Source: an uncultured Alphaproteobacteria bacterium (GTDB lineage: Bacteria; Pseudomonadota; Alphaproteobacteria; Rhizobiales; Xanthobacteraceae). Taken from it: a stretch of DNA of 64,000 nucleotides. Position 1 is the first letter of the stretch; each line of letters opens with the position of its first letter. The notes under the pieces are model-generated. The model did not search any database. It was not told the origin of the DNA and was given only the letters and a program-made list of their open reading frames with translations. Location of the stretch: NCBI GenBank assembly GCA_963796195.1, contig CAWCKS010000005.1, positions 99,191 to 163,190 of the forward strand. The letters are read 5' to 3'. The position numbers and the translations under genes were made by a program. Below, piece by piece: positions 1 to 64,000 of this stretch.

Positions 1-23
1 CCCCGCGAAAGCGGGGACCCAGG
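1..23. repeat. REP-type hairpin (ccccgcgaaagcgggg + accc), left arm of an inverted pair flanking the GIY-YIG ORF; may extend upstream of the window
   Basis: Exact reverse complement of 340..362. Itself a GC stem with a GAAA loop. The same family recurs at 42551..42683. Confidence 0.7.
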
Positions 24-34
24 GGCCAAGAAGC

Positions 35-322
35 GTGAGCTTCTATGTCTACATTCTCGCGAGCCAGAGGAACGGAACAATCTACGTTGGCTCGACCGAC
101 GATCTTGTCCGCCGTGTCTGGCAGCATCGGAACAACCTGATTGCCGGCTTCACGCAGCAGCACGGAGTGAAGACGTTGGTCTGGTACGAAGTGCACGAAG
201 GCAGGGAGCAGGCTTTGTTACGCGAGCGACAGGTCAAGAAATGGAAGCGGAGCTGGAAACTTGCTCTTGTCGAGAAGGAAAATCCGAGGTGGCGTGATTT
301 GTGGTGCGACATCACACCATGA
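35..322 (+). CDS. GIY-YIG nuclease family protein (small, ~95 aa)
   Basis: N-terminal FYVYILAS...GTIYVGSTDDLVRRVWQH motif (GIY-YIG). The ORF sits exactly between two inverted REP hairpins. Confidence 0.8.
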   Translation: MSFYVYILASQRNGTIYVGSTDDLVRRVWQHRNNLIAGFTQQHGVKTLVWYEVHEGREQALLRERQVKKWKRSWKLALVEKENPRWRDLWCDITP

Positions 323-339
323 GCGCGTTGCTCAATAAC

Positions 340-362
340 CCTGGGTCCCCGCTTTCGCGGGG
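340..362. repeat. REP-type hairpin, right arm of the inverted pair flanking GIY-YIG
   Basis: cctgggtccccgctttcgcgggg is the exact reverse complement of bases 1..23. Confidence 0.7.
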
Positions 363-409
363 ACGAACGGTGTGGGTGCGCCTCGGCAAATAATCGAAGA
401 ACATCAAAA

Positions 410-1612
410 ATGCCCACCCAACCCGACCACCCCACCACCTCCGGCGTCATCGCCGACAACATCATCGGCTTTGGCCGGGCATTGCGCGCGGCGGGGCTGC
501 CGGTCGGGCCCGGCGCGATCATCGATGCGATGAACGCGCTGCAGATCGTCGGGGTTTCGAGCCGCGATGACGTCTATGCCGCGCTGGAGGCGGTGTTCGT
601 CAAGCGGAGAGAGCACGCGATTATTTTCGCGCAGGCCTTCGACATTTTCTTCCGCGTCGCGCAGGACTGGGACCAGCTGGTCGACCAGATGCCGTTGCCG
701 GCGCCGCCGCTGCAGGCTCCGCCGCCGCCGGCCTCGCGCCGGGTGCAGGAGGCCTTGGCGCAGCGCGATCTCGTCGAGGAGCGCGACGTCTACGCCGAGG
801 AGATGCAGCTTGCCGTCTCCGATGAGGAGCTGTTGCAGAAGAAAGATTTTGCGCAGATGAGCGCGGCCGAGATCGAGCATGCGATGCGCGCGGTGCAGCG
901 CCTCGTACTGCCGCTCGCCGAGCGGCCGAGCCGGCGCTACCAGCCGCTGCTGCATGGCCGCAAGCTCGACCTGCGCCGCACCTTGCGCGGCTCGCTGCGC
1001 ACCGCCGGCGAGATCGTCAACCTGGCGCGGCTCGGCCGCGTCGACAAGCCGGTGCCGATCGTGGCGCTGCTCGACATTTCCGGCTCGATGAATGAATACA
1101 CCCGGCTGTTCCTGCATTTCCTCCACGCGGTGACCGATGCGCGCAAGCGCGTCTCGGTCTTCCTGTTCGGCACGCGGCTGACCAACATCACGCGTGCTCT
1201 GCGCGCTCGCGATCCCGACGAGGCACTGGCGGCATGCTCCGAGCTGGTCGAGGACTGGTCGGGCGGCACGCGCATTGCGCCGTCGCTGCACACCTTCAAC
1301 CGGCTGTGGAGCCGGCGGGTGCTCGGGCAGGGCGCCATCGTGCTCCTGATTACCGACGGGCTCGAGCGCGAACCCGACCAGCGGCTCGCCTTCGAGATGG
1401 ACCGGCTGCACCGCTCTTGCCGGCGGCTGATCTGGCTCAACCCGCTGCTGCGCTTCACGGGCTTCGAGGCGCGGGCCCAGGGCATCAAATTGATGCTGCC
1501 GCACGTTGACGAATTCCGCCCGGTGCACAATCTAGACTCAATTGATGATCTGATAACCGCGCTGTCGACAGCCCCGTCCAGGGGACGGGTCCTCGAACGG
1601 CACGCGGCCTAA
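410..1612 (+). CDS. coxE: CoxE-like VWA domain protein (CO dehydrogenase / molybdoenzyme maturation accessory)
   Basis: 400 aa. C-terminal VWA/MIDAS motif LLDISGSMNEY. Conserved CoxE N-terminus. Followed by XdhC and MocA genes. Confidence 0.7.
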   Translation: MPTQPDHPTTSGVIADNIIGFGRALRAAGLPVGPGAIIDAMNALQIVGVSSRDDVYAALEAVFVKRREHAIIFAQAFDIFFRVAQDWDQLVDQMPLPAPPLQAPPPPASRRVQEALAQRDLVEERDVYAEEMQLAVSDEELLQKKDFAQMSAAEIEHAMRAVQRLVLPLAERPSRRYQPLLHGRKLDLRRTLRGSLRTAGEIVNLARLGRVDKPVPIVALLDISGSMNEYTRLFLHFLHAVTDARKRVSVFLFGTRLTNITRALRARDPDEALAACSELVEDWSGGTRIAPSLHTFNRLWSRRVLGQGAIVLLITDGLEREPDQRLAFEMDRLHRSCRRLIWLNPLLRFTGFEARAQGIKLMLPHVDEFRPVHNLDSIDDLITALSTAPSRGRVLERHAA

Positions 1613-1646
1613 GGTGCGATGAGATTGATTGAATCGTCATCGCACC
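1613..1646 (+). terminator. 10-bp-stem hairpin downstream of coxE (terminator or attenuator-like)
   Basis: ggtgcgatga...tcatcgcacc, a perfect stem followed by a T-rich tract ttagattcttgatt. Confidence 0.35.
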
Positions 1647-1722
1647 TTAGATTCTTGATTGTGCATGATCTTTCCGGAAAACCGCTTCGCACTTTTCCGG
1701 ATCATGCCTGAGGGAGAAAAAA

Positions 1723-2049
1723 ATGCTGAGCCGCGACGACGATATCCTCAAAGCTGCGGAAGAGTGGACCAAGGCCGGTCACGGCGTCGCGCTTGCGACC
1801 GTGGTCGAGACCTGGGGCTCGGCGCCGCGGCCGACCGGTTCGCACCTCGTCATCAACGATGACGGCACGTTTCTGGGCTCTGTGTCCGGCGGCTGCGTCG
1901 AGGGCGCGGTGGTCACCGAAGCACTCGACGTGATCGAGAGCGGCAAGCCAAAAATGCTGGAGTTCGGCGTCGCCGACGAAACCGCCTGGAACGTCGGCCT
2001 GTCCTGCGGTGGCACCATCCGCGTGTTCGTGGAGAAGATCGGCTCGTGA
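1723..2049 (+). CDS. XdhC/CoxI family protein, N-terminal domain ORF
   Basis: 108 aa. XdhC_CoxI N-domain signature GVALATVVETWGSAPRPTGSHLVI...GSVSGGCVEGAVV. Overlaps the next ORF by 4 nt (ATGA). Confidence 0.75.
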   Translation: MLSRDDDILKAAEEWTKAGHGVALATVVETWGSAPRPTGSHLVINDDGTFLGSVSGGCVEGAVVTEALDVIESGKPKMLEFGVADETAWNVGLSCGGTIRVFVEKIGS

Positions 2050-2765
2050 AACAGGAAACTCTCACTGAGCTCAATGCCGAACGGCAGGCGCGGCAGCCTG
2101 TCCTTGTCGTGACCGACATGGCCGACGGCAGCCAGCGCCTGGTCAAGCACAAGGATTTTGCATCCGATCCTCTGCGCGCCGAGCTCGAAAAGCATTTGCG
2201 CATGGGCAAGAGCGGCGCGGTCGAGGTCGACGGCAAGAAGCTGTTCATCACCGTGCATGCGCCGACCGCGCGCCTCGTCATCACCGGCGCCGTTCATATC
2301 AGCCAGGCGCTGGCGCCGATGGCGAAGATGCTCGACTACGACGTCACCGTCGTTGACCCGCGCACGGCGTTTGCGAGCGCCGAGCGGTTTCCCGACGTGC
2401 CGTTGATCGCGGAATGGCCCGACACCGCTCTGCCACCGCTCAACGTCGACCACTACACCGCATTCGTTGCGCTGACGCATGATCCGAAGATCGACGATCC
2501 CGCGCTGGCGCATGCGCTGGAGCGCGACTGCTTCTATATCGGTGCGCTCGGCTCGCGGAAGACGCATGCCAAGCGCCTCGAACGTCTGAAGAAGCTCGGC
2601 TTCGGCGACAATGTGCTGTCGCGCATCCACGCGCCGATCGGTCTCAATATCGGTGCGGTGTCGCCCGCGGAGATCGCAGTGGCGATCATCGGCGAAATCA
2701 CGCAGCAGCTGCGCGGGCCCAAGGAAGTTAAACAGGACGTCAAGGTTGCGGGGCAGGCGTCATGA
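2046..2765 (+). CDS. XdhC family protein, Rossmann-like C-terminal domain ORF
   Basis: 239 aa. LVITGAVHISQAL...YIGALGSRKTHAKRLERL is typical of the XdhC C-domain. Translationally coupled to the upstream ORF. Confidence 0.75.
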   Translation: MKQETLTELNAERQARQPVLVVTDMADGSQRLVKHKDFASDPLRAELEKHLRMGKSGAVEVDGKKLFITVHAPTARLVITGAVHISQALAPMAKMLDYDVTVVDPRTAFASAERFPDVPLIAEWPDTALPPLNVDHYTAFVALTHDPKIDDPALAHALERDCFYIGALGSRKTHAKRLERLKKLGFGDNVLSRIHAPIGLNIGAVSPAEIAVAIIGEITQQLRGPKEVKQDVKVAGQAS

Positions 2766-4366
2766 GGTTTGGCCCCGTCGCGCCGGCGGACGCGATCGGC
2801 GGCGTGGTCGTCCACACCATCCGCCGCGGCAAGCTCATTCTGAAGAAGGGCGCGGTGATCGGCGCCGCTGAAGTCGAGGCGCTGACCTCGGCCGGCGTTA
2901 ACCAGGTCGTGGTCGCCGCACTCGATCCGGGTGACGTCTCCGAAGATGTGGCGGCGGCGACGATCGCGCAGGCGGTCGCCGGCGACGGCGTCACTGTCGA
3001 ACGAGCCTTCACCGGACGCTCGAACCTGTTCGCGGCGCTGCCCGGCGTGCTGGTGGTCGACCGCACAGCGGTCGATCGCATCAACCGCGTCGATGAGGCG
3101 ATCACGCTCGCGACGCTGCCGACCTTCAAGCCCGTCGTCACCGGCGAGATGATCGGCACGGTGAAGATCATCCCGTTCGGCGTCGAGGGCAGGCTGCGCG
3201 ATCGCGCGGTCGACTCCGCCAACCACGACGTGATGCGGGTGGCGCCCTATCGCGTCAGCAAGGTCGGCATCGTCTCGACTCTGCTGCCGGGGCTCGCGCC
3301 AAAGGTGATCGAGAAGACGCTGCAGGTGACCGCCGAGCGGCTGGCGCCGGCCGGCGCAAGGATCATCGCGGAGAAGCGCGTCGCCCATGACGAGCGCGAC
3401 GTCGCACAGGCGATCGACGCAATGTTCAAGCAGGGCGCCGAGCTCGTCATCGTGTTCGGCGCTTCGGCCATCGCCGACCGGCGCGACGTCATCCCCGCCG
3501 CGATCGAGCGCGTCAACGGTCGTGTCGAGCATTTCGGCATGCCGGTTGATCCCGGCAACCTGATGCTGATCGGGCAGGTCGACGGGCGGCCGGTGATCGG
3601 TGCGCCGGGCTGCGCTCGCTCGCCGAAGGAAAACGGCTTTGACTGGATCCTGATGCGGATGCTCGCCGGTCTGCCGGTAACGCGCGAGGACATCACGGGC
3701 TTGGGCGTCGGCGGCCTGTTGATGGAGATCGTGACGCGGCCGCAGCCGCGCGTCGGCGTCGGCGCCGAGGACAATCGCCACGTGTCGGCAATCATTCTTG
3801 CAGCCGGAAAATCCAGCCGGATGGGCGGGCCGAACAAGCTACTCGAGCATTTGCGCGGCAAGCCGCTGGTGCGCATTGTCGCCGAGCAGGCGCTGGCGTC
3901 GAAGGCGTCGCCGGTCGTGGTCGTGACCGGCCACATGGCCGACGACGTCAAGGCCGCGCTGAAGGGCCTCGACGTCACCTTCGCGCACAATCCGCAGTTC
4001 GCGACCGGCCTTGCGAGCTCGGTGAAGACAGGCGTGGCCGCGCTGCCCGCGGACGCCGACGGTGCAGTGATTTGTCTCGGCGACATGCCTGACGTCGACG
4101 CCGGTCTGATCAACCGGTTGATCGGGGCGTTCGCGCCGGACAAGGGCGCGCTGATCGCGATTCCGGTGAGCGATGGCCGCCGCGGCAACCCGGTGCTGTG
4201 GTCGCGGCGTTTCTTCGATGAATTGATGACGCTCGAAGGCGACGTCGGCGCGCGTCATCTGATCGCGAAGCACGGCGTAGCGGTCACCGAAGTGCCGGCT
4301 GATGGCCAGAGCGCGTTCCTCGACATCGACACGCCGGAAGCGCTGGCGCTGGCGCGGCAAGGATAG
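2762..4366 (+). CDS. Fusion protein: MoeA/CinA-like molybdopterin-binding domain + MocA/MobA-like nucleotidyltransferase (molybdenum cofactor cytidylyltransferase)
   Basis: 534 aa. C-terminal SAIILAAGKSSRMG...NKLL motif of MobA/MocA NTP transferases. N-terminal ~340 aa is a MoCF-biosynthesis-type domain. Lies in the cox/xdh accessory context. Confidence 0.65.
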   Translation: MRFGPVAPADAIGGVVVHTIRRGKLILKKGAVIGAAEVEALTSAGVNQVVVAALDPGDVSEDVAAATIAQAVAGDGVTVERAFTGRSNLFAALPGVLVVDRTAVDRINRVDEAITLATLPTFKPVVTGEMIGTVKIIPFGVEGRLRDRAVDSANHDVMRVAPYRVSKVGIVSTLLPGLAPKVIEKTLQVTAERLAPAGARIIAEKRVAHDERDVAQAIDAMFKQGAELVIVFGASAIADRRDVIPAAIERVNGRVEHFGMPVDPGNLMLIGQVDGRPVIGAPGCARSPKENGFDWILMRMLAGLPVTREDITGLGVGGLLMEIVTRPQPRVGVGAEDNRHVSAIILAAGKSSRMGGPNKLLEHLRGKPLVRIVAEQALASKASPVVVVTGHMADDVKAALKGLDVTFAHNPQFATGLASSVKTGVAALPADADGAVICLGDMPDVDAGLINRLIGAFAPDKGALIAIPVSDGRRGNPVLWSRRFFDELMTLEGDVGARHLIAKHGVAVTEVPADGQSAFLDIDTPEALALARQG

Positions 4367-4816
4367 CTACTGCGCCGCAAGCTGCAGCGCGAGCATCACG
4401 AGCGTGCGGGCAAAGCCGAAGGCGTGATCGCGAAACACTGATCGTGCGAGCTGCGATTGCATCTCCGGCGGATCGCTGGCCTGGCCGAGACGGACCGCAT
4501 TCGGCAGCGTGCGCATGCGCGTCACGGCAAAGCCGAACAGCGCCAGCGCGAGCGAGCCCCAGGTGATCCAGCCGGAGATTTCGTCGGCGAAAATCTCGGC
4601 GATGATGGCGCCGAGCACGACGAGCATCATCAGCGCGACGAGGCGGTTCATCGGCCAGGCCTCGGTGGTGACGCGGCGGTAGTAGGCCGAGATCGACGCC
4701 AGCACCTCCGGCGGCAAGACCTCCTCGTCGTGCCTGCGGGTCTGCACGTCGAACATCAGGTCGAACCACAACACGGCGAGCAGGAAGCCCAGGCCTGCGG
4801 CGGCAAAAGCATTCAT
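4367..4816 (-). CDS. Small integral membrane protein (4 predicted TM segments; DUF1772/anthrone-oxygenase-like guess)
   Basis: 149 aa, hydrophobic segments, convergent with the cox accessory genes. Family assignment is a guess. Confidence 0.4.
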   Translation of the reverse strand: MNAFAAAGLGFLLAVLWFDLMFDVQTRRHDEEVLPPEVLASISAYYRRVTTEAWPMNRLVALMMLVVLGAIIAEIFADEISGWITWGSLALALFGFAVTRMRTLPNAVRLGQASDPPEMQSQLARSVFRDHAFGFARTLVMLALQLAAQ

Positions 4817-5019
4817 GGTGGCCTCCGCGATCGTTCACATGACATGAGGCATCTAACCAGAGTGTAGCTTGCGACGCGACGAGAAGGCCGAAGGCATCGT
4901 GGTGCAGCGCGGCATTTTCGGGAATCTGTGTGCTCCGAGTCGTAATCCCCATCGCCGATTCACTAACTGGCAACGGCTTTTTGCTTAGGTCGGCCGCTTG
5001 GTGCGTGCGGGGGCAGGGC

Positions 5020-5397
5020 ATGGTCGGGTCGTTGATCCGTTTGGGCGTTCTGGTGGCCGTCGTGGCCGCGATCTTCTGGCATACGTCAGGGGCGGCGCGT
5101 GGCGCTGGTGCGCTCGCTGTTGGGCGGTGTGGTGCGTACGGCAACGCCTATGACTATCCGACGCCTTCAGCGGCGCTACACGCGGCGAAAGCCAAGTGCG
5201 ACGGCGCCTGCACGACGGTGACGATGAAGCGCGCCTGTGCGGCCTTCGCAGTCGATGTCAAAAATCCGTGCGGGCCGTTCGGCTATGCAGTGGCGTCGCA
5301 GATCTCGGGCGCGCTCAATACGTCGATGAAGAACTGCTACAAGTTCGGCGGCCAGGACTGTGTGATCCGCACCTGGGCCTGCGACGTCAAGGGCTAG
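5020..5397 (+). CDS. DUF4189 domain secreted Cys-containing protein
   Basis: Signal-peptide-like N-terminus. Two GxxAxG...YGxAYDYP / C...C repeats characteristic of DUF4189. Start chosen at an internal Met (the ORF opens at 4930). Confidence 0.5.
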   Translation: MVGSLIRLGVLVAVVAAIFWHTSGAARGAGALAVGRCGAYGNAYDYPTPSAALHAAKAKCDGACTTVTMKRACAAFAVDVKNPCGPFGYAVASQISGALNTSMKNCYKFGGQDCVIRTWACDVKG

Positions 5398-5500
5398 AAC
5401 CACGTCCATCCCCGAGGGGGTGGTCAGTGAAAATATCCATTAGAACAGTCAGTTACGAGATTTTTAGCGACATCTTGGCGTCCACACGATTTCTTGACTT

Positions 5501-5528
5501 GAATATGACTGACCGGTCAGTCATATTC
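5501..5528. promoter_or_regulatory. Perfect 28-bp palindrome (operator) overlapping the promoter/RBS of the tetR-hlyD-ABC operon
   Basis: gaatatgactgacc|ggtcagtcatattc, 14+14 perfect, ending 6 nt before the TetR ATG. A TTGACT -35-like hexamer sits immediately upstream (5494..5499). Confidence 0.6.
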
Positions 5529-5533
5529 ATTGC

Positions 5534-6265
5534 ATGAAAACAGCCCAGCCGAAACTCCGATCGCCATTACGAAGTCGCGCCCGGCGGGCCGCAGCCGGGC
5601 GGCCGGCCGACCCCGTCGCCGCAGGCGACGCCGGCACAGCTGGCGACACCGCCGCCGCCATCTCCCGCCGCGCCGCCGGCGCTGCGGCCAAGCGCCAGGC
5701 CATCCTCGAAGCCGCGCTCGATGAATTCTCCGCCCGCGGGTTTGCCGCCACGCGGATGGACGACGTTGCCGAACGGGCCGGCGTCGCCAAGGGTACGATC
5801 TACCTCTACTTCAAGGACAAGGAGGCGCTGTTCCAGGAACTGGTGCGGACCTCGCTGGTTCCGATCGTCGGTGGCCTGAAGATCCCCGAAGGCGTCGAGG
5901 TCTCGGTGCGCGTGCTGCTCGAAGCCTTCGCCGACACGCTGGTCCGCGAAGTGCTGGAGACGCGGCGCGGCGACCTCATTCGGCTCGTGATCTCCGAAGG
6001 CGGGCGGTTTCCGCAGCTCGCCGAATTCCACTATCACGAGGTGATCGAGCGCGGCATCAACGCGATGCGCGGACTGATCGGCTTCGGCCTTGCACGCGGC
6101 GAAATCAAGAATCCAATACTGCAGGAATTTCCGCAGCTCGTTATCGCGCCCGCGCTGGTGGCGTTGATCTGGCAGGGCATGTTCGCAAAATTCGCGCCGC
6201 TCGACGTACGCGCGATGCTGCAAACCCACATTGATCTTCTTCTCGGGCAAGTGAGGACGTCATGA
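5534..6265 (+). CDS. TetR/AcrR family transcriptional regulator
   Basis: HTH GTIYLYFKDKEALF. Arg/Ala-rich N-terminal extension. First gene of the efflux operon. Confidence 0.8.
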   Translation: MKTAQPKLRSPLRSRARRAAAGRPADPVAAGDAGTAGDTAAAISRRAAGAAAKRQAILEAALDEFSARGFAATRMDDVAERAGVAKGTIYLYFKDKEALFQELVRTSLVPIVGGLKIPEGVEVSVRVLLEAFADTLVREVLETRRGDLIRLVISEGGRFPQLAEFHYHEVIERGINAMRGLIGFGLARGEIKNPILQEFPQLVIAPALVALIWQGMFAKFAPLDVRAMLQTHIDLLLGQVRTS

Positions 6266-7056
6266 GACGTACCGTCTCTTTGATCGCAGCGGGCGCGTGC
6301 CTGCTGCTTACCGCCTGCGGGCAGGGCAACGACGCGGGCTATCAGGGTTGGGTCGAGGCCGACCTGATTTTCGTCAGCCCCGATGAAGCCGGGCGCGTTG
6401 TCAAGCTCGACGTCCGTGAGGGCGATCAGATCACCACGGGCAAACCGATCTACGCGCTCGACGACGATTTGCAGCAGGCCGATCTGAACCAGAACAACGC
6501 CTCGCTGCTCAACGCCAAGCAGACTTTCGATCGCGCGCAGGCGCTGATGAAGACCGGCAGCGGCACGCAGGCCAACTACGACACCGCCGAGATGGCGCTG
6601 CGAGTCGCCGAAGCGCGGGTCAACACCTCGCAGACGCGGCTGGCGCGGCGGACCGCGTTTGCGCCGGTCAGCGGCAGCGTGCAGCAAGTCTATTTCCGCG
6701 AGGGCGAGACCGTGCCGGCGCTGCGTCCGGTGCTTTCGATCATGCCGCCGGGCAACATGAAGATCCGCTTCTTCGTCGCGGAGAGCGAATTGCCGAAACT
6801 CGCGCTCGGCGACAGCGTCAAGATCGGTTGCGACGGTTGCGCCGCCGATCTCACGGCAAAGATCTACTTCATCGCAACGACGGCCGAATACACACCACCC
6901 GTGATCTATAGCCAGGACGAGCGCTCAAAACTCGTCTACCTGATCCAGGCGCGGCCTGAAAAGCCCGACGCGCTGCGGGTGGGCCAGCCGGTGAGTGTTT
7001 TCCTGCAGCCGAAGAGTGCGGACTTGAAGGGCGAACCGATCGCGAAGGCGGGGTAA
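6262..7056 (+). CDS. HlyD family membrane-fusion (periplasmic adaptor) lipoprotein
   Basis: Lipobox LLLTAC. Coiled-coil / beta-barrel HlyD pattern. 4-nt overlap with tetR. Confidence 0.75.
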   Translation: MRRTVSLIAAGACLLLTACGQGNDAGYQGWVEADLIFVSPDEAGRVVKLDVREGDQITTGKPIYALDDDLQQADLNQNNASLLNAKQTFDRAQALMKTGSGTQANYDTAEMALRVAEARVNTSQTRLARRTAFAPVSGSVQQVYFREGETVPALRPVLSIMPPGNMKIRFFVAESELPKLALGDSVKIGCDGCAADLTAKIYFIATTAEYTPPVIYSQDERSKLVYLIQARPEKPDALRVGQPVSVFLQPKSADLKGEPIAKAG

Positions 7057-7060
7057 TGTC

Positions 7061-8026
7061 ATGAATGCCGTCGCAGCATTAAAGACACCGCCGCCGTCGC
7101 CTGCGTCCGAGATCGCGATCGATGTGCAGGGTCTGTCGAAATCGTTCGACGGACGCACGGTCGTCGACAATCTCTCGATGCAGGTCAAACGCGGCTCGAT
7201 CTATGGCTTCCTCGGTCCGAATGGCTCGGGCAAGACCACGACCATCCGCATGCTGTGCGGGCTGCTGACGCCCGACAAGGGCAGGGGCACCTGCCTCGGC
7301 TACGACATCACCAAGGATGCCGACAAGATCAAGCGCCACGTCGGCTACATGACGCAGCGCTTCAGCCTGTACCAGGATCTTTCGGTGCGCGAGAATCTGG
7401 AGTTCGTGGCGCGGCTCTACGGCATGCCGAACCCGACGCGCGCGGCGCGCGACATGATTACCCGGCTCGGCCTCAAAGGTCGCGAGGAACAGCTGGCGCA
7501 GGAACTGTCCGGCGGCTGGAAGCAGCGGCTCGCGCTCGGCGCCTGCACCCTGCCGAACCCGCAGCTGCTGCTACTCGACGAGCCGACCGCCGGCGTCGAC
7601 CCGAAGGCGCGGCGCGAGTTCTGGAACGAGATTCACGCGCTCGCCGCCGAAGGGCTCACCGTGCTGGTCTCGACCCACTACATGGACGAGGCCGAGCGCT
7701 GTCACGAGATCGCCTACATCGCCTACGGCCATCTGCTCGCGCGCGGCACGGTCGAAGAGGTGATCGCGCATTCCGCGCTGACCACCTACACGGTGACTGG
7801 CCATGAGATGCAGCCGTTGCAGACGGAGCTCGAAGGCAAACCCGGCGTCGACATGGTCGCGCCGTTCGGCACCAGCCTGCATGTGTCGGGCCGCGACGAG
7901 GCCGCGCTTGAAGCGACGATCGCTCCGTATCGTCAGCGCTCGGATCTCGTCTGGCACAAGTCGGCACCGTCGCTCGAAGACGTGTTCATCGAACTGATGG
8001 GGCGATCCCAGGACAATTTCAAATGA
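7061..8026 (+). CDS. ABC transporter ATP-binding protein (ABC-2 type)
   Basis: Walker A GPNGSGKTT, signature LSGGWKQR, Walker B LLLLDEPT. Confidence 0.85.
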   Translation: MNAVAALKTPPPSPASEIAIDVQGLSKSFDGRTVVDNLSMQVKRGSIYGFLGPNGSGKTTTIRMLCGLLTPDKGRGTCLGYDITKDADKIKRHVGYMTQRFSLYQDLSVRENLEFVARLYGMPNPTRAARDMITRLGLKGREEQLAQELSGGWKQRLALGACTLPNPQLLLLDEPTAGVDPKARREFWNEIHALAAEGLTVLVSTHYMDEAERCHEIAYIAYGHLLARGTVEEVIAHSALTTYTVTGHEMQPLQTELEGKPGVDMVAPFGTSLHVSGRDEAALEATIAPYRQRSDLVWHKSAPSLEDVFIELMGRSQDNFK

Positions 8027-9183
8027 GTATCACCGCTGCTAACCACGACCTCGGCAATGGCGGGCTGCTCGGCACGCTCCGGCGGACCTACGCCATGCTG
8101 GCAAAAGAGTTCATCCAGCTCCGGCGCGACCGCGTCTCCTTCGCAATGATCGTCGCGATCCCGGTGATGCAGCTGCTGTTGTTCGGCTATGCCATCAACA
8201 CCACGCCGCACAACCTGCCGACCGCCGTTCTGATCCAGGAGGAGTCCGATCTCTCGCGCTCGATCCTGAAGGCGCTGGAGAACACCGCCTATTTCAAGTT
8301 CACCCGCCAGGTGCACACCGAGGAGGAATTCAACAACCTGTTCCTGTCCGGCGACGTGCTGTTCGGCGTCGAGATCCCGCGCGGCTTCGAGCGCGCGGTG
8401 CGGCGTGGCGACAAGCCCGCGTTACTTGTCGCTGCCGACGCGACCGACCCGGTTGCGGCAAGCTCGGCGCTGGCCTCGCTGGGGCCGATCGTCGAGAGCG
8501 CACTGGCGCACGACCGCGTCGCCGGCGATCTGGCCAACCCGCCGTTCGAGATCCGGGCCCACGCGCAATATAACCCGGCGGCCTCGTCATCGCTGAACAT
8601 CGTGCCGGGGCTGACCGGCACCATCCTGACCATGACCATGCTGATCTTCACCGCGCTGTCGGTGACGCGCGAGATCGAGCGCGGCACCATGGAAAGCCTG
8701 CTGTCGATGCCGATCAAGCCGGTCGAGGTGATGCTGGGAAAAATCATCCCTTATGTGCTGGTCGGCTTCGTGCAGGCGTTCCTGATCGTCTCGCTCGGCA
8801 TCGTGCTGTTCGGCGTGCCGATGGTCGGCAGCCTGACGCTGCTGGCGCTGCTGTCGACGCTGTTCATCACCGCCAACCTGTCGATCGGCTACACCTTCTC
8901 GACCATCGCACAGAACCAGCTGCAGGCAATGCAGATGTCGATGATGTTCTTCCTACCGAATATTCTGCTGTCCGGCTTCATGTTCCCGTTCGCTGGCATG
9001 CCACAGTGGGCGCAGTACATTTCCGAATTGCTGCCCCTGACACACTACCTGCGCATCGTCCGCGCCATCCTGCTGAAAGGCTCGACGCTGGAGAACCTGC
9101 GCTACGATGCCTCCGCGCTCGTGGTGCTAACATTGCTCGTGATGGCGATCGCGCTGACGCGGTTCAGGCGGACGCTGGATTGA
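8023..9183 (+). CDS. ABC-2 family transporter permease
   Basis: 386 aa, 6 TM. ABC-2 permease pattern. Overlaps the ATPase stop. Confidence 0.8.
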   Translation: MSITAANHDLGNGGLLGTLRRTYAMLAKEFIQLRRDRVSFAMIVAIPVMQLLLFGYAINTTPHNLPTAVLIQEESDLSRSILKALENTAYFKFTRQVHTEEEFNNLFLSGDVLFGVEIPRGFERAVRRGDKPALLVAADATDPVAASSALASLGPIVESALAHDRVAGDLANPPFEIRAHAQYNPAASSSLNIVPGLTGTILTMTMLIFTALSVTREIERGTMESLLSMPIKPVEVMLGKIIPYVLVGFVQAFLIVSLGIVLFGVPMVGSLTLLALLSTLFITANLSIGYTFSTIAQNQLQAMQMSMMFFLPNILLSGFMFPFAGMPQWAQYISELLPLTHYLRIVRAILLKGSTLENLRYDASALVVLTLLVMAIALTRFRRTLD

Positions 9184-9236
9184 GCGCGTGGCGAGAAGAT
9201 GCGAAAGTGGGGGCGTTGGATCGAGGGAGCCACGTC

Positions 9237-9584
9237 ATGCGGATTCACAATATCTACACCGACGAAAATGGAGAGACACACTTTCGGGACATCGATATCG
9301 CGATGACGGAGCATGGTTCTGATGGGTCGACATCCGGGAGGCTGCCAGCCACGGGAATCTTTTTCCGGACTACCCCCGCCGATTGGTTTTTCGATTGGCA
9401 CCCGGCGACGCGGCGGCAATACGTCATCAATCTGGACGCGCCCAACAAGATCACAGCCAGCGACGGGGAGACCCGCATCATCGGTGTTGGCGAGATCATT
9501 CTGATCGAGGATGTCCACGGGAAAGGACACCTGTCCCAAGCCGTCGGCCAGATGAGACGGTCGGTCATGATCCCGATCGACTAG
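9237..9584 (+). CDS. Cupin domain protein
   Basis: MRIHNIYTDENGETHFRDI...GVGEIILIEDVHGKGH has cupin-like beta-sandwich motifs. ATG at 9237 has a GGGAG RBS nearby. Confidence 0.5.
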   Translation: MRIHNIYTDENGETHFRDIDIAMTEHGSDGSTSGRLPATGIFFRTTPADWFFDWHPATRRQYVINLDAPNKITASDGETRIIGVGEIILIEDVHGKGHLSQAVGQMRRSVMIPID

Positions 9585-9677
9585 GCTCAAAACAGGCCAA
9601 TCGGTGTTTTTGAGAGAGGCGATCGACAATCTCCGCAGCCGGAGCGGCAGCACGGGCTGTTGCCGAAAGAAACAACC

Positions 9678-11159
9678 ATGACCAGCGCTCGGATTGCCGT
9701 CCTGCATTTCGCCCACGAGACGGTGAGCTTCCTCAAGAACGACACAACCATAGACGATTTCATTTATCCGGGCTCGCCGGCCAGCGGCGAAGCGCTGCTG
9801 AAGGCCTATCCAAAATCCTACATGGGCGGCTTCGTGAAGGTGGCGCGCGAGTTCGCCGGTGTCGAACTGGTCGGCATCGAATTGCCGCTATGGCCGAAGA
9901 CCGGCACCGGCTCGGGGTGGGTCACCAAGGAGGCGTGGGATCGCTTCGTCGGCAAGATGATCGCCGAGCTGAAAGCCCAGGGGCCGTTCGCAGGCGTCTA
10001 CCTGTGCGTCCACGGCGCGATGGCGGTGCGCGGCGTGCCGCGTCCCGAGGCCGAACTCGCGCGGCTGGTACGCGAGGTGGTCGGACCGAAAGCATTCATT
10101 GCGGCGACCTTCGACCTGCACGGCAACGAGGACGAGGAGTTTCTCAAACACGCCGACATGGCGTTCACGGTGAAATACTTTCCGCACTATGACGAATATT
10201 TGCAGGGCGAGCGGGCGGCGCGAACCCTCGTGCGTGCGATTCGCGGCGACTACAAACCGGTGCATGTGACGGTGCGCGTTCCCATCATCACGGCGACCGT
10301 GCTGCAATGGACCGGCGCGTCGCCATGGATGGATCTGGTGCAGCGCGCGCTGACTTGGGAAGCGCGTGAGCCCGATACCTATGTGAACATCTTCTTCGGC
10401 TTTCCGTTTGCCGATGTGCCCGATGTCGGCATGACCGTGCAGGTTTTGACCAACGGCAAGCCGGAGTTGGCGAGCCGCGTCGCGCGCGATCTCGCGCAAG
10501 CGATCTGGCGGCAGCGCGAGGCGCTGCTGACGAAAACCAAGGTGCACAAGATTCCGGACGGGGTGGCGCTGGTCAGGGAGGCGGTGGCGCGCGGCGCGAC
10601 GCCCGTAGTGCTGGCCGATCATTCCGATCGCTCGGGCTACGCGACGTTCCTGCTGCGTGAGATCATCGCGCAGAACCTCGCTAATGCCTTGATCGCGACA
10701 ATTGCGGACGCCAAGGCCACCGCCGCGGTGAAGGCGAGCGGGGCCAAGGCCGGCGACCCGTTCGATATGGCGGTCGGTGGCCTTGCCGACGAGTCCGCCG
10801 GCGAACCCGTGCGTATCCAGGGCACGATCCTGACGGTGGCCGAGGGCCACGGCCAGTTCTGGGTGGTCGTCCGATTCGGCCAGAACAATGTGCTGATCCT
10901 GAGTACCTTTCTGGTGCAGGTGATAGAGCCGTTCTCGCTGAAGGAGCTTGGTCTGGACATCACCAAGTTCGACGTGTTCGCGATCAAGTCGCGCGTCCAT
11001 TTCCGTCGCGGCTTCGACGATAACGGTTTTGCCAAAACCATCCTGCTGGTCGAGCCGACGGAACCGTTCCTGGGCACCACACGGCTCGACAAGCTGCCTT
11101 ACGAAAATGTCGACATCAAGCAGTTCTACCCGTACGGCAATCCGACATTTGCTGTTTGA
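9678..11159 (+). CDS. M81 family metallopeptidase (microcystinase MlrC-like; DUF1485+DUF1446)
   Basis: N-terminal RIAVLHFAHETVSF and overall architecture typical of the MlrC/M81 family. Confidence 0.7.
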   Translation: MTSARIAVLHFAHETVSFLKNDTTIDDFIYPGSPASGEALLKAYPKSYMGGFVKVAREFAGVELVGIELPLWPKTGTGSGWVTKEAWDRFVGKMIAELKAQGPFAGVYLCVHGAMAVRGVPRPEAELARLVREVVGPKAFIAATFDLHGNEDEEFLKHADMAFTVKYFPHYDEYLQGERAARTLVRAIRGDYKPVHVTVRVPIITATVLQWTGASPWMDLVQRALTWEAREPDTYVNIFFGFPFADVPDVGMTVQVLTNGKPELASRVARDLAQAIWRQREALLTKTKVHKIPDGVALVREAVARGATPVVLADHSDRSGYATFLLREIIAQNLANALIATIADAKATAAVKASGAKAGDPFDMAVGGLADESAGEPVRIQGTILTVAEGHGQFWVVVRFGQNNVLILSTFLVQVIEPFSLKELGLDITKFDVFAIKSRVHFRRGFDDNGFAKTILLVEPTEPFLGTTRLDKLPYENVDIKQFYPYGNPTFAV

Positions 11160-11252
11160 TGCAGGCATCATCGAACAGGCAGTAAGCTCGCGTAAGCGCT
11201 CGCTTGGGTCTGCGATGTGACAGTTGATGAAATCAAAATAGAGCTCCGGCAA

Positions 11253-11987
11253 ATGAACGTCTTCGGGTGTTTCATGGGATCGCCATCAGGTCTGTGCACA
11301 GCGGCCGCTTTGCTGGCCGCCCTCGGGTGGTCCGTGCTTGCCGACGCGGCTCGCGCGCAGAGCGTCGGGTCCGGCCAGGGCAATGCCGCGAACTACGAGC
11401 TGCTGACGCCTCAAGGCGCAGGGCCGTTTGTAGCCGTGGTTGTCATGCACGGCTGCGACGGCATCAACGCCAACACCCGGGCCTGGGCCGCGCGCCTCGT
11501 CGGCTGGGGTTACGCTACGCTGATTGTCGATAGTTTCCGGTCGCGCGGCCTCAGCAATGTCTGCAACCGGGGCGCCATGCTGCCGGCTTCGGTGCGGGCC
11601 GCTGACGCGATCGCGGCGAAAAATTATCTGAGAAGCCTGCCTAATATCGCGAAGGGCCGGATCGGCCTGATCGGATTTTCGCATGGCGGCTGGGCGGCAC
11701 TGGCAGCGGCTAGCTCTTTCAGCGCGGTCGTCGCCTATTATCCATGGTGCAGCGGCCGTGTGCCCGCCAACACGCTGGTTCTTATTGGCAGCGCCGACGA
11801 CTGGACACCCTCGCAACGATGTAGCGGCGGGGCAAATCTGAAGGTCTATTCCGGCGCGACCCATGCCTTCGACGCAGCGCGCGGAGACCGAACCTATCTC
11901 GGCCATCACATGGCCTATGACGCCGCCGCCGCGACGGATGCCGAAGACAGAACACGCCGGTTTCTCGCAGCGCGTCTCGGGCGCTAG
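11253..11987 (+). CDS. Dienelactone hydrolase family protein (secreted)
   Basis: Signal peptide. VVVMHGCDG...GFSHGG nucleophile elbow. DLH fold. Confidence 0.7.
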   Translation: MNVFGCFMGSPSGLCTAAALLAALGWSVLADAARAQSVGSGQGNAANYELLTPQGAGPFVAVVVMHGCDGINANTRAWAARLVGWGYATLIVDSFRSRGLSNVCNRGAMLPASVRAADAIAAKNYLRSLPNIAKGRIGLIGFSHGGWAALAAASSFSAVVAYYPWCSGRVPANTLVLIGSADDWTPSQRCSGGANLKVYSGATHAFDAARGDRTYLGHHMAYDAAAATDAEDRTRRFLAARLGR

Positions 11988-12009
11988 GTGACGCGGGGAG
12001 GGCGAAGGC

Positions 12010-13332
12010 ATGGCGGTTTCTTCTGTCGCGATTGACACCAGCGTGGCACCGGCTGAATCGCATGAATTCGCCCGGTCGTTCGCCCACGAGGTGCTGGTCA
12101 CCGAGACCTTGCGGATCAAGGCGCTGATCATTGCCGCGACTGTGCTGGTGTTCCTGCTGACCGTCGCCTATGTCGTCGCGCCCGATGTCGTCAAGAACAT
12201 CTGGCACTCCAGCAAGTTCAGCATCGTGGTGCTCTATGCGATCTATATTCCCTTCGTGGTCTTCGAGCTTCTGGTGTTGCGAACGATCCAGCATCGCATC
12301 GATATCGGCGGCGACGTGCCGGCCTATCGTCGCTATCTGAGCGTCTTGATCGAGACCAGCCTGCCGTCGCTCGGGCTTGCCGTGCACATGAGCCAGATGG
12401 GGCCGGGGCGCGCGCTCGCCTTTGTCATTCCGCTCGTTTATTTCATCTTCATCATTCTCTCGACCTTGCGGCTCGACTTCTGGTTGTCGGCGTTCACCGG
12501 CTTTGTCGCGGCGGTCGAGCTGTTCCTGATGGCAACACTTTATCCAACGCTGGTGTTTCCAAACTACGACGCCTCCCACGAATTCGGCTTTCACCTCGCG
12601 CGCAGCTTTGTGCTGCTCGGCGGAGGCCTGCTGGCCGGCGCGGTCGGCACCCAGTTGCGGCGGCAATTCATGGCGGCGATCGCGGCGGCGCAGGCGCGTG
12701 ACACCGTGACAAACCTGTTCGGCCAGCACGTCTCGCCGCAGGTCGTTGAGCGGCTGCTCGCAAGCGGCGCCGATGGCGCGACCGACACCCGCACTGTCGC
12801 GGTGATGTTCGTCGACATCCGCGGCTTCACCGCGGCGGCGCGCGAGCGCACGCCGGTCGAGGTGGTGCAGCGGCTCGACAGCGCGTTCGCCGTACTGGTC
12901 GAGATCGTCGACCGGCACCACGGCATCGTCAACAAGTTCCTCGGCGACGGCTTTCTCGCGCTGTTCGGCGCGCCGCTCGCCGATCCCGACGCGGCGCGGC
13001 GCGCGGTCACCGCGGCGCACGAGATGCTGGAGGCGATGAATCGTGAGAACGAGGGCAGCGACTGGCCGCTCCGGATCGGCATCGGCATTCATCTTGGCGA
13101 AGTCGTCGCCGGCAATGTCGGCTCGCCCCGCCGCAAGGAATACACCGTGATCGGCGACACCGTGAATTTTGCCTCACGGCTCGAAGCGCTGAACAAGGAA
13201 TTTGGCTCGCAGCTCTTGGTGTCGGGTGAGGTCTACAACGATCTCAAGGAACCATGCGCCAACGGGGTCCAGCGTGGCCCGGTCACCGTGCGCGGTTACG
13301 AGCAGCCGATGCCGGTGTGGCAACTGGCGTAA
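12010..13332 (+). CDS. Membrane-anchored class III adenylate/guanylate cyclase
   Basis: 6 TM N-terminus. Cyclase core VAVMFVDIRGFT...NKFLGDGFLALFGAP...GDTVNFASRLE. Confidence 0.85.
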   Translation: MAVSSVAIDTSVAPAESHEFARSFAHEVLVTETLRIKALIIAATVLVFLLTVAYVVAPDVVKNIWHSSKFSIVVLYAIYIPFVVFELLVLRTIQHRIDIGGDVPAYRRYLSVLIETSLPSLGLAVHMSQMGPGRALAFVIPLVYFIFIILSTLRLDFWLSAFTGFVAAVELFLMATLYPTLVFPNYDASHEFGFHLARSFVLLGGGLLAGAVGTQLRRQFMAAIAAAQARDTVTNLFGQHVSPQVVERLLASGADGATDTRTVAVMFVDIRGFTAAARERTPVEVVQRLDSAFAVLVEIVDRHHGIVNKFLGDGFLALFGAPLADPDAARRAVTAAHEMLEAMNRENEGSDWPLRIGIGIHLGEVVAGNVGSPRRKEYTVIGDTVNFASRLEALNKEFGSQLLVSGEVYNDLKEPCANGVQRGPVTVRGYEQPMPVWQLA

Positions 13333-13344
13333 GGAAACGGCGCG

Positions 13345-14316
13345 ATGACCACTCAATCCACAACGGCTGAGACGCTGCCATATCTGTCATCGGCATCCCT
13401 AGACCGCCTGGCGATTTCCACGCTCGACGTGGTCGACGAGATCGAGCGCCAGATCGTCGGCCAGCGGCGCGGCCAAGTCTGGTGTGCGCCAAAGGCGATC
13501 GTGCTGCCGGGTGACGATCGCTACATCATGGCCACACTTGGGGTCGCGTCCGAGCCTCGCGTACTGGCTACGAAATCGCTGGTGGTCAATCCTCGCAATG
13601 CCGAGCGGGGACTTGCCACCCTCAACTCGCTGATCACCCTTCTCGACAGCGAAACGGGACTGCCGCTCGCGCTGATCGATGGCAATTGGGTGACCGAGAA
13701 GCGCACCGCCGGTCTGAGCGCCGTCGCCGCCAGGCGTCTGGCACGGAGCAATTCGTCATCCGCCGCGTTCATCGGATGCGGCGTTCAGGCGCGCGGTCAC
13801 CTCGAGGCTTTCGCCGACCTTTTTCCGTTGCGGGAAATTCGCGCCTTTGGTCGTGGCGCCAGCAATCGCGATGCACTTTGCCGGTTGGCACAGTCGCGAG
13901 GCATCAAAGCGGTGCCGTGCGATACGGCGAGGGCTGCGGTTGATGGCGCCGACATCGTGGTGACGACAATTACCCTGGTGCCGGAGCCCGTTCCATTCCT
14001 CGATGCGCATTGGTTGAAGGCGGGAAGCTTCACCGCAATGACCGACCTCGCTCTGCCCTGGTTGCCGGAGAGCATGCTGTGCTTCGATCGCATCGTCATC
14101 GACGACCTGGAACAAGAGGCCAAGATGAGCAAGCCCATGATCAAGCCCGAGCTCGTCGCCGGCGACTTGACGGGCCTGGTCTGCGGCGACTTCGCCGGAC
14201 GGCAAAGCGCAAGCGACAGGACGACCTTCGCGTTCCGTGGGATGGCCGTCGGCGATCTCGCAGTCGCAGGACTGGCATATGTCCGCGCGAAGGCGATCGG
14301 CGCGCTTGAAACTTGA
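13345..14316 (+). CDS. Ornithine cyclodeaminase / mu-crystallin family protein
   Basis: OCD_Mu_crystallin Rossmann GCGVQARGHLEAF and family-wide conservation. Confidence 0.75.
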   Translation: MTTQSTTAETLPYLSSASLDRLAISTLDVVDEIERQIVGQRRGQVWCAPKAIVLPGDDRYIMATLGVASEPRVLATKSLVVNPRNAERGLATLNSLITLLDSETGLPLALIDGNWVTEKRTAGLSAVAARRLARSNSSSAAFIGCGVQARGHLEAFADLFPLREIRAFGRGASNRDALCRLAQSRGIKAVPCDTARAAVDGADIVVTTITLVPEPVPFLDAHWLKAGSFTAMTDLALPWLPESMLCFDRIVIDDLEQEAKMSKPMIKPELVAGDLTGLVCGDFAGRQSASDRTTFAFRGMAVGDLAVAGLAYVRAKAIGALET

Positions 14317-14455
14317 GCCGTCACCCGATTTCGCGTGTCGAAACTGAACGTCCTTGCCTCCGAGGCACAAAGGGAGCCAAGATCGCTCCCGAAATCTCCG
14401 ACCAAACGGGGACGCTTGAAAACCGCCGGAACCAGCACGGCGATGGGAGGACATC

Positions 14456-16108
14456 ATGGATCAGGATCACGAGCACGATCTCGACCGACGTGAGTTCACC
14501 ATTGGCTTCCTGACGGCGAGCTTTGCCGCGCTTGCGCTGCGTCCGACCACCGCCGACTGCGGCGACGGAAAGCCCCAGCACCGCGGTGCTCGACCAGCCC
14601 TGGGCGGTCTGGGACAAGAACGCCAAGCCTGTGCGCGGCGGCATCTTCCGCGTCGCGACCGAGCAATACATCGGCAAGATGAATCCCAATCACTGGCCGG
14701 TGCTGGACTGGGTCACGATGGGCTATTTCCACGAGCGGTTGATGTTTACGGACGGCAACTACAACCCGACCGTGCCGTGGCTCGCCGAGAAGCTGAGCTG
14801 GGAGACGCCGCAGGACGTCGTCATGAAGCTGCGCGAGGGCGTCACCTTCCACGACGGCTCGCCGTTCGACGCCAAGGCCGTGAAATATCAGATCGACTGG
14901 ATCCGCGATCCCGCGAGCAAGACATGGGATGCGGGCTGGCTCGCCCAGCTCGATACGGTCGAGGTGGTCGACGACAGCACGCTGCGCTGGAAATTCAAGA
15001 CGCCGTGGGCCGGCTTCACCGGCGTCATGGCCAATGTTCCCGGCTACGTGTTGTCGGCGAAGGCGTTGCAGGACGATGTCGACAAGTATGACGTTCAGCC
15101 GCAGGGCACGGGCCCCTTCATGCTCGAGGAGGCGAGCCCCGGCAATTTCGTCAAGCTCAAGCGCAATCCGAACTGGTGGTTCGCCAAGGCGAGCGGCAAT
15201 CCCGACATGCCGTACTTCGACGGCATTCTCGTCACGATCATTCCGGACCCGGCGGTGCGGCTCGCCAACCTGCGCGCGGGCAAGATCGACGTGCTTGTGC
15301 TGGACAAATCGCAATACTCCGGCCGCCAAGACCGATCCAGAGCTCAACGTCTACCGCTTCCCCGGCAATCACGTCGCCGCGGTTCGCTTCAACATCACCA
15401 AGAGCGTGTTCCAGGACATTCGTTTGAGGAAAGCGGTCAGCCATGCGATCGACCGCCAGGCGCTGATCGCCGGCACGCAGTTCGGTCTCGCGCGGCTGGC
15501 GAGCTGCATGTATCCGGACGACCACTGGTGTCATAATCCGAACCTCAAGCCGGTGGCCTACGATCCAGACATGTCGAAGAAGCTGCTGGCCGAGGCCGGC
15601 TACGGCTCAGGTCTCACCGTGAAGGGCTACTGGAACAACACGACGATGGGGCAGACCGTCGCCGAGGCGATCAAGGGTATGCTGGCGCAGGTCGGCATCG
15701 ACTGGCAGGTCGACCTGATGCCGCCGGCCGCGCTTGCAACACGTATGCAGAAGGCGGACTATGACCTCGCCGCGGGCGGCTGGATCTTCATCTATGACCC
15801 CGATCTGATGCCGACCGGGCTCTACCATCCGGACAGGCGGTTTCAATTTCGGGCGCAGCAAGAACGACGCCGCGATCGCGCTGATCGAGGCCGGGCGCCA
15901 GGAAGTCGATCTCGACAAGCGTAAGGCGATCTACTGGCAGCTCGAGGAGGTCTTGTACAACTCCTACGAGGACGCGTGGCTGTGGTGGGAGGAAACCGCG
16001 ACCGCCTATCGCAAGCAGGTGCAGGGTTGGGACCACGAAGGCTTCCTGAAATACAAGGACGTCTGGTTCTGGGCGCACCCGTTGTGGTTCAAGGATGGCA
16101 AGGCGTGA
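14456..16108 (+). pseudogene. ABC transporter substrate-binding protein, family 5 (peptide/nickel), Tat signal; at least 3 frameshifts
   Basis: The SBP_bac_5 protein can be reconstructed across three reading frames (ORFs 14456.., 14523..15536, 14929..15924, then the frame ending 16108). RR-motif signal at the N-terminus. Confidence 0.7.
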
Positions 16109-16146
16109 GCCGGGCAGGGCGCAACTGACCCGGTAGGCCACGCAGG

Positions 16147-17104
16147 ATGGGCAAGTACATCGGCATCCGATTGCTGCACGCGCTGGTGATCCTGGCGATC
16201 GTGGTCGTGCTGGTTTTCATCATCGCCCGGATCATTCCGGGCGATGCGATCATGGCGGCGATGGCCGGCAGCGTCGACTTGCATGACCCTTCGGTGGTCG
16301 CGCGAGTCAAGGAGCAATACGGCCTCGACCAGCCCATTCCCGTCCAGTTCGTGGTCTGGCTCGGAGAATTTTTGCGCGGCGATTGGGGCACCTCGATCGG
16401 CACCGGCCAAAAAGTGCTCGACATGTTCGCGCAGCGGCTGCCGGTGACGCTGGAGCTGTTCATCGGCGCGACGCTGTGGTCGATCGCAATCGGTATTCCG
16501 GCCGGCATCATCAGCGCCTTGAAGCGGAACTCCACCGCTGACGTTGTCGTGACGGCGGGCGCGATCGTCGGCGTGTCGATCCCGGCGTTCTGGGAAGCGA
16601 TCGTGCTGATCTATCTGCTCGCCGTGCTGCTGCCGATCTTTCCGCCGTCGGGCTACGTGCCGTTCTCCGAAAGTCCGCTGTTCAACCTGCGCGCCATGGT
16701 GCTGCCAACCTTCGTGCTCGGCACCCATTCCGGCGGGCTGCTGGCGCGCTACGTGCGCTCCAGTCTGCTGGAGGTGCTGGGCCAGGACTACGTTCGGACA
16801 GCGCGTGCAAAAGGGTTTTCGGAGGCCGCGGTCATTGTCGCGGCACGCGCTTAAGCCCGGCATGATCCCGGTCGTCACCGTGCTCGGCCTGTCGTGGGGC
16901 GGGCTGCTTGCCGGCGCTTTCTTCATCGAGATCATCTTCGCCATCCCTGGGCTTGGCCGGATGAGTGTCGACGCGATCTTCCAGAAGGATTACCCGGTGA
17001 TGCAGGCGACGCTGATCGTGGTCTCACTGAACGTGCTCTTGGTCAATCTGCTGGTCGATATCCTCTATGGCTTTCTCGATCCACGGGTGCGGGTGCGCGG
17101 ATGA
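16147..17104 (+). pseudogene. DppB/OppB-type ABC permease with one frameshift near 16835
   Basis: The N-terminal 235 aa (BPD_transp_1) stop prematurely. The conserved RHALKPGMIPVVTVLG... continues in frame +2 (16805..17104). Confidence 0.75.
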
Positions 17105-18009
17105 CGGACACCGTTCGCCCCGCAGCCGTGATCGCGTCACGGGCCTCGTCCCGCCACCCTGCGCTGGCGCTGCTGCGCGCCGTGGCGCGCCATCGGTTGG
17201 CCCGTTTCGGGCTGGTTGTGATCGCCTTGCTGATCTTGATCGCGATCTTTGCGCCGCTGCTCGCGCCCTATAGCCCGACACAGCAGGATCTCTATCGCGT
17301 GCTGGCGCCGCCGAGCCGCGTCCATCTGCTCGGCACCGACAATCTCGGCCGCGACCTGTTGTCCCGCATCTTGTACGGCGCCCGCGTGTCGCTGTTCGTC
17401 GGCATCGTCTCATCGCTGGTGTCGGCATTGATCGGCATTCCGATCGGCCTGGTCGCCGGCTTCAGGGGCGGCGTGATCGACGCTATCATCATGCGCGTCA
17501 CCGACGCGTTCCTCTGCTTCCCGCCGCTGATCTTCATCCTGGCGATGTCGGCAGCGCTCGGTCCCGGCCTGCAGAACGTGATGCTGTCATTCGCGCTGTT
17601 CGGCTGGACCGCGTTCGCCCGGATCACGCGCGGCCAGGTGCTCTTGGTGCGCGAACTGCCGTTCATCGAGGCGGCACGCTCGGTCGGCGTGCCGGCAACG
17701 CGGATCATGTTCCGTCACATCCTGCCGAACATTTTTGCACCGATTCTCGTCGCGATCACCATCGGCATCGGCACCGCGATCCTGGTCGAGAGCGGCGTAT
17801 CGTTCCTCGGCCTTGGCGTGCAGCCGCCGACCGCAAGCTGGGGCAAGGAACTGCGCGTCGGCTTCACCTATCTCGAGGCCGCGCCGCTGTTCTCGATCGC
17901 GCCGGGTGTGATGATCTCGCTCGCGATCATCTCCTTCAACTTCGTCGGCGACGGTCTGCGCGACGCGCTCGACCCGCGGCTGCGCGGCGCCAATCGGGTG
18001 CGGCGTTGA
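17101..18009 (+). CDS. DppC/OppC-type ABC permease
   Basis: Start MTDTVRP at 17101 (ATGA overlap). EAA-loop permease, 6 TM. Confidence 0.8.
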   Translation: MTDTVRPAAVIASRASSRHPALALLRAVARHRLARFGLVVIALLILIAIFAPLLAPYSPTQQDLYRVLAPPSRVHLLGTDNLGRDLLSRILYGARVSLFVGIVSSLVSALIGIPIGLVAGFRGGVIDAIIMRVTDAFLCFPPLIFILAMSAALGPGLQNVMLSFALFGWTAFARITRGQVLLVRELPFIEAARSVGVPATRIMFRHILPNIFAPILVAITIGIGTAILVESGVSFLGLGVQPPTASWGKELRVGFTYLEAAPLFSIAPGVMISLAIISFNFVGDGLRDALDPRLRGANRVRR

Positions 18010-19008
18010 GTGCAGCGGTGACGGAGGCCGCGTCCGAGACGTTGCTCAGCGTGCGCGATCTCACAGTCGAATTCGCGACCGAGGCTGGTGTCGTCACCGC
18101 GGTCGATGGCGTGTCGTTCGACCTGCACAAAGGTGAAATCCTCGCGCTGGTCGGGGAGAGCGGCTGCGGCAAGAGCGCAACTGCGCTGGCGCTGCTGCGG
18201 CTCATCGCCGATCCGCCCGGCCGGATCGCTCATGGCGAAATCCGCTTTCGCGATCAGGACCTCATGTCGGCCGACGATGCGACCGTGCGCGAGATCCGCG
18301 GCAACCGGATCGCCATGATCTTTCAGGAGCCGATGACGAGCCTCAATCCGGTCTACACCATCGGCCGCCAGCTCGGCGAACCGCTCGAGCTGCACAAGAA
18401 CCTTGCCGGCGACACGCTGCTGGCGAAATGCCTGGCGCTGCTGGAGTCGGTCAACATTCCCGAGCCGCGCCGGCGGATGGATAGCTATCCCCACCAGTTC
18501 TCCGGCGGCATGCGCCAGCGCATGATGATCGCGATGGGGATGAGCTGCGACCCGACATCGTCGATTGCCGACGAGCCGACCACGGCGCTCGACGTCACCA
18601 TCCAGGCCCAGCTGCTCGAACTGCTGCAGGCGCAGGTCGCAAGCCATCGCACCGCGCTGCTGCTGATCACGCACAACCTCGGCGTGGTCGCGCGCTATGC
18701 CGATCGCGTCAACGTGATGTATGCCGGCCGCATCGTCGAGAGCGCGACCGCCGATGCGATTCTATCAGGCACCGCGCCACCCCTACACGATCGGCCTGTT
18801 GCGCTCGGTGCCGCGACTGGACCAGCCGAGCTCCGACAAGCTAATTCCGATCGAAGGCCAGCCGCCCAATCCGCTCGATCTGCCCAGTGGCTGTGCTTTC
18901 CACCCGCGCTGTGCGTTCGCGATCGCCAAATGCCGCAGCGAGACGCCGGTGCTGACACGTGGCGCCGATGGTCATGCGGTGGCTTGCTGGGTCGACGTCC
19001 ATGTCTGA
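18006..19008 (+). pseudogene. DppD/OppD-type ABC ATP-binding protein with a frameshift near 18760
   Basis: Walker [17 protein letters not shown]. The oligopeptide C-terminal domain (YQAPRHPYTIGLL...HPRCAFA..C) lies in another frame (18721..19008). Confidence 0.75.
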
Positions 19009-19993
19009 GCCTGTCACCGATAACCTCGTCACACTGCGCGCGCTGGCGGTGCATTTCCCAGTGCTGGGCGGGATGCTGCGCCGCCATCCCGTCGGGACCG
19101 TGCACGCGGTTGACGGCGTCGATCTCGATATCCGCCGCGGCGAGACGCTCGGCCTCGTTGGCGAGAGCGGTTGCGGCAAGTCGACGCTCGGGCGCGCCAT
19201 CCTGCAGCTGGTGCGGCCGACCGCGGGCGAGGTCAACTTCGACGGCACCGAGCTCACCAAGCTCGACGACGATGAGTTACGGCCGCTGCGCCGCCGCATG
19301 CAGATGGTGTTCCAGGATCCGTTCTCCTCGCTCAATCCGCGGATGACCGTCGGCGAAACTGTGGCGGAGCCGATGCTGGTGCACGGGCTTGCGAAGAACG
19401 CCGCCGAAAGCCGCGAGAAGACCGCCGAGCTGTTTGGGATCGTTGGCCTCAATCCAGGCATGCTGGATCGTTTCCCGCACGAATTCTCCGGCGGTCAACG
19501 CCAGCGCATCGGCATTGCGCGTTCGCTCGCGGCGCAGCCGGACTTCATCGTCTGCGACGAGCCGGTATCCGCGCTCGACGTCTCGATCCAGGCGCAGATC
19601 GTCAACCTGTTCGAGGCGTTGCGCGACCGGCTCGGCCTCACATACGTATTCATCGCGCACGACCTTGCGGTGGTGCGGCACCTAAGCGACCGCATCGCCG
19701 TGATGTATCTCGGCAAGATCGTCGAGATTGCGCCGAAGCAAGATTTGTACTCATCACCGCTGCATCCCTACACGCAAGCCTTGCTGTCAGCGGTGCCGGT
19801 GCCGGACCGCGCGATCGAGAAACGTCGCGAGCGCATCGTGCTGCAAGGCGAGGTACCGAGTCCGCTCAATCCGCCGAAAGGCTGCCGGCTGCATCCGCGC
19901 TGCGCCAAAGTGATGAGCCAGTGCCACACAGTCGAGCCGGTGTTGCGGCAGCAGGCCGACGGCCACTGGGTCGCCTGCCATTTGTACGACTAG
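19001..19993 (+). CDS. DppF/OppF-type ABC ATP-binding protein
   Basis: [31 protein letters not shown]-terminal HPYT...HPRCAK domain. Confidence 0.85.
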
Positions 19994-20115
19994 GTCGGCA
20001 CACCTTTGCGGTTCGTTCCGTGAACGGCTGTTCAGAAACAACTGCTTTTTGCCGGGAACGTCCATCGCGTCAGGCGGTTTGGTCTCCACAGGGTTTGAAC
20101 CTGGAGGAGGACACC

Positions 20116-20343
20116 ATGAAACTTCGACTTGCTCTCGCCGCGATTGTTGCAACGGCCATTGCGGTGCCGACAATTGCGTCGGCGGAGACGACCGTCATCA
20201 AGAAGTACGGCGATCGCGACCACTTCCATGGCGCGCGCGCCGAGATGCGCTTCGACCACGATCGCGACCTGCATCGTGGTTGGTATCACGACCACGGCAA
20301 CAAGACCGTGATCATCAAGAAGCATGTCGACCGCGACGACTGA
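20116..20343 (+). CDS. Small secreted His/Asp-rich protein (75 aa), hypothetical metal-binding
   Basis: GGAGG RBS 8 nt upstream. Signal peptide MKLRLALAAIVATAIAVPTIASA. Repeated HxDxD / YHDHG motifs. Strong terminator follows. Confidence 0.55.
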   Translation: MKLRLALAAIVATAIAVPTIASAETTVIKKYGDRDHFHGARAEMRFDHDRDLHRGWYHDHGNKTVIIKKHVDRDD

Positions 20344-20363
20344 GCGGATCAATCTTCAAGAGG

Positions 20364-20394
20364 GAAGGCCTTCGCGAGAAGGCCTTTTCTTTTG
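20364..20394 (+). terminator. Rho-independent terminator
   Basis: gaaggcctt-cgcgag-aaggcctt hairpin followed by TTCTTTT. Confidence 0.6.
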
Positions 20395-20405
20395 TCCTGA
20401 CGTGA

Positions 20406-20868
20406 TCAGAGCTGCGGCGCGGCCAGATTCTCGACCGCGACGTCGTCGCGCGCGTGGATCGCTTCCGCAATGAAGCGGCGATGACAGACCTTGTGGTCGC
20501 GCTCGTAGCAGAGGATGCAGACCGGGCCCGACCTCTCGATCAGCGCCCGCAGCTCGTCGAGCTCCTGTTTCGCCTGAGGCGTCTTCATGTGTTTTGAATA
20601 GATGCGCTTAAGGCCCTTGGCGTCGCCCGCGCGCGCGGCGAGCCGGCCTTCCTTCGGCGTGCCGAGCCCGCGCAGGTGGACGTAGCCGATCCCGCGTTCG
20701 TCGAGGCCTGCGGCAAGCTGGGTCTTCGAGAAACCCGGACGGCGCGAAGATGCGATCGCGCGCACGTCGACCAAGCAGCTTGACGCCGGCGCGTTCGAGC
20801 TCGTCGAGCACCGCTTTCGGCGGCGTCTGCTCATAGCCGATGGTGAAGAGTTTTCGTTTGCGCGCCAT
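20406..20868 (-). pseudogene. DUF488 family protein, frameshifted near 20770
   Basis: N-terminal KLFTIGYEQ...VKLL (ORF 20608..20868) continues as VDVRAIASSRRPGFSKTQL... in ORF 20406..20834. Confidence 0.6.
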
Positions 20869-20974
20869 GGTTGCCCGATGCTGCCGATCTTAAATGTGGT
20901 CTCTTTGTTCGCAATCGCAACACAAACCTGCCCCGCCAGCGCAAGACGATTGCGTGATTCGCAAGGGAGTCGTC

Positions 20975-21800
20975 ATGTGGTTCTTTAGAAAGCGAAGATT
21001 GGGTCAGACCGAGCGCCTCGAGATGGCGTTGAGGGACAAGCAGGAATTGCGGCAGAAACTGGCGCGACGCCTGAACACGGCGGAAATGTTCGTCACCGAC
21101 AGGCGCGAGGCCGGCGAGCGGCTCGCGCTCGACGGGGCCTCCGATGAAGCGCTCGGTCGTGCGGAGGCGAGCACCCGGGCCGCCGAGGATCGCGCCAGAA
21201 CCCTGCGCGCTGCCTTGGCGCAGCTCGAAGCGCAGATCACCGAGATGGAGCGCGAACTCGGCGCAACCGTCGAGCGGCGCTATCGCGATACCGTCGCCGA
21301 TACGCTGGAGACACTGGTTGCAGGAATTGCGCAAACGGCTCCCGGATATGACGGCGGCCGCGACGGCTTTGATCAGCGCGATTGCAAAGACAGCTGCCGC
21401 GCTGCCCGAGGCGACTGCCCTTACGGGAGACCTCGAGGCAATACGTCGGGAAGTCGACTCAGCGGTCACGCTGATGTGCACGGAGTTGCGGTCCATTGCC
21501 GCGCGCACGCGCTCGGGTGAAGCGAAAATCATATTCCGTGCGCCCGACGATCCGCAGGAGCCGTACCTATGGCAGGTCGAACGGGATGCGACCCTGGCGC
21601 TTCGCCTCGCCGGTCCGTCGGCCGGATCAGGTGCCGATGACGTCACCGCCGAAGCAGTCCCGACGACGGCCATCTCCGGGGATCCGACCGCCGAGTACGA
21701 GCCGTTCGAGCACGAGCCGTTTCCGCTTGCCGAACCGCCGCCGCCGTCCAACGAGGACTTCTCCACGGTCGATGTCGAGACGGCCAGGGCCGCAGCCTAG
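20975..21800 (+). pseudogene. Coiled-coil hypothetical protein, apparent frameshift near 21300
   Basis: MWFFRKRRLG... in ORF 20894..21520 is continued by the 21144..21800 frame. No family recognised. Confidence 0.35.
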
Positions 21801-21813
21801 CGATGCGCTGAAT

Positions 21814-22629
21814 CTAACTCTGTTGCCGCTGGATCAGCTCCATCGCTGCAGCCGGCGCGCGGACCTTGCCCTCGTGGATCACGTAGGCGAACACGTCGCG
21901 CGGCGTCTTCGGCGCGGACTTCTTGTCGACGCGCGGCAGGTCGTCCGGCTCGCCGCCGCTGGCCCATATCTGCAAACGCTTCGCCCACGCATCGAGCTGT
22001 TTTGGCGGATAGCCCGTCTTGAGGCTGTCGTCGCCCTTCTGCAGCCGCGCATAGACGAAGTCGGAGGTGAGGTCGGCGATCTCCGGATAGGTCTCGTGCT
22101 CGGAATAGACGATGCCAACATTGAACTTGCGCAGCAGCGCGATGAACGTCGGTGTCTTGAAACTGTCATGACGCACCTCGACGACATGGCGCAGCTTCTG
22201 CTGGCCGATCTCGTGCGGCAGCAGCTCGAGGAATTTTCCGAAATCGGCCTCGTCGAATTTCTTGAACGGCGCCATCTGCCAAAGCAGGGGGCCGAGATGG
22301 GCGCCGAGCTCGAGCACGCCGGAGCCGATGAAGCGGTTGATGAACTCGCCGGCCTCCGCCAGCACGCCGCGATTGGTGACATAGCGCAGGCCCTTCACCG
22401 AAAACACAAAGCCGTCGGGCACTTCAGAGGCCCATTTGCGATAGGTTGCCGGCGACTGGGTGCGGTAGAACGTACCGTTGATCTCAATCGAGGTCAGCTT
22501 GCTGGCCGCGTATTGCAGTTCCTTGGCGTGCGCAAGGCCCTCCGGATAGAACACGCCGCGCCAGGGTTCGAAGGTCCAGCCGCCTATCCCCGTGTAAATG
22601 CGGCCGGATTTTGTGGCGCTCTTTGCCAT
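21814..22629 (-). CDS. DUF72 domain protein
   Basis: IYTGIGGWTFEPWRGVFYP N-terminus and TIM-barrel-like conservation typical of DUF72. Confidence 0.7.
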   Translation of the reverse strand: MAKSATKSGRIYTGIGGWTFEPWRGVFYPEGLAHAKELQYAASKLTSIEINGTFYRTQSPATYRKWASEVPDGFVFSVKGLRYVTNRGVLAEAGEFINRFIGSGVLELGAHLGPLLWQMAPFKKFDEADFGKFLELLPHEIGQQKLRHVVEVRHDSFKTPTFIALLRKFNVGIVYSEHETYPEIADLTSDFVYARLQKGDDSLKTGYPPKQLDAWAKRLQIWASGGEPDDLPRVDKKSAPKTPRDVFAYVIHEGKVRAPAAAMELIQRQQS

Positions 22630-22889
22630 TGTTAACCCCTTGTCAACCAGTTCCGGTACACCATATATTCCCTAACAACAGCGTCGAAGCCGAAAGGCGT
22701 CCGTTGTTGGACGACCACGCTAGGCCCTGTGCGCCGGATGTACGCGCAAGACAGGGGCCCTGCCGTGGTCGTTGGCATTTTTGGGGGTCTGTTTCGGTCA
22801 GCAGGGATGAGCGCGCGACGCCCTGCAAGAGCCGCCTCCAGCCCGCCGAGCGAGGCGGACGACGCAGTCCGGCCAGCGCCCCGCCCGGT

Positions 22890-24659
22890 CTAATACTTCG
22901 GCGTGATGCGAAGGTTCGTTGCTGGCTTTGGGATATTGCCGTCCCGAATTCTGGGCTTCGTTCTCCACTGTCGTCCGAGGTCCGCAAGCTGGCGTCCGCG
23001 CGCCAGCATCGAGGGTAGATCTGCCGGAGACTGCTTGTATTCAGCGGGGTGCGGTGCATACGTGTTGAGAAAGTCACCAAACCCTGGCGTGGTGGGTGGC
23101 AGTCCGTCGTATGCGGTTGTGACGTCGTCGAGGGTCTCCTCTATTCGCGCCATCGCGACCAGAAATCGTCGCCATTTGTGCGCATCAAGGTCGAACTCAT
23201 CGCACAACTTTTGGCCGGCCGTTTCTCCGTAGTCCGTGAGTTTCTTTATCGTTGCTCTGATCCATCGCGAGGTTGAGGCCGCCCTCGTCGGACTTCAGGA
23301 CGATATGGACGATCCGTTCACGGTACCCGGGAAGAGTGCTTTGCAGATTGTCCTGCCAGTCCTTGGCTGAATCGATCAGCCTCATGACAAAGCCAAAGAT
23401 GCCGTCGATCGGTTGAATTGGAAGGTTGATCCCGCTCCTTGCCGACTGTGGCAACCATACCGGATCCTTTTTCGCGCTCTTTTTGTTGAAAGCATCGAGC
23501 GAGATCGCGAATGTGGGCGTGTTGGGCAGCAGCTTGTCGAAGAAATGGATCGGAAAATTGCTCGAGAGCCCGCCATCGCTGAACAGGCAGCGCCTGAGCT
23601 TGTTTTTCTCCGCCTCTTCAAGCGTGAAGTCTCGCTGCCAGAGAGGCACCGCCGAAATCAGTCCGGGGAAACTCAAACTCATGCGAGCGGCGACGATCAG
23701 CGGAAGGTTTTCGGCTGGAGGGAAATAGTAGAATTCGACCACTTTCGCCGGCCTGTTGCTCGTACGGTTTGCAGGTGGTGGTGAGATAGTCGATGACGCG
23801 CGCCGGAAACAACCTGGCCCACTCCGTTCGTTCGAAGACGAATCTGACGTTCGTGCAACATCGGCAAGGTGTAGGGATGACGTTCCATCAGGCTGGTCGT
23901 CACCATTTGCAGATGGATGGCAGGTCGACCTTCGGGTCGATTCAATAGCGAGCCAAACGTCAGAGGTCCCTCAACGGCGGCCGTCTCATCAATCAGTCGC
24001 GCGAGCCAGTCCGTGAAGCCTTCAGGCTGGTTGTCGGCCTGCCGGATGCCGGGACACAATCCATAATCATTCTGCGGAAGTTCGGTCAGTATCGTTCCGA
24101 CCAGGCCAGAGACTATCGCGGCGACGAGTCCGAGGGTCGCGATCGTCAGTCCGAGAAGAACAAATCCGGCGCTACCGGCGAAAGCGCCCAATATCAAAAC
24201 AACGACGCCCGGAATGGATCCTGTAACGGCAACCCGCCAATACCCTCGCAAGGCAGCCAGCATTGCAGAGCCAATTCGTTGAAAAAGGCTCTTCGCCGTC
24301 AGCAGCGCGAGGAAGATATTGAAGATCGGCCGCAGAGGCGGGGACGGCTGAAACAGCGACAACAGGCGCGGCCCGATCTCGTTCGGGACCTGTCGCAGCC
24401 GGGTGAAGCCCGCCTTTGGTGTGCCGCGGCCAAACTCCGCGGCGGCGGCAATCGCGGCGGCGATCGCCCCGGCGGATGTCCCGCCGATGTTCGAGAAGCG
24501 GAATTTCTTCGACAGTTCAACGAGCGCCAGCGGATAGACAACGCCGCTGGTTATCCCGCCTTTCATCACGATGTCGCAGGCGTCGGCAGGTGTCGCTTCG
24601 GAAGCCGTTTGCCCGTTCGCGTCGTGTTCGCCGATGTCCGGATTGCCGTTCGCAGGCAT
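22890..24659 (-). pseudogene. Patatin-like phospholipase with internal TM segment; 2 frameshifts (near 23740 and 23200)
   Basis: GGxxxG oxyanion motif MKGGITSGVV, nucleophile GTSAG, catalytic FSDGG in the next frame (23197..23742), C-terminal piece in 22890..23207. Noticeably lower GC than surrounding genes. Confidence 0.65.
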
Positions 24660-24762
24660 GATCGAGGTTCCCCCCGCTGGTCACAAGCTCAACCTCGAAT
24701 TGCATCCTAGGCGAACTTGCGCGAGGCGTCCAAGGCCTTCTTCTGACCGCACGAGCCGAACG

Positions 24763-25614
24763 TCACGGCTCCGCCAGACACGCGAGGCAGCGAATGCCGC
24801 CATCTTCGGTGCGGATCAGGTAGGGGCGGCCGCAACTCGTGCAGGTGCATTGATCATCCGGCAACAGCGGAATCGGTGGCGGGTTGGTCCTTATCGCGGC
24901 GAGCTGCAACAGGTTGACGCCGCAGCGCACGATCTCGAACGGCGGCAGCTTTGATTGTCCGCTGTTACGGTCACGGAAATGAATTGGCAGCTCGGCGATC
25001 TTCAGGCCGGCGCGCGCAAAGCGCGCCATGCAGCTTAAGAAGAACGCATAGCCGTCGCGCAGCATGGATTCGACGAGACCTTCGGGCACCTTGTCCAGTT
25101 TCGCCGCGCGTAACGATGTGGTCTGCTCATACGTCGGCATCGCGAGCAGGGAGCGTGCCACGATGTTGGCGGTGCGGCTGACGGCGAGACGCCAGCCGGA
25201 ATAATCGAGCCGGCCCCCGGCAATGAAGCGCGAGCCGATCGCGACGTCGGCGCCGGCATCGAGCGCGTCGAGCAGCCGCGGCACGTCGGCCGGATCGTGC
25301 GACAGGTCGGCGTCGAGCGTGACGATGCGGGCATAGCCGGCGCGGCGGGCGTACAGCCAGCCGAGCTGGTGCGCCGAGCCAATGCCGAGCTTGCCCTTGC
25401 GGCGGATCAGGTGAACTTGCGGATGCATTTTGGCGCGCGCCAGGATTTCGTCCTGGGTGCAGTCGGTCGACCCGTCATCGACAATGATGATGTCGAACGG
25501 GCGTGGCGAGGCCAGAAGGCCGTCGAGCAGGGGGCCGATCGAACCGCCTTCATTGTAGGTCGGCGTGCACACCAGCGTGTCGGAGCGGCGCTCCGGCAAA
25601 TTCACGATCGCCAT
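24763..25614 (-). CDS. Glycosyltransferase family 2 (polyprenol-phosphate mannosyl/glucosyltransferase-like) with C-terminal Cys4 zinc-ribbon-like tail
   Basis: VCTPTYNE...IIVDDGSTD...DADLSH (DxD). C-terminal CTCTSCG...CLAC. Start MAIVNL at 25614, 6 nt after the MFS stop. Confidence 0.7.
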   Translation of the reverse strand: MAIVNLPERRSDTLVCTPTYNEGGSIGPLLDGLLASPRPFDIIIVDDGSTDCTQDEILARAKMHPQVHLIRRKGKLGIGSAHQLGWLYARRAGYARIVTLDADLSHDPADVPRLLDALDAGADVAIGSRFIAGGRLDYSGWRLAVSRTANIVARSLLAMPTYEQTTSLRAAKLDKVPEGLVESMLRDGYAFFLSCMARFARAGLKIAELPIHFRDRNSGQSKLPPFEIVRCGVNLLQLAAIRTNPPPIPLLPDDQCTCTSCGRPYLIRTEDGGIRCLACLAEP

Positions 25615-25619
25615 CGGAC

Positions 25620-27302
25620 TTACGCTCCGCTGGCCGATGCCGATTGCGGCGCGGTCGGCGCGACGTCGCTCGCCATCTCGCCGGCGTGAATATCGGGAGT
25701 CTCGTCCTTCCAGCGCACCGAACCGAACGGCCGTTCCAGCATGCGGCGGATGCGCACCGGATCGGGACCGACGTGCAGCTCCTGCGCCTTGCGCGTAATG
25801 GCGCGCTCGGCCTGGGTCGGGCGATTGCGCAGCCTGAGATAATCGTGCCAGGTCGGACAGTGATAGCGCTCGGTCCACAGCTCGGGATCGGTGATGTCGC
25901 GCGCGATCGACCAGCCATAGGCGCCGTTGCGCTGCCGGTTCAACTGCACTTCCTGCATGATGCCGTAGAAGGCGCGCGCGTCGCTGGTCTTGATGCGATA
26001 CTCGATCTCGACGATGACGGGGCCGGAGCGCGGCGTCAGTGCGAGATGCACTTCCGGATCGGCAACGGTTTCGGCGGCGTCACGTGCTTCGGGATCGACG
26101 TCGGGCACGCGCACCCAGATCGCGACCAATGGCGATACGCACATTGCAAGCCCGGCAATCGTCATCGCATTGGCAATGCCGATGTGGTCGGCGGTGGTGC
26201 CCCACAGATACGCGCCGAGCGCGAGGCCTGCGGAGTTCGAGCTGCGGAAGCCGGCGAGTGCGCGGCCCGCCACCCAGCGCGGCGCCGAGGTCTGGATCGA
26301 GATGTTGAACAACGCCATCGACAGCATCCAGCCGGCGCCGGCCAGCAGCAGGGCAAACGCAGTCAGTACCTGACTGTGGCTGAGCGAGGCCGCCAGCGTG
26401 CCGACCCCCATCATCAACAGCGCCACCCGCACCGCGGCTTCACCGTCGAAGCGCGTCTTGAGCTGGTTGATGTTGAGCGCGCCGAGGATCGCGCCGATGC
26501 CGAACGCACCCAGCATCACGCCGTAGGATGGCGCGCCGCCGCCGAGCACGTTGCGCACGAGTAGCGGCAGCAGCGCGAAGATCGAGCCGCCGAGTAGCCC
26601 CGTCAGCATCGAGCGCATCATCACCGTGCGCATCGTCGGCGCGTAAATGACGTAGCGCACGCCGGAGATGATGGCGCGGGTCAGCGTTTCAGGCGGCAGC
26701 CGCGAGACCTCCGGCTTGCGGCGCCAGAGATACAGCACGATGAGCAGCGGCAGGTAGGCCAACGCGTTGGCGCCGAACGCGGCCTGCGCCCCGGCGGCCG
26801 CGACGATGATACCGCCGATCGCCGGGCCAAAACTGCGGGCGATGTTGTAGGAAATGCTGTTCAGCGCGATCGCGGCCGGCAGCATTTGCGAGGTCACCTG
26901 TTCGTTGACTGACGATTGCCAGGCCGGGCCGAACAAGGCCATGCCGCTGCCGATGATGAAGCTGAAGGCGAGCAGGTTGAACGGCGTGATCAGGCCGAAC
27001 CAGGCGAGTGCCGACAGCGCGACCGATCCGATCAGCGTGATGACGAGCGCGACCAGGCCGACGAGGCGGCGGTCGTACATGTCGGCGATGGCGCCGGCCG
27101 GAATCGAGATCAACATGATCGGCAGCGTGGTCGCGGTCTGCACCAGCGCCACCATGTCGGCCGACGAGGTCATCAGCGTCATCGCCCAGGCGGCGCCGAC
27201 GCCCTGGATCAGCGAACCGAAATTGGACAACAGGCTCGCGAGCCAGATGCGCCGAAACACTGTTTGCTTGAGCGGCGCGCCGATCTGGTCATCACGAAAC
27301 AT
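25620..27302 (-). CDS. MFS transporter (EntS/enterobactin-exporter-like, 12 TM) with ~170-aa cytoplasmic C-terminal extension
   Basis: MFS_1 topology. C-terminal soluble domain of unknown function. Confidence 0.7.
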   Translation of the reverse strand: MFRDDQIGAPLKQTVFRRIWLASLLSNFGSLIQGVGAAWAMTLMTSSADMVALVQTATTLPIMLISIPAGAIADMYDRRLVGLVALVITLIGSVALSALAWFGLITPFNLLAFSFIIGSGMALFGPAWQSSVNEQVTSQMLPAAIALNSISYNIARSFGPAIGGIIVAAAGAQAAFGANALAYLPLLIVLYLWRRKPEVSRLPPETLTRAIISGVRYVIYAPTMRTVMMRSMLTGLLGGSIFALLPLLVRNVLGGGAPSYGVMLGAFGIGAILGALNINQLKTRFDGEAAVRVALLMMGVGTLAASLSHSQVLTAFALLLAGAGWMLSMALFNISIQTSAPRWVAGRALAGFRSSNSAGLALGAYLWGTTADHIGIANAMTIAGLAMCVSPLVAIWVRVPDVDPEARDAAETVADPEVHLALTPRSGPVIVEIEYRIKTSDARAFYGIMQEVQLNRQRNGAYGWSIARDITDPELWTERYHCPTWHDYLRLRNRPTQAERAITRKAQELHVGPDPVRIRRMLERPFGSVRWKDETPDIHAGEMASDVAPTAPQSASASGA

Positions 27303-27338
27303 CGTGGAAAGGGATCTCGTCTTGGCAACGGCTTATCT

Positions 27339-27380
27339 CCTCGTCCTGAGGAGCGCGAAAGCGCGTCTCGAAGGATGAGG
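27339..27380. repeat. Palindromic repeat element cctcatcctgaggagcg.gaaagc.cgtctcgaaggatgagg (second copy at 35894..35934)
   Basis: Two ~42-bp near-identical copies in intergenic regions. Internal inverted repeat. Confidence 0.55.
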
Positions 27381-28236
27381 CCCATGTGCCGCCGCGTCGG
27401 TGGCCTCATGGTTCGAGACGTATCGCGTTCGCGATACTCCTCACCATGAGGAGGAAGGACAACCTATAGCCGCTTTAGCAGCCGGAACAACCGCTTAGCC
27501 TGTGGTGCTAACGCGCCCGAGCGGCGCTTTTATCGGCAAGGGGCAGGTGAAGGAAGTGCGTAATGGCTAAAAAATCGCTGCAACCCGACCGATTCGGCGA
27601 GCCGAATCGAGGGAGTGTTGTTGCGGTCGACCTGGCTGACCGTACCGGGTGCGTTGCGGCACTGGGGGGTCCAGCTAAGAATTGTGCCTTCTCAAACCAG
27701 AAAGGCCATAGACATGAACAAACGATTCGAAAGCGTAGATCGGACCGGCCTAGATCAACAGATCTGGGCTTGGCGCAACGAACATTCCGAATTTAGGATC
27801 ACTAAAATCCGTGCTGTCGAACGGTTACCGCTCCAAATGAAATCGCCGCGTCCCCATCAATTGATCATGCCGACAAACACAGTTGCGGTGTTTGTCGAAT
27901 ACGAGCTGGCGGCGTAGTCATTAGCCAGAGACTAGATTTTCCGGAAAAGATGCGGCGGGGTGGCAGCCCCGCTTGCATCGCATCGCGTTAGACGAAATCT
28001 AACCAGCGGGCCAAAGCCGCCGACCCGAGTGGCTCGTCACGAATAATTGATCTGAGGCGATCGAATAAATGCGATCAGTTGAAGGCAAGGTTTCCCGTGG
28101 CGGGCAAGAGCGAATCTGCGACGTGGGCGTGAATGCTCGATAACTGCCGCATTGCGATGTCGTTCATTCGATTCGGCGTCCAATGTTTCTGTTCGTCTTC
28201 ACCCCTCAAGGAAACTTAGCTCGGGAGGCCTCAACG

Positions 28237-28544
28237 TGTTGAGAACTTTTGCTTTGACTGTCGCGTTTGCTCTTTCGGTTTCGACCTTTGCAAATGCCTC
28301 GATGTTGCCGGCGCCGGTCGCGCCCGGCAGCACGCCGATCATCAAGGTCGCAGAGAATTGCGGACCGGGCTTCTGGCGCGGACCGCAGGGCTTCTGCCAT
28401 CCGTTTGCCAACAATCGTGCCTGCCCGGTTGGCTTTCATGTCGGCCCCGAGGGCCAGCGCTGCTGGCCGAACGCCGGCTTTGAGCGCGCCTGTCCTCCGG
28501 GATTCCATGTTGGACCTGAGGGTGCGCGCTGCTGGCCGAATTGA
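28237..28544 (+). CDS. Secreted Cys-rich tandem-repeat protein (GCG_CRPN prefix-to-repeats-like)
   Basis: GGGAGG RBS then a GTG/TTG start. Signal peptide. ENCGPGFWRG...FCHP, then two 17-aa repeats ACP(V/P)GFHVGPEG(Q/A)RCWPN. Confidence 0.5.
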
Positions 28545-28630
28545 GCTGCCAATAACGCAAAAGATTTGATGTTGTTGATCGGGCGCGCCGCCAATGGTGC
28601 GCCCGATCGACGTTTGCGGCTTTGAGCGGC

Positions 28631-29021
28631 TCAAAACAGTCCGTTGTCGTTCAGCGGCGGAAACAGCGCCACCGGGATTTCCTGAATCACATCCCAGTGC
28701 TCGACCACCTTGCCGTCTTCGACACGGAAGATGTCGACGATCATCCGCCCCGGCGAATTCGGAATCACCACCGAGTGGACGTGCAGCACGACGAGATCGC
28801 CCTCTGCGATCACCCGCTTGATCTCGTTTCGCGCGTTCGGATATTTCTCGCGGCGGAAGCGAATGAAGCGCAAAAAACCCTCGATGCCGTCGGGCACATG
28901 CGGGTTGTGCTGAATATATCTGTCCCCGAGGAAAGCGCGCGCTTTCTCAGGGTTCTTCTCGTTCAGCGCAGCCTCATAGAATTTAACCACGATATCGCGC
29001 GACGTGTTGGTGTCGGGCACG
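28631..29021 (-). CDS. SnoaL-like / ester cyclase (NTF2 superfamily) protein
   Basis: Start GTG at 29021 after GGAGGAGGGAG. DIVVKFYEAALNEKNPEKA...HNPH...VAEGDLVVLHV is typical of ester cyclases. Confidence 0.6.
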
Positions 29022-29118
29022 GCTCCCTCCTCCGCTGATCCATCTCTCTTTTCAGGTCGATGGATCGCGAGGTCAAGCCGCCAAGGACGCCGCAGCAGGT
29101 CGATTTTCGGCGCTCGGG

Positions 29119-29772
29119 CTAATTTGCGACGGCCCGCGCGAGCTTCCGCGGCGGCAGCGTCTTCAACAGCGCCTGCTCCAGTGTCACCGCCGTCTTGATC
29201 GTCTGACGCTCCAACATCCGCGCAAGATAGGTAGTGAGCGTCGGCCACTGGCCAAGCTCGACGCCACCATATTTCAGCAGCAGCAGAGCCCAGGCGAGAT
29301 AGCCGTCCGCGATCGTGAAACGTTCGCCAACGACGTATTGCCGCTGTTGCAGATGGTTTGCCACGATCGTTACGTTCTGATTGATACGCTGGCGTGCCGC
29401 GGCCTTGGCGGCATCGTTGTCATACCAGAAGGTCGGAAACAGAAACGCCTTGTGGATCTCGGTGCCGATGAAACTCAACCATTCCTGCAGGCGATAGCGG
29501 TCGGGAGCACCAGCCGGCGGTGCAAGAAGAAGCTCTGGTTTCAGGTCAGCGATGTATTGAAGCACAGCGGCACTCTCGGTCAGACGCTCGCCACTGTCGA
29601 GTTCCAGTACTGGCACCGCGCCCTTCGGAGCGACGTCGAGAAAGTCGCCGCCGCTTGCGACAAGCTTCTTTGTGAAAATATCCACGAGCTCGTAACGAGC
29701 ATCGATGCCGGCTTCCATCAACGCGATCCGGCTCGCGAGCGAACAGGCCAGGGGGTAGAAGTAAAGCTTCAT
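29119..29772 (-). CDS. Glutathione S-transferase
   Basis: MKLYFYPLACSLASRIALMEAG N-terminal thioredoxin fold. GST_C. Confidence 0.8.
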   Translation of the reverse strand: MKLYFYPLACSLASRIALMEAGIDARYELVDIFTKKLVASGGDFLDVAPKGAVPVLELDSGERLTESAAVLQYIADLKPELLLAPPAGAPDRYRLQEWLSFIGTEIHKAFLFPTFWYDNDAAKAAARQRINQNVTIVANHLQQRQYVVGERFTIADGYLAWALLLLKYGGVELGQWPTLTTYLARMLERQTIKTAVTLEQALLKTLPPRKLARAVAN

Positions 29773-29905
29773 CATGGTGGGTGATGTCCTCAAAGATCGG
29801 AAATTGCGTTGAGGATAGCTGGCGAATATCCTGCTTTCACGCAGGACTATTGCAGCGAATGGCTGCGGATTTGCAGGAGGTGCGCGATCACGCTAGAACG
29901 GTGCC

Positions 29906-30748
29906 ATGAACTGGGACGATCTCCGCATCATCGCGGCCGTGCACGAGGCCGGCAGCTTTGCCGGCGCCGGCACGTCCTTGCGCGTCGACGAGACGACGGT
30001 GGCGCGGCGGCTGTCGCGCATCGAGCGCGCGCTGGGCTTGCGGCTGTTCGAAGCGGTCGACGGCCGGCGCAAGCCGACGGCGCAATGCGAGGCCGTGCTG
30101 GCGCATGTCCAGGCGATGGCTGGTCAAATTGCCGCGATCGGCAAGATCGGCGCGAAGGGAGCAGGGCTCACCGGCCGCTTTCGCATCGCGAGCACGCACA
30201 CGATCGCCGAAGAATTTCTTGCGCCACGCGCCGGCGTGTTCCTCTCACGCAATGAAGGCTTGGCACTGCAATTCCTGACTTCGAGCGACAACGTAAAATT
30301 CTCGCGCTGGGAGGCGGACTTTGCGATCCGGCTGCGCAAACCGGAGAAGGGTGATTTTACGATTTCGAAGCTCGGCGAGCTCGCGCTCTACTTCATCGAG
30401 CCGGCAACCGATGTGGTCGAAAACCCGATCGTGTGCGGTTACCCGGACATGCTCGACCTCATTCCGGAGGCGCAATTCCTCGAGAGCCGCGGCTTGAAAG
30501 AAGGCTCGCGCTGCATCACCGACAATGTCCGCGTCATCCACGCGCTGCTGCAATCGCATCGGGCGGTCGGCATCCTGCCCGACTATTTGTGTGGCGCGCT
30601 GCTTGCCGATCGTCGCCTGCGCCTGACCGAGTTGAAGCGGCGGCGCGAGATGTGGCTTCTGGTGCAGAACCATCTCAAGCGCGATGGCGCCGCGCGTCTC
30701 GTTATCGACTGGATCCGCGACGGCTTTTCCGATCTCTCACGCGGCTGA
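29906..30748 (+). CDS. LysR family transcriptional regulator (divergent from GST)
   Basis: N-terminal wHTH MNWDDLRIIAAVHEAGSFAGAG...VDETTVARRL. LysR substrate-binding domain. Confidence 0.8.
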   Translation: MNWDDLRIIAAVHEAGSFAGAGTSLRVDETTVARRLSRIERALGLRLFEAVDGRRKPTAQCEAVLAHVQAMAGQIAAIGKIGAKGAGLTGRFRIASTHTIAEEFLAPRAGVFLSRNEGLALQFLTSSDNVKFSRWEADFAIRLRKPEKGDFTISKLGELALYFIEPATDVVENPIVCGYPDMLDLIPEAQFLESRGLKEGSRCITDNVRVIHALLQSHRAVGILPDYLCGALLADRRLRLTELKRRREMWLLVQNHLKRDGAARLVIDWIRDGFSDLSRG

Positions 30749-30997
30749 GCTTTGTCGCTGGCAGTCGGTGAACTGAATTGCCAGCGCGTTGCGCGAATGC
30801 AACGCCATGGTGGCACGCGACAAATCTTTCATTGAGCCACTTGCGTGCACCTTCGAATTGCCCTATGAGCCGCGTCCCTTGCATCGGCCTCGTGTCCGGG
30901 TTCTGAGCCCGGCTGGCGCGATCCGCACTGCGGTGTTCGTGTTCCGCTGATGTCTGGGAGACCGGCCTGTCTGCCCTGAAAGCAAATGGCCGCAACC

Positions 30998-31070
30998 GCA
31001 AGGATAGCTCAGTTGGGTAGAGCAGATGAATTTAATCATCGTGTCGCGGGTTCGATTCCCGCTCCAGTGC
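30998..31070 (+). other. tRNA-like element: intact D-arm and T-arm, but acceptor stem unpaired (3/7) and 6-nt anticodon loop; pseudo-tRNA or integration-site remnant
   Basis: TAGCTCAGTTGGGTAGAGC and GCGGGTTCGATTCCCGC are canonical. The 5' gcaagga versus 3' tccagtg do not pair. Anticodon arm is gatga-atttaa-tcatc. Confidence 0.4.
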
Positions 31071-31403
31071 TCCGGTTTAGCCTGAAAAGCTAAATTCCTC
31101 TGAAGGGGACCGGACGCGCAGTTTCAGTCGCTGTCCGGTCGTCGTGCCCAAAAGGCATTCCGTCCGAACAAAGACACCGTGAGACCGGCTTGCGCCGGGG
31201 CGGATACCGCCTGCGCGTGACGTCGGGTCCGCCGTTCGCTGATGCCGCGCTCGCACGGCGGGCGCGAACGCGCGAGCCCAACGCTGCGCGTGGCTCAAGC
31301 CGCGGCCCGTCGGGCTTTGCGGGAAGCACGCGTCCGGGACCTGTCCTCGCAGCAATGAAGCAAACCGCGCGAGCGTTTCGCGCGGCAACGAAGGAGACGT
31401 GTC

Positions 31404-32597
31404 ATGACCTGGCAGGTACTGATGCGAACGGTGACCGTGAAGGACGACGAGCGCATGCTGGTGACGCGCAACGGTCGGCTTGTGCGCGTGCTCGAGCCGG
31501 GGCTGCATCGCTTCATCGATCCGCTGCGCAAGCTGACCTTCGAGACCTTCAAGGTCATCCGCGGCGAGCTGCCGCTCGAGCGCTACCTCGTGCTCAAGCA
31601 GGCGCTGCCGGACGAGGCCGCGCGCCTGGTCGAGCCGGTTGAGACCGGCGCCGACGAGGTCGCGATCGTCAGCCTCGACGGCCGCCCCGTGCATGTGCTC
31701 TCGCCCTGGCAGGCGCGCGTGTACTGGAAGGTGGCGACGCGGGTCGATGTCGAGCGCATCGACGTCGCGCGCAACCCGAAGGTGACGCCGCGGCATCTGG
31801 CGATGCTGGACCGGGCGCGCACCACCTACGATCCGTCGGTGAGCATCGCCACGCGTGTCGCGCCGCAGCTCGTGGCCGAGACCGTGGTCGAGAACCACGA
31901 GGCCGGCCTGCTCCATGTCGAGGGCAAGCTGGTCGAGCGACTGGCGCCGGGTCGGCACGCCTACTGGACCGTCGGCCGCAAGGTCGAGGTCAAGCGGCTC
32001 GACCTGCGTCCGCAGGCGGTCGAGATCACCGCGCAGGAGATGCTGACCAAGGATCGCATCGCGCTGCGGGTGACGCTGACCGCGCTGCGCCGGATCGTCG
32101 ATCCGGAGCGGGCGGTGACGGCGCTCGCCGACGTGGATGGCTGGCTGTACCGGCTGGTGCAGTTCGCGATCCGTGAGGCGGTGGCGTCGCGCACGCTCGA
32201 CGAGGTGCTGTCGGCGAAGGGCGCGCTCGATGCCGAGCTGCGGAGTTACGTGCGCGAGCGCGTCGCCGACAGCGGCATCGAGGTGGCGGAGCTCGGCGTG
32301 AAGGACGTGATCCTGCCCGGCGAGATCCGCGAGCTCGTCAACAAGGTGGTGGAGGCGGAGCGGACGGCGAAGGCCAACCTGATCCGCCGCCAGGAGGAGA
32401 CCGCGGCGACGCGGTCGCTGCTCAACACCGCGAAGCTGATGGAGGACAACCCCCTCCTGCTTCGGCTGAAGGAGCTCGAGTCGCTGGAGCGGCTGGTGGA
32501 GAAGGTCGGCCGCATCGACCTGCACGCCGGCAACGAGCAGGGCCTCGACGCGCTGCTCACGCGTCTCGTGCGGCTGAAGGCCGGCGAGAGTGCCTGA
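31404..32597 (+). CDS. SPFH/band-7 domain protein (slipin-like, internally duplicated SPFH lobes)
   Basis: 397 aa. Coiled-coil C-terminus with ...AERTAKANLIRRQEETAATR.... Bidirectional terminator follows. Confidence 0.65.
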   Translation: MTWQVLMRTVTVKDDERMLVTRNGRLVRVLEPGLHRFIDPLRKLTFETFKVIRGELPLERYLVLKQALPDEAARLVEPVETGADEVAIVSLDGRPVHVLSPWQARVYWKVATRVDVERIDVARNPKVTPRHLAMLDRARTTYDPSVSIATRVAPQLVAETVVENHEAGLLHVEGKLVERLAPGRHAYWTVGRKVEVKRLDLRPQAVEITAQEMLTKDRIALRVTLTALRRIVDPERAVTALADVDGWLYRLVQFAIREAVASRTLDEVLSAKGALDAELRSYVRERVADSGIEVAELGVKDVILPGEIRELVNKVVEAERTAKANLIRRQEETAATRSLLNTAKLMEDNPLLLRLKELESLERLVEKVGRIDLHAGNEQGLDALLTRLVRLKAGESA

Positions 32598-32604
32598 CAA
32601 AAAA

Positions 32605-32636
32605 GAAGGGCCGCGTTCGCGCGGCCCTTCGACTTT
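32605..32636. terminator. Bidirectional rho-independent terminator
   Basis: gaagggccgcg-ttc-gcgcggcccttc, an 11-bp stem flanked by A-run and T-run. Confidence 0.65.
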
Positions 32637-32654
32637 CCGGAGGTCCGGGTTTTC

Positions 32655-32827
32655 AGCCGCCGGTTTACTTCAGCGAGCTGTTGATCGAGTTCGAACTTGT
32701 TGCTCAGCGTTGTGCCGAGCGTATTGACCGCAGTGATGATCGCAAGCGCAATGCCTGCAGCAATCAACGCGTACTCAATTGCAGTCGCGCCGGATTCGTT
32801 GGAAAGAAACCGCTTAATCAGTTGCAT
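32655..32827 (-). pseudogene. flp: Flp family type IVb pilin (orphan), 1-nt frameshift near the 3' end
   Basis: MQLIKRFLSNESGATAIEYALIAAGIALAIITAVNTLGTTLSNKF is a canonical Flp motif. The expected ...NSINSSLK-stop is in the -1 frame (extra g in ttcgaac). Confidence 0.7.
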
Positions 32828-32976
32828 GTCATGCCCCTTTCGGTACGGCCAGTCAGCTGGCTGTCGCAAATAAGCAGATGCGACTTACCTGATCGTGTTC
32901 CAGTAGGAGCGATATTTGTTAAAATTTTGCCAATCCGCCGCGCTGCGTGGTTAGCGCACGTCTTTGATTCCGCACG

Positions 32977-33944
32977 TCAATTTCGCACGAAATAAAGCGG
33001 CGTGCGCAGCGTGAGCAGGAAGGCGGGCTTCGGCGTCCAGTCGATTTCGGCGGTCATGCCAAACAAACGGTTATCGCTGTCGTCGAGACGATCGAGGTCG
33101 AAGCGCAGGATCGGTCCGCTGAAGGGTTTGACCTGGGCGAGGCCGGCGATATTGGCGCCGCCGAAGGACTGAAAGCCGGCGCGTCCGGTGAGCTTCCAGT
33201 TGTCTGGCCATTGATAGTAGGCGCCGAGGTAGCCGATCACGGCCGGGTTCACTTTCGCAATGTCGGTGTCCACCGACACGGTGGTCACCTGCACACCGCC
33301 GAGCAGTCCCCTCGTTTCATCTTCGTCAGCGCATAGTCGGCCTCGACAACCGTCGTGTTCGAGGTCGTCGCTGTCGGACTTTGCGGAACGACGCGCGTGA
33401 AGGTCGACTGCACTGTGATGGTCGGAAAGTATCCGCCGTTCTGCTGGTAGATGTCGGCCTGCACGCCGACGTTCCAGCTCGCCACCGTGAACGGCGTCCA
33501 CGGTGACATGCCGGTCTGCGAGGTGCTTGCGGTGAAGCCGCCATAGAGCGACACGGCGTCGCTGATGTCGACGGTCAGCGGGACTTCCAGCGCTGCGCCC
33601 TGGCTCGACGGCAGCGAGGCATTCACCTGCGACAGGATCGCCAGCGGCGTAAAGCTCGTGAAGCCGAGCGAGAGCGTACCCGTGGGAAGCTTTGCGTAGT
33701 TGGTCCGGAGGTCGAGATAGATGTTCGGCAGGCTCGACGCTGGTTTCTTTGCGGAAATCATCGTCGTCGTCGCCGCCGAATGCGAGGTTCGGCAGCGAGC
33801 TGCAGAGCCAACGAGAGCACGACAGCGCCGGTCGAACGCGACAAGCAGGATACCAGGTCCGGACAGCCAGGGTCTGTCTTTTCTATAGCAGAAGCGACGG
33901 CGGCTAAATGCCAAAACAAAGAAACCCGACACGACGAGGGCCAA
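32977..33944 (-). pseudogene. Outer-membrane beta-barrel transporter-family protein (MetA-pathway/phenol-degradation-like OMP), frameshifted
   Basis: Two overlapping ORFs (33285..33944 and 32977..33501) with alternating beta-strand pattern ending in an aromatic-rich C-terminus. N-terminal region is also disturbed. Confidence 0.45.
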
Positions 33945-34085
33945 GCTGATCCGCCGCCATGAGGAGACCGCGGCGATGCATTAGCTGCTCAACTGCGAAG
34001 CTGGTGGAGGGCGACACCGCCTGCTTCGGCCGAAGGAGCCCCAGTCGCTCGAGAGGCTCGTGGAAAAAGTCGGCCGGCTCGAGGG
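33941..34085. repeat. Degenerate ~145-bp direct-repeat copy of the SPFH gene 3' end (matches 32372..32520 at ~80% identity); ghost of a second SPFH copy
   Basis: Aligns position by position with the SPFH codons for ...ANLIRRQEETAATRSLLNTAKLMEDNPLLLRLKELESLERLVEKVGRID. Carries an internal stop. Confidence 0.7.
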
Positions 34086-34159
34086 AATTGCGAAACGTAT
34101 CGCTCGATGGGATTGATCTACGTTCTTCGAAGGCCTGATGTCGCTACTTGTGCAAAACA

Positions 34160-34192
34160 AAAACCCCGGCATCGCTGCCGGGGTTTCCGCAT
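34160..34192 (-). terminator. Rho-independent terminator of groESL
   Basis: On the minus strand: ggaaaccccggcagcgatgccggggtttttgtttt. Confidence 0.6.
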
Positions 34193-34217
34193 TCTTGAGT
34201 TCGCGTCGAGCGCTGGA

Positions 34218-35860
<1,643 letters not shown>

Positions 35861-35893
35861 ATTGGATTTCCTTGAGATCTGGGTTAGTCTCGA

Positions 35894-35934
35894 CCTCATC
35901 CTGAGGAGCGGGAAGCCGCGTCTCGAAGGATGAG
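35894..35934. repeat. Second copy of the palindromic repeat element (see 27339..27380)
   Basis: cctcatcctgaggagcgggaagccgcgtctcgaaggatgag. Confidence 0.55.
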
Positions 35935-36024
35935 CCTGGTTCGTGCCCTCATCCTTCGAGCGCCCGGTCGCAATCGTTTACGCAGTGCGTGACTAGCGAT
36001 GCGGCTCTTGCAGGAAAGGCGGGG

Positions 36025-36339
36025 TTAAGCGGCCTTCTTCTTGGCGGCGGTCTCTTCGAGCACGCCCATGATGTCGCTTTCCTTCATGATCAGGAGATCC
36101 TGACCGTCGATTTTCACCTCGGTGCCCGACCATTTGCCGAACAGCACGCGCTCACCGACCTTGATATCGATGGGGATCAGCTTGCCGGACTCGTCACGCC
36201 CACCCTTGCCGACCGCGATGACTTCGCCCTGGGAGGGCTTTTCCTTCACGGTGTCGGGGATGATGATGCCGCCAGCAGACTTTTCCTCTGCGTCGAGGCG
36301 CTTGACGACAACGCGATCGTGAAGCGGACGAAATTTCAT
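36025..36339 (-). CDS. groES: Co-chaperonin GroES
   Basis: 104 aa. [30 protein letters not shown].... Confidence 0.9.
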
Positions 36340-36384
36340 CGCTGTTTCTCCTAAATAGCTATGGACGTTGGATTTTTTGAATTG

Positions 36385-36411
36385 TTAGCAGTCGGATCCG
36401 GCGAGTGCCAT
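36385..36411. promoter_or_regulatory. CIRCE-like HrcA operator in the groES 5' leader
   Basis: On the minus strand tgGCACTC-N9-GAcTGCTAA versus consensus TTAGCACTC-N9-GAGTGCTAA (15/18), about 46 nt upstream of the groES ATG. Confidence 0.5.
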
Positions 36412-36676
36412 CACGACCTGTTCACGATTTAGAGTGCGCGTGCCGCAAGATCAAGGGCGGCTACAGAAAAAGCCAGCACTCGGGAAGGGACATTGCCAGA
36501 ATTCCTTAATCATTCTTAACGCCGCGAGCGCGCTGTTAGCAGAGGTCCGTGCATGCTGCCAATGCCTTGATAATCAACAACAATTTAAACTTTTGAGCTT
36601 GCAATGGATTGTCGTGGAACTGAACATTTCCGGGTTGGGCGCTTCGCGCGAATGCGGTGCCGGGCTGGAGGCTGGA

Positions 36677-36946
36677 ATGGTTTCGAAAGACTTTGCCAAG
36701 CAGGTTCAAGGGTATGGTTTGACGACGGCCGAGATCCTCTATCGGCTGCCGGATCATCGGAGTGTGCTGCAGAGTTACATCTGGCAGGACTACGATCTCT
36801 TCCCGAAATTCCCGGTGCTGCACGACTTCCTGGCGTTTTGGGAAGAGAAGCTGGAAGGCCCGCTGTTCTCAGTCACCGTTGCGCACTCGCGGCTGATCAA
36901 GCCGACGGACTTCCGCGCGATCAGCGGCGAATTTCGGTTGAACTGA
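36677..36946 (+). CDS. Usg-like family small protein
   Basis: 89 aa. LTTAEILYRLPDHRSVLQSYIWQDYDLFPKFP is typical of the Usg family (PF06233). RBS GGAGG upstream. Confidence 0.6.
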   Translation: MVSKDFAKQVQGYGLTTAEILYRLPDHRSVLQSYIWQDYDLFPKFPVLHDFLAFWEEKLEGPLFSVTVAHSRLIKPTDFRAISGEFRLN

Positions 36947-37013
36947 GCACTGGCGCCCGCAGCGCGCGGCGGTTGCTCACTGCGCGCTAAACCCCGATAA
37001 GACGCCCGGTGTT

Positions 37014-37997
37014 TTGTCGGGGGTCGAGCGCGTGGGTTATCGCGAGTCTCTTAGCCTTGTGTCGCCGGCCGAGTTGGGCAAGCGAACCTCAAATCTTTCC
37101 GAGATCATCGATCCCGCGCGCTACGAGGATCCGCTGTGGATCGCCTTTCATCGCGATCTCGAAAGCTATTCGACCGACAAGCACGTGTTTCGTCACGTCA
37201 GCGGCGAAGTCGTCCGCAAGGGTTACGAGTGGACCCAGTGTATCTACGGCCTCGCGCTGCTTGGTGCCCTGAAACCTGATGCCCGGGCGCTCGGCGTCGG
37301 TGCGGGCCACGAGCCGGTCATTTTCTGGCTCGCCGATCGTATCGCGCGCGTCACCGCGACCGACCTTTACGGCAACGACGACTGGCAGAACAGCCCGGGC
37401 GCCGAAGGCAGCGCCGAGGTGTTCGTTGCGCCCGAGCAATATTGTCCACGGCCGGTGCCGAAGCAAAAGATCACCTTTCAGACCGCCGATGGCACCAGGC
37501 TGCCGTTCGCCGACGACAGTTTCGACTTCTGCTGGTCGTTGTCGTCGATTGAGCACTTCGGCGGGCACGAGGCGTCCGCGGTGGCGATGCGCGAGATGGC
37601 GCGCGTGACAAAGCCCGGCGGAATCGTCTGCGTTGCGACCGAAGTGCTGCTGCGCAATCGGCCTGCGCATCCGGAATTCTTCACCCCGCGCGATTTTCTG
37701 AAATACATCCTGCGTGGCAGTGACGCGCTCGCAGTCGTCGACCCCATGAACTGGAGCAGGCCGCCGCAGCAATATCTCGACGACCCCATCATCGTTCCTG
37801 ACGAGATCGGTCGTCACCGCAGACACGTCGTGCTGCGACACGATCGGTTCGATTGGACCTCCGCGATCGCGTTCCTGCGCAAGGGTGATCGACGCGCGCC
37901 GGCATGGCTCGACTATGCGCGCGCTCTGTTGCCGCCCGCGACTTCGAACATCACCCCAACCACCGGCCTACTCGCTGGGTCGATTTCTCGTGCATAA
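37014..37997 (+). CDS. Class I SAM-dependent methyltransferase (Methyltransf_11-like); possibly continues by frameshift into ORF 37885..38352
   Basis: LGVGAGHEP motif I, PFADDSFDFCWS, VTKPGGIVCV. The downstream in-frame-shifted 155-aa ORF has no start context of its own. Confidence 0.6.
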   Translation: MSGVERVGYRESLSLVSPAELGKRTSNLSEIIDPARYEDPLWIAFHRDLESYSTDKHVFRHVSGEVVRKGYEWTQCIYGLALLGALKPDARALGVGAGHEPVIFWLADRIARVTATDLYGNDDWQNSPGAEGSAEVFVAPEQYCPRPVPKQKITFQTADGTRLPFADDSFDFCWSLSSIEHFGGHEASAVAMREMARVTKPGGIVCVATEVLLRNRPAHPEFFTPRDFLKYILRGSDALAVVDPMNWSRPPQQYLDDPIIVPDEIGRHRRHVVLRHDRFDWTSAIAFLRKGDRRAPAWLDYARALLPPATSNITPTTGLLAGSISRA

Positions 37998-38367
37998 CGG
38001 CACCAGCGCCGATCTCGTCGCTGCGACGGTGCGCGTCACGACGCCCGATCAACCATGGGCCTATGCGGTGGAGTTCCCGCTGCAGGACGGGAGTGTGCCT
38101 GCGGGCGCCGGTCTGGAAATCGAGACTACCGTTCGCGCGCAACGGCAGCCCGTTCGTTTTGGCGTGTTGAACACCGGCGGCGATGCATTCATTCGCGAGA
38201 TTGAAGTTGCTCCCAACGCACGCGCCGAGCAAGTCAAGATCGTTGTTCCCGGGGATGCCCCAATCGGGTCGCTGGTGATCCGTTCGGCCGCAGCGGGCAG
38301 CAGCACGGTGGAATTTGAAATTCGATCGGTTAAGGTGCTGGCTCCATCCTAGCGAACAGGAGCTCGC

Positions 38368-38900
38368 CATGGCCAAAGCCCGCACAGCAGCGAAATCCAG
38401 GTCCGGAGCACGACGCAAAGCCGCAACTGTGAAAGCTTCTCGCAGCCCCGCAGGCCGCGGCAAAACCGCAAAGCCCGCGCGGTCGGCCGCCCGCGCGGCG
38501 CCGCGCAAGGCGAAGCGGCAGAAAGCCGCAGCGCGTCGCGATCAGCCACCATCGCGAGGAGGATTTTGCATCGGGCCTGCGCTCTTATGCGAAATACCGC
38601 GATCTCGGCATCGCCGATGCGACCGACGGCATGGTCCGTGCGCACGTCATCCGCTTCGTCGAGCCGTGCGATCCGGCTGTCGTCTCGATCCTGCATTTCC
38701 ACGACACCGAGTTCCAGATGGTCTACGTGCTGAAGGGCTGGGTGAAGACCGAGCTCGAGGGGCAGGGTGAGGTCTTGATGCGGGAGGGCTCATCGTGGAC
38801 CCAGCCGCCGATGATCCGCCATGTCATCAACGATTATTCCGACGACTGCGAACTGCTCGAGGTGATCCTGCCGGCGGAGTTCGAGACCGTCGAGGTGTGA
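38368..38900 (+). pseudogene. Histone-H1-like Lys/Ala/Arg-rich tail fused (via apparent frameshift near 38525) to a cupin domain
   Basis: MAKARTAAKSRSGARRKAATVKAS...PRKAKRQK then, in frame 0, ...EEDFASGLRSYAKYRDLGIADATDGMVRAHVIRFVEP...cupin (38631..38900). The cupin frame has no start codon upstream. Confidence 0.4.
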
Positions 38901-39076
38901 GGCGAGGGCTTCCGTAAACTTGCGGTAGGACGGGTTGAGCACTTCGCGAAACCCATCGCCCTTTGCTCCGCGGTTGATGGGTTTTCGCTGCCGCTCAACC
39001 CATCCTACGCGCTGGATTGCATCGGCGCTAATGGGCGTCGCAATAACGACGCAGTAACAACGTAAGGACCAACGAA

Positions 39077-40065
39077 ATGCCCCCACTTCCCCATCGCGCG
39101 CTCGGCAAGCAGGGCCTCAAAGTCTCGGCCATCGGGCTCGGCTGCATGTCGCTGTCCGGCGTCTATGGCGAGGCCAATGACGCCGAGTCCGAGAAACTGA
39201 TCCAGCAGGCGATCGAGCTTGGCGTCGATCACTTCGACTCCTCCGACATGTACGGCTGGGGCCACAACGAGACCGTGCTCGGGCGTGCGCTTAAGGGCCG
39301 CCGCGATCGCGTCGTGCTGGCGACGAAGTTTGGTCAGGTCCGCCGCGAAGGGCAGGGCAACGGCGTCGACGGCAGCCCGAAACACGTGATGCAGGCGTGC
39401 GAGGACAGCCTGAAGCGGCTCGGCACAGAGGTGATCGACCTCTACTACCAGCACCGCGTCGATCCGAGCGTGCCGATCGAGGACACCGTCGGTGCGATGG
39501 CGAAGCTCGTGCAGCAGGGCAAGGTGAAATACCTCGGCCTCTCCGAAGCGCGGCCCGACACCATCCGCCGCGCCCACAAGGTGCATCCGATCTCGGCGGT
39601 GCAGACCGAGTACTCGCTGCTCTATCGCACCGAGGCCGAAGAAACGCGCAAGACCACGCGGGAGCTCGGCATCGGCTACGTCGCCTATTCGCCGCTCGGC
39701 CGCGGCTTCCTTACCGGCGCGATCAAGCAGTTCTCCGATGTTGACGGCCGGCGCGCCGCGCATCCGCGCTTCCAGGAGGCGAATTTCGCGCACAACCGGG
39801 CGCTGGTCGCCAAGGTCGAGAGCCATCGCGGCAGGAGAAGCGCTGCACGCCGGCTCAGGTCACGCTGGCGTGGCTGCTGGCGCAGGGCGACGACGTCGTC
39901 GCCATTCCCGGCACGCGCTACATCAAGCGGGTGCAGGAAAATCTTGGCGCGCTCGAGGTGAAGCTGACGTCCGATGATGTCGCTGCGATCACGAGGGCTG
40001 TGCCTGCGGGCTCGGCTTCGGGCGAGCGCTATCCCGCGGCGGCGATGAAGGCGGTGTATTTGTAG
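39077..40065 (+). pseudogene. Aldo/keto reductase (AKR11/Tas-like), frameshift near 39830
   Basis: LGKQGLKVSAIGLGCMSLSG...DSSDMYG...YYQHRVDP. C-terminal ...CTPAQVTLAWLLAQGDDVVAIPGTR... lies in another frame. Confidence 0.75.
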
Positions 40066-40195
40066 GAGCCGTCGATTGCGAGACGATCGAATGCGCGGCC
40101 TTGTGCCGGGCATCCATACGCCCTGTCGCGCGTGTATCAGAAATGACGTGGCTGGCGCTCGGGACAAGCCCCGGCAATGACAGAGAAAGGTGTCC

Positions 40196-40804
40196 CTACA
40201 TCCCCGTCCTTACGCCAAGCCCGATCATGAACCGCTCGCGGATTTGCACGGGGTCGCGGTGGGTAGTGGCGCGGGCGGCTTCGGAATCGATCCGCGCCGC
40301 GATCAGGTTTGGCTTGCCGCTGGCCATCGCCGCCTCGATCAGGCCCTCGAAATCCGCCTCATCGGCGGCCCACGCGCTGCCGGCAAGGCCCGCGCCGCGC
40401 GCGATCGCGACGATATCGCTGCCGGATTGCGCCGGTGTCTTCTGGCCGCCGGTGATCTGGTAGATGCCGTTGTCGAACGCGATCAGCGTCAGGTTCTTCG
40501 GTGCGAGCATCGCGATCGTAGTGAGGCAGCCGAGCTGCATCAACAGCGAACCGTCGCCTTCGAGCGCGATCACTTTGCGTTGCGGCTGCGCCAGCGCCAC
40601 CCCGAGCGCGATCGGGCATGCCAGCCCCATGCTGCCGAGCATGTAGAAATTCGCCGGCCGGCGCCCCGCGGCCCACAGGTCAAAGTTGGTGTTGCCGATG
40701 CCAGCAACGACGGCGGTCTGCGCGTCGAGCCGCTTGACCAGCCGCGAGGTCAGCTCGAAGCGGTTCATGGTCTTGGTATTTGCGACCGTGGTTCTGTCCT
40801 GCAT
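40196..40804 (-). CDS. TPP-dependent decarboxylase beta subunit (sulfopyruvate/phosphonopyruvate decarboxylase ComE-like)
   Basis: TPP_enzyme_C: GSMGLACPIALGVALAQP...ALEGDGSLLMQLG...FDNGIYQITGGQ. Confidence 0.65.
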   Translation of the reverse strand: MQDRTTVANTKTMNRFELTSRLVKRLDAQTAVVAGIGNTNFDLWAAGRRPANFYMLGSMGLACPIALGVALAQPQRKVIALEGDGSLLMQLGCLTTIAMLAPKNLTLIAFDNGIYQITGGQKTPAQSGSDIVAIARGAGLAGSAWAADEADFEGLIEAAMASGKPNLIAARIDSEAARATTHRDPVQIRERFMIGLGVRTGM

Positions 40805-40815
40805 GGTCGTCTCCC

Positions 40816-41340
40816 TCAGGCAGCAAACACTTTGCCGCCGGTCAAGAGCGGCGACAGGATGAAGGTGACAGCGGCTTGCGTCGCCACCGCCTGCTTGATC
40901 GAGCGGTCGACGATGAACTCCAGCGCCTCGATGTCGGTGATGGTATGGTGCTCCATGGCAAGCGAATCCAGCACCGGGCGCATGGTCCGGCACACCAGCG
41001 CCTGGCCGAAGTTGAATTCGCCGAGCGTGCCGCGCTCCGAGACGAACATGATCAGCGGAATTTGATAGGGCACCGCGAGCGAGGCCAGCGCGTTGGCAAG
41101 CGTGGCAAAACCCGAGGTTTGCATCAGCACCGCGCCGCGCACGCCGCCCATCCAGCCGCCCGAGACGATGCCGACGGCTTCTTCCTCGCGGGTGGTCGGG
41201 AAGGTCGTGAAATACGGATCCGCGTGCAGCTTGGTGATCAGACTGCCCAGGACCTTGTCCGGCACATAGGGCAGGAGGCGGACCTCGTTCTGCTTCAGCG
41301 TGTCGAGGACCACCTGGTCCCAGCGGTGCTTCTCAGGCAT
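40816..41340 (-). CDS. TPP-dependent decarboxylase alpha subunit (ComD-like)
   Basis: TPP_enzyme_N: TREEEAVGIVSGGWMGG...AVLMQTSGFATLANAL. Confidence 0.65.
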   Translation of the reverse strand: MPEKHRWDQVVLDTLKQNEVRLLPYVPDKVLGSLITKLHADPYFTTFPTTREEEAVGIVSGGWMGGVRGAVLMQTSGFATLANALASLAVPYQIPLIMFVSERGTLGEFNFGQALVCRTMRPVLDSLAMEHHTITDIEALEFIVDRSIKQAVATQAAVTFILSPLLTGGKVFAA

Positions 41341-41495
41341 TTGCAAACTCCATGCGCCAATCGCGGGCGTCGGGCAGCTTGATATCATCGCCGCGATTGT
41401 CAACAATCACCGTACCGCAAGTCGGGCCTGCTCGACTTGCGCATTGATGATGCGAAACCCGGGCAAGCCCGGGTTTCGTGGGAGAGTTTCGAACG

Positions 41496-42533
41496 ATGAA
41501 ATCAGCCGTCAAGAACGTGTTCTACGTCAAATACCTGCCCGATGACCTCTACATCGACGTGCTGAAGAGCCACGGCGACATCAACCTGACCAAACTCGAG
41601 AACGATGCGCCGGCGGCGATCGCCGATCCCGTGCTGAAAGCCGCGCACGCCTACCAGTGCGGCGCCTCGCGTCAGGAGCTCGCGCAACACTTTCACGTCA
41701 CCGACGCGCTCATCGCGCGCTGTCCCAACCTGCTTGTTGTTTCCAGTCACGGCGCTGGTTACGACACTGTCGACGTCGACGCCTGCAGTAAGGCCGGTAT
41801 CCTCGTGCTCAATCAATCCGGTGGCAACGCCCAGTCGGTTGCCGAGCATGCGCTCGGCATGATGCTGTCGCTGTCGAAGAAGATCGTGCAGGTCGACAAG
41901 GCGTTGCGGCGCGGGGGCTTGAGCGATCGAACTGCGTTCAAGGGCATCGAGGTCTATGGCAAGACGGTCGGGATCATCGGGCTCGGCAACGTCGGCCGCA
42001 GGCTGGCTGCGATGTGCAAGGCCGCGCTCAACATGCGGGTGCTGGCCTATGACCCGTATCTCGACGCAGCGACGATTTCAGCGCGCGGCGGGGAGAAGGT
42101 CAGCCTCGAGCAGCTGCTGGCGCAATCGGATTTCGTCTCGATCAATTGTCCGCTGGCCAAGGACAGCCGGAAGCTGTTCGGCGCGGCGCAGTTTGCGGCG
42201 ATGCAGCCGCACGCCATCTTCATCACCACTGCGCGCGGCTTCATTCACGATGAAACCGCCCTCGCCACCGCGTTGCGCGAGAAGACGATCGCCGGCGCCG
42301 GCCTCGACGTCTGGGAAGATGAGCCGCCGCCCGCAAACCATCCGCTGTTGCAGTTCGACAATGTGATGGTCTCGCCGCACACCGCCGGTGTCACCAACGA
42401 CGCACGGCGCAACATGGCCAAGATCGCGGCCGAGCAGCTGCGCAACACGCTCGCCGGCGAGCGACCGGAGCGGCTCGTCAACCCGGAGGCCTGGCCGCGC
42501 TACAAGGAGCGGTTCGCGAAGGCGTTGGGATAG
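41496..42533 (+). CDS. D-isomer-specific 2-hydroxyacid dehydrogenase
   Basis: GIIGLGNVGRRLA NAD-binding, catalytic HTAG. Divergent from the decarboxylase genes. Confidence 0.8.
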   Translation: MKSAVKNVFYVKYLPDDLYIDVLKSHGDINLTKLENDAPAAIADPVLKAAHAYQCGASRQELAQHFHVTDALIARCPNLLVVSSHGAGYDTVDVDACSKAGILVLNQSGGNAQSVAEHALGMMLSLSKKIVQVDKALRRGGLSDRTAFKGIEVYGKTVGIIGLGNVGRRLAAMCKAALNMRVLAYDPYLDAATISARGGEKVSLEQLLAQSDFVSINCPLAKDSRKLFGAAQFAAMQPHAIFITTARGFIHDETALATALREKTIAGAGLDVWEDEPPPANHPLLQFDNVMVSPHTAGVTNDARRNMAKIAAEQLRNTLAGERPERLVNPEAWPRYKERFAKALG

Positions 42534-42550
42534 GGCGTCGACGACAGCGT

Positions 42551-42683
42551 CGTCCCCGCGAACGCGGGGACCCATAACCCCCGCGCTTGCTGTGTTACGT
42601 CTGCCTGAGTTCAGTCGAACCGACCAGCCATGCTCGTCGTCTCATTTCTGCTGCGGCGTATGGGTCCCCGCGTTCGCGGGAAC
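42551..42683. repeat. Pair of inverted REP hairpins (gtccccgcgaacgcggggaccc / gggtccccgcgttcgcgggaac) flanking ~90 bp; BIME-like element
   Basis: Same family as the hairpins at 1..23 and 340..362. Intergenic between 2-HADH and SDR. Confidence 0.65.
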
Positions 42684-42704
42684 GACCACGCGCCTCCGGC
42701 GCCA

Positions 42705-43439
42705 CTACACCGTCACGCCACCATCCACTGCGACCTCGGCGCCGGTGATGTAGGAGGCCTCATCCGACAGCAGGAACAGCACGGCCTGCGCGACTTCTTC
42801 CGCGGTGCCGGTGCGGCGCATCGGCACGCTCTTCAGCCGCTTGACGCGCTGGTCGCCGGACCACTCCTTCAGCATGTCGGTCTCGATCGGCCCCGGGTGA
42901 ATCGAGTTGACACGGATCTTGTGCCTCGCGAGGTCCATGGCTGCCGCCTTGGTCATGCCGCGCAGCGCCCACTTCGTCGTGCTGTAGGCGAACGCCTGCG
43001 GCGAGCCGCGCAAGCCAGCGCCCGAGGAGATGTTGACGATCGAGCCGCCGCCGGAGCGTTCCATCGGCCCGACCACGGCCTTCATGCCGAGGAAGCAGCC
43101 GGTCTGGTTGATCAGCAGGTGGCGATTCCACAGGTCGAGGTCGGTCTCGAGCAGGCGCCTCGGCTGATAGATCGCGGCGTTGTTGACGAGACCATGCAGG
43201 CCGCCGAAACTTTCAGCGGTTTGCACCGCGCGGGCCCAATCGGCTTCGCTGGTCACATCCTGGCGCACAAATTTTGCTGAACTGCCGAGTTGCTTCGCGA
43301 GCTGCGAGCCTTCCTTCTCCAGCACGTCGCCGATCACGACCTTCGCGCCTTGCTGCACCAAGAGCCGGCTTTCCGCCGCGCCCTGGCCGCGCGCGCCGCC
43401 AGTGATGAGAATGACTTTGCCGTCGAACCGCGCCATGAG
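42705..43439 (-). CDS. SDR family oxidoreductase
   Basis: TGGARGQG, NNAA, S...YxxxK. Confidence 0.8.
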   Translation of the reverse strand, partial: LMARFDGKVILITGGARGQGAAESRLLVQQGAKVVIGDVLEKEGSQLAKQLGSSAKFVRQDVTSEADWARAVQTAESFGGLHGLVNNAAIYQPRRLLETDLDLWNRHLLINQTGCFLGMKAVVGPMERSGGGSIVNISSGAGLRGSPQAFAYSTTKWALRGMTKAAAMDLARHKIRVNSIHPGPIETDMLKEWSGDQRVKRLKSVPMRRTGTAEEVAQAVLFLLSDEASYITGAEVAVDGGVTV

Positions 43440-43465
43440 ATTTCCTCCGCTTGTTTTTGTTTGAC

Positions 43466-43514
43466 GCGCATGTCCCGGAAAAGTGGATACCGGTTTTCCG
43501 GAAAGGACATGCGC
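43466..43514. promoter_or_regulatory. 49-bp nested palindrome in the SDR 5' leader (copy 1)
   Basis: GCGCATGTCC-CGGAAAA-gtggatac-CGGTTTTCCG-gaaa-GGACATGCGC, 27 nt upstream of the SDR ATG. Near-identical copy at 46128..46176. Confidence 0.55.
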
Positions 43515-43543
43515 AAAGCAAGATATACTCTGGCAGGTTCTTC

Positions 43544-44797
43544 TTAAGGTGTCAGCATCCCGGCAATGGCGCCGAGCAGGCATGTCGTCAGCGTGCCCGA
43601 CACGATCGATTTTAGCCCAAGTGAGACGATGTCCTCGCGCCGCTCTGGAGCCATCGTGGTGAGGCCTGCGATCATGATGCCGAGGCTGGCAAAGTTGGCG
43701 AAGCCGCACAGCGCATACAGCATGATCAGCCGCGTGCGCGCATCGAGCGCGTCGGGCGGCAGCTTGGAAAATTCCGCGTAGGCGACGAGCTCGTTGAGGA
43801 TGGTCTTGATGCCCATCAGGTTGCCGGCGGTGACCGCCTGGCTCCATGGGATGCCCATCAGCCAGCAGATCGGCGCCATCACGAGTCCGAGCATGCGCTG
43901 CAGCGAGATCGGCGCGCCGGCGACGTCGGGCAGCAACCCGAGCACGGCATTGGCGAGATAGACCAGCGCCACCAGCACGATCAGCATGGCGATGATGTTG
44001 AGCAGCAGCTCAAGGCCGGCGGCCGTGCCCTTGGTGATCGCATCCATCGTCGAGGACGCGATCGTGCCGGGGTCGCCAAGCAAGCCGCCAGTGATGCGGC
44101 CCTCGGTCTCTGGCACCATCAGGATCGAGATCAGGATCGCGCCCGGCGCGCCGAGCACCGAGGCGATGACGAGGTGACCGGCGGCATCAGGGATCAGCGG
44201 TCCGAGCATGGTGGCGTAGAGCACGAGCACCGTGCCGGCGATGCCGGCCATGCCGCCGGTCATCACGATGAAGAGTTCGCTGCGCGTGAGCTGCGCCAGA
44301 TACGGCTTGATGAACAGCGGTGACTCGACCATGCCGAGGAAGATGTTGGCGGCGGTCGACAGGCCCACTGCGCCGCCGACCCCGAGCGTGCGCTCCAGCG
44401 CCCACGAGAAGCCGCGCACGATCGGCGGCAGGATACGCCAGTAGAACAGCAGCGTGGTCAGCACGCTCATGACAAGCACGATCGGCAGTGCCTGCAGCGC
44501 TAGGATAAAGTCGGAGCCGGGGATCTTTGGATCGAACGGCAGCGGACCGCCGCCGAGATAGCCGAACACGAACGAGGTGCCGGCGCGGGTCGCATTGGCG
44601 ATGGCGCCGACCGCATCGTTGATGCCGCCGAACGCTGTGGCGACATGCGGCACCTTGATAAAGATGATCGCCGTGACGAGCGTTGCGATCAGGGACGAGA
44701 CTACCTGGCGGATCGACACCTCGCGCGGATGTTCGCTGATCGCCCACGCGATGGCACAGAGCGCAATAATTCCAAAAGCCGACTGTAGTTGCAGCAC
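43544..44797 (-). CDS. NupC/CNT family concentrative nucleoside transporter
   Basis: 417 aa. GLELLLNIIAMLIVLVALVYLAN and overall CNT topology. Confidence 0.7.
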   Translation of the reverse strand: MLQLQSAFGIIALCAIAWAISEHPREVSIRQVVSSLIATLVTAIIFIKVPHVATAFGGINDAVGAIANATRAGTSFVFGYLGGGPLPFDPKIPGSDFILALQALPIVLVMSVLTTLLFYWRILPPIVRGFSWALERTLGVGGAVGLSTAANIFLGMVESPLFIKPYLAQLTRSELFIVMTGGMAGIAGTVLVLYATMLGPLIPDAAGHLVIASVLGAPGAILISILMVPETEGRITGGLLGDPGTIASSTMDAITKGTAAGLELLLNIIAMLIVLVALVYLANAVLGLLPDVAGAPISLQRMLGLVMAPICWLMGIPWSQAVTAGNLMGIKTILNELVAYAEFSKLPPDALDARTRLIMLYALCGFANFASLGIMIAGLTTMAPERREDIVSLGLKSIVSGTLTTCLLGAIAGMLTP

Positions 44798-44868
44798 GAA
44801 GTGTTGAGCCCCCGATCCCAGCCTCTGCTATATAGCGGGCCAGCGTATCGCACGGAGAGCAGAAAGCC

Positions 44869-45243
44869 ATGCGTATTCGTTTCGATTTCGGGACGGTCAC
44901 CCTTGACGCGGAGTTGCTGGACACGCCGACGGCGAAGGCCGTTGCTGCGGCGCTGCCGATCGCAGGCTCGGCGCTGACCTGGGGCGAAGAGGTCTACTTC
45001 GACATCCCGGTGAAGGTCGGTCGCGAGAAGGACGCGCGCGCTATCATGACGCCGGGTGAGATCGCCTACTGGCCCGACGGCCACGCCATTGCGATAGGCT
45101 ACGGCAGGACTCCGATCTCGGAAGCGGGCGAAACGCGGCTCGCGAGCCCGTGTAACGTCTGGGCGAAAGCACTCGGTGACGTGAAGACGCTGGCCAAGGT
45201 GAAGGCGGGCACGAAGATCAAAGTGAGCGCGGTGGGCCAATAG
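44869..45243 (+). CDS. Cyclophilin-like fold protein (Cyclophil_like/DUF369)
   Basis: 124 aa. MRIRFDFG...TPGEIAYWPDGHAIAIGYG pattern. Confidence 0.45.
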   Translation: MRIRFDFGTVTLDAELLDTPTAKAVAAALPIAGSALTWGEEVYFDIPVKVGREKDARAIMTPGEIAYWPDGHAIAIGYGRTPISEAGETRLASPCNVWAKALGDVKTLAKVKAGTKIKVSAVGQ

Positions 45244-45351
45244 GCAGTTGCGTTTCCGCGCTCGTCATCGCTGGGCTTGACCCGGCAATCCATCCTTCTT
45301 GAAGATGGATGCGCGGATCAAGTCCGCGCATGACGCTTGTGATTCTGTGCC

Positions 45352-46107
45352 TCACCCCCGCCCGACGAACGGCATCTTGGTCGCCATCACCGTCATGAAC
45401 AGCACGTTGGCGTCGAGCGGCAGGCTCGCCATGTACACCACCGCGTTCGCAACCGCTTCAACGTCCATGCGCGGTTCGGGGACGGATTGTCCGCTGGGCT
45501 GCAGCACGCCGCGCGTCATCCGCTCGGTCATCGGCGTTGCCGCATTGCCGATGTCGATCTGGCCGCACGCGATGTCGTAGGCGCGGCCGTCGAGCGACGT
45601 TGACTTCGTCAATCCCGTGATCGCGTGCTTGGTCGAGGTGTAGGCCGCCGACAGCGGCCGCGGCGCGTGCGCGGAAATCGAGCCGTTGTTGATGATGCGG
45701 CCGCCGCGCGGGTTCTGATCCTTCATGATGCGGAATGCTTGCTGCGTGCACAGGAACGGTGCGGTGAGGTTGGTGTCGACGACGGCCTTCCATTGTTCGA
45801 CCGAAACATCCTCGAACGGCACCGCCGGGGCACCGATGCCGGCGTTGTTGAACAAGAGGTCGAGCCGGCCAAAGGTCGCCATCGTCTTGGCGAACAGGGC
45901 TGCGATCTGCCCCGGGTCTTTCATGTCGGTCGGCACCGCAAGCGTCTTGACACCAGTGCCGGCGCCAAGCTTCGCAGTCTCGTCGAGCATGTCCTTGCGC
46001 CGTCCGGCGAGCACGGCATGGTAGCCCGCCTCCATCAGGGCAAGTGCGGTGGCGCGGCCGATGCCGGTGCCGGCACCGGTGACAAGTGCGACTTTCTCTT
46101 GGGCCAT
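45352..46107 (-). CDS. SDR family oxidoreductase
   Basis: [22 protein letters not shown]...K. Confidence 0.8.
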
Positions 46108-46127
46108 GGTGGTTTCCTCGCTTTTTA

Positions 46128-46176
46128 GCGCATGTCCCGGAAAAGTGGGTACCGGTTTTCCGAAAAGGACATGCGC
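46128..46176. promoter_or_regulatory. 49-bp nested palindrome in the SDR 5' leader (copy 2), directly downstream of the Anbu stop
   Basis: GCGCATGTCC-CGGAAAA-gtgggtac-CGGTTTTCCG-aaaa-GGACATGCGC. 21 nt upstream of the SDR ATG and 5 nt from the Anbu stop. Confidence 0.55.
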
Positions 46177-46180
46177 AGAA

Positions 46181-46927
46181 CTAAGTTGCGTTCTTGTAGG
46201 GCGGACGCGGGATGTTCTGGTGTGCGGCGCGGAGCGCCGCCGACCAGCGCGAGCGCAGGTCGTGGAAATAGGGCTCACCGGCTTCGATACGGTGGTTGAG
46301 GTCGGCGTCGCAGACGTCGGGGCGCACCACCAGCACATCGATCGGCATGCCGACGCCGAGATTGGAGCGCATCGTCGAGTCCATCGAGATCAGTGCGATC
46401 TTCAGCGCGTCGTAGAGATCGACGTCATAGGTGATGGCGCGATCGAGCACCGGCTTGCCGTATTTGTGCTCGCCGATCTGCAGGTACGGCGTGTCGGTCG
46501 TGCATTCGATAAAATTGCCGGCCGCGTACATCATGAACAGCCGGAGTTTCGCACCCTTGATCTGGCCGCCGAACAGGAACGAGAGGTCAAAATTGACGTC
46601 CTCGGCCTGCAGCGCCTTGCCCTCGGTCGCATGGACATGACGGATCGCACGGCCGATGCGCTGTGCCGCCTGGAACATGGTCGGCGAGTTCATCAGCGTT
46701 TCAAGCTCGTCAGTGTCCGGATTGACCAGGCCTTCGCTCAAGGTCGAGATCACCGACTGGGTCAGCGCAAGGTTACCGGCCGACGCGATCGCCATGATGC
46801 GCTCGCCCGGCTTCGAGAACACGTGCAGCTTGCGGAACGTCGAGATGTTGTCGAGCCCGGCATTGGTGCGGGTATCGGCGATCATCACGAGCCCGTCGCG
46901 CACCAAAACTCCGCAACAATACGTCAT
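46181..46927 (-). CDS. Anbu (ancestral beta-subunit) proteasome-homologue peptidase
   Basis: [24 protein letters not shown] (Ntn-hydrolase Thr nucleophile context). Last gene of the cpATP-grasp / alpha-E / transglutaminase operon. Confidence 0.75.
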
Positions 46928-47013
46928 CTGCCGCCCTTGGAGTTTTTCTTGTGCTGCTTTTTACGCGCTCGGCGAAGGGGCGGCAATATCGGCCGACGTC
47001 GATCATCTAACTC

Positions 47014-47116
47014 GTCATTCCGGGGCGCGAGCGAAGCGAGCGAGCCCGGAATCCATAACCACCGCAGGGAGTATGGATTCCGGGCCCGCGCGAAAGTGCG
47101 CGCGTCCCGGAATGAC
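47014..47116. repeat. REP/BIME-like inverted repeat pair (gtcattccgggg...cccggaatcc / ggattccggg...cccggaatgac)
   Basis: Two imperfect palindromes in inverted orientation between Anbu and the transglutaminase gene. Confidence 0.5.
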
Positions 47117-47147
47117 GGCGTATTAAGCGGCCGCGCTCCGCAAGAAA

Positions 47148-47972
47148 CTAAGACTGGCTTTGCCGCCCGGCCTGATCGACGCGGACCGTAACCGACAGCG
47201 TTTCCGTGCCGCCGCCATAGCGGGTGCCGCGCACCGGCGCCGCGCCGAGATAGTCGAGGCCGATCGCGACGCGGGCGTGCGCATCTGTGGTCGAGATTCC
47301 GTTGGCCGGATCGAAGCCGACCCAGCCGAGATCAGGCACGAAGGCCTCGGCCCAGGCGTGGCCCGCTTCCTGGTGCACGTCGCCATCGGTGCGAAAGAAG
47401 TGGCCGGAGACGAAGCGCGCGGGTACGCCGACCGAGCGCGCCGAGGCAATGAAGATATGCGCGTAATCCTGGCAGACGCCGCGCTTCAACTTGAACGCTT
47501 CGATGGCCGACGTGCCGGTGTTGGTCGGATCGGTGTCGAAGGCCATGTATTCGTTGAGCTGCAGCAGCAGCCCGTGCAGGAAGTCGAGCGTGTTGCCCTC
47601 GGACTCCTCGAACATCTGCCGCGCCATCTTTCGCATGGCGCCGTCGGCCTCGGTGAGCGGTGTCGCGCGCAGGAACAGGCTTGGCGGAAAGCGCTCGACG
47701 GCACCGCGCAGGATGCCGCCGGTGTCCTGTGTATCGATTTGTCCCGCGACATGCACGGTCAGATCGGCGAGGGGACCGTGGCTGAACACGTGGGTGATAT
47801 TGCCGAACGCGTCGTACTGCATGTCGAGCCGAGCATCGACCGAGACGTCGACCTGCCAGTTCGCGACATACTGGCCGTCGTGATTGCCAGGCGTCATGCG
47901 CAGCACCTGGATCACGCCGGTCGCGGGCGGGTCATACTCGTAGGTGGTGGAATGGGAAATCCGCAGGCGCAT
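47148..47972 (-). CDS. Transglutaminase-like cysteine protease family protein
   Basis: Bact_transglu_N plus TGase core KRGVCQDYAHIFIA...GHAWAEAF...D. Confidence 0.8.
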   Translation of the reverse strand: MRLRISHSTTYEYDPPATGVIQVLRMTPGNHDGQYVANWQVDVSVDARLDMQYDAFGNITHVFSHGPLADLTVHVAGQIDTQDTGGILRGAVERFPPSLFLRATPLTEADGAMRKMARQMFEESEGNTLDFLHGLLLQLNEYMAFDTDPTNTGTSAIEAFKLKRGVCQDYAHIFIASARSVGVPARFVSGHFFRTDGDVHQEAGHAWAEAFVPDLGWVGFDPANGISTTDAHARVAIGLDYLGAAPVRGTRYGGGTETLSVTVRVDQAGRQSQS

Positions 47973-48030
47973 GGCTTGTTTACGTCGGTTTCAGGCTCTC
48001 TGCGGACGCTATCCAAAGCGTCAGGCGAAC

Positions 48031-48972
48031 TCAAATCAGATATTGCTTGCCGATGATCTCACCGAGGCGGTTGTTGTCGCCGATGAACTCCTCGATGAAC
48101 TCGTGCAGGCCGCGCTGAAAGATGTCGTCCATGTGGCTGTGTTCGAGGCGGTTGCGGATGCCGCGGGCGTGGCGCTGCGCCGGGCCCTGGCGGCCATAGG
48201 CGACGCCGATCTGGTCGAGGTTGCGAACCAAATTCTCGTAGCAGCTCGCCAGCGACCGCGGCAGCGAGTTGTTGAGGATCAACAGGTCAGCGATCAGCCA
48301 GGGCTTTAGCGTCTCGCGATAGACCCAGTGATAGGCCGTTAGCGCCGAGACCGAGCGCAGGATCGAGGTCCACTGATAGTAGTCGAGGGGCCCGCCGACG
48401 TGCTCGGACTCGGGCAGCAGCATGTGATACTTGACGTCAAGAATGCGCGCAGTGTTGTCGGCGCGTTCCAGATGCAGACCAAGCCGCGAGAACCAGTAGG
48501 CGTCGTTGCGCAACATGGTCCGGTAAGCGGAGCCGTCGAAGCGCAGCGAGGTTTCCTGCACAAAGCGCAGGAAGCGGGTCAGCTCCTCGCGATTCTTGAT
48601 GAGGCCGGACCAGGTCTGTTGCAGCTCGATCCAGGCGCCGTTGATGGTGTCCCACATCTCGGTGGTGAGCGCGGTGCGCACCGAGCGCGAGTTGAGCCGC
48701 GCCGCTTCGATGCAGTTGCGGATCGAGGAGGGATTTGCGGGCGAGAAAGCAAGATATTCAACGACCGCTTGCTCGTCGGCGACTTCGTAGTGCTGGTAAA
48801 AGCCGTCGCCGATGCCGGCGGTGAGCAGCGCCAATTCCCACTCGTTCTTGCCGACATAGGTCGACGGCAGCGAGGTCGCCCGCAGCGTCGCCTCGATGGT
48901 GCGCGCAAGATATTCCGCGCGTTCGACGTAGCGCGCCAACCAGTACAGATTTTCGGCGGTGCGTGAGAGCAT
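48031..48972 (-). CDS. Alpha-E domain protein (DUF403)
   Basis: MLSRTAENLYWLARYVERAE...RFLRF is typical of alpha-E. Confidence 0.8.
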   Translation of the reverse strand: MLSRTAENLYWLARYVERAEYLARTIEATLRATSLPSTYVGKNEWELALLTAGIGDGFYQHYEVADEQAVVEYLAFSPANPSSIRNCIEAARLNSRSVRTALTTEMWDTINGAWIELQQTWSGLIKNREELTRFLRFVQETSLRFDGSAYRTMLRNDAYWFSRLGLHLERADNTARILDVKYHMLLPESEHVGGPLDYYQWTSILRSVSALTAYHWVYRETLKPWLIADLLILNNSLPRSLASCYENLVRNLDQIGVAYGRQGPAQRHARGIRNRLEHSHMDDIFQRGLHEFIEEFIGDNNRLGEIIGKQYLI

Positions 48973-48973
48973 G

Positions 48974-50392
48974 TTAGCCGTCCAGCACCCAGGTGTCCTT
49001 GGTGCCGCCGCCCTGGCTCGAGTTGACGACCAGTGAGCCTTCCTTCAGCGCGACCCGCGTCAGCCCGCCCGGCACGATAGTCGTGTGCTCGCGGCCGGTC
49101 AGGACGAACGGGCGGAGGTCGACGTGGCGCGGGGCAAGGCCTTTTTCGGTCGCGATCGGGCAGGTCGACAGCGCCAGCGTCGGCTGTGCGATAAAGCCTT
49201 CCGGATGCGCCTTCAGCTTGTCGCGGAACGCCGAGATCATCTCCTTCGTCGACGCCGGCCCGATCAGCATGCCGTAACCGCCGGAGCCGTGCACTTCCTT
49301 GACCACGAGCTCGTGCAGGTGCTCGAGTACGTAGGTCAAATCTTTCGGCTCGCGGCAACGCCAGGTCGGCACGTTCTTCAGGATCGGCTCTTCCGAAAGA
49401 TAGAACCGCACGATCTCCGGCATGTAGCTGTAAACGGCCTTGTCGTCCGAAATCCCCGTGCCGACCGCGTTGGCGAGCGTGATGTTGCCGGCCATGTAGG
49501 CCGACATCAGGCCGGGCACGCCGAGCATCGAGTCCGGGCGGAAGGCGAGGGGATCGAGGAAATCGTCGTCGAGCCGGCGATACATCACGTCGACGCGTTT
49601 CAAGCCTTCCGTCGTCCGCATGAAGACTTCTTCGCCCTTGACCATGAGGTCACGGCCTTCAACGAGCTCGATGCCGAGCTTGTCGGCCAGGAAGGAGTGC
49701 TCGTAATAGGCGGAGTTGTAGATGCCGGGCGTCAGCAGCGCGACGCTCGGCTCGCCCGCGGCGGTATCTGGCGCAACTGAACGCAGTGCGGCCAGCAGCG
49801 CATCCGGATAATTCTCGACCGGGGCGACGCGGTGCCGCGCAAAAAGGTCCGGAAACAGCCGCATCATGATCTCACGGTTTTCCAGCATGTAGGACACGCC
49901 CGACGGCGTGCGCGCATTGTCCTCCAGCACATAGAATTGCTCGGCATCGACACGGACGATGTCGACGCCGGCGATGTGGACATAGATGTCGTGCGGCACG
50001 TCCTGGCCGTTCATCTCTGGCCTAAACACGGGGTTCTGGAAGATCAGGTCGTCGGGAATGATGTTGGCGCGCAGGATATCGCGACCGTGGTAGATGTCGC
50101 GCAGGAACAGGTTCAGCGCCTTGACCCGTTGCTTCAGGCCCTTCTCCAGCAGCGTCCACTCTTTCGCGCTGATGATGCGCGGCACCACGTCAAACGGGAT
50201 CAGCCGCTCCTGGGCTTCGGCTTCGCCGTAAACGGCAAAGGTGATGCCGATCCGGCGGAACAACAGCTCGGCTTCCTTGCGCCGATATTCCAGAGCATCC
50301 GGCGGCGTCTCCTTCAGCCAGAGCGCAAGCTCTTTATAGGCGGGACGCAACGCACCGTCCGGCCCGAACATCTCGTCGAAAGCAACCGCCAT
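48974..50392 (-). CDS. Circularly permuted type 2 ATP-grasp protein (DUF404/DUF407)
   Basis: 472 aa. ...ALLTPGIYNSAYYEHSFLA...GVSYMLENR. 2-nt gap to alpha-E. Confidence 0.8.
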   Translation of the reverse strand: MAVAFDEMFGPDGALRPAYKELALWLKETPPDALEYRRKEAELLFRRIGITFAVYGEAEAQERLIPFDVVPRIISAKEWTLLEKGLKQRVKALNLFLRDIYHGRDILRANIIPDDLIFQNPVFRPEMNGQDVPHDIYVHIAGVDIVRVDAEQFYVLEDNARTPSGVSYMLENREIMMRLFPDLFARHRVAPVENYPDALLAALRSVAPDTAAGEPSVALLTPGIYNSAYYEHSFLADKLGIELVEGRDLMVKGEEVFMRTTEGLKRVDVMYRRLDDDFLDPLAFRPDSMLGVPGLMSAYMAGNITLANAVGTGISDDKAVYSYMPEIVRFYLSEEPILKNVPTWRCREPKDLTYVLEHLHELVVKEVHGSGGYGMLIGPASTKEMISAFRDKLKAHPEGFIAQPTLALSTCPIATEKGLAPRHVDLRPFVLTGREHTTIVPGGLTRVALKEGSLVVNSSQGGGTKDTWVLDG

Positions 50393-50629
50393 GTCCTGTT
50401 GGACTGCTTTTCCCCTTACGCCTCCCGAACGACAGGTCGGCTCAAACTGATGGTAGCAAGGGCCGGGCCAGCGCGATAAGCATCGATGTTGGTGTATTGG
50501 TAGCGTGTCGGACCGGGCCGTGCCACAAAAATAGGCTCATCGCTGCCGCTTGCGCAGGCAAGCCGGGGCGGTTTGAATACGAAATGGAATGCGCGGGCCC
50601 AAATGGCACGCGATCGAAGGAGAGGGGTC

Positions 50630-51364
50630 ATGACCGACATCGTCACGGCAGCGGTTCTGGTGATCGGGGATGAGATCCTGTCCGGACGCACCAAGGACAA
50701 GAATATCGGTTTCATTGCCGAGTATCTGACCAACATCGGCATCGACCTGAAAGAGGTCCGCGTCGTCGCCGACGACGAAGACGACATTGTTGCCGCGCTG
50801 AATGCGCTGCGCAAACGGTATGATTATGTGTTCACGACCGGCGGCATCGGCCCGACCCATGACGACATCACCGCCGACAGCATAGCCAAAGCGTTCAGTG
50901 TCGGCATCCACCACCATCCCGACGTGGTCGAGCGGTTCCGCAAGCGCTTCCAGGGCGATTTGAACGAAGCGCGGTTGCGGATGGCGCGGGTGCCCGACGG
51001 CGCGTCGCTGGTGGAGAGCGCGACCATCATGGCGCCGGGGTTCTGGATCGAGAACGTCATCACCATGGCGGGCGTGCCGTCGATCATGCAGGCGATGATG
51101 GATATCGTCGCGCCAAAACTGCGCTCGGGCCCACGGATGCTGTCGGAGAGCGTGCGCGCCAACGCCCGCGAGGGCGACATCGGCACACCTTTGAGGGAAA
51201 TCCAGGAGGCGCATCCGGACACGGTGATCGGCAGCTATCCGTTCATGGACGAGGACAAGAAGCCGAACACCAATCTCGTGGTGCGCTCGCGCGACCCGGA
51301 AAAACTGCGCGCCGCGATGGATGCCGTGCAGGCGATGCTCACGACGGTGAAGCGGACGGTTTAA
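50630..51364 (+). CDS. CinA N-terminal-type molybdopterin-binding (MoCF biosynthesis domain) protein
   Basis: AAVLVIGDEILSGRTKDKN...TTGGIGPTHDDIT. Confidence 0.7.
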   Translation: MTDIVTAAVLVIGDEILSGRTKDKNIGFIAEYLTNIGIDLKEVRVVADDEDDIVAALNALRKRYDYVFTTGGIGPTHDDITADSIAKAFSVGIHHHPDVVERFRKRFQGDLNEARLRMARVPDGASLVESATIMAPGFWIENVITMAGVPSIMQAMMDIVAPKLRSGPRMLSESVRANAREGDIGTPLREIQEAHPDTVIGSYPFMDEDKKPNTNLVVRSRDPEKLRAAMDAVQAMLTTVKRTV

Positions 51365-51836
51365 GTGACGCTCACGACGCGGCCGGTCACGACGGATGAT
51401 CTCGAACTGATCTGCGAGCAGCGCGAGCGGCTGTTTCGCGAATCGAACGCGCCCGGTCGCACCGAGGAAATCATCACAACGCAGACCGCGCATTTCCGGC
51501 CGTGGCTGTCGCCGCGGCTGCGCGACGGCTCGTATTTCGGTTACATTGTCGAGGACGCGGGCAAGCCCATCGCAGGGATCGGCTTGATGCTGATCGACTG
51601 GCCGCCGGGGCCGGCGCATCCGACATCAGACAAGCGCGGCTATGTGCTCAACGTGTTTGTCGAGCCGTCGCACCGGCGGAAAGGTCTTGCAGCAAAGCTG
51701 ATGGAACTTGCCGATCGGGAGTTTGAGGGGCGCGGCGTCGACCTACGCTATCCTGAACGCGACCCGAATGGGCCGGCCGCTCTATGAAAAGCTTGGCTGG
51801 GCGGCAACCAACGAAATGGCGAAGGCCTTGCGGTGA
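51365..51836 (+). pseudogene. GNAT family N-acetyltransferase, frameshift near 51745
   Basis: VEPSHRRKGLAAKLM. C-terminal ...MGRPLYEKLGW... continues in another frame. Confidence 0.55.
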
Positions 51837-51863
51837 TATGAAGCGAGCGCATCGGATGAGAGC

Positions 51864-52376
51864 ATGAGCGAGAAAGCCGCGCCGCCGCCGGAAAAAATAT
51901 TTCCGGTGTCGTGGGATCAATTTCATCGCGACTCCCGCGCGCTGGCCTGGCGGCTGAACGGGCTTGGCCCGTTCCATGCCATCGTCGCGATTACGCGGGG
52001 CGGGCTCGTGCCGGCCGCGATCGTCGCCCGCGAACTGAACATTCGCGTCATCGATACGGTCTGCGTTGCCAGCCGCGAGCATCAGACCGAGGTCGATTTG
52101 AAACTGCTGAAAGGTGTCTCAGCCGGCGTCGCAAAGCTCGGTGGCGGCCGCGGCAAGAACCTGTTGATCGTCGACGACCTCGTCGACACCGGCAAGACTG
52201 CCAAGGTGGTGCGCGATCTCCTGCCCGAGGCGCACTTCGCGACCGTCTACGCCAAGCCGATGGGACGACCTCTGGTCGACACGTTTGTTACCGAGGTGTC
52301 GCAGGACACCTGGATCTTCTTTCCGACGGACACCGCTCTCGCCTTCCAGCCACCGCTGCGTGAAGGGGGCGCGTAA
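51864..52376 (+). CDS. gpt: Xanthine-guanine phosphoribosyltransferase
   Basis: [20 protein letters not shown]...[14 protein letters not shown] (PRPP-binding). Confidence 0.85.
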
Positions 52377-52383
52377 TCTTCTT

Positions 52384-53163
52384 ATGCCGCGCTTTGCCGC
52401 CAATCTGAACTGGATGTTCCCCGAATGGCCGCTGGCCGAGCGCTTTGCTGCTGCGGCCGACGCCGGCTTCACCGCGATCGAAATCCTGGTGCCCTACGAG
52501 CTGCCCGCTGACGTCATCGCCCGCGAGCTCGCGCGCCACAAGCTGACGGCGGTGCTGTTCAACACGCCAACAGGCAACCGCGACGCCGGCGATCGCGGCC
52601 TTGCCGCACTCCCGGATCGCTTTGACGAATTCAAGGCGTGTATCGAGCTCGCACTGAGCTACGCGAAAGCTTGTAACGTGAAGCTTCTGCACGTTGTCGC
52701 CGGCATCGGCGAGCGCAGCGACCCGCGTGCCGTCGCTGCCTACCGCAAGTCCGTGAGTTGGGCAGCAGAGCGCCTGGCAGGCGACGGCATCGACGTCATG
52801 CTGGAGCCGATCAACCGGCGCGACATTCCCGGCTTCTTCCTCAACGATTTCGGCTTCGCCGCGGACCTGATCAACGAGCTCAAGCTGCCCAAAGTAAAAC
52901 TGCAGTTCGACATCTATCACCGGCAGATCCTGCACGGCGATATCATCGAGGGCCTGCACCAGCTGTTGCCGATCACCGGCCATATTCAGATCGCCGGCGT
53001 GCCCGGCCGCTACGAGCCGGACGACCAGTGCGAACAGAACTATCCGTTCCTGTTCGCCGAGCTCGATCGGCTCGGCTATGCCGGTTACGTCAGCGGCGAG
53101 TACCGGCCTCGGACAACGACGGTCGCGGGGCTTGGCTGGTTCAAGCCGTATGCGGGAAAGTGA
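52384..53163 (+). CDS. hyi: Hydroxypyruvate isomerase family (TIM-barrel sugar-phosphate isomerase/epimerase)
   Basis: MPRFAANLNWMFPE... canonical Hyi/OtnI N-terminus. AP_endonuc_2 fold. Confidence 0.8.
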   Translation: MPRFAANLNWMFPEWPLAERFAAAADAGFTAIEILVPYELPADVIARELARHKLTAVLFNTPTGNRDAGDRGLAALPDRFDEFKACIELALSYAKACNVKLLHVVAGIGERSDPRAVAAYRKSVSWAAERLAGDGIDVMLEPINRRDIPGFFLNDFGFAADLINELKLPKVKLQFDIYHRQILHGDIIEGLHQLLPITGHIQIAGVPGRYEPDDQCEQNYPFLFAELDRLGYAGYVSGEYRPRTTTVAGLGWFKPYAGK

Positions 53164-53256
53164 ATTCGTAGGGTGGGTTAGCGAAGCGTAACCCACCTGC
53201 GATGGTGCTTATTGCGATGGGTTTCGCCAAGAGCTCAACCCATCCTACAGATTGAG

Positions 53257-54279
53257 CTATCCGAACCGTTCCCTCGCCAGCCTAGCGCCCGCGCCGAGCG
53301 CGGCAAGCTTGGCTTCCGCAATGTCGCGCCGCATCGGCGCCATGCCGCAGTTGGTCGTCGGCATGATGTTCTCTTTCGGTGCGAACTTCATGACGTCGGC
53401 GATCACCTTGGCGACGTCTTCCGCCGTCTCGACCTGATCGGTCGCGACGTCGATCACGCCGGCCTGCACCACCTTGCCCTCGAGCAGCGCGATCAGTTCC
53501 AGCGGCACCTTTGAATTGCGGCACTCGATCGCGACCTGCTGGATCGCGCTCTTCGCGATCACTGGAAATGTCAGCTCGTACTGCCGCCACTCGCCGCCGA
53601 GCGTCTGTTTCCAGTCGGTGTTGGCCTTGATGCCGTAGCCGTAGCAGATGTGGACCGCGGTGGCGCAGGTCAGCCCCTGGGCGGCGCGCTCCAGCGCGGC
53701 CATGCCCCAGTCGCGCACCTGGTCCATGTAGACGTTGAAGGCCGGTTCGTCGAACTGGATCATGTCGACGCCGTCAGCTTGCAGCGCGCGGACTTCCTCG
53801 TTGAGCAGCTCGGCGAACGCAAAGGCCATCTTGACGCGGTCGCCGTAGTGGCGGTCGGCGATGGTATCGACGATGGTCATCGGGCCGGGCAGGGTGAATT
53901 TCAGCTTGCGTGTGGTGTGCGCGCGCGCCGCCCGTGCTTCGTCGGCATGCACCCGGCCGCGCAGGCGCAAGGGAGCCACCACCTGCGGCACCATCGCCTT
54001 ATAGCGATCGTTGCGGATGCCCATCTCGACCTTGTGGGCGAAATCGATGCCCTCAATGCGTTCGAGGAAGCCGTGGACGAAATGCTGCCGCGCCTGCTCG
54101 CCCTCGGTGACGATGTCGATGCCGGCGTCCTCCTGAAGTTTGACCGCGAGCACCGTGGCGTCGCGCTTTGCCGCGGCAAGGGCAGCGCCCTCGAGCTTCC
54201 ACGGCGCCCACAGCATGTTGGGCTCGGCGAGCCACTCCGGCTTCGGCAATGAACCTGCGATCGTGGTCGGAAACAGCAT
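53257..54279 (-). CDS. metE: Short cobalamin-independent methionine synthase (MetE C-terminal catalytic domain family)
   Basis: 340 aa. MLFPTTIAGSLPKPEWL...IQFDEP...HICYGY (Zn-binding His/Cys). Confidence 0.7.
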   Translation of the reverse strand: MLFPTTIAGSLPKPEWLAEPNMLWAPWKLEGAALAAAKRDATVLAVKLQEDAGIDIVTEGEQARQHFVHGFLERIEGIDFAHKVEMGIRNDRYKAMVPQVVAPLRLRGRVHADEARAARAHTTRKLKFTLPGPMTIVDTIADRHYGDRVKMAFAFAELLNEEVRALQADGVDMIQFDEPAFNVYMDQVRDWGMAALERAAQGLTCATAVHICYGYGIKANTDWKQTLGGEWRQYELTFPVIAKSAIQQVAIECRNSKVPLELIALLEGKVVQAGVIDVATDQVETAEDVAKVIADVMKFAPKENIMPTTNCGMAPMRRDIAEAKLAALGAGARLARERFG

Positions 54280-54429
54280 TTTGTGATCCCCGCGGTCTTC
54301 CCTTCGTGTATCCCCTAGCCCTGCACCTGTCATGCGGCGGTTGCGAACGGCGACTGCGCGGCAGGGCTGGCACGGCCCGACCGCGCCGACTAGGATGCGG
54401 CGCGCTTTGCCCCAAGGAAACCAAGAAAA

Positions 54430-55044
54430 ATGATTGAATTCTTCTTCGACTGCTCCAGCCCCTGGACCTATCTCGCCTTCCACAACATCCAGCCGATCGC
54501 CCAAAAGTATAATGTGCCGATCACCTGGCGGCCGGTGCTGGTCGGCGGCATTTTCAACGCGGTCAACCCGAGCGTCTACAGCAACCGCAATGCACCGGTG
54601 CCGGCCAAGCAGCGCCAGAGCGCCAAGGATTTGCAGGACTGGGCGCGTTCGGCCGGCCTGAAGATCAAGATGCCGCCGACGGTGTTTCCTGTGAACGCAG
54701 TGAAATCGATGCGCGGCTGCATCGTCGCCGATCGCGAAGGCAAGCTCGTGCCGTTCGCGACTGCCTGCTTCGAGGCCTATTGGGGCGATGATGCCGACAT
54801 CTCCAAGGACGACGTGCTGACGAAGGTTTGCCAGAGCGTGCGGATGGACCCGGAAAAATTCTTCGCCGGGATCGGCGAGCAGCCTGTGAAGGACCAGCTC
54901 AAGGCCAACACCGACGAGGTGATTGCGCGCGGCGGCTACGGCTCGCCGACCATGTTCGTCGACAAGACCGACATGTATTTCGGCAACGATCGGCTGCCGC
55001 TGCTGCGCGAAGCGGTCGAGCGCAAGCTCGGACTGCGGGCGTGA
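54430..55044 (+). CDS. 2-hydroxychromene-2-carboxylate isomerase family (DsbA-like thioredoxin fold)
   Basis: MIEFFFDCSSPWTYLA...GGYGSPTMFV. Confidence 0.75.
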   Translation: MIEFFFDCSSPWTYLAFHNIQPIAQKYNVPITWRPVLVGGIFNAVNPSVYSNRNAPVPAKQRQSAKDLQDWARSAGLKIKMPPTVFPVNAVKSMRGCIVADREGKLVPFATACFEAYWGDDADISKDDVLTKVCQSVRMDPEKFFAGIGEQPVKDQLKANTDEVIARGGYGSPTMFVDKTDMYFGNDRLPLLREAVERKLGLRA

Positions 55045-55055
55045 CGAGGCCTTGA

Positions 55056-56027
55056 ATGCCGCGAGCGATGATCTGCCGCGAACTCGGCGCGCCCGAGGTG
55101 CTGCGGCTCGAGAGTTTTGAGTCAAAGCCGCTCGCGGCCGGGCAGGTGCGCGTCGCCGTGCGCGCGGCCGGGCTGAACTATCCCGACGTGCTGATGGTCG
55201 CGGGCGACTATCAGCACAAGCCGCCGCTGCCGTTCATTCCGGGGATGGAAGCGGCCGGGGACGTTGTCGAGGTCGGTGGCAATGTTACAAATGTCCGCGT
55301 CGGCGACCGTGTTATCGTCAAGAGCAGGGGCGTGCTGACCGAGGAGATCGTCGTTACGCCCTCGATGCTGGCGCCGATGCCGAAGAATTTTGACTACGCG
55401 CAGGGCGCCACGTTTCTTGCCGCCCATGGCACCGCCTATTACGGCCTCGTCGACCGCGCGCAAATCAAGCCGGGCGAAACGCTCCTGGTGCACGGCGCCG
55501 CCGGCGGCGTCGGCCTTGCCGCCGTCGAACTCGGCAAGGTTTATGGTGCAACCGTCATCGCCGTCGCCTCAACGCAAGAAAAACTCGCGATCGCGCGCCA
55601 GCGCGGCGCCGATCACACGCTGCTGGCTGGCCAGCCGTTCCGCGACAAGGTCAAGGAGCTGACCGGCGGCAAGGGAGCCGACGTGGTGTTCGATCCGGTC
55701 GGCGGCGCGGTGTTCGAGGAGAGCGTCCGCTGCATCAACTGGGGCGCGCGGCTGATCATCGTCGGCTTCCTTGCCGGCGTCGGCGTGGCGCGCACCAACC
55801 TCGTGCTGATCAAGAACGCCACCGTGCACGGCATCCGCGCCGGAGAGGCCGTACGACACGACCCGTCGCTTGGCCCGCCGCGCCAGCGCGACCTGATGGC
55901 GTTTGCCGAAGCCGGAAAAATCTCACCGAACATCTCGCACCGCCTGCCGCTGGAGCGCACCGCCGAGGCGATGCGGCTCCTGATCGACCGCAAGGCGATC
56001 GGGCGGGTCGCGGTGGTGATGGGGTGA
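55056..56027 (+). CDS. NADPH:quinone oxidoreductase (MDR/zinc-binding dehydrogenase family)
   Basis: ALNYPDVLMVAGDYQ...LVHGAAGGVGLAAVELGK. Confidence 0.8.
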   Translation: MPRAMICRELGAPEVLRLESFESKPLAAGQVRVAVRAAGLNYPDVLMVAGDYQHKPPLPFIPGMEAAGDVVEVGGNVTNVRVGDRVIVKSRGVLTEEIVVTPSMLAPMPKNFDYAQGATFLAAHGTAYYGLVDRAQIKPGETLLVHGAAGGVGLAAVELGKVYGATVIAVASTQEKLAIARQRGADHTLLAGQPFRDKVKELTGGKGADVVFDPVGGAVFEESVRCINWGARLIIVGFLAGVGVARTNLVLIKNATVHGIRAGEAVRHDPSLGPPRQRDLMAFAEAGKISPNISHRLPLERTAEAMRLLIDRKAIGRVAVVMG

Positions 56028-56052
56028 CAACACCCAGCGACGTCATGCCCCG

Positions 56053-56153
56053 CTTCAAGCGGGGCATCCAGTACGCCGTGAAGTTGCTGCTTGAGCCAAG
56101 ACGCCGCTGGTTACTGGATCATCCGCTTTCGCGGATGACGACCGCTGGGGAAA
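56053..56153. repeat. REP-like hairpins (gtcatgccccgcttcaagcggggcatc and ggatcatccgctttcgcggatgacgac)
   Basis: Two GC-rich perfect stems in the convergent intergenic region. Confidence 0.5.
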
Positions 56154-56155
56154 GG

Positions 56156-57047
56156 TTACTCGTACTTCCGCTCCTTCCACCACGGGAAATACGACGGCAT
56201 GTCCTTCGACACCGTGTTGGTGAATTTCGGCGGGCGCTTTTCCAGGAACGACACCACGCCTTCCTTCACGTCGGCCGAGGCGCCGCGTGAATAGATGCCG
56301 CGGCTGTCGATCTTGTGCGCTTCCATCGGATGATCGGCGCCGAGCATCTTCCACATCATCTGGCGGATCAGCGCGACCGACACCGGCGCAGTGTTCTCGA
56401 CGATCTCCTTCGCGATCGCGCGCGCGGTCGGCAGCAGCTGGTCGGGCGGCACCACCTTGTTGACGAGGCGGCCGGCGAGTGCCTCCTGCGCCGGAAACAC
56501 GCGGCCCGAATAGACCCACTCCAGCGCCTGGCCGATACCGACGATGCGCGGCAGGAACCAGCTCGACGCCGCCTCCGGCACGATGCCGCGGCGGGAGAAC
56601 ACGAAGCCGAACCGCGCCGCCTCGGACGCAATGCGGATGTCCATCGCAAGCTGCATGGTGACGCCGATGCCGACCGCCGGGCCGTTGACCGCGGCAATCA
56701 CGGGCTTCAGAGATTCGTAGATCCGCAGTGTGACGCGGCCGCCGCCGTCGCGCACCAGTTCATTGCTCCAGTCGACTTCGCCGTTCGGCTCTGGTCGGCG
56801 CGGTGCGGCCGCGCGCGGCGCGGTCAAACGTGTTGCCGCCCGACGACAGGTCGGCGCCGGCGCAGAACGCGCGGCCCGCGCCGGTCACGATGATGGCGCG
56901 GATGTTGTCGTCCTTGTCGGCACGGTCGAACGCGTCGATCAATTCGTCCTGCATGGTGCCGGTGAAGGCATTGAGCTTGTCCGGCCGGTTCATCGTAATG
57001 GTCAGGACCTGATCGGCGACCTCGTAAAGGATTTGCTCATAGGCCAT
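56156..57047 (-). pseudogene. Enoyl-CoA hydratase/isomerase family protein, frameshift near 56800
   Basis: N-terminus MAYEQILYEVADQVLTITMNRPDKLNAF...GAGRAFCAGADL (56760..57047). Remainder in ORF 56156..56827. Confidence 0.7.
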
Positions 57048-57205
57048 TTGGGGTTTTCTCCGGTTATTGTTTGAGAACTGGCGTGGCGCGATGCTGTCAT
57101 GGTGGCGGCTGGCCGTAAATCCGTGACAATGCCGGGGAATGGCCCCATGCCCGGCGCGATCTGCCTTCCAGCCACAGCCGTTCCGGTGCTACAACGCGCG
57201 GCCAC

Positions 57206-57295
57206 GCGGGCATGGCGAAACTGGTAGACGCAAGGGACTTAAAATCCCTCGGTTCGCAAGAGCTGTGCCGGTTCGAACTCCGGCTGCCCGCACCA
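57206..57295 (+). tRNA. tRNA-Leu (anticodon TAA), type II with long variable arm, CCA encoded
   Basis: Acceptor GCGGGCA/TGCCCGC. D-arm. Anticodon stem-loop AGGGA-CTTAAAA-TCCCT. T-arm GGTTCGAACTCC. Confidence 0.85.
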
Positions 57296-57515
57296 GCGGC
57301 TCCTGACGACCTGAAGCGACCATGGTGAGCCGTATTCCGGTGAGGCGGGCATCACATTCAAGCGCGCCGTCTCTCTCTTCTTTTGCAGCGGCATCTTGCG
57401 TGCGCGCCAATTCTCTCTAGAGTTGCAGTTCAATCCAACTGCTAGCCTTTGCCTGCCTGACGGCAGGGAGTTCTCACGTGTCGTCCGCGCCGGACGCGGC
57501 AGAAAGGAAGTTGCC

Positions 57516-58749
57516 ATGGCAAAGAAGAGTGCAGCACCGAGGAAGCACACCGTATTGTCGCAGGCCGATCTACGCGCCCATCACCAAAGCCTGCCAAAAT
57601 CTCGTCACGGCCACGTCTTTGCACCCGACAGGGTACCGCCTGCGTTTCACACCATTGTGGATCCGGACAAGCATCCTCCACAGCCCTGGCGCGATTTGCC
57701 GCCGGCGACCGGTTTGCCGCCGTACCGCATAAACCTTGATTCCATCATCGACGCCGACACGGTGAAGGCCATTGAGAAGAGCGGCCAGCTCGTCTTTCAC
57801 GCCGTCGGTGATACTGGCGGCGTGAACACGTCGACCTATATCGACGGCGTGACAAGGTTCATGGAGTGCGATTTTTGCCTACGCTCCGACGCCGCTGGAT
57901 CGACCGGCTTTCTTTTATCACCTCGGAGATGTGGTCTACTACGACGGCGAGAGCGCAAACTACTGGCCGGAATTCTACGAACCCTACACGCACTACCCGG
58001 CGCCGATCGTCGCAATTCCCGGCAATCACGACGGTGATGTCAATCCCACCACCGGTGAGACGAGCCTTGAGGCATTCGTGCGCAATTTCTGCGCTCAATC
58101 GGCGGTGATCAGTCCCGACAATCGCGACTCGCCGCGGCGGACCATGACGCAGCCTAACGTGTTCTGGACGCTAAATACGCCCCTGGTGAGCATCATCGGC
58201 ATGTACAGCAACTGCCCGGAGGGCGGACAGGTCAGCGACATCCAGAAGCATTGGTTCACTTCCGAGCTGACGGCCGCGGACAAGAGGCTTCCCATCATTC
58301 TCGCGATCCATCATCCGATTTACTCAGCTTACGGCTCGCACCCCGGGAGCACGCGGCTGAAGTCGCTGCTCGATGAATGCTGCGCGGCCGCAGACCGTGC
58401 CCCCGATGTCGTTCTGACCGGACACGTACATGACTACCAGCGCTTTTCGGCGCCACTCCATGACAAGAAGTCTGTACCGTTCATCGTTGCCGGTGCCGGC
58501 GGCTACAACAAGCGTCTGCACGTGCTCGGCAAGGTGTTTCAGCAGGCGAAGGCCAACGGAAAACTACCAGTACGGATCGGTGACGCGGCCGAACAACTCG
58601 AGGACTTCAACGACGCCGACCACGGCTATCTCAGGGTGACCGTGACGAAGAAGAAGATCAGGCTGGATTATGTTGCCGTGCCCGATCCGTCCGCCAATGC
58701 GCCGGAATCTTATCTGAAGCCATATGACTCGGTTGAGGTCGATATCTAG
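57516..58749 (+). pseudogene. Calcineurin-like metallophosphoesterase, frameshift(s) near 57880-57930
   Basis: Metallophos motifs GDTGG..., GNHD, HHP, GHVH are spread over ORFs 57396..58037 and 57931..58749. Confidence 0.65.
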
Positions 58750-59196
58750 CTTCGTCGTTTCCTGATTTGCTGGCGCTCGCTTCCAGCAGGGGCGTGAAAA
58801 CAGGCGCCTGCTCCGGCAGGCCCGCTTCGATTGCTCTGCTGCAACGCTCATCCCCTGTCGGGGGCGACGTCCCGCACATGGTTGTCGCTCTGTATGCAAC
58901 AGCTTCAATCGCGCTTGCCTTTTGCTCAGTTTCGCGATGAATGCGAAAGCTTGTCGCGGTACAATTGCTTGCAGATCAATACTGTACTTACATTTCTGTG
59001 AAGCAGGGCTCGTCTGCTCGAAGCGAGCTTGCTCAACCAACACGATTAGGCTTATTTGTCGCCCTTGGGGCTTGATCTTCTGCAAGTGACTGCTGAGTTG
59101 ACGCGATAGCGCCGCCGCTATTGCGCGCGAATCCTTTGTTTTCCAGTGGAAAAATCGACCGATGCAGGGCTTGCGTGAGCGCTTGGGGAGGCGCCA

Positions 59197-59865
59197 ATGC
59201 AATTTGAGAGTGCAAATCCGTCCATAGTACGATCAATACGACAGCGCGATCTGCTGCAGGCCTGGATCAGGCTGTTTGCGGCCAAGGGCGAGGCGCCGCG
59301 CTTTGACGACTACAATCCCGACCAGCTCAATGAGGAATTGCCCGAGCTGATGTACTACGACGTCGATCATCATGGATCATCGCCGCGTTTCAAGATCGCG
59401 CACGAAGGGGGGCGATTTCGCGATGTCTTCGGGGTGACGGGGATCGGCCAGTATCTCGATCAGCTTGAGGGCTTCGTCCTGACCGAAGCTACCCACAATA
59501 TCTATCGCGAAGCCTGCTTGCGGCGCTTGCCCGCGTATTCGATTGCGCTGGTCGAGGATCGCGACGGACGACCGGTGACCTGGGAGCGGCTGCTGCTGCC
59601 ATTCTGCGAGGGCGGTCAGGCGACCGTCTTGATGGCCTCGCTCAAACCGGTCAGCACGGAGGGCCGGTTCGAGAGCCGAGAGCCGCGGGCTGATGGCGAA
59701 CAACCAGACGGAGCGACGCTACCAAGTGTACGCCATTATCGATCAGGGGCTGGTCGCCGGCCGGACGATACGACGCCGCGGCCCGGACGAGGAGATTGTC
59801 TAGCGCTCCTACGGGGCCTTAAGCCGCTCGCACCGTCGCCAAAAATCGTTCCATCTCCTGCTTGA
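59197..59865 (+). CDS. Hypothetical protein (PAS-like fold?). The 3' end overlaps the convergent MCP, so the true end may be earlier
   Basis: ORF with a 450-bp lower-GC upstream region. No confident family. Confidence 0.35.
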
Positions 59866-61526
59866 GACGCGTGCTTTCGCCTGCCAGCAGCTGCGCCGAC
59901 GACAGCACCTGTGATGACGCCGAGCCGGCGTCGGTCGCGCTGCGTTTGACCTCGGCGACATTGCCGGCAACGCTGTTGGTGCCGAGCGCCGCCTGCTGGA
60001 CGTTGCGCGCGATCTCCTGCGTTGCCGCGCCTTGCTCCTCGATGGCTGCGGCGATGGTCGCGGCGATCTCCGACACGCGCCCGATCGTGCCGCCGATTTG
60101 CTTGATGGCGACGACGGAGTCCCTGGTGGCGGTCTGGATCTCGGCGATCTGCGAGGCAATTTCGCCGGTTGCCTTTGCGGTCTGGCTGGCGAGCGCCTTG
60201 ACCTCCTGCGCAACCACCGCAAAGCCGCGGCCGGCTTCACCGGCGCGTGCCGCTTCGATGGTCGCGTTGAGCGCCAAAAGGTTGGTCTGCTCGGCGATCG
60301 TCGTGATCAGCTTGGTGACGTCGCCGATCCGATCGGCGGCCTCCGACAGGGTGGTGATTCGGCCATCCGTCTGACGTGCCTGATCGACCGCTTCAGAAGC
60401 AACGCGGCTGGATTCCTGCACCTGGCGGCTGATCTCGCTGACGGACGAGGCCATCTCTTCCGTGGCGGAGGCCACCGACTGCACATTGGAGGACGTCTCG
60501 GCCGAGGCCGCCGACACCTTGACGCTGAGTTCGCGCGTCGTCTCTGTATTTTTCGTCAGGCCCTGTGCTGCCGTTTCGAGATCGTTCGAGGCGCGCGACA
60601 CCGTCTCGATGATCTCGCCGACGGCTGCTTCGAACTTGTCGGCGAGCCGACGCAGTTCGTCCTGCTGTCGTTCGCTGAGCTCGCGGTTGCGCTGCTCGCG
60701 CTCGGCCGCTTCGCGCTCGGCCTTGGCGATTGCTTGCGCCTTGAACTCGTCGACCGCGCGCGCCATCTGGCCGACCTCGTCGGCGCGCTCGAGGCCCGGC
60801 AAGCGCACGTCGAACTTGCCGCCGGCGAGTTCGCGCATCGCAGATGCCATCGCCACCACCGGCCTGGAAATACTGCGCCCGATCCGGAACGAAATCCCGA
60901 AGCCGGCAAGCGCCACGGCGAGAATGATCATGCCGAGCATGCTGTTGCTGTTGCTCGAGGCGGACGCTGGAGCGCGCGATCTCGCGATTCCTGGCGTCAG
61001 TGCTTTGCACGCCAAGCTCGTCGGTCAGCTTGTCGATCTCGGCGAACGGGCGTTCCGCACCCTTGATGAACATCATCGCCGAGCCGGCATCGCCGTCGGC
61101 CATCTCGATCGCGTTCTTCGATTGCTTCAAGTAACTGGTCGCCGCCGCGTGCAGCTTCTGCAACGCCGGCGACTTCGCGGCCTCATCGCCCTGGAATTCC
61201 TCGACCGCCTTGACCGCTTCGAGGATTTTTGCCGATGCTGCGGAGGCTTCCCTGGCCATCGCGCCGATCTTGTTGCTGTCGGTTTCGTTGGCGGCCGTCG
61301 CGGCGAGGCGATAGAGCTTTGCGTGCGCGGCCCAGATCGTGCTGTTGAGGTCGGCGGCGAGCTCCGCCTGCCGCACCGGACCTGCCATCAACGCATCGAG
61401 CTTGAGCTGGTTGTCGCGTAGCGTCAGCAGCGCGTAGGCGCCGAGCGCCAGCAGGATCAGGATGATCAGGAACGGCGCAAGCTGGACCTTCCAGGAGAGT
61501 CCTGCTCGTTTAAGCCAGGCGAACAT
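59819..61526 (-). pseudogene. Methyl-accepting chemotaxis protein, frameshift near 60960
   Basis: N-terminal TM plus 4HB sensor (60393..61526). HAMP plus MCPsignal with [24 protein letters not shown] (59819..61015). Confidence 0.75.
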
Positions 61527-61571
61527 GTATGGCCCGATCGTGTTGGTTGACAGTCGCCGGCAGGACGACGT

Positions 61572-62036
61572 CTACAGCTTGTAGACGCCGCCGCATACCG
61601 CGGTCTGGTCGAGACGCTCGCAATACATCTCCTTCGGCTCGACCTTCTTGCTGACGGGATTGACGAACTTGTAGTCCTGCCAGAACGATGCTTGCTTCTG
61701 CGCCAGTTCGATCCGCTCCTTGACGTAGAGCTTGCCGTCGACGTCCTGCGCGTCGCTCATGTCCTTGCCGATGAACTTCTCGTTGGCGCCGTGTGCCAGC
61801 ACCTTGCCGTCGAGCTGGTAGACGACGATGTAAAGGTCGCGATCGCTGAACGGGCCGCCCTTTTTGGAAATTTCCGTATAGGCCTTGTCCGTTCCGTCGG
61901 CCTTGATGGCGGCAACAGCCTTCTTCACCATCGCAACCGCTTCATCCTTGGTGGCGCCATCGGCTGCCATTGCAACGCTGCCGATTGCGAACGCGGCGAC
62001 GAGCGCCGGGAGGTATTCCCAGGTCAGGGTCTTCAT
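61572..62036 (-). CDS. Periplasmic Cache-domain protein (sCache_2-like, no transducer module)
   Basis: Signal peptide. ...DLYIVVYQLDGKVLAHGANEKFIGKDMS...YKFVNP. Confidence 0.55.
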   Translation of the reverse strand: MKTLTWEYLPALVAAFAIGSVAMAADGATKDEAVAMVKKAVAAIKADGTDKAYTEISKKGGPFSDRDLYIVVYQLDGKVLAHGANEKFIGKDMSDAQDVDGKLYVKERIELAQKQASFWQDYKFVNPVSKKVEPKEMYCERLDQTAVCGGVYKL

Positions 62037-62221
62037 GCGATGTCTCCGAAAACGCGATGCGGGTCGCCAAACGCGAAGCCGACATCGCAAGAAAGCTGTC
62101 ACAAAAGAGCAAACTGTTGGTTAACGAGGAGTCAACGGAATACCGGCGGTGCCAAGATGGCGTGCAGGACGCGCGTTTTTGCAGCGGTGGCGCTGCCCAT
62201 GTTTTTGCCGGAAGATCATAA

Positions 62222-62611
62222 ATGACCGACGCCGCGCTGGCGCCGCCACACAAGACCAACGCACTGTTCAACACCGACAAGCTGAAGCTCGGCCTGTTCT
62301 CGCTGAACGCCGACGGCGGTAATATCACCATCACCAAAGTGCCGGAGTGCTGACGTGCCGATTGGTCCGACATTGTCGACGTCGCCAAAATGGTCGATCG
62401 CGCCGGCTTCGAGTTCATTCTGCCGATCGCGCGGTGGAAGGGCTACGGCGGTGCGATGGATGTCCGCACGCCGTGCTTCGAGACCTTCACGTTTGCCGCG
62501 GCGCTCGGCGCCATCACCGAAACCATCACGATCTTCTTGACCGTGCGTGTGCCGGTGGTGTTTCGCCGCGAAGGCCTGGTCACGGGCGGGCCGGCATGCC
62601 CTCGACTCTGA
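62222..62611 (+). pseudogene. Remnant (N-terminal ~110 aa, frameshifted and truncated) of an LLM-class flavin-dependent monooxygenase
   Basis: MTDAALAPPHKTNALFNTDKLKLGLFSLNADGGNITITKVPE then, in frame +2, ...VDRAGFEFILPIARWKGYGGAMDVRTPCFETFTFAAALGAITETI. The rest of the ~450-aa protein is absent. Confidence 0.6.
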
Positions 62612-62750
62612 TCGGGGGCGGTAACGGTTTTCCGGACAAACGACTTCGCTTGTCCGATAGGTCATGCGTAAACACGCATGATCCGGCCGCATTGCCGCCA
62701 TGGCTGAAGAATTTACTTCGCCGCAAGTTTGTTCTCGTAAAGCAGGGGCC

Positions 62751-63156
62751 ATGGTCAGGACGCGCCTACTCAATCCGGTACTCCGCGCGGCACTGGCGAT
62801 CAGCGCCATGCTCACGCTCGGTGGCTGCGCGGGCGCTGCCGTCAACGAGTTCGACTTTCTTCGTCGATCCCTCGCGCTACGATCTCTACGATTGCCGGCA
62901 GCTTGCCGACGTGCGCAAGCAGATGTTGGATCGCGTCGACGAACTCAAGCGATTGATGGCGAAGGCCGAGAGCGGCGCCGGCGGGTCGGTGGTGTCGGAG
63001 CTCGCCTATCGGCCCGATTACGCGTCGGCGCAAGCGAACCTGAAGCTCGCCAACCGAACCTGGGACGAGAACCATTGCGACAGCCAGATCGTCACAACCG
63101 GCCGCCGGCAGGGATCATCATCGCTGCCATCGACCGCGAGTGGTCGCGTGTACTGA
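62751..63156 (+). pseudogene. Hypothetical lipoprotein, frameshift near 62850
   Basis: Lipobox AISAMLTLGGCAGA. Continuation ...FFVDPSRYDLYDCRQLADVRKQMLDRVDELKRLMAKAE... in another frame. Confidence 0.35.
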
Positions 63157-63165
63157 AGCGCGCAC

Positions 63166-64000
63166 TCACGCCGCACGCCAGTCGTAGATCCAGTCCTGCC
63201 GTGCCATCAGCCGCGCGCCGCCGAGCAGGCGCATCGTCGAATTGCGCGCGAACGCCATCGGACCGCTCATGTGATAGATGCGGCCGTTCTGTTGCGCGGC
63301 GCGACGGACACGGGCAATGCGCGGCCGGCGCTTGGCGGCGTAGTGGACCAGCGCCGCATCGATATCGGACGGCTCCTGCGCCAGACACTGGCCGAGCACG
63401 GCGGCGTCCTCGATCGCCATCGCCGCACCCTGTGCGGCGAACGGCAGCATGGCGTGCGCGGCGTCGCCAAGCAGTGCAACCGGCCCCTTGGTCCACTCGC
63501 TGGTGGCAACCTCGAACAGGGCCCAGCGCCGCCACTCGTCGACCGCGCCGATCAGCCAACGCGCACTCGGCGGCCAGCGCGACTCCGCAAATAGCCTGGA
63601 CACTTCGAGCGGATTGCCGGGTTCGCTCCAGCCGGGCCGGTTCCATTCGCCGGCGCCGATCGCAACCACGTTGATGCGCTGACCACCGCGCAGGGGATAG
63701 GCGACGAGATGGGCGTCGCGGCCGAGCCAGAGGCGAACGCGCGGCGCGGTGAACTCGCGCGGCAGCGCGCTGGTCGCGACCGTCCCGCGCCAGGCGACGA
63801 AGCCGGAGAATTGCGGCTGCGCTTCGAACGCGCGGCTTCGCACGGTCGACCATACGCCGTCGGCGCCGATCAACGCCTTGGCCTGCTCGTTGAGACGCAT
63901 GACACCGCGCCGCGTCACCACGGTGACGCCCTTGGCATGGACGGCAAAATCCTCGAGTTGCGTGCCGAGCATCAAGGAGATGTCGGGCACTTCGCGCACA
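63166..64000 (-). CDS. FAD-dependent monooxygenase (salicylate/3-hydroxybenzoate hydroxylase-like), C-terminal part; continues beyond the window
   Basis: FAD_binding_3 motifs LLGDAAHAMLPFAAQGAAMAIEDAAVL. No start codon within the window. Confidence 0.7.
   Translation of the reverse strand, partial: VREVPDISLMLGTQLEDFAVHAKGVTVVTRRGVMRLNEQAKALIGADGVWSTVRSRAFEAQPQFSGFVAWRGTVATSALPREFTAPRVRLWLGRDAHLVAYPLRGGQRINVVAIGAGEWNRPGWSEPGNPLEVSRLFAESRWPPSARWLIGAVDEWRRWALFEVATSEWTKGPVALLGDAAHAMLPFAAQGAAMAIEDAAVLGQCLAQEPSDIDAALVHYAAKRRPRIARVRRAAQQNGRIYHMSGPMAFARNSTMRLLGGARLMARQDWIYDWRAA

What the first reader, a model, noticed from the sequence alone, without database searches (positions are those of the whole stretch)
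30998..34085. Ghost copy of the SPFH gene 3' end brackets an orphan flp pilin + OMP insertion, next to a degenerate tRNA-like element
Bases 33941..34085 align codon for codon (~80% identity) with the last ~150 bp of the intact SPFH gene (32372..32520) but carry a stop. Between the real gene and this ghost lie a solitary Flp pilin gene (no tad/cpa machinery in the window) and an OMP gene, both on the opposite strand and both frameshifted. About 330 bp upstream of the SPFH gene is a tRNA-like sequence with perfect D- and T-arms but an unpaired acceptor stem. Together this looks like a scar of tandem duplication followed by replacement or insertion, possibly tRNA-targeted. No integrase is present.
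Basis: seen in the sequence. Interest (0 to 1): 0.55.

Follow-up and report, generated by a model that had tools for sequence, protein, structure and literature searches.

The report
Gene-fragment relic plus tRNA-like leader RNA
The "ghost" is a real but ordinary decaying leftover of a small local duplication of the SPFH gene's end, whereas the "degenerate tRNA" next to it is the front domain of a widely conserved, apparently undescribed ~340-base structured RNA that precedes this SPFH (slipin) gene across many Alphaproteobacteria.

Summary
Bases 33931-34085 are a 155-bp copy of SPFH 32364-32520: 83% identity, E=1.6e-39, an in-frame TAG and two frame-breaking gaps.

The copy comes from this lineage's own gene and is decaying neutrally. 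An independent related assembly (L081) shares its left junction. The best model is a 1,567-bp tandem duplication, most of whose second copy was later deleted.

The insertion and tRNA-target reading fails:
- Relatives at 84% DNA identity carry SPFH-flp-OMP intact and have no ghost.
- No integrase or transposase domain was seen nearby.
- The SPFH-groEL spacer varies from 137 bp to 5.9 kb across species.

The flp, OMP and groEL frameshifts are probably assembly errors or very recent. All three genes show strong purifying selection in the corrected frame, and the flp shift is shared with L081 inside a GANTC site.

The "tRNA-like" element is not a scar. It is the 5' domain of a ~340-nt structured RNA found upstream of SPFH in all 80 orthologous loci. 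An RNA-only metagenome search gave 120 loci, of which 87 of the 90 long enough to judge had SPFH downstream. On the 80-sequence alignment 46 of 106 pairs show compensatory changes. Its "anticodon" varies freely (31 triplets). Rfam 15 matches only the tRNA part.

The ghost is ordinary. The RNA is the interesting part.

The parts
30999..31347 (+). Conserved structured leader RNA (~340 nt) between the LysR gene and the SPFH gene. It is the larger element that contains the 'tRNA-like' sequence.
   Evidence: nhmmer places one copy at 31000-31347 (268 bits). On the 80-sequence alignment A4, 106 pairs are 93.6% paired, against 35-41% when partners are slid. 46 pairs show compensatory changes, against 23.8+-2.6 in shuffles. 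The single-sequence fold has z=-3.3.
31000..31068 (+). tRNA-like 5' domain: D arm, 5-bp 'anticodon' stem with a 6-nt loop, T arm, and only 3 acceptor pairs (GGA/UCC).
   Evidence: ARAGORN calls tRNA-???. Rfam RF00005 scores 40 bits for model positions 5-66. Across 155 distinct homologous units there are 31 different triplets at the anticodon position.
31404..32597 (+). Intact SPFH / slipin-family gene (397 aa).
   Evidence: Pfam Band_7 at 2.6e-32. Sources name close homologues 'slipin family protein'. The best solved relatives are stomatins.
32364..32520 (+). Parent segment of the ghost, SPFH codons ~321-372.
32605..32630 (.). Terminator hairpin shared by the convergent SPFH and flp genes. The same hairpin follows SPFH in most orthologues, so the intact copy sits in its ancestral 3' context.
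   Evidence: Terminator scan. blastn of 32598-32665 hits the position just after the SPFH stop in many loci.
32665..32827 (-). flp (Flp/Fap pilin) with one extra A near 32691 (GAACTC against GACTC, inside a GANTC site).
   Evidence: Pfam Flp_Fap at 1.4e-17. The indel is mapped against L082 and is shared with L081. Removing one A gives a 53-aa Flp that differs from L082's only near the N-terminus and ends with the same ...NKFDSINSSLK.
32977..33844 (-). Beta-barrel outer-membrane protein gene. Indels at ~33808 (-2), ~33755 (+1 relative to L081, in GATTTC against GATTC) and ~33327 (-1). The start codon is TTG after a 3-nt deletion.
   Evidence: 1570 homologues, some carrying PF13505 or named 'opacity protein-like'. 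Indels mapped. Start codon read from the alignment.
33845..33930 (.). OMP upstream region. It is conserved with L081 (83.5%), and its right edge is the novel junction with the ghost.
33931..34085 (+). Ghost: a neutrally decaying copy of SPFH 32364-32520.
   Evidence: The first ~60 bp and the same left junction are present in L081.
34086..34152 (.). 67 bp with no match in any related locus, lying between the ghost and the groEL terminator.
   Evidence: blastn with word size 7 against all 205 loci found nothing.
34218..35860 (-). groEL, convergent with SPFH. It has two single-G insertions (~35031 and ~35790) relative to L081 and L082.

Best explanation
Two unrelated things sit side by side.

(A) THE GHOST. 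In this Bradyrhizobium-related lineage the variable spacer between the convergent SPFH (slipin) and groEL genes is filled by a flp-OMP gene pair. After this lineage split from the L082-type relatives, but before the window and L081 lineages split, a direct duplication copied a unit that began at SPFH codon ~321. The most economical version (inferred) is a tandem duplication of the 1,567-bp unit 32364-33930, which spans the SPFH 3' part, its terminator, flp, OMP and the OMP upstream region. A later deletion left only the first 155 bp of copy 2 in the window. In L081 about 60 bp remain and the rest is occupied by a Yip1/S26-peptidase gene. The relic has no function and drifts neutrally.

(B) THE tRNA-LIKE SEQUENCE. 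It is the 5' domain of a ~340-nt structured RNA inherited vertically with the SPFH gene. It most likely acts in cis as a leader controlling SPFH expression (inferred). Its tRNA-shaped D/T-loop elbow may be a docking site for a tRNA-binding factor.

(C) THE FRAMESHIFTS. Those in flp, OMP and groEL are most likely assembly indels or very recent events, not long-standing gene decay.
For: GHOST
- The match is real: 83% over 155 bp, E=1.6e-39.
- It is of local origin. It shares 14 of 15 states that set the window's SPFH apart from the majority of 80 orthologues.
- It evolves neutrally: 26 differences split 8/8/10 over codon positions, plus a stop and two frame-breaking gaps.
- It is not an assembly artefact. 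L081 has the same left junction and the first ~60 bp, with one shared derived base.
- The intact copy keeps its ancestral terminator. It shows no mosaic boundary at codon 321 against L082.
- L082-L084 have SPFH-flp-OMP without a ghost.
- The repeat spacing of 1,564-1,567 bp equals the proposed unit.
- The spacer is a hot spot of change: 137 bp to 5.9 kb in 58 species. Between OMP and groEL there is an abhydrolase gene, or the ghost, or a ghost fragment plus an S26 gene.

RNA
- It is present once per locus in all 80 genome loci, the window and L082/L083.
- Structure counts: 93.6% of cells paired against 35-41% when partners are slid. 46 compensatory pairs against 24+-2.6 in shuffles. Covariation score 0.185 against 0.03-0.05.
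- An RNA-motif-only scan of metagenomes gave 120 loci. 87 have SPFH starting 242-418 nt downstream, and only 3 clear exceptions were seen.
- L081 lost the RNA and the SPFH 5' part together.

FRAMESHIFTS
- Synonymous codon differences far outnumber non-synonymous ones in all three genes.
- One base restores Flp.
- Other frame-split genes occur elsewhere in the window.
Against: GHOST
- The second junction (34085/34086) and the 67 bp to its right match nothing, so the deletion step is inferred rather than seen.
- I saw no obvious microhomology at the 33930/33931 junction on reading the sequence.
- Only two genomes carry the ghost. Its absence from L082 could be a loss, because an abhydrolase gene sits there.
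- Dating rests on few sites: one shared derived base in 62.

RNA
- No transcript data were available.
- The long-range helix closing the structure (GGAU with GUCC) is invariant, so it is unsupported by covariation.
- The structure was derived from the same alignment it was counted on.
- A cis-regulatory role is inferred from position and linkage only.

FRAMESHIFTS
- Six indels in 3.3 kb is far denser than in the rest of the window, and only two lie in GANTC sites.
- The GANTC/GANNTC statistics do not separate this window from isolate genomes.
Confidence: 0.7

Rival explanations
1. Cassette insertion by homology-facilitated illegitimate recombination or single-crossover (Campbell-type) recombination. 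Incoming DNA carried a donor SPFH 3' end plus flp and OMP. It replaced the native gene end, and the ghost is the displaced native 3' end.
For: Direct repeats of a gene's 3' part flank flp and OMP, whose G+C is lower (53-62% against 70% for SPFH). flp and OMP are absent from all 80 reference-species loci.
Against: The window-L082 comparison shows no break in identity at codon 321; the whole gene is 93-99% identical. The intact copy is followed by the hairpin that follows SPFH in most orthologues. The ghost lacks the last 77 bp of the gene and the terminator that a displaced native end should carry. The ghost shares this lineage's own derived states. L082-L084 have the same gene order and no ghost.
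Confidence: 0.13
2. The ghost is the last remnant of a second, once complete SPFH paralogue that lay between OMP and groEL and has been almost entirely deleted.
For: This cannot be excluded from two genomes. In L081 a different gene (Yip1/S26 peptidase) occupies the site in the same orientation, which shows repeated turnover there.
Against: tblastn of SPFH against 32598-34220 finds only the 155-bp piece. nhmmer finds only one leader RNA per locus. None of 200 related loci has two SPFH copies in tandem.
Confidence: 0.1
3. A genomic island integrated at a tRNA gene. The tRNA-like element is the degraded target, the SPFH repeat marks the other end, and the integrase has been lost.
For: Only the superficial layout: a tRNA-like sequence, a direct repeat, and lower-G+C genes.
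Against: The tRNA-like element is conserved at this site in all 80 orthologous loci and 119 metagenome loci. It covaries as part of a 340-nt RNA and has no conserved anticodon. The repeat derives from SPFH, not from the tRNA-like sequence. LysR, the RNA and SPFH are syntenic across the family. No integrase or transposase domain appears among called genes in the related loci.
Confidence: 0.02
4. The flp, OMP and groEL frameshifts are genuine. The whole 32.6-35.9 kb stretch is a patch of recent, real gene decay.
For: Six frame-breaking indels lie in 3.3 kb, against at least two, probably three, further frame-split genes elsewhere in the 64 kb. The OMP ATG is lost. L081 has its own separate breaks in OMP, groEL and groES. 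Most of the sites are not homopolymers.
Against: Synonymous differences far exceed non-synonymous ones between the window and L081 in all three genes (flp 6:0, OMP 38:13, groEL 44:9). The flp indel is shared by both genomes although flp stayed under selection after their split. That is impossible for an old inactivating mutation. It fits a systematic base-calling error at a methylated GANTC site (the link to methylation is from my own knowledge). The L082 genes are all intact.
Confidence: 0.25

Closest known systems
Gene-fragment pseudogene left by a segmental (tandem) duplication in a bacterial intergenic region
   Same: It is a direct-orientation partial copy of the neighbouring gene's 3' part, about 1.6 kb away. 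Substitutions are spread over all codon positions, and it has a stop codon and frame-breaking indels.
   Different: Nothing essential. Only one junction can be read, and the rest of the second copy is gone.
attL/attR repeats of integrative elements that target a tRNA gene or the 3' end of a protein gene
   Same: A direct repeat of a gene's 3' region flanks genes of lower G+C, with a tRNA-like sequence nearby.
   Different: The repeat is 83% identical rather than an identical core, is internal to the gene and lacks its end. No integrase was seen. The flanked genes are conserved in relatives that lack the repeat. The tRNA-like sequence is not a tRNA gene and lies on the other side of an intact gene.
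Transfer RNA (Rfam RF00005)
   Same: D arm with GG, T arm with UUCGA loop, a 5-bp anticodon-type stem and a variable region. It scores above the Rfam gathering score (40-54 bits).
   Different: The acceptor stem mostly has 3-4 of 7 pairs. The 'anticodon' is unconstrained: 31 triplets, and the loop is 6 nt in the window. The element is embedded in a 340-nt structure and is always upstream of one protein gene.
YrlA / bacterial Y RNA-like tRNA mimics (Rfam RF02553)
   Same: A non-coding RNA in which a tRNA-like D/T-loop module is one domain of a larger RNA predicted to be closed by pairing of distant segments.
   Different: It scores only 23 bits against a gathering score of 69, and only in the two-unit form. 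No Ro60/rsr gene is among the neighbours (GST, LysR, SPFH, groESL, Usg). It is much larger and is tied to SPFH.
Structured 5' leaders (riboswitches, T-box, protein-binding leaders; the yjdF riboswitch has a tRNA-like overall fold)
   Same: It lies directly upstream of one gene family on the same strand, has covarying helices, and ends about 60 nt before the ribosome-binding site.
   Different: No ligand or partner is known. No terminator or clear anti-Shine-Dalgarno switch was identified. It contains a sequence-level tRNA mimic, unlike known riboswitch classes.

Membership tests
Tandem/segmental duplication relic | A second copy in direct orientation near the parent, with similarity above chance | tested here: met
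   Same strand, 1,564-1,567 bp apart, 83% over 155 bp, E=1.6e-39.
Tandem/segmental duplication relic | The copy derives from the resident gene, not a foreign homologue | tested here: met
   14 of 15 lineage-specific states are shared with the window's SPFH. It is closer to that gene (83.1%) than to any of 80 orthologues (at most 80.5%).
Tandem/segmental duplication relic | Both junctions of the duplicated unit are identifiable | tested here: inconclusive
   The left junction (33930/33931) is clear and shared with L081. The right end (34085/34086) abuts 67 bp that match nothing.
Non-functional pseudogene fragment | A neutral substitution pattern and a disrupted frame | tested here: met
   Differences fall 8/8/10 over codon positions. 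There is a TAG stop and two frame-breaking gaps.
tRNA-targeted genomic island | A genuine tRNA gene at the island boundary | tested here: not met
   Mostly 3-4 of 7 acceptor pairs, 31 'anticodons' among 155 homologous units, and it is part of a larger RNA.
tRNA-targeted genomic island | The direct repeat derives from the tRNA 3' end | tested here: not met
   The repeat is SPFH coding sequence. No repeat of the tRNA-like sequence was found.
tRNA-targeted genomic island | An integrase or recombinase gene | tested here: not met
   None among the Pfam-annotated genes within +-8 kb in L081 and L082, nor among the ORFs scanned around the locus.
tRNA-targeted genomic island | The segment is absent from related genomes at the same site | tested here: not met
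   GST-LysR-RNA-SPFH ... groEL-groES-Usg synteny is conserved. flp-OMP is present in L082-L084 without the repeat.
tRNA gene (RF00005) | A cloverleaf with a 7-bp acceptor stem | tested here: not met
   The Rfam match covers only model positions 5-66. 3 of 7 pair in the window, and most homologues have 3-4.
tRNA gene (RF00005) | The anticodon is conserved among orthologues | tested here: not met
   31 different triplets. ARAGORN calls Ile, His, Thr, Gly, Ser or '???' in different species.
Conserved structured RNA | Base pairs maintained by compensatory changes across species | tested here: met
   46 of 106 pairs have changes on both sides (340 cells). 0 of 500 shuffles reach this, and slid controls give 23-27 pairs and 46-98 cells.
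Conserved structured RNA | Transcribed as RNA | not testable with these tools
   No expression data were available. dRNA-seq of B. diazoefficiens USDA 110 would answer this.
Cis-acting leader of SPFH | Constant position and strand relative to the regulated gene | tested here: met
   An RNA-only search gave 87 loci with SPFH 242-418 nt downstream on the same strand, and 3 clear exceptions among the 90 loci long enough to judge.
YrlA (RF02553) | Reaches the Rfam gathering score | tested here: not met
   23 bits against 69, E=0.024, in L027 only. There was no hit in the window.
Tad/Flp pilus locus | flp accompanied by cpa/tad assembly genes | tested here: not met
   Flp_Fap scores 1.4e-17. No T2SSE, secretin or TadB/C families appear among 30 sampled window ORFs or among the neighbours in L081, L082 and the P0007 contig. 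Not every ORF was scanned.
SPFH / slipin (stomatin-like) protein | A Band_7 domain followed by a helical C-terminal region | tested here: met
   PF01145 scores 112.7 bits. Stomatin PH1511 matches at 1e-20 over residues 199-366. The AlphaFold model's pLDDT of 59.9 was too low to use.

The most novel reading that the evidence does not exclude
The ~340-nt RNA (window 30999-31347) is a previously undescribed class of large structured bacterial RNA. A near-complete tRNA mimic (D arm, anticodon-type arm, T arm, one or two units in tandem) is fused to a ~270-nt multi-helix domain. It is functionally coupled to a soluble slipin/SPFH protein across Alphaproteobacteria, including Bradyrhizobium, Rhodoplanes, Dongia and Stellaceae. 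It could be a leader that recruits a tRNA-binding factor to control SPFH synthesis. More speculatively, it could be an RNA partner of the cage-forming SPFH protein. My own knowledge, not tested here: the vault shell protein has an SPFH-like shoulder domain and binds small RNAs.
Probability: 0.5. Interest if true: 0.7.

Novelty: new variant of a known kind. Interest (0 to 1): 0.45.

Why it matters
The ghost matters only as a tidy example of how the spacer between convergent genes turns over, and as a warning. Frameshifts in a long-read-type assembly, and a 'degenerate tRNA', invite an island or pseudogene story that comparative data do not support.

The RNA could matter more.
- SPFH/slipin proteins are ubiquitous, and recent cryo-EM work shows they form cages, yet how they are regulated and what they contain is largely unknown.
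- A deeply conserved 340-nt RNA with a genuine tRNA-shaped domain, locked to one slipin subfamily, gives a concrete handle that can be tested experimentally. It can be mutated, probed or pulled down in B. diazoefficiens.
- It would also add a new architecture to the short list of bacterial tRNA mimics (tmRNA, YrlA, T-box partners).

Tried and rejected
- Exact-sequence look-up of the window's SPFH protein found nothing on record, so the source genome could not be retrieved. Look-up of a Bradyrhizobium OMP homologue (P0064) also failed.
- A more distant OMP homologue (P0015, 62% identity) is not next to flp. The flp-OMP pairing is therefore specific to the close clade.
- I tested for a recombination breakpoint at SPFH codon 321 with sliding nucleotide, amino-acid and third-position identity. 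None was found.
- I tested whether the indels reflect errors at CcrM GANTC sites through GANTC/GANNTC observed-to-expected ratios. The window gives 0.27/1.43, isolate genomes 0.30/1.27 and long-read MAGs 0.28/1.38. The differences are too small to decide.
- PADLOC found no defence-system match for SPFH. NCBIfam gave only sub-threshold HflK/HflC hits.
- The AlphaFold2 model of SPFH from 27 sequences had pLDDT 59.9 and pTM 0.32. I judged it too poor for a fold search and did not use it.
- The tool's RNAalifold run on the gappy 528-column alignment gave a sparse structure. I used a structure computed on gap-trimmed columns instead and counted it on the full alignment.
- A full-length covariance model was not built, because the column and time limits rule out a 340-nt model. 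nhmmer was used to look for extra copies.
- Two regular-expression parses of the tRNA-like unit failed before the third worked.
- A substitution count included non-homologous flanks. It was discarded and redone on the 155-bp core.
- Five keyword literature searches and one paper check found no description of the RNA. This covers only the open-access library held here.


Full report
WHAT IS IN THE SEQUENCE

On the plus strand the locus reads GST (minus strand), LysR, a non-coding stretch of about 650 bp, and then an intact 397-aa SPFH/Band_7 gene at 31404-32597 (Pfam 2.6e-32). Public sources name the close homologues of this protein 'slipin family protein'.

A hairpin terminator follows at 32605-32630. 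On the minus strand come flp (32665-32827; Flp_Fap 1.4e-17) and a beta-barrel OMP gene (32977-33844; 1570 homologues). After these lie the 155-bp ghost and then groEL, groES and Usg.

ARAGORN calls 30997-31070 'tRNA-???' with a 6-nt loop. Rfam's tRNA model matches with 40 bits, but only for positions 5-66, so the acceptor stem is missing.

THE GHOST IS REAL

Window 33931-34085 aligns with 32364-32520 at 82.6-83.1% identity, with a 2-base and a 1-base gap. blastn against the whole window gives E=1.6e-39, and the next-best hit has E above 0.5. The translation carries an in-frame TAG and loses the frame twice. tblastn finds no other SPFH-derived sequence between the SPFH stop codon and groEL.

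WHERE THE GHOST CAME FROM

A scan of one genome per species returned 80 orthologous loci, from Bradyrhizobium, Rhodoplanes, other Xanthobacteraceae, Dongia and Stellaceae. None has a second SPFH 3' copy.

The ghost derives from this lineage's own gene. At the 15 comparable sites where the window's SPFH differs from the majority of those orthologues, the ghost carries the window's state at 14. That includes states found in only 6-10 of the orthologues.

It evolves neutrally. Its 26 differences from the parent fall 8/8/10 on codon positions 1/2/3, whereas the functional orthologues are almost invariant at the protein level here.

CLOSER RELATIVES SETTLE THE CONTEXT

Looking up homologues of the OMP led to two kinds of related contig.

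L082-L084 come from JGI metagenomes and share about 84% DNA identity over 29132-33844.
- They have GST-LysR-RNA-SPFH(397 aa)-Flp(53 aa)-OMP(291 aa)-abhydrolase-groEL.
- All these genes are intact, and there is no ghost.

L081 comes from an ENA assembly and is 92-95% identical.
- It has lost window 29036-32232, which covers GST, LysR, the RNA and the SPFH 5' part.
- It keeps an SPFH 3' remnant, flp and OMP.
- It keeps the same OMP upstream region and the first ~60 bp of the ghost, with the same left junction and one shared derived base.
- A 406-aa Yip1/S26-peptidase gene then stands where the window has 33988-34152.

The ghost is therefore not an assembly artefact, and it predates the split between the window and L081 lineages. 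The two ghost copies differ from each other at 15 of 62 sites, and each differs from the parent at 9 of 62. That fits an origin shortly before the split.

WHICH MECHANISM

- The intact SPFH copy is followed by the same terminator hairpin that follows SPFH in most orthologues.
- Against L082 it shows no change in identity at codon 321; the whole gene is 93-99% identical.
- The ghost lacks the last 77 bp of the gene and the terminator.

These three points argue against a cassette that brought its own SPFH end and displaced the native one. The repeat spacing of 1,564-1,567 bp fits a tandem duplication of the unit 32364-33930, followed by deletion of most of copy 2. That deletion is inferred, because the 67 bp to the right of the ghost match nothing in 205 related loci. 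A decayed full-length paralogue cannot be excluded.

The general setting is a very plastic spacer. The distance from SPFH to groEL ranges from 137 bp to 5.9 kb in 58 species.

THE FRAMESHIFTS

Relative to the intact L082 genes, the window has the following indels.
- flp: +1 base, GAACTC for GACTC.
- OMP: -2 near 33808, a -2 near 33755 (GATTTC against L081's in-frame GATTC, i.e. one extra T), and -1 near 33327. The ATG is also lost.
- groEL: +G near 35031 and +G near 35790.

Counted in the L082 reading frame, the window and L081 differ as follows.

| Gene | Synonymous codon differences | Non-synonymous codon differences |
|---|---|---|
| flp | 6 | 0 |
| OMP | 38 | 13 |
| groEL | 44 | 9 |

That is purifying selection, not decay.

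The flp indel is present in both genomes, yet deleting one A gives a 53-aa Flp whose C-terminus is identical to L082's. An ancient inactivating mutation is therefore impossible. Two of the indels lie inside GANTC sites, the CcrM methylation motif, which is a known source of systematic long-read base-calling error (my own knowledge). Composition statistics could not confirm this.

At least two, probably three, other genes in the window are frame-split: an SBP_bac_5 gene near 15313, a TPP enzyme near 40.8-41.3 kb, and probably an OppB-type permease near 16.8 kb. I conclude that 'both frameshifted' is true of the sequence but is probably not biology. The local density of six indels in 3.3 kb leaves some doubt.

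THE tRNA-LIKE ELEMENT

blastn finds it about 330-400 bp upstream of SPFH in 78 of the 80 loci, and the profile search below recovers it in all 80. The alignment shows invariant D and T arms, a variable 'anticodon' loop, and about 270 nt of conserved sequence downstream. ARAGORN assigns different identities in different species.

Among 155 distinct homologous units:
- there are 31 different triplets at the anticodon position;
- the loop is 7 nt in 149 units and 6 nt in 6 units, the window among the latter;
- mostly 3-4 of the 7 acceptor positions pair.

A consensus structure of 106 pairs, computed and counted on 80 sequences, gives these figures.

| Measure | Observed | Control |
|---|---|---|
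| Cells forming a standard pair | 93.6% | 35-41% with partners slid |
| Pairs with compensatory change | 46 | 23.8+-2.6 in shuffles (0 of 500 reach 46); 23-27 slid |
| Cells with compensatory change | 340 | 96 in shuffles; 46-98 slid |
| Covariation score | 0.185 | 0.03-0.05 slid |

The window's own sequence folds with z=-3.3. nhmmer finds exactly one copy per locus, at 31000-31347 in the window.

56 of 82 loci have a second tRNA-like unit immediately upstream. In L027 this unit scores 41.6 bits against the Rfam tRNA model. The window and L082 lack it.

LINKAGE OF THE RNA TO SPFH

I tested this independently of the protein. A 22-nt motif from the non-tRNA part was scanned against metagenome contigs, and 120 loci were returned.
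- 87 have an SPFH homologue starting 242-418 nt downstream on the same strand.
- 26 are too short to judge.
- 4 are borderline.
- 3 are real exceptions. Two come from one lineage that lacks SPFH, and one has a truncated RNA.

L081 lost the RNA and the SPFH 5' part together.

IS THE RNA KNOWN?

Rfam 15, searched with permissive thresholds, matches only the tRNA model, plus a weak YrlA hit of 23 bits against a gathering score of 69. Keyword searches of the held literature, and a check of a B. japonicum sRNA survey, found no description.

The most likely role is a cis-acting leader. The structure ends about 60 nt before the start codon. It is followed by a covarying hairpin and the Shine-Dalgarno sequence. 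This role is an inference.

VERDICT

The ghost is a genuine but ordinary duplication relic. The reading of an orphan flp+OMP insertion, possibly tRNA-targeted, is not supported. The part of the finding that deserves follow-up is the tRNA-like domain, which belongs to a widespread structured RNA, apparently undescribed, tied to a slipin-family SPFH gene.

Noticed in passing
L027:5522-5589, and the equivalent position in 56 of 82 orthologous loci: Many Bradyrhizobium carry a second tRNA-like unit directly upstream of the conserved one. In L027 it scores 41.6 bits against Rfam tRNA over the full model length, and ARAGORN calls it 'Phe' or 'Thr'. The window, L082, L029 and L059 lack it.
   Followed up: partly
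window 34218-35860 (groEL), near 35031 and 35790: The groEL of the conserved groESL-Usg locus carries two single-G insertions that put 253 codons out of frame. It is nevertheless 96% identical to L081's groEL, with 44 synonymous and 9 non-synonymous codon differences. L081 has its own different breaks in groEL and groES.
   Followed up: partly
window ~15313, ~16800 and ~40820-41330: Other frame-split genes. The SBP_bac_5 profile is split exactly at profile position 180/181 between two frames. A TPP enzyme has its N and C domains in different frames, and an OppB-type permease appears to be split as well. This suggests assembly-wide indel errors or scattered pseudogenes.
   Followed up: partly
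L081:6536-7756 and L081:9381-9629, with the P0007 contig: L081 has deleted GST, LysR, the leader RNA and the SPFH 5' part, leaving an 82-aa SPFH 3' ORF. It carries a 406-aa Yip1+Peptidase_S26 gene between the ghost fragment and groEL. On another metagenome contig (P0007) a 407-aa gene with the same Yip1/Peptidase_S26 domains sits in SPFH's own position next to flp-OMP.
   Followed up: partly
L001-L080, between the SPFH stop codon and the groEL stop codon: The spacer between these convergent genes ranges from 137 bp to 5.9 kb among 58 species and has unrelated contents. One example is a ~248-aa plus-strand ORF common in the B. japonicum group. It is a hot spot of gene turnover inside an otherwise conserved syntenic block.
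   Followed up: partly
window 29036-29131, against L082:7740-8318: L082 and L083 have a HigB/HigA toxin-antitoxin pair between GST and the SnoaL-like gene. The window has only ~96 bp there.
   Followed up: no
L135:1698-2018, L170:1926-2246 and L165:3331-3525: These are the rare loci where the leader RNA occurs without an SPFH gene downstream. Two contigs from one lineage have the full RNA, and one contig has the RNA cut at position ~194. They may be natural SPFH-loss variants.
   Followed up: partly
window 31404-31880 (SPFH residues 1-160): The slipin protein has no hydrophobic anchor on reading its sequence. Its N-terminal ~120 residues are beta-rich and begin with a motif that repeats the start of the SPFH domain (VTVKDDERMLV... 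against VVENHEAGLLHV...). This region is the least conserved part among orthologues, at 28-60% amino-acid identity.
   Followed up: no
window 57206-57295: An ordinary tRNA-Leu (anticodon TAA). It is the only canonical tRNA in the window.
   Followed up: no

Follow-up and report, generated by a model that had tools for sequence, protein, structure and literature searches.

Anbu, a proteasome-like Ntn hydrolase, is encoded at this locus beside a circularly permuted ATP-grasp protein, an Alpha-E protein and a transglutaminase-like protein, which raises the question of whether the four genes form one tightly coupled operon and what such a set of enzymes would do. The reading we prefer, with moderate confidence, is that of an Anbu cluster inherited vertically within the family of Bradyrhizobium, Nitrobacter, Afipia and Rhodopseudomonas, driven by sigma54 and NtrC, with Anbu loosely attached and the whole acting as a ligase and hydrolase module for turnover.

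Layout of the cluster and its place in the family

The ORF listing of the window (the whole 64-kb stretch of DNA analysed) contains four co-directional ORFs on the minus strand, in the order ATP-grasp, Alpha-E, transglutaminase-like and Anbu, with the outer coordinates 46181-50392 that the first-pass annotation had assigned (Table 1). The four families named there were all matched as predicted, by PF14403/PF04174, PF04168, PF08379 with PF01841, and the Anbu structures in the PDB; the 248-aa protein is Anbu and not HslV-like. The ATP-grasp protein matches PDB 3N6X with an E value of 2e-206. Alpha-E carries ER motifs at residues 17-18 and 169-170, and a search of the PDB for a solved homologue found none, while Cys167, His205 and Asp221 of the transglutaminase-like protein line up with PDB 3ISR. 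Anbu has Thr1, Asp17 and Lys32, and its best PDB matches by phmmer are 5LOY (4e-83), 5NYJ (1e-75) and 5NYF (5e-75), with 5NYW and 5LOX also found; the matches to solved Anbu structures span E values of about 1e-83 to 1e-63. The similarity to these proteins from Hyphomicrobium, Yersinia and Pseudomonas is full-length, C-terminal extension included.

Table 1 Features of the Anbu cluster and its flanks (window coordinates).
Feature	Coordinates	Strand	Evidence or position
Candidate enhancer dyad TGC-N11-GCA (bEBP/NtrC-like)	50544..50560	-	About 75-90 nt upstream of -24 element
Sigma54-type -24/-12 promoter element TGGCCCGGCCCTTGCT	50455..50470	-	Begins 78 nt upstream of ATP-grasp ATG
Circularly permuted ATP-grasp (amidoligase-type), 472 aa	48974..50392	-	PF14403 E 3e-167 (profile 1-374/374), PF04174 E 4e-160
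Alpha-E, 313 aa	48031..48972	-	PF04168 E 1e-91, profile 1-294/294
Transglutaminase-like (TGase; Bact_transglu_N + Transglut_core), 274 aa	47148..47972	-	PF08379 E 2e-18, PF01841 E 3e-21
Br-REP-type nested hairpin repeat, 105 nt	47013..47117		Arms CGTCATTCCGGG / CCCGGAATGACG; in 220-nt TGase-Anbu spacer 46928-47147
Apparent degenerate remnant of Anbu-proximal promoter, GTTAGA-N17-TATTGC	46982..47012	-	Aligns with Bradyrhizobium motif
Anbu (proteasome-like Ntn hydrolase), 248 aa	46181..46927	-	phmmer vs PDB
Imperfect 49-nt hairpin	46128..46176		4 nt past Anbu stop, in 73-nt Anbu-SDR gap
Short-chain dehydrogenase (SDR), 251 aa	45352..46107	-	Conserved same-strand neighbour downstream of Anbu

The gaps, given earlier as 2-60 bp, are 1, 58 and 220 nt; the short spacing holds for the two junctions on either side of Alpha-E and fails for that between the TGase gene and Anbu. 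Because the Alpha-E start lies 1 nt past the ATP-grasp stop, translational coupling of these two genes is likely.

The Anbu operons of P. putida (PP_2688-PP_2685), P. aeruginosa and Yersinia bercovieri, reportedly described by Valas & Bourne 2008, Fuchs 2017 and Piasecka 2018, contain the same four families in the same order. They have in common with the window's cluster the Thr1/Asp17/Lys32 triad and the absence of an AAA+ partner, and their link to nitrogen limitation has its counterpart here in a conserved sigma54 promoter. Unlike in those operons, the last junction here is a 220-nt stretch with a REP hairpin, the sister genus often has inserts before Anbu together with an Anbu promoter of its own, and the conserved downstream neighbour is an SDR gene.

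The region is orthologous to the Anbu gene cluster already known. Its gene order was traced in Bradyrhizobium, Nitrobacter, Afipia and Rhodopseudomonas, across which synteny is kept. Descriptions of the cluster date back to 2008/2009 and its synteny is family-wide, so it is not novel, and it is ordinary for the bacterial family of the host. The earlier statement that the system is known from comparative genomics and that its role is undefined agrees with the literature (PMC3235984, PMC5666114, PMC6376114, PMC8665760).

The promoter upstream of the ATP-grasp gene

The sigma54-type element is the window's single match to the pattern TGGCNCGNNNNTTGCW, against 0.13 expected by chance in its 64 kb. 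It is kept in all 57 related loci (54/54, plus 3/3 for R. palustris, Nitrobacter and Afipia), and upstream of the ATP-grasp orthologues its GG/GC boxes are invariant and the N4 variable. When 53 related upstream regions are aligned, the candidate enhancer dyad is at least 90% conserved in its TGC and GCA columns.

The conserved promoter agrees with what has been published on homologous clusters, which are under NtrC/sigma54 control. In Burkholderia cenocepacia, I35_5080-83 (DUF404/407-DUF403-TGase) is a shared sigma54 and NtrC target under nitrogen limitation (PMC5491218), a mode of control that matches the promoter type predicted here. This cluster has the same ligase/Alpha-E/TGase core and an extra second, large transglutaminase-like protein; as none of its proteins is listed as Anbu, the three-gene core functions with no Anbu beside it. 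PP_2685-88 of P. putida is induced by nitrogen limitation and assigned to NtrB/NtrC (PMC7801951), and the Anbu operon has been reported as the most induced operon in nitrogen-limited P. putida (PMC3235984). RNA-seq of P. putida found PP_2686-88 still up 14-20-fold in a strain called an rpoN mutant (PMC7801951), so sigma54 dependence is not uniformly documented. By analogy with the homologous clusters, an NtrC-type enhancer-binding protein would switch the cluster on under nitrogen limitation, with the sigma54-type -24/-12 promoter driving the compact first three genes.

Attachment of Anbu to the first three genes

The 105-nt hairpin in the TGase-Anbu spacer is made of two inverted repeats (RNA fold -73.8 kcal/mol, z = -9.0), and a scan for a T-tract terminator after it found none. 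Its repeat family, with 62 paired copies in 943 kb of related loci, has been published as Br-REP1/Br-REP2 of Bradyrhizobium and Rhodopseudomonas, elements typically located in 3'-UTRs (Hahn et al. 2016, PMC5082802). Br-REP1/Br-REP2 and the spacer element have in common the terminal arms GTCATTCCGGG/CCCGGAATGAC, an arrangement of three stem-loops and the 3'-UTR/intergenic location, and the 3' half of the spacer element is similar to that of Br-REP2 (GATTCCGGGCTCG...GCCCCGGAATGA). The central stem-loop of the element is CCGGAATCCATA...TATGGATTCCGG, unlike the Br-REP1 core CCGGAATCTCGAGATTCCGG, and it belongs to a size class of roughly 103 nt found in related loci. The hairpin would probably stabilise the three-gene message upstream and reduce Anbu output relative to that message.

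Across 64 Bradyrhizobium-like loci the TGase-Anbu junction has a median length of 688 bp and holds unrelated genes, some on the opposite strand; in Bradyrhizobium it is an insertion hotspot, ranging from 55 to >5600 bp. Anbu is preceded in this genus by a conserved motif, GTTGGA-N16-GCTAGTAAT, which provides the -35/-10 boxes of the mapped TSS 6177290(+) in B. japonicum USDA110, and in 17 loci the start site of the motif maps 22-27 nt ahead of the Anbu ATG. Anbu in Bradyrhizobium proper is served by an RpoD-type promoter of its own, and inserted genes often part it from the other three.

The 64-kb window lacks the core motif. Between the window and a 97%-identical contig (L081), the remnant found in its place shows a 3-nt difference in box spacing, which suggests that the remnant is unconstrained here. 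The Anbu-proximal promoter of the window looks decayed from its sequence, and read-through is still plausible; Anbu would most likely be produced by read-through across the spacer in the window's lineage, and GTTAGA-N17-TATTGC may serve as a weak internal promoter ahead of it.

Anbu is only loosely attached to the first three genes. The first-pass annotation had described one tight operon, of which the shared direction and the plausibility of read-through stand, whereas the REP-bearing gap and the Anbu promoter with its own TSS in relatives speak against tightness. That the four genes are co-transcribed and co-expressed as a stoichiometric system is possible, though we lean against it. The third gap contains a -74 kcal/mol hairpin, relatives tolerate inserts to >5.6 kb at this junction, opposite-strand genes included, and in a P. 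putida data set Anbu is up 1.1-fold against 11-15-fold for the other three genes (PMC7801951); such an operon would, however, account for the degenerate Anbu-proximal promoter, the sole strong promoter signal upstream of the ATP-grasp gene and a scan that found no terminator-like or sigma70-consensus sites between the genes.

Two independent units in the window, one of ATP-grasp, Alpha-E and TGase under sigma54 and one of Anbu and SDR with a promoter of its own, seem somewhat unlikely. Of the junctions in Bradyrhizobium-like loci, that between Anbu and the SDR gene is the shortest and best conserved: in 73 of 78 loci the SDR gene directly follows Anbu on its strand, with a median gap of 39 nt against 688 nt for TGase-Anbu. 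In Afipia and R. palustris, however, one or two genes stand between Anbu and the SDR gene, and the pairing may therefore reflect nothing more than inherited synteny. A -35-like GTTAGA remains 17 nt from TATTGC and Br-REP elements are typical of 3'-UTRs (PMC5082802), but the core motif is missing, the box spacing is not that of L081 and a consensus scan gave no promoter ahead of Anbu. The SDR gene is a possible fifth co-transcribed gene; a specific family was sought for its product and none assigned, leaving it a generic SDR. Anbu does abut one of two 49-bp palindromes, as had been noted; the hairpin is imperfect (RNA fold -26.5 kcal/mol, z = -3.7; no U-tract), lacks 31 nt in L081 and has its second copy in the window at 43466-43514.

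Proposed function and integrity of the four proteins

The ATP-grasp enzyme, aided by Alpha-E, would spend ATP on an amide or isopeptide bond at a peptide or protein carboxylate, and the thiol enzyme (the transglutaminase-like protein) and Anbu would hydrolyse amide bonds. The Yersinia ATP-grasp protein hydrolyses ATP (PMC6376114). Published work found neither peptidase activity of Anbu on standard proteasome substrates nor a stable complex of Anbu with the other three proteins (PMC6376114, PMC5666114); both observations count against a tag-and-trim proposal.

They fit a non-protein substrate, and the product of the ligase module might be a metabolite or small peptide that it makes or remodels, such as a conjugate resembling glutathionylspermidine or a peptide rich in nitrogen, with Anbu and the transglutaminase-like protein as peptidases. 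We consider this unlikely. A peptide-synthesis system with Anbu as peptidase is one option in the literature (PMC5666114 citing Iyer 2009), and the nearest solved structure, 3N6X, was deposited as a 'putative glutathionylspermidine synthase', but no product is known, no conserved carrier, exporter or precursor-peptide gene was seen beside the cluster among the loci compared, and the large dodecamer formed by Anbu is typical of proteases that handle proteins (PMC5666114).

All four genes are under strong purifying selection, since dN/dS relative to L081 is 0.03-0.09 (ATP-grasp 0.027, Alpha-E 0.047, transglutaminase-like 0.045, Anbu 0.085). Selection had earlier been argued from intactness among many frameshifted neighbours. 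That argument is weak because, when coding sequence carries a frameshift about every 6 kb, roughly half of random 3.9-kb stretches are intact by chance; it is dN/dS that shows selection. Frameshifts do affect parts of the window, with about nine candidates in 64 kb under a crude frame model, of which five fall in a single ABC-transporter operon (14.5-19 kb); splits interrupt an SBP_bac_5 gene near 15328 and a permease gene near 16793. Of the nine or so genes lying no more than 5 kb from the cluster, however, only the GNAT gene is frameshifted (1-bp insertion at 51740 relative to L081). Many single-base indels separate the window from L081, and frameshifts that differ between two 97%-identical sequences point to assembly error. 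Even with these frameshifts and indels elsewhere, it is very improbable that the cluster is a remnant in decay or a product of misassembly within an error-rich or pseudogene-rich contig, and we reject this for the four genes, whose ORFs are full length against the profiles, have neither internal stops nor indels relative to L081, evolve at low dN/dS and keep their catalytic residues.

We give practically no weight to an HslV-, BPH- or 20S-type identity of the 248-aa protein. In its favour, the protein matches the general Pfam profile Proteasome weakly (27 bits) and scores against archaeal beta-subunit models far under those models' cut-offs. That identity is refuted by a PDB-wide phmmer search, which gave Anbu entries only and, at E <= 0.01, none for HslV, BPH or 20S chains; the alignment covers the Anbu-specific C-terminal region, and no HslU or other AAA+ gene was seen adjoining the cluster.

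The actinobacterial Pup-proteasome is analogous to the Anbu cluster in combining an ATP-dependent amide ligase, an amide hydrolase and a proteasome-family protease, and it is linked to amino-acid recycling under nitrogen starvation. The Pup ligase fold is the glutamine-synthetase-like one of PafA/Dop, unrelated to the circularly permuted ATP-grasp, and the Anbu cluster, unlike the Pup system, has no Pup-like tag gene or AAA+ unfoldase. Anbu forms an open split ring, unlike the Pup-proteasome, and in contrast to the latter we know of no demonstrated proteolytic activity. For the cluster in our preferred reading we infer a function in ATP-dependent amide ligation and hydrolysis, serving protein or peptide turnover under nitrogen limitation; such a tag-and-trim module would channel proteins and peptides into turnover and recycle their amino nitrogen during starvation.

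Gene content of the Anbu cluster

The cluster consists of four open reading frames arranged head to tail on one strand in the order ATP-grasp, Alpha-E, transglutaminase-like (TGase) and Anbu. A synteny check found the same order in more than 60 related loci, in agreement with the first-pass annotation, which had described the region as a complete Anbu operon. The Pfam families expected for the four proteins were borne out by profile searches, that of Anbu through PDB entries.

Features of the Anbu cluster region; junction distances are median intergenic distances over Bradyrhizobium-like loci
Feature	Position	Strand	Description
ATP-grasp protein	48974-50392	-	472 aa; CP_ATPgrasp_2 + CP_ATPgrasp_1 (Pfam)
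Alpha-E	48031-48972	-	313 aa; PF04168 (Pfam)
Transglutaminase-like protein	47148-47972	-	274 aa; Bact_transglu_N + Transglut_core (Pfam)
Anbu	46181-46927	-	248 aa; weak general Proteasome match, 27 bits (Pfam)
Predicted sigma54 -24/-12 element	50455-50470	-	TGGCCCGGCCCTTGCT; near-consensus; in 237-nt intergenic region, toward ATP-grasp gene
TGase-Anbu spacer	46928-47147		220 nt; holds 105-nt nested hairpin
Nested REP hairpin	47013-47117		105 nt; arms CGTCATTCCGGG / CCCGGAATGACG
ATP-grasp / Alpha-E junction			median 4 nt; none > 300 nt
Alpha-E / TGase junction			median 109 nt; > 300 nt in 1/61
TGase / Anbu junction			median 688 nt; > 300 nt in 44/64, > 1 kb in 24, maximum > 5.6 kb
Anbu / SDR junction			median 39 nt; > 300 nt in 3/73

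The ATP-grasp protein matches PF14403 (E = 3e-167; 556.7 bits, cut-off 32; profile positions 1-374 of 374) and PF04174 (E = 4e-160; 532.8 bits, cut-off 23.1), as well as the structural-genomics entry 3N6X (E = 2e-206). The TGase-like protein scores above the cut-off for both PF08379 (E = 2e-18, 67.5 bits) and PF01841 (E = 3e-21, 76.3 bits), and its Cys-His-Asp triad, C167, H205 and D221, aligns with that of 3ISR. Alpha-E spans the whole PF04168 profile (positions 1-294 of 294; E = 1e-91; 308 bits, cut-off 20.8) and has no solved relative among PDB structures. Its two ER motifs (residues 17-18 and 169-170) are invariant among 34 homologues and lie about 150 residues apart, in YVERAEYLAR at 15-24 and LHLERADNTAR at 166-176. 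The AlphaFold2 model built from 34 close homologues is poor (mean pLDDT 56.6) and all-helical. The spacing of the motifs and this low-confidence model together suggest that a helical unit of about 150 aa was duplicated within the protein.

A phmmer search of the Anbu protein against all PDB sequences returned five distinct matches, all of them Anbu (5LOY, 5NYJ, 5NYF, 5NYW and 5LOX; E = 4e-83 to 3e-63), and no HslV, BPH, 20S or other proteasome-family chain at E <= 0.01. The 248-aa protein is thus Anbu and not HslV-like, the possibility that the first-pass annotation had raised against its own assignment. The reading frame starts with MTYCCG, placing Thr directly behind the initiator Met without a propeptide, and its T2, D18 and K33 correspond to Thr1, Asp17 and Lys32, which are named as the catalytic residues of Anbu (PMC6376114). 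As the alignment to the designed Anbu 5LOY reaches residue 244 of 248 and includes conserved PYF..LR..WS motifs, the C-terminal helical extension beyond the beta-subunit core (H5), described for Anbu in PMC8665760, is predicted to be present. The genes neighboring Anbu belong to COG2308, COG2307 and COG1305, and no AAA+ unfoldase gene adjoins it.

NCBIfam offered no specific model for the ATP-grasp, Alpha-E or TGase proteins, and for Anbu only archaeal proteasome models far below cut-off. An exact-sequence look-up of the Anbu protein gave zero matches, no paralogues of the cluster proteins were found elsewhere in the 64-kb window, and the defence-system models of PADLOC gave no match. Relatives are annotated as 'proteasome-type protease' and 'alpha-E domain-containing protein'. 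At the sequence level the region passes every test of Anbu-cluster membership, and it represents an already known cluster that is vertically inherited in the Bradyrhizobium family.

Several public gene calls (P0028, P0029, P0038, P0067, P0039 and P0060) fuse Anbu with adjoining genes, either the downstream short-chain dehydrogenase (SDR) gene (386-426 aa) or an upstream carboxymuconolactone-decarboxylase gene (426-431 aa), after which NCBI names the product. These fusions are probably artefacts of start-codon choice or of frameshifts, and they give Anbu a wrong label in databases.

Frameshifts and selection

The closest public sequence is L081, a 288-kb ENA metagenome contig with the same gene order and 96-97% DNA identity; the closest named genomes are those of Bradyrhizobium and Afipia, whose Anbu shares 85-88% amino-acid identity. 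Many single-base indels in coding regions separate the window from L081, and each sequence breaks different genes. The GNAT gene is broken in the window at 51740 by one indel relative to L081, and the aldo-keto reductase gene at 39357-39833 differs by nine single-base indels. L081 breaks the SDR gene (one indel, equivalent of window 45763) and an alcohol dehydrogenase gene (two indels, equivalents of 55667 and 55849). A simple seven-state frame model flagged about nine candidate frameshifts over the 64 kb, five of which fall within a single ABC-transporter operon; because this model and a GC-phase frame plot are crude and miss genes of modest GC3, such as the OCD gene at 13345-14316, nine is a rough lower bound.

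The oligopeptide-type ABC-transporter operon at 14500-19400 shows several frame changes. Its SBP_bac_5 gene is split near 15328 (profile positions 3-180 in one ORF and 181-353 in the other), its first permease is truncated near 16793, and other candidate frame changes lie near 15842, 18754 and 18955.

Real pseudogenes could account for such private frameshifts. As two near-identical sequences each carry their own, residual assembly error in the window, in L081 or in both is the more parsimonious reading. The first-pass annotation had taken the intactness of the cluster amid frameshifted neighbors as a sign of selection. Frameshifts do occur elsewhere in the window, but within 5 kb only one of about nine genes is affected. 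With about one frameshift in every 6 kb of coding sequence, chance alone would leave a 3.9-kb stretch intact about half the time; the intactness argument therefore says little. Purifying selection is shown instead by the direct comparison with L081, in which the cluster genes have no indels and dN/dS values of 0.027, 0.047, 0.045 and 0.085 (ATP-grasp, Alpha-E, TGase and Anbu).

Small strain-level differences in gene content flank the cluster. Compared with the window, L081 carries in addition a Lactamase_B-family gene of about 0.93 kb at 53157-53255, and about 1.3 kb more at 38937-39074, with a MarR regulator and an SDR.

Promoters and the junction between TGase and Anbu

The 237-nt region from the ATP-grasp start to the divergent CinA-like gene (50393-50629) contains a predicted sigma54 promoter. 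Its boxes fit the TGGCAC-N5-TTGC spacing, and TGGCNCGNNNNTTGCW matches the window once only, at this element (chance expectation 0.13). The element was found upstream of the orthologous gene in 54 of the 54 loci with enough upstream sequence, and also in Rhodopseudomonas palustris, Nitrobacter and Afipia, for a total of 57/57 loci. The GG and GC boxes are invariant while the N4 stretch varies (GCCC, GGCC, AGCC, CCCC, GTGC). About 75-90 nt farther upstream is a candidate enhancer site, the dyad TGC-N11-GCA, with half-sites conserved to at least 90%. The part of the USDA110 transcription start site (TSS) tables available to us lists no entry for the sigma54 promoter.

The prediction agrees with the published NtrC/sigma54 record of homologous clusters. 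In Burkholderia cenocepacia, sigma54 and NtrC jointly target a DUF404/407-DUF403-transglutaminase cluster when nitrogen is limiting (PMC5491218), and in Pseudomonas putida nitrogen limitation induces PP_2685-PP_2688, which have been placed under NtrB/NtrC (PMC3235984, note added in proof; PMC7801951). One RNA-seq data set of P. putida adds a caveat for strict sigma54 dependence, as the induction of PP_2686-88 persists in a strain called an rpoN mutant (PMC7801951, Table 2). In the wild type under nitrogen limitation these three genes rise 11- to 15-fold and the Anbu gene PP_2685 1.1-fold (PMC7801951, Table 2), a hint of partial uncoupling of Anbu in the canonical P. putida operon too.

The intergenic gaps, earlier given as 2-60 bp, measure 1 nt, 58 nt and 220 nt. 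The last of these holds the nested hairpin, which as RNA folds at -73.8 kcal/mol (z = -9.0) and is followed by no T-tract. A consensus scan of 45900-50800 for sigma70 promoters and intrinsic terminators yielded nothing useful. The hairpin belongs to a dispersed and abundant family; the 943 kb of related loci contain 62 paired copies, which fall into size classes of about 80 and 103 nt. This family was published as Br-REP1/Br-REP2 from Bradyrhizobium and Rhodopseudomonas, the consensus of Br-REP2 being ...GATTCCGGGTTCG-palindrome-CCCCGGAATGA (PMC5082802). The window element resembles Br-REP2 in its 3' half, GATTCCGGGCTCGCTCGCTTCGCTCGCGCCCCGGAATGA, and in being intergenic, dispersed and multi-copy, but lacks the central stem-loop CCGGAATCTCGAGATTCCGG of Br-REP1. 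Its own central stem, CCGGAATCCATA-N-TATGGATTCCGG, places it in the longer (~103-nt) variant class. A literature search with the repeat arms as sequence strings returned primers only.

The TGase/Anbu junction acts as a hotspot for recombination or insertion. Unrelated genes occupy it: a carboxymuconolactone-decarboxylase family gene, an MFS transporter, a ClC channel, an acyl-CoA dehydrogenase, a methyltransferase and, on the opposite strand, an SBP_bac_5 protein or an amidohydrolase. The SBP_bac_5 gene is full-length in several Bradyrhizobium loci (L004, L005, L022, L031, L038, L043, L053), often beside Br-REP copies, and the opposite-strand gene of L006 is Amidohydro_2. In other genera the spacer is 163-195 nt, again with REP-type hairpins, and an SDR gene directly follows Anbu only in Nitrobacter. 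In L019, a Bradyrhizobium locus, Anbu (6001-6744) is preceded only by a distant TGase-like gene (5599-5892; 31% identity over 109 aa), and neither an ATP-grasp nor an Alpha-E gene lies within 6 kb. In seven further loci the 6 kb that precede Anbu hold no partner gene.

A core, AAATT[GA]G[CA]TA[GC], lies 42-63 nt before the Anbu ATG in 66/80 loci regardless of the preceding gene. It is part of GGGGTTGGA-N9-GAAATTGGCTAGTAAT and is absent elsewhere in those loci. In dRNA-seq of B. japonicum USDA110, blr5617 has a TSS at 6177290 (+), with an upstream 40-mer, tgggGTTGGAgcggcccccgaaattgGCTAGTaATTccgc, that contains RpoD-like boxes at -36 and -14 (PMC4842269 supplement). This 40-mer, allowing up to four mismatches, matches 17 loci and ends 22-27 nt before the Anbu start in all 17, which gives Anbu of Bradyrhizobium a promoter of its own with experimental support. 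We take blr5617 to be the Anbu orthologue on the strength of this 40-nt match. A sigma54 element upstream of Anbu, sought by eye in the window spacer and the Bradyrhizobium motif, was rejected for its wrong GG/GC spacing.

In the window and L081 the -35-like GTTAGA upstream of Anbu is retained and TATTGC stands as a degenerate -10; these 97%-identical sequences place the two boxes at spacings that differ by 3 nt. We read the Anbu promoter of the window as decayed, which would make read-through from the sigma54 promoter the likelier source of Anbu mRNA here. On the question of a single transcription unit, the 220-nt spacer carries a -74 kcal/mol REP hairpin and no T-tract terminator, and the separate Anbu promoter mapped in relatives is degenerate here. 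With read-through, and by analogy with REP functions described in PMC5082802, the hairpin may protect the upstream message and lower downstream expression.

Downstream of Anbu, an imperfect 49-nt hairpin (GCGCATGTCC...GGGACATGCGC) occurs at 46128-46176 and again at 43466-43514. Each copy precedes the start codon of its own minus-strand SDR gene (45352-46107 and 42705-43439) by about 20-35 nt. The RNA folds have energies of -26.5 and -28.7 kcal/mol (z about -3.6), and 31 nt of the first copy are missing from L081. Rfam returned only a sub-threshold match, to the Brucella sRNA BASRCI27, which scored 30.6 bits where the gathering threshold is 59.8. Candidate roles for the hairpin are a shared operator, a 5'-UTR element and a further REP.

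We tentatively propose, at somewhat less than even confidence, a modular arrangement in the Bradyrhizobium family. A ligase/Alpha-E/TGase core would be expressed from the sigma54 promoter in nitrogen starvation, and Anbu with the SDR would be separately promoted and largely constitutive, with a REP-seeded hotspot between the two. The lineage of the window would have secondarily lost the Anbu promoter and come to depend on read-through.

Possible biochemistry and meaning

The only activity reported for the Yersinia ATP-grasp homologue is the release of Pi from ATP (PMC6376114). Anbu proteins have shown no activity on standard proteasome substrates, assemble into an open dodecameric ring without an AAA+ partner and do not enter a stable complex with their three partner proteins (PMC6376114, PMC5666114); no function of Anbu was known as of 2021 (PMC8665760). 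The ATP-grasp enzyme with Alpha-E might act on the carboxylate of a peptide or protein to form an amide or isopeptide bond, and the TGase-like thiol enzyme with Anbu might hydrolyze amide bonds. Ligation and hydrolysis together would then turn over proteins or peptides and recycle amino nitrogen in starvation. We favor this biochemical scheme at well below even confidence. Its main rival is that the ligase module synthesizes or remodels a small peptide or metabolite.

The Anbu cluster has puzzled the field for a long time: it places a proteasome relative whose substrate is not known beside an ATP-dependent ligase. The copy in the window brings no new component, and the puzzle is not more tractable from this copy alone. 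What the comparison yields are by-products that may be of use to studies of the system in alpha-proteobacteria: a family-wide sigma54 promoter, a REP-marked insertion hotspot between TGase and Anbu, and a separate Anbu promoter in Bradyrhizobium. The sigma54 promoter points to nitrogen limitation as the condition in which to hunt for substrates. The genetic and transcriptional uncoupling of Anbu suggests that the ligase/TGase core should be studied without presuming a physical complex with Anbu. If the modular arrangement is true, Anbu need not be co-produced with the ligase module, and this modularity would help explain why co-expression and pull-downs have revealed neither a complex nor an activity.
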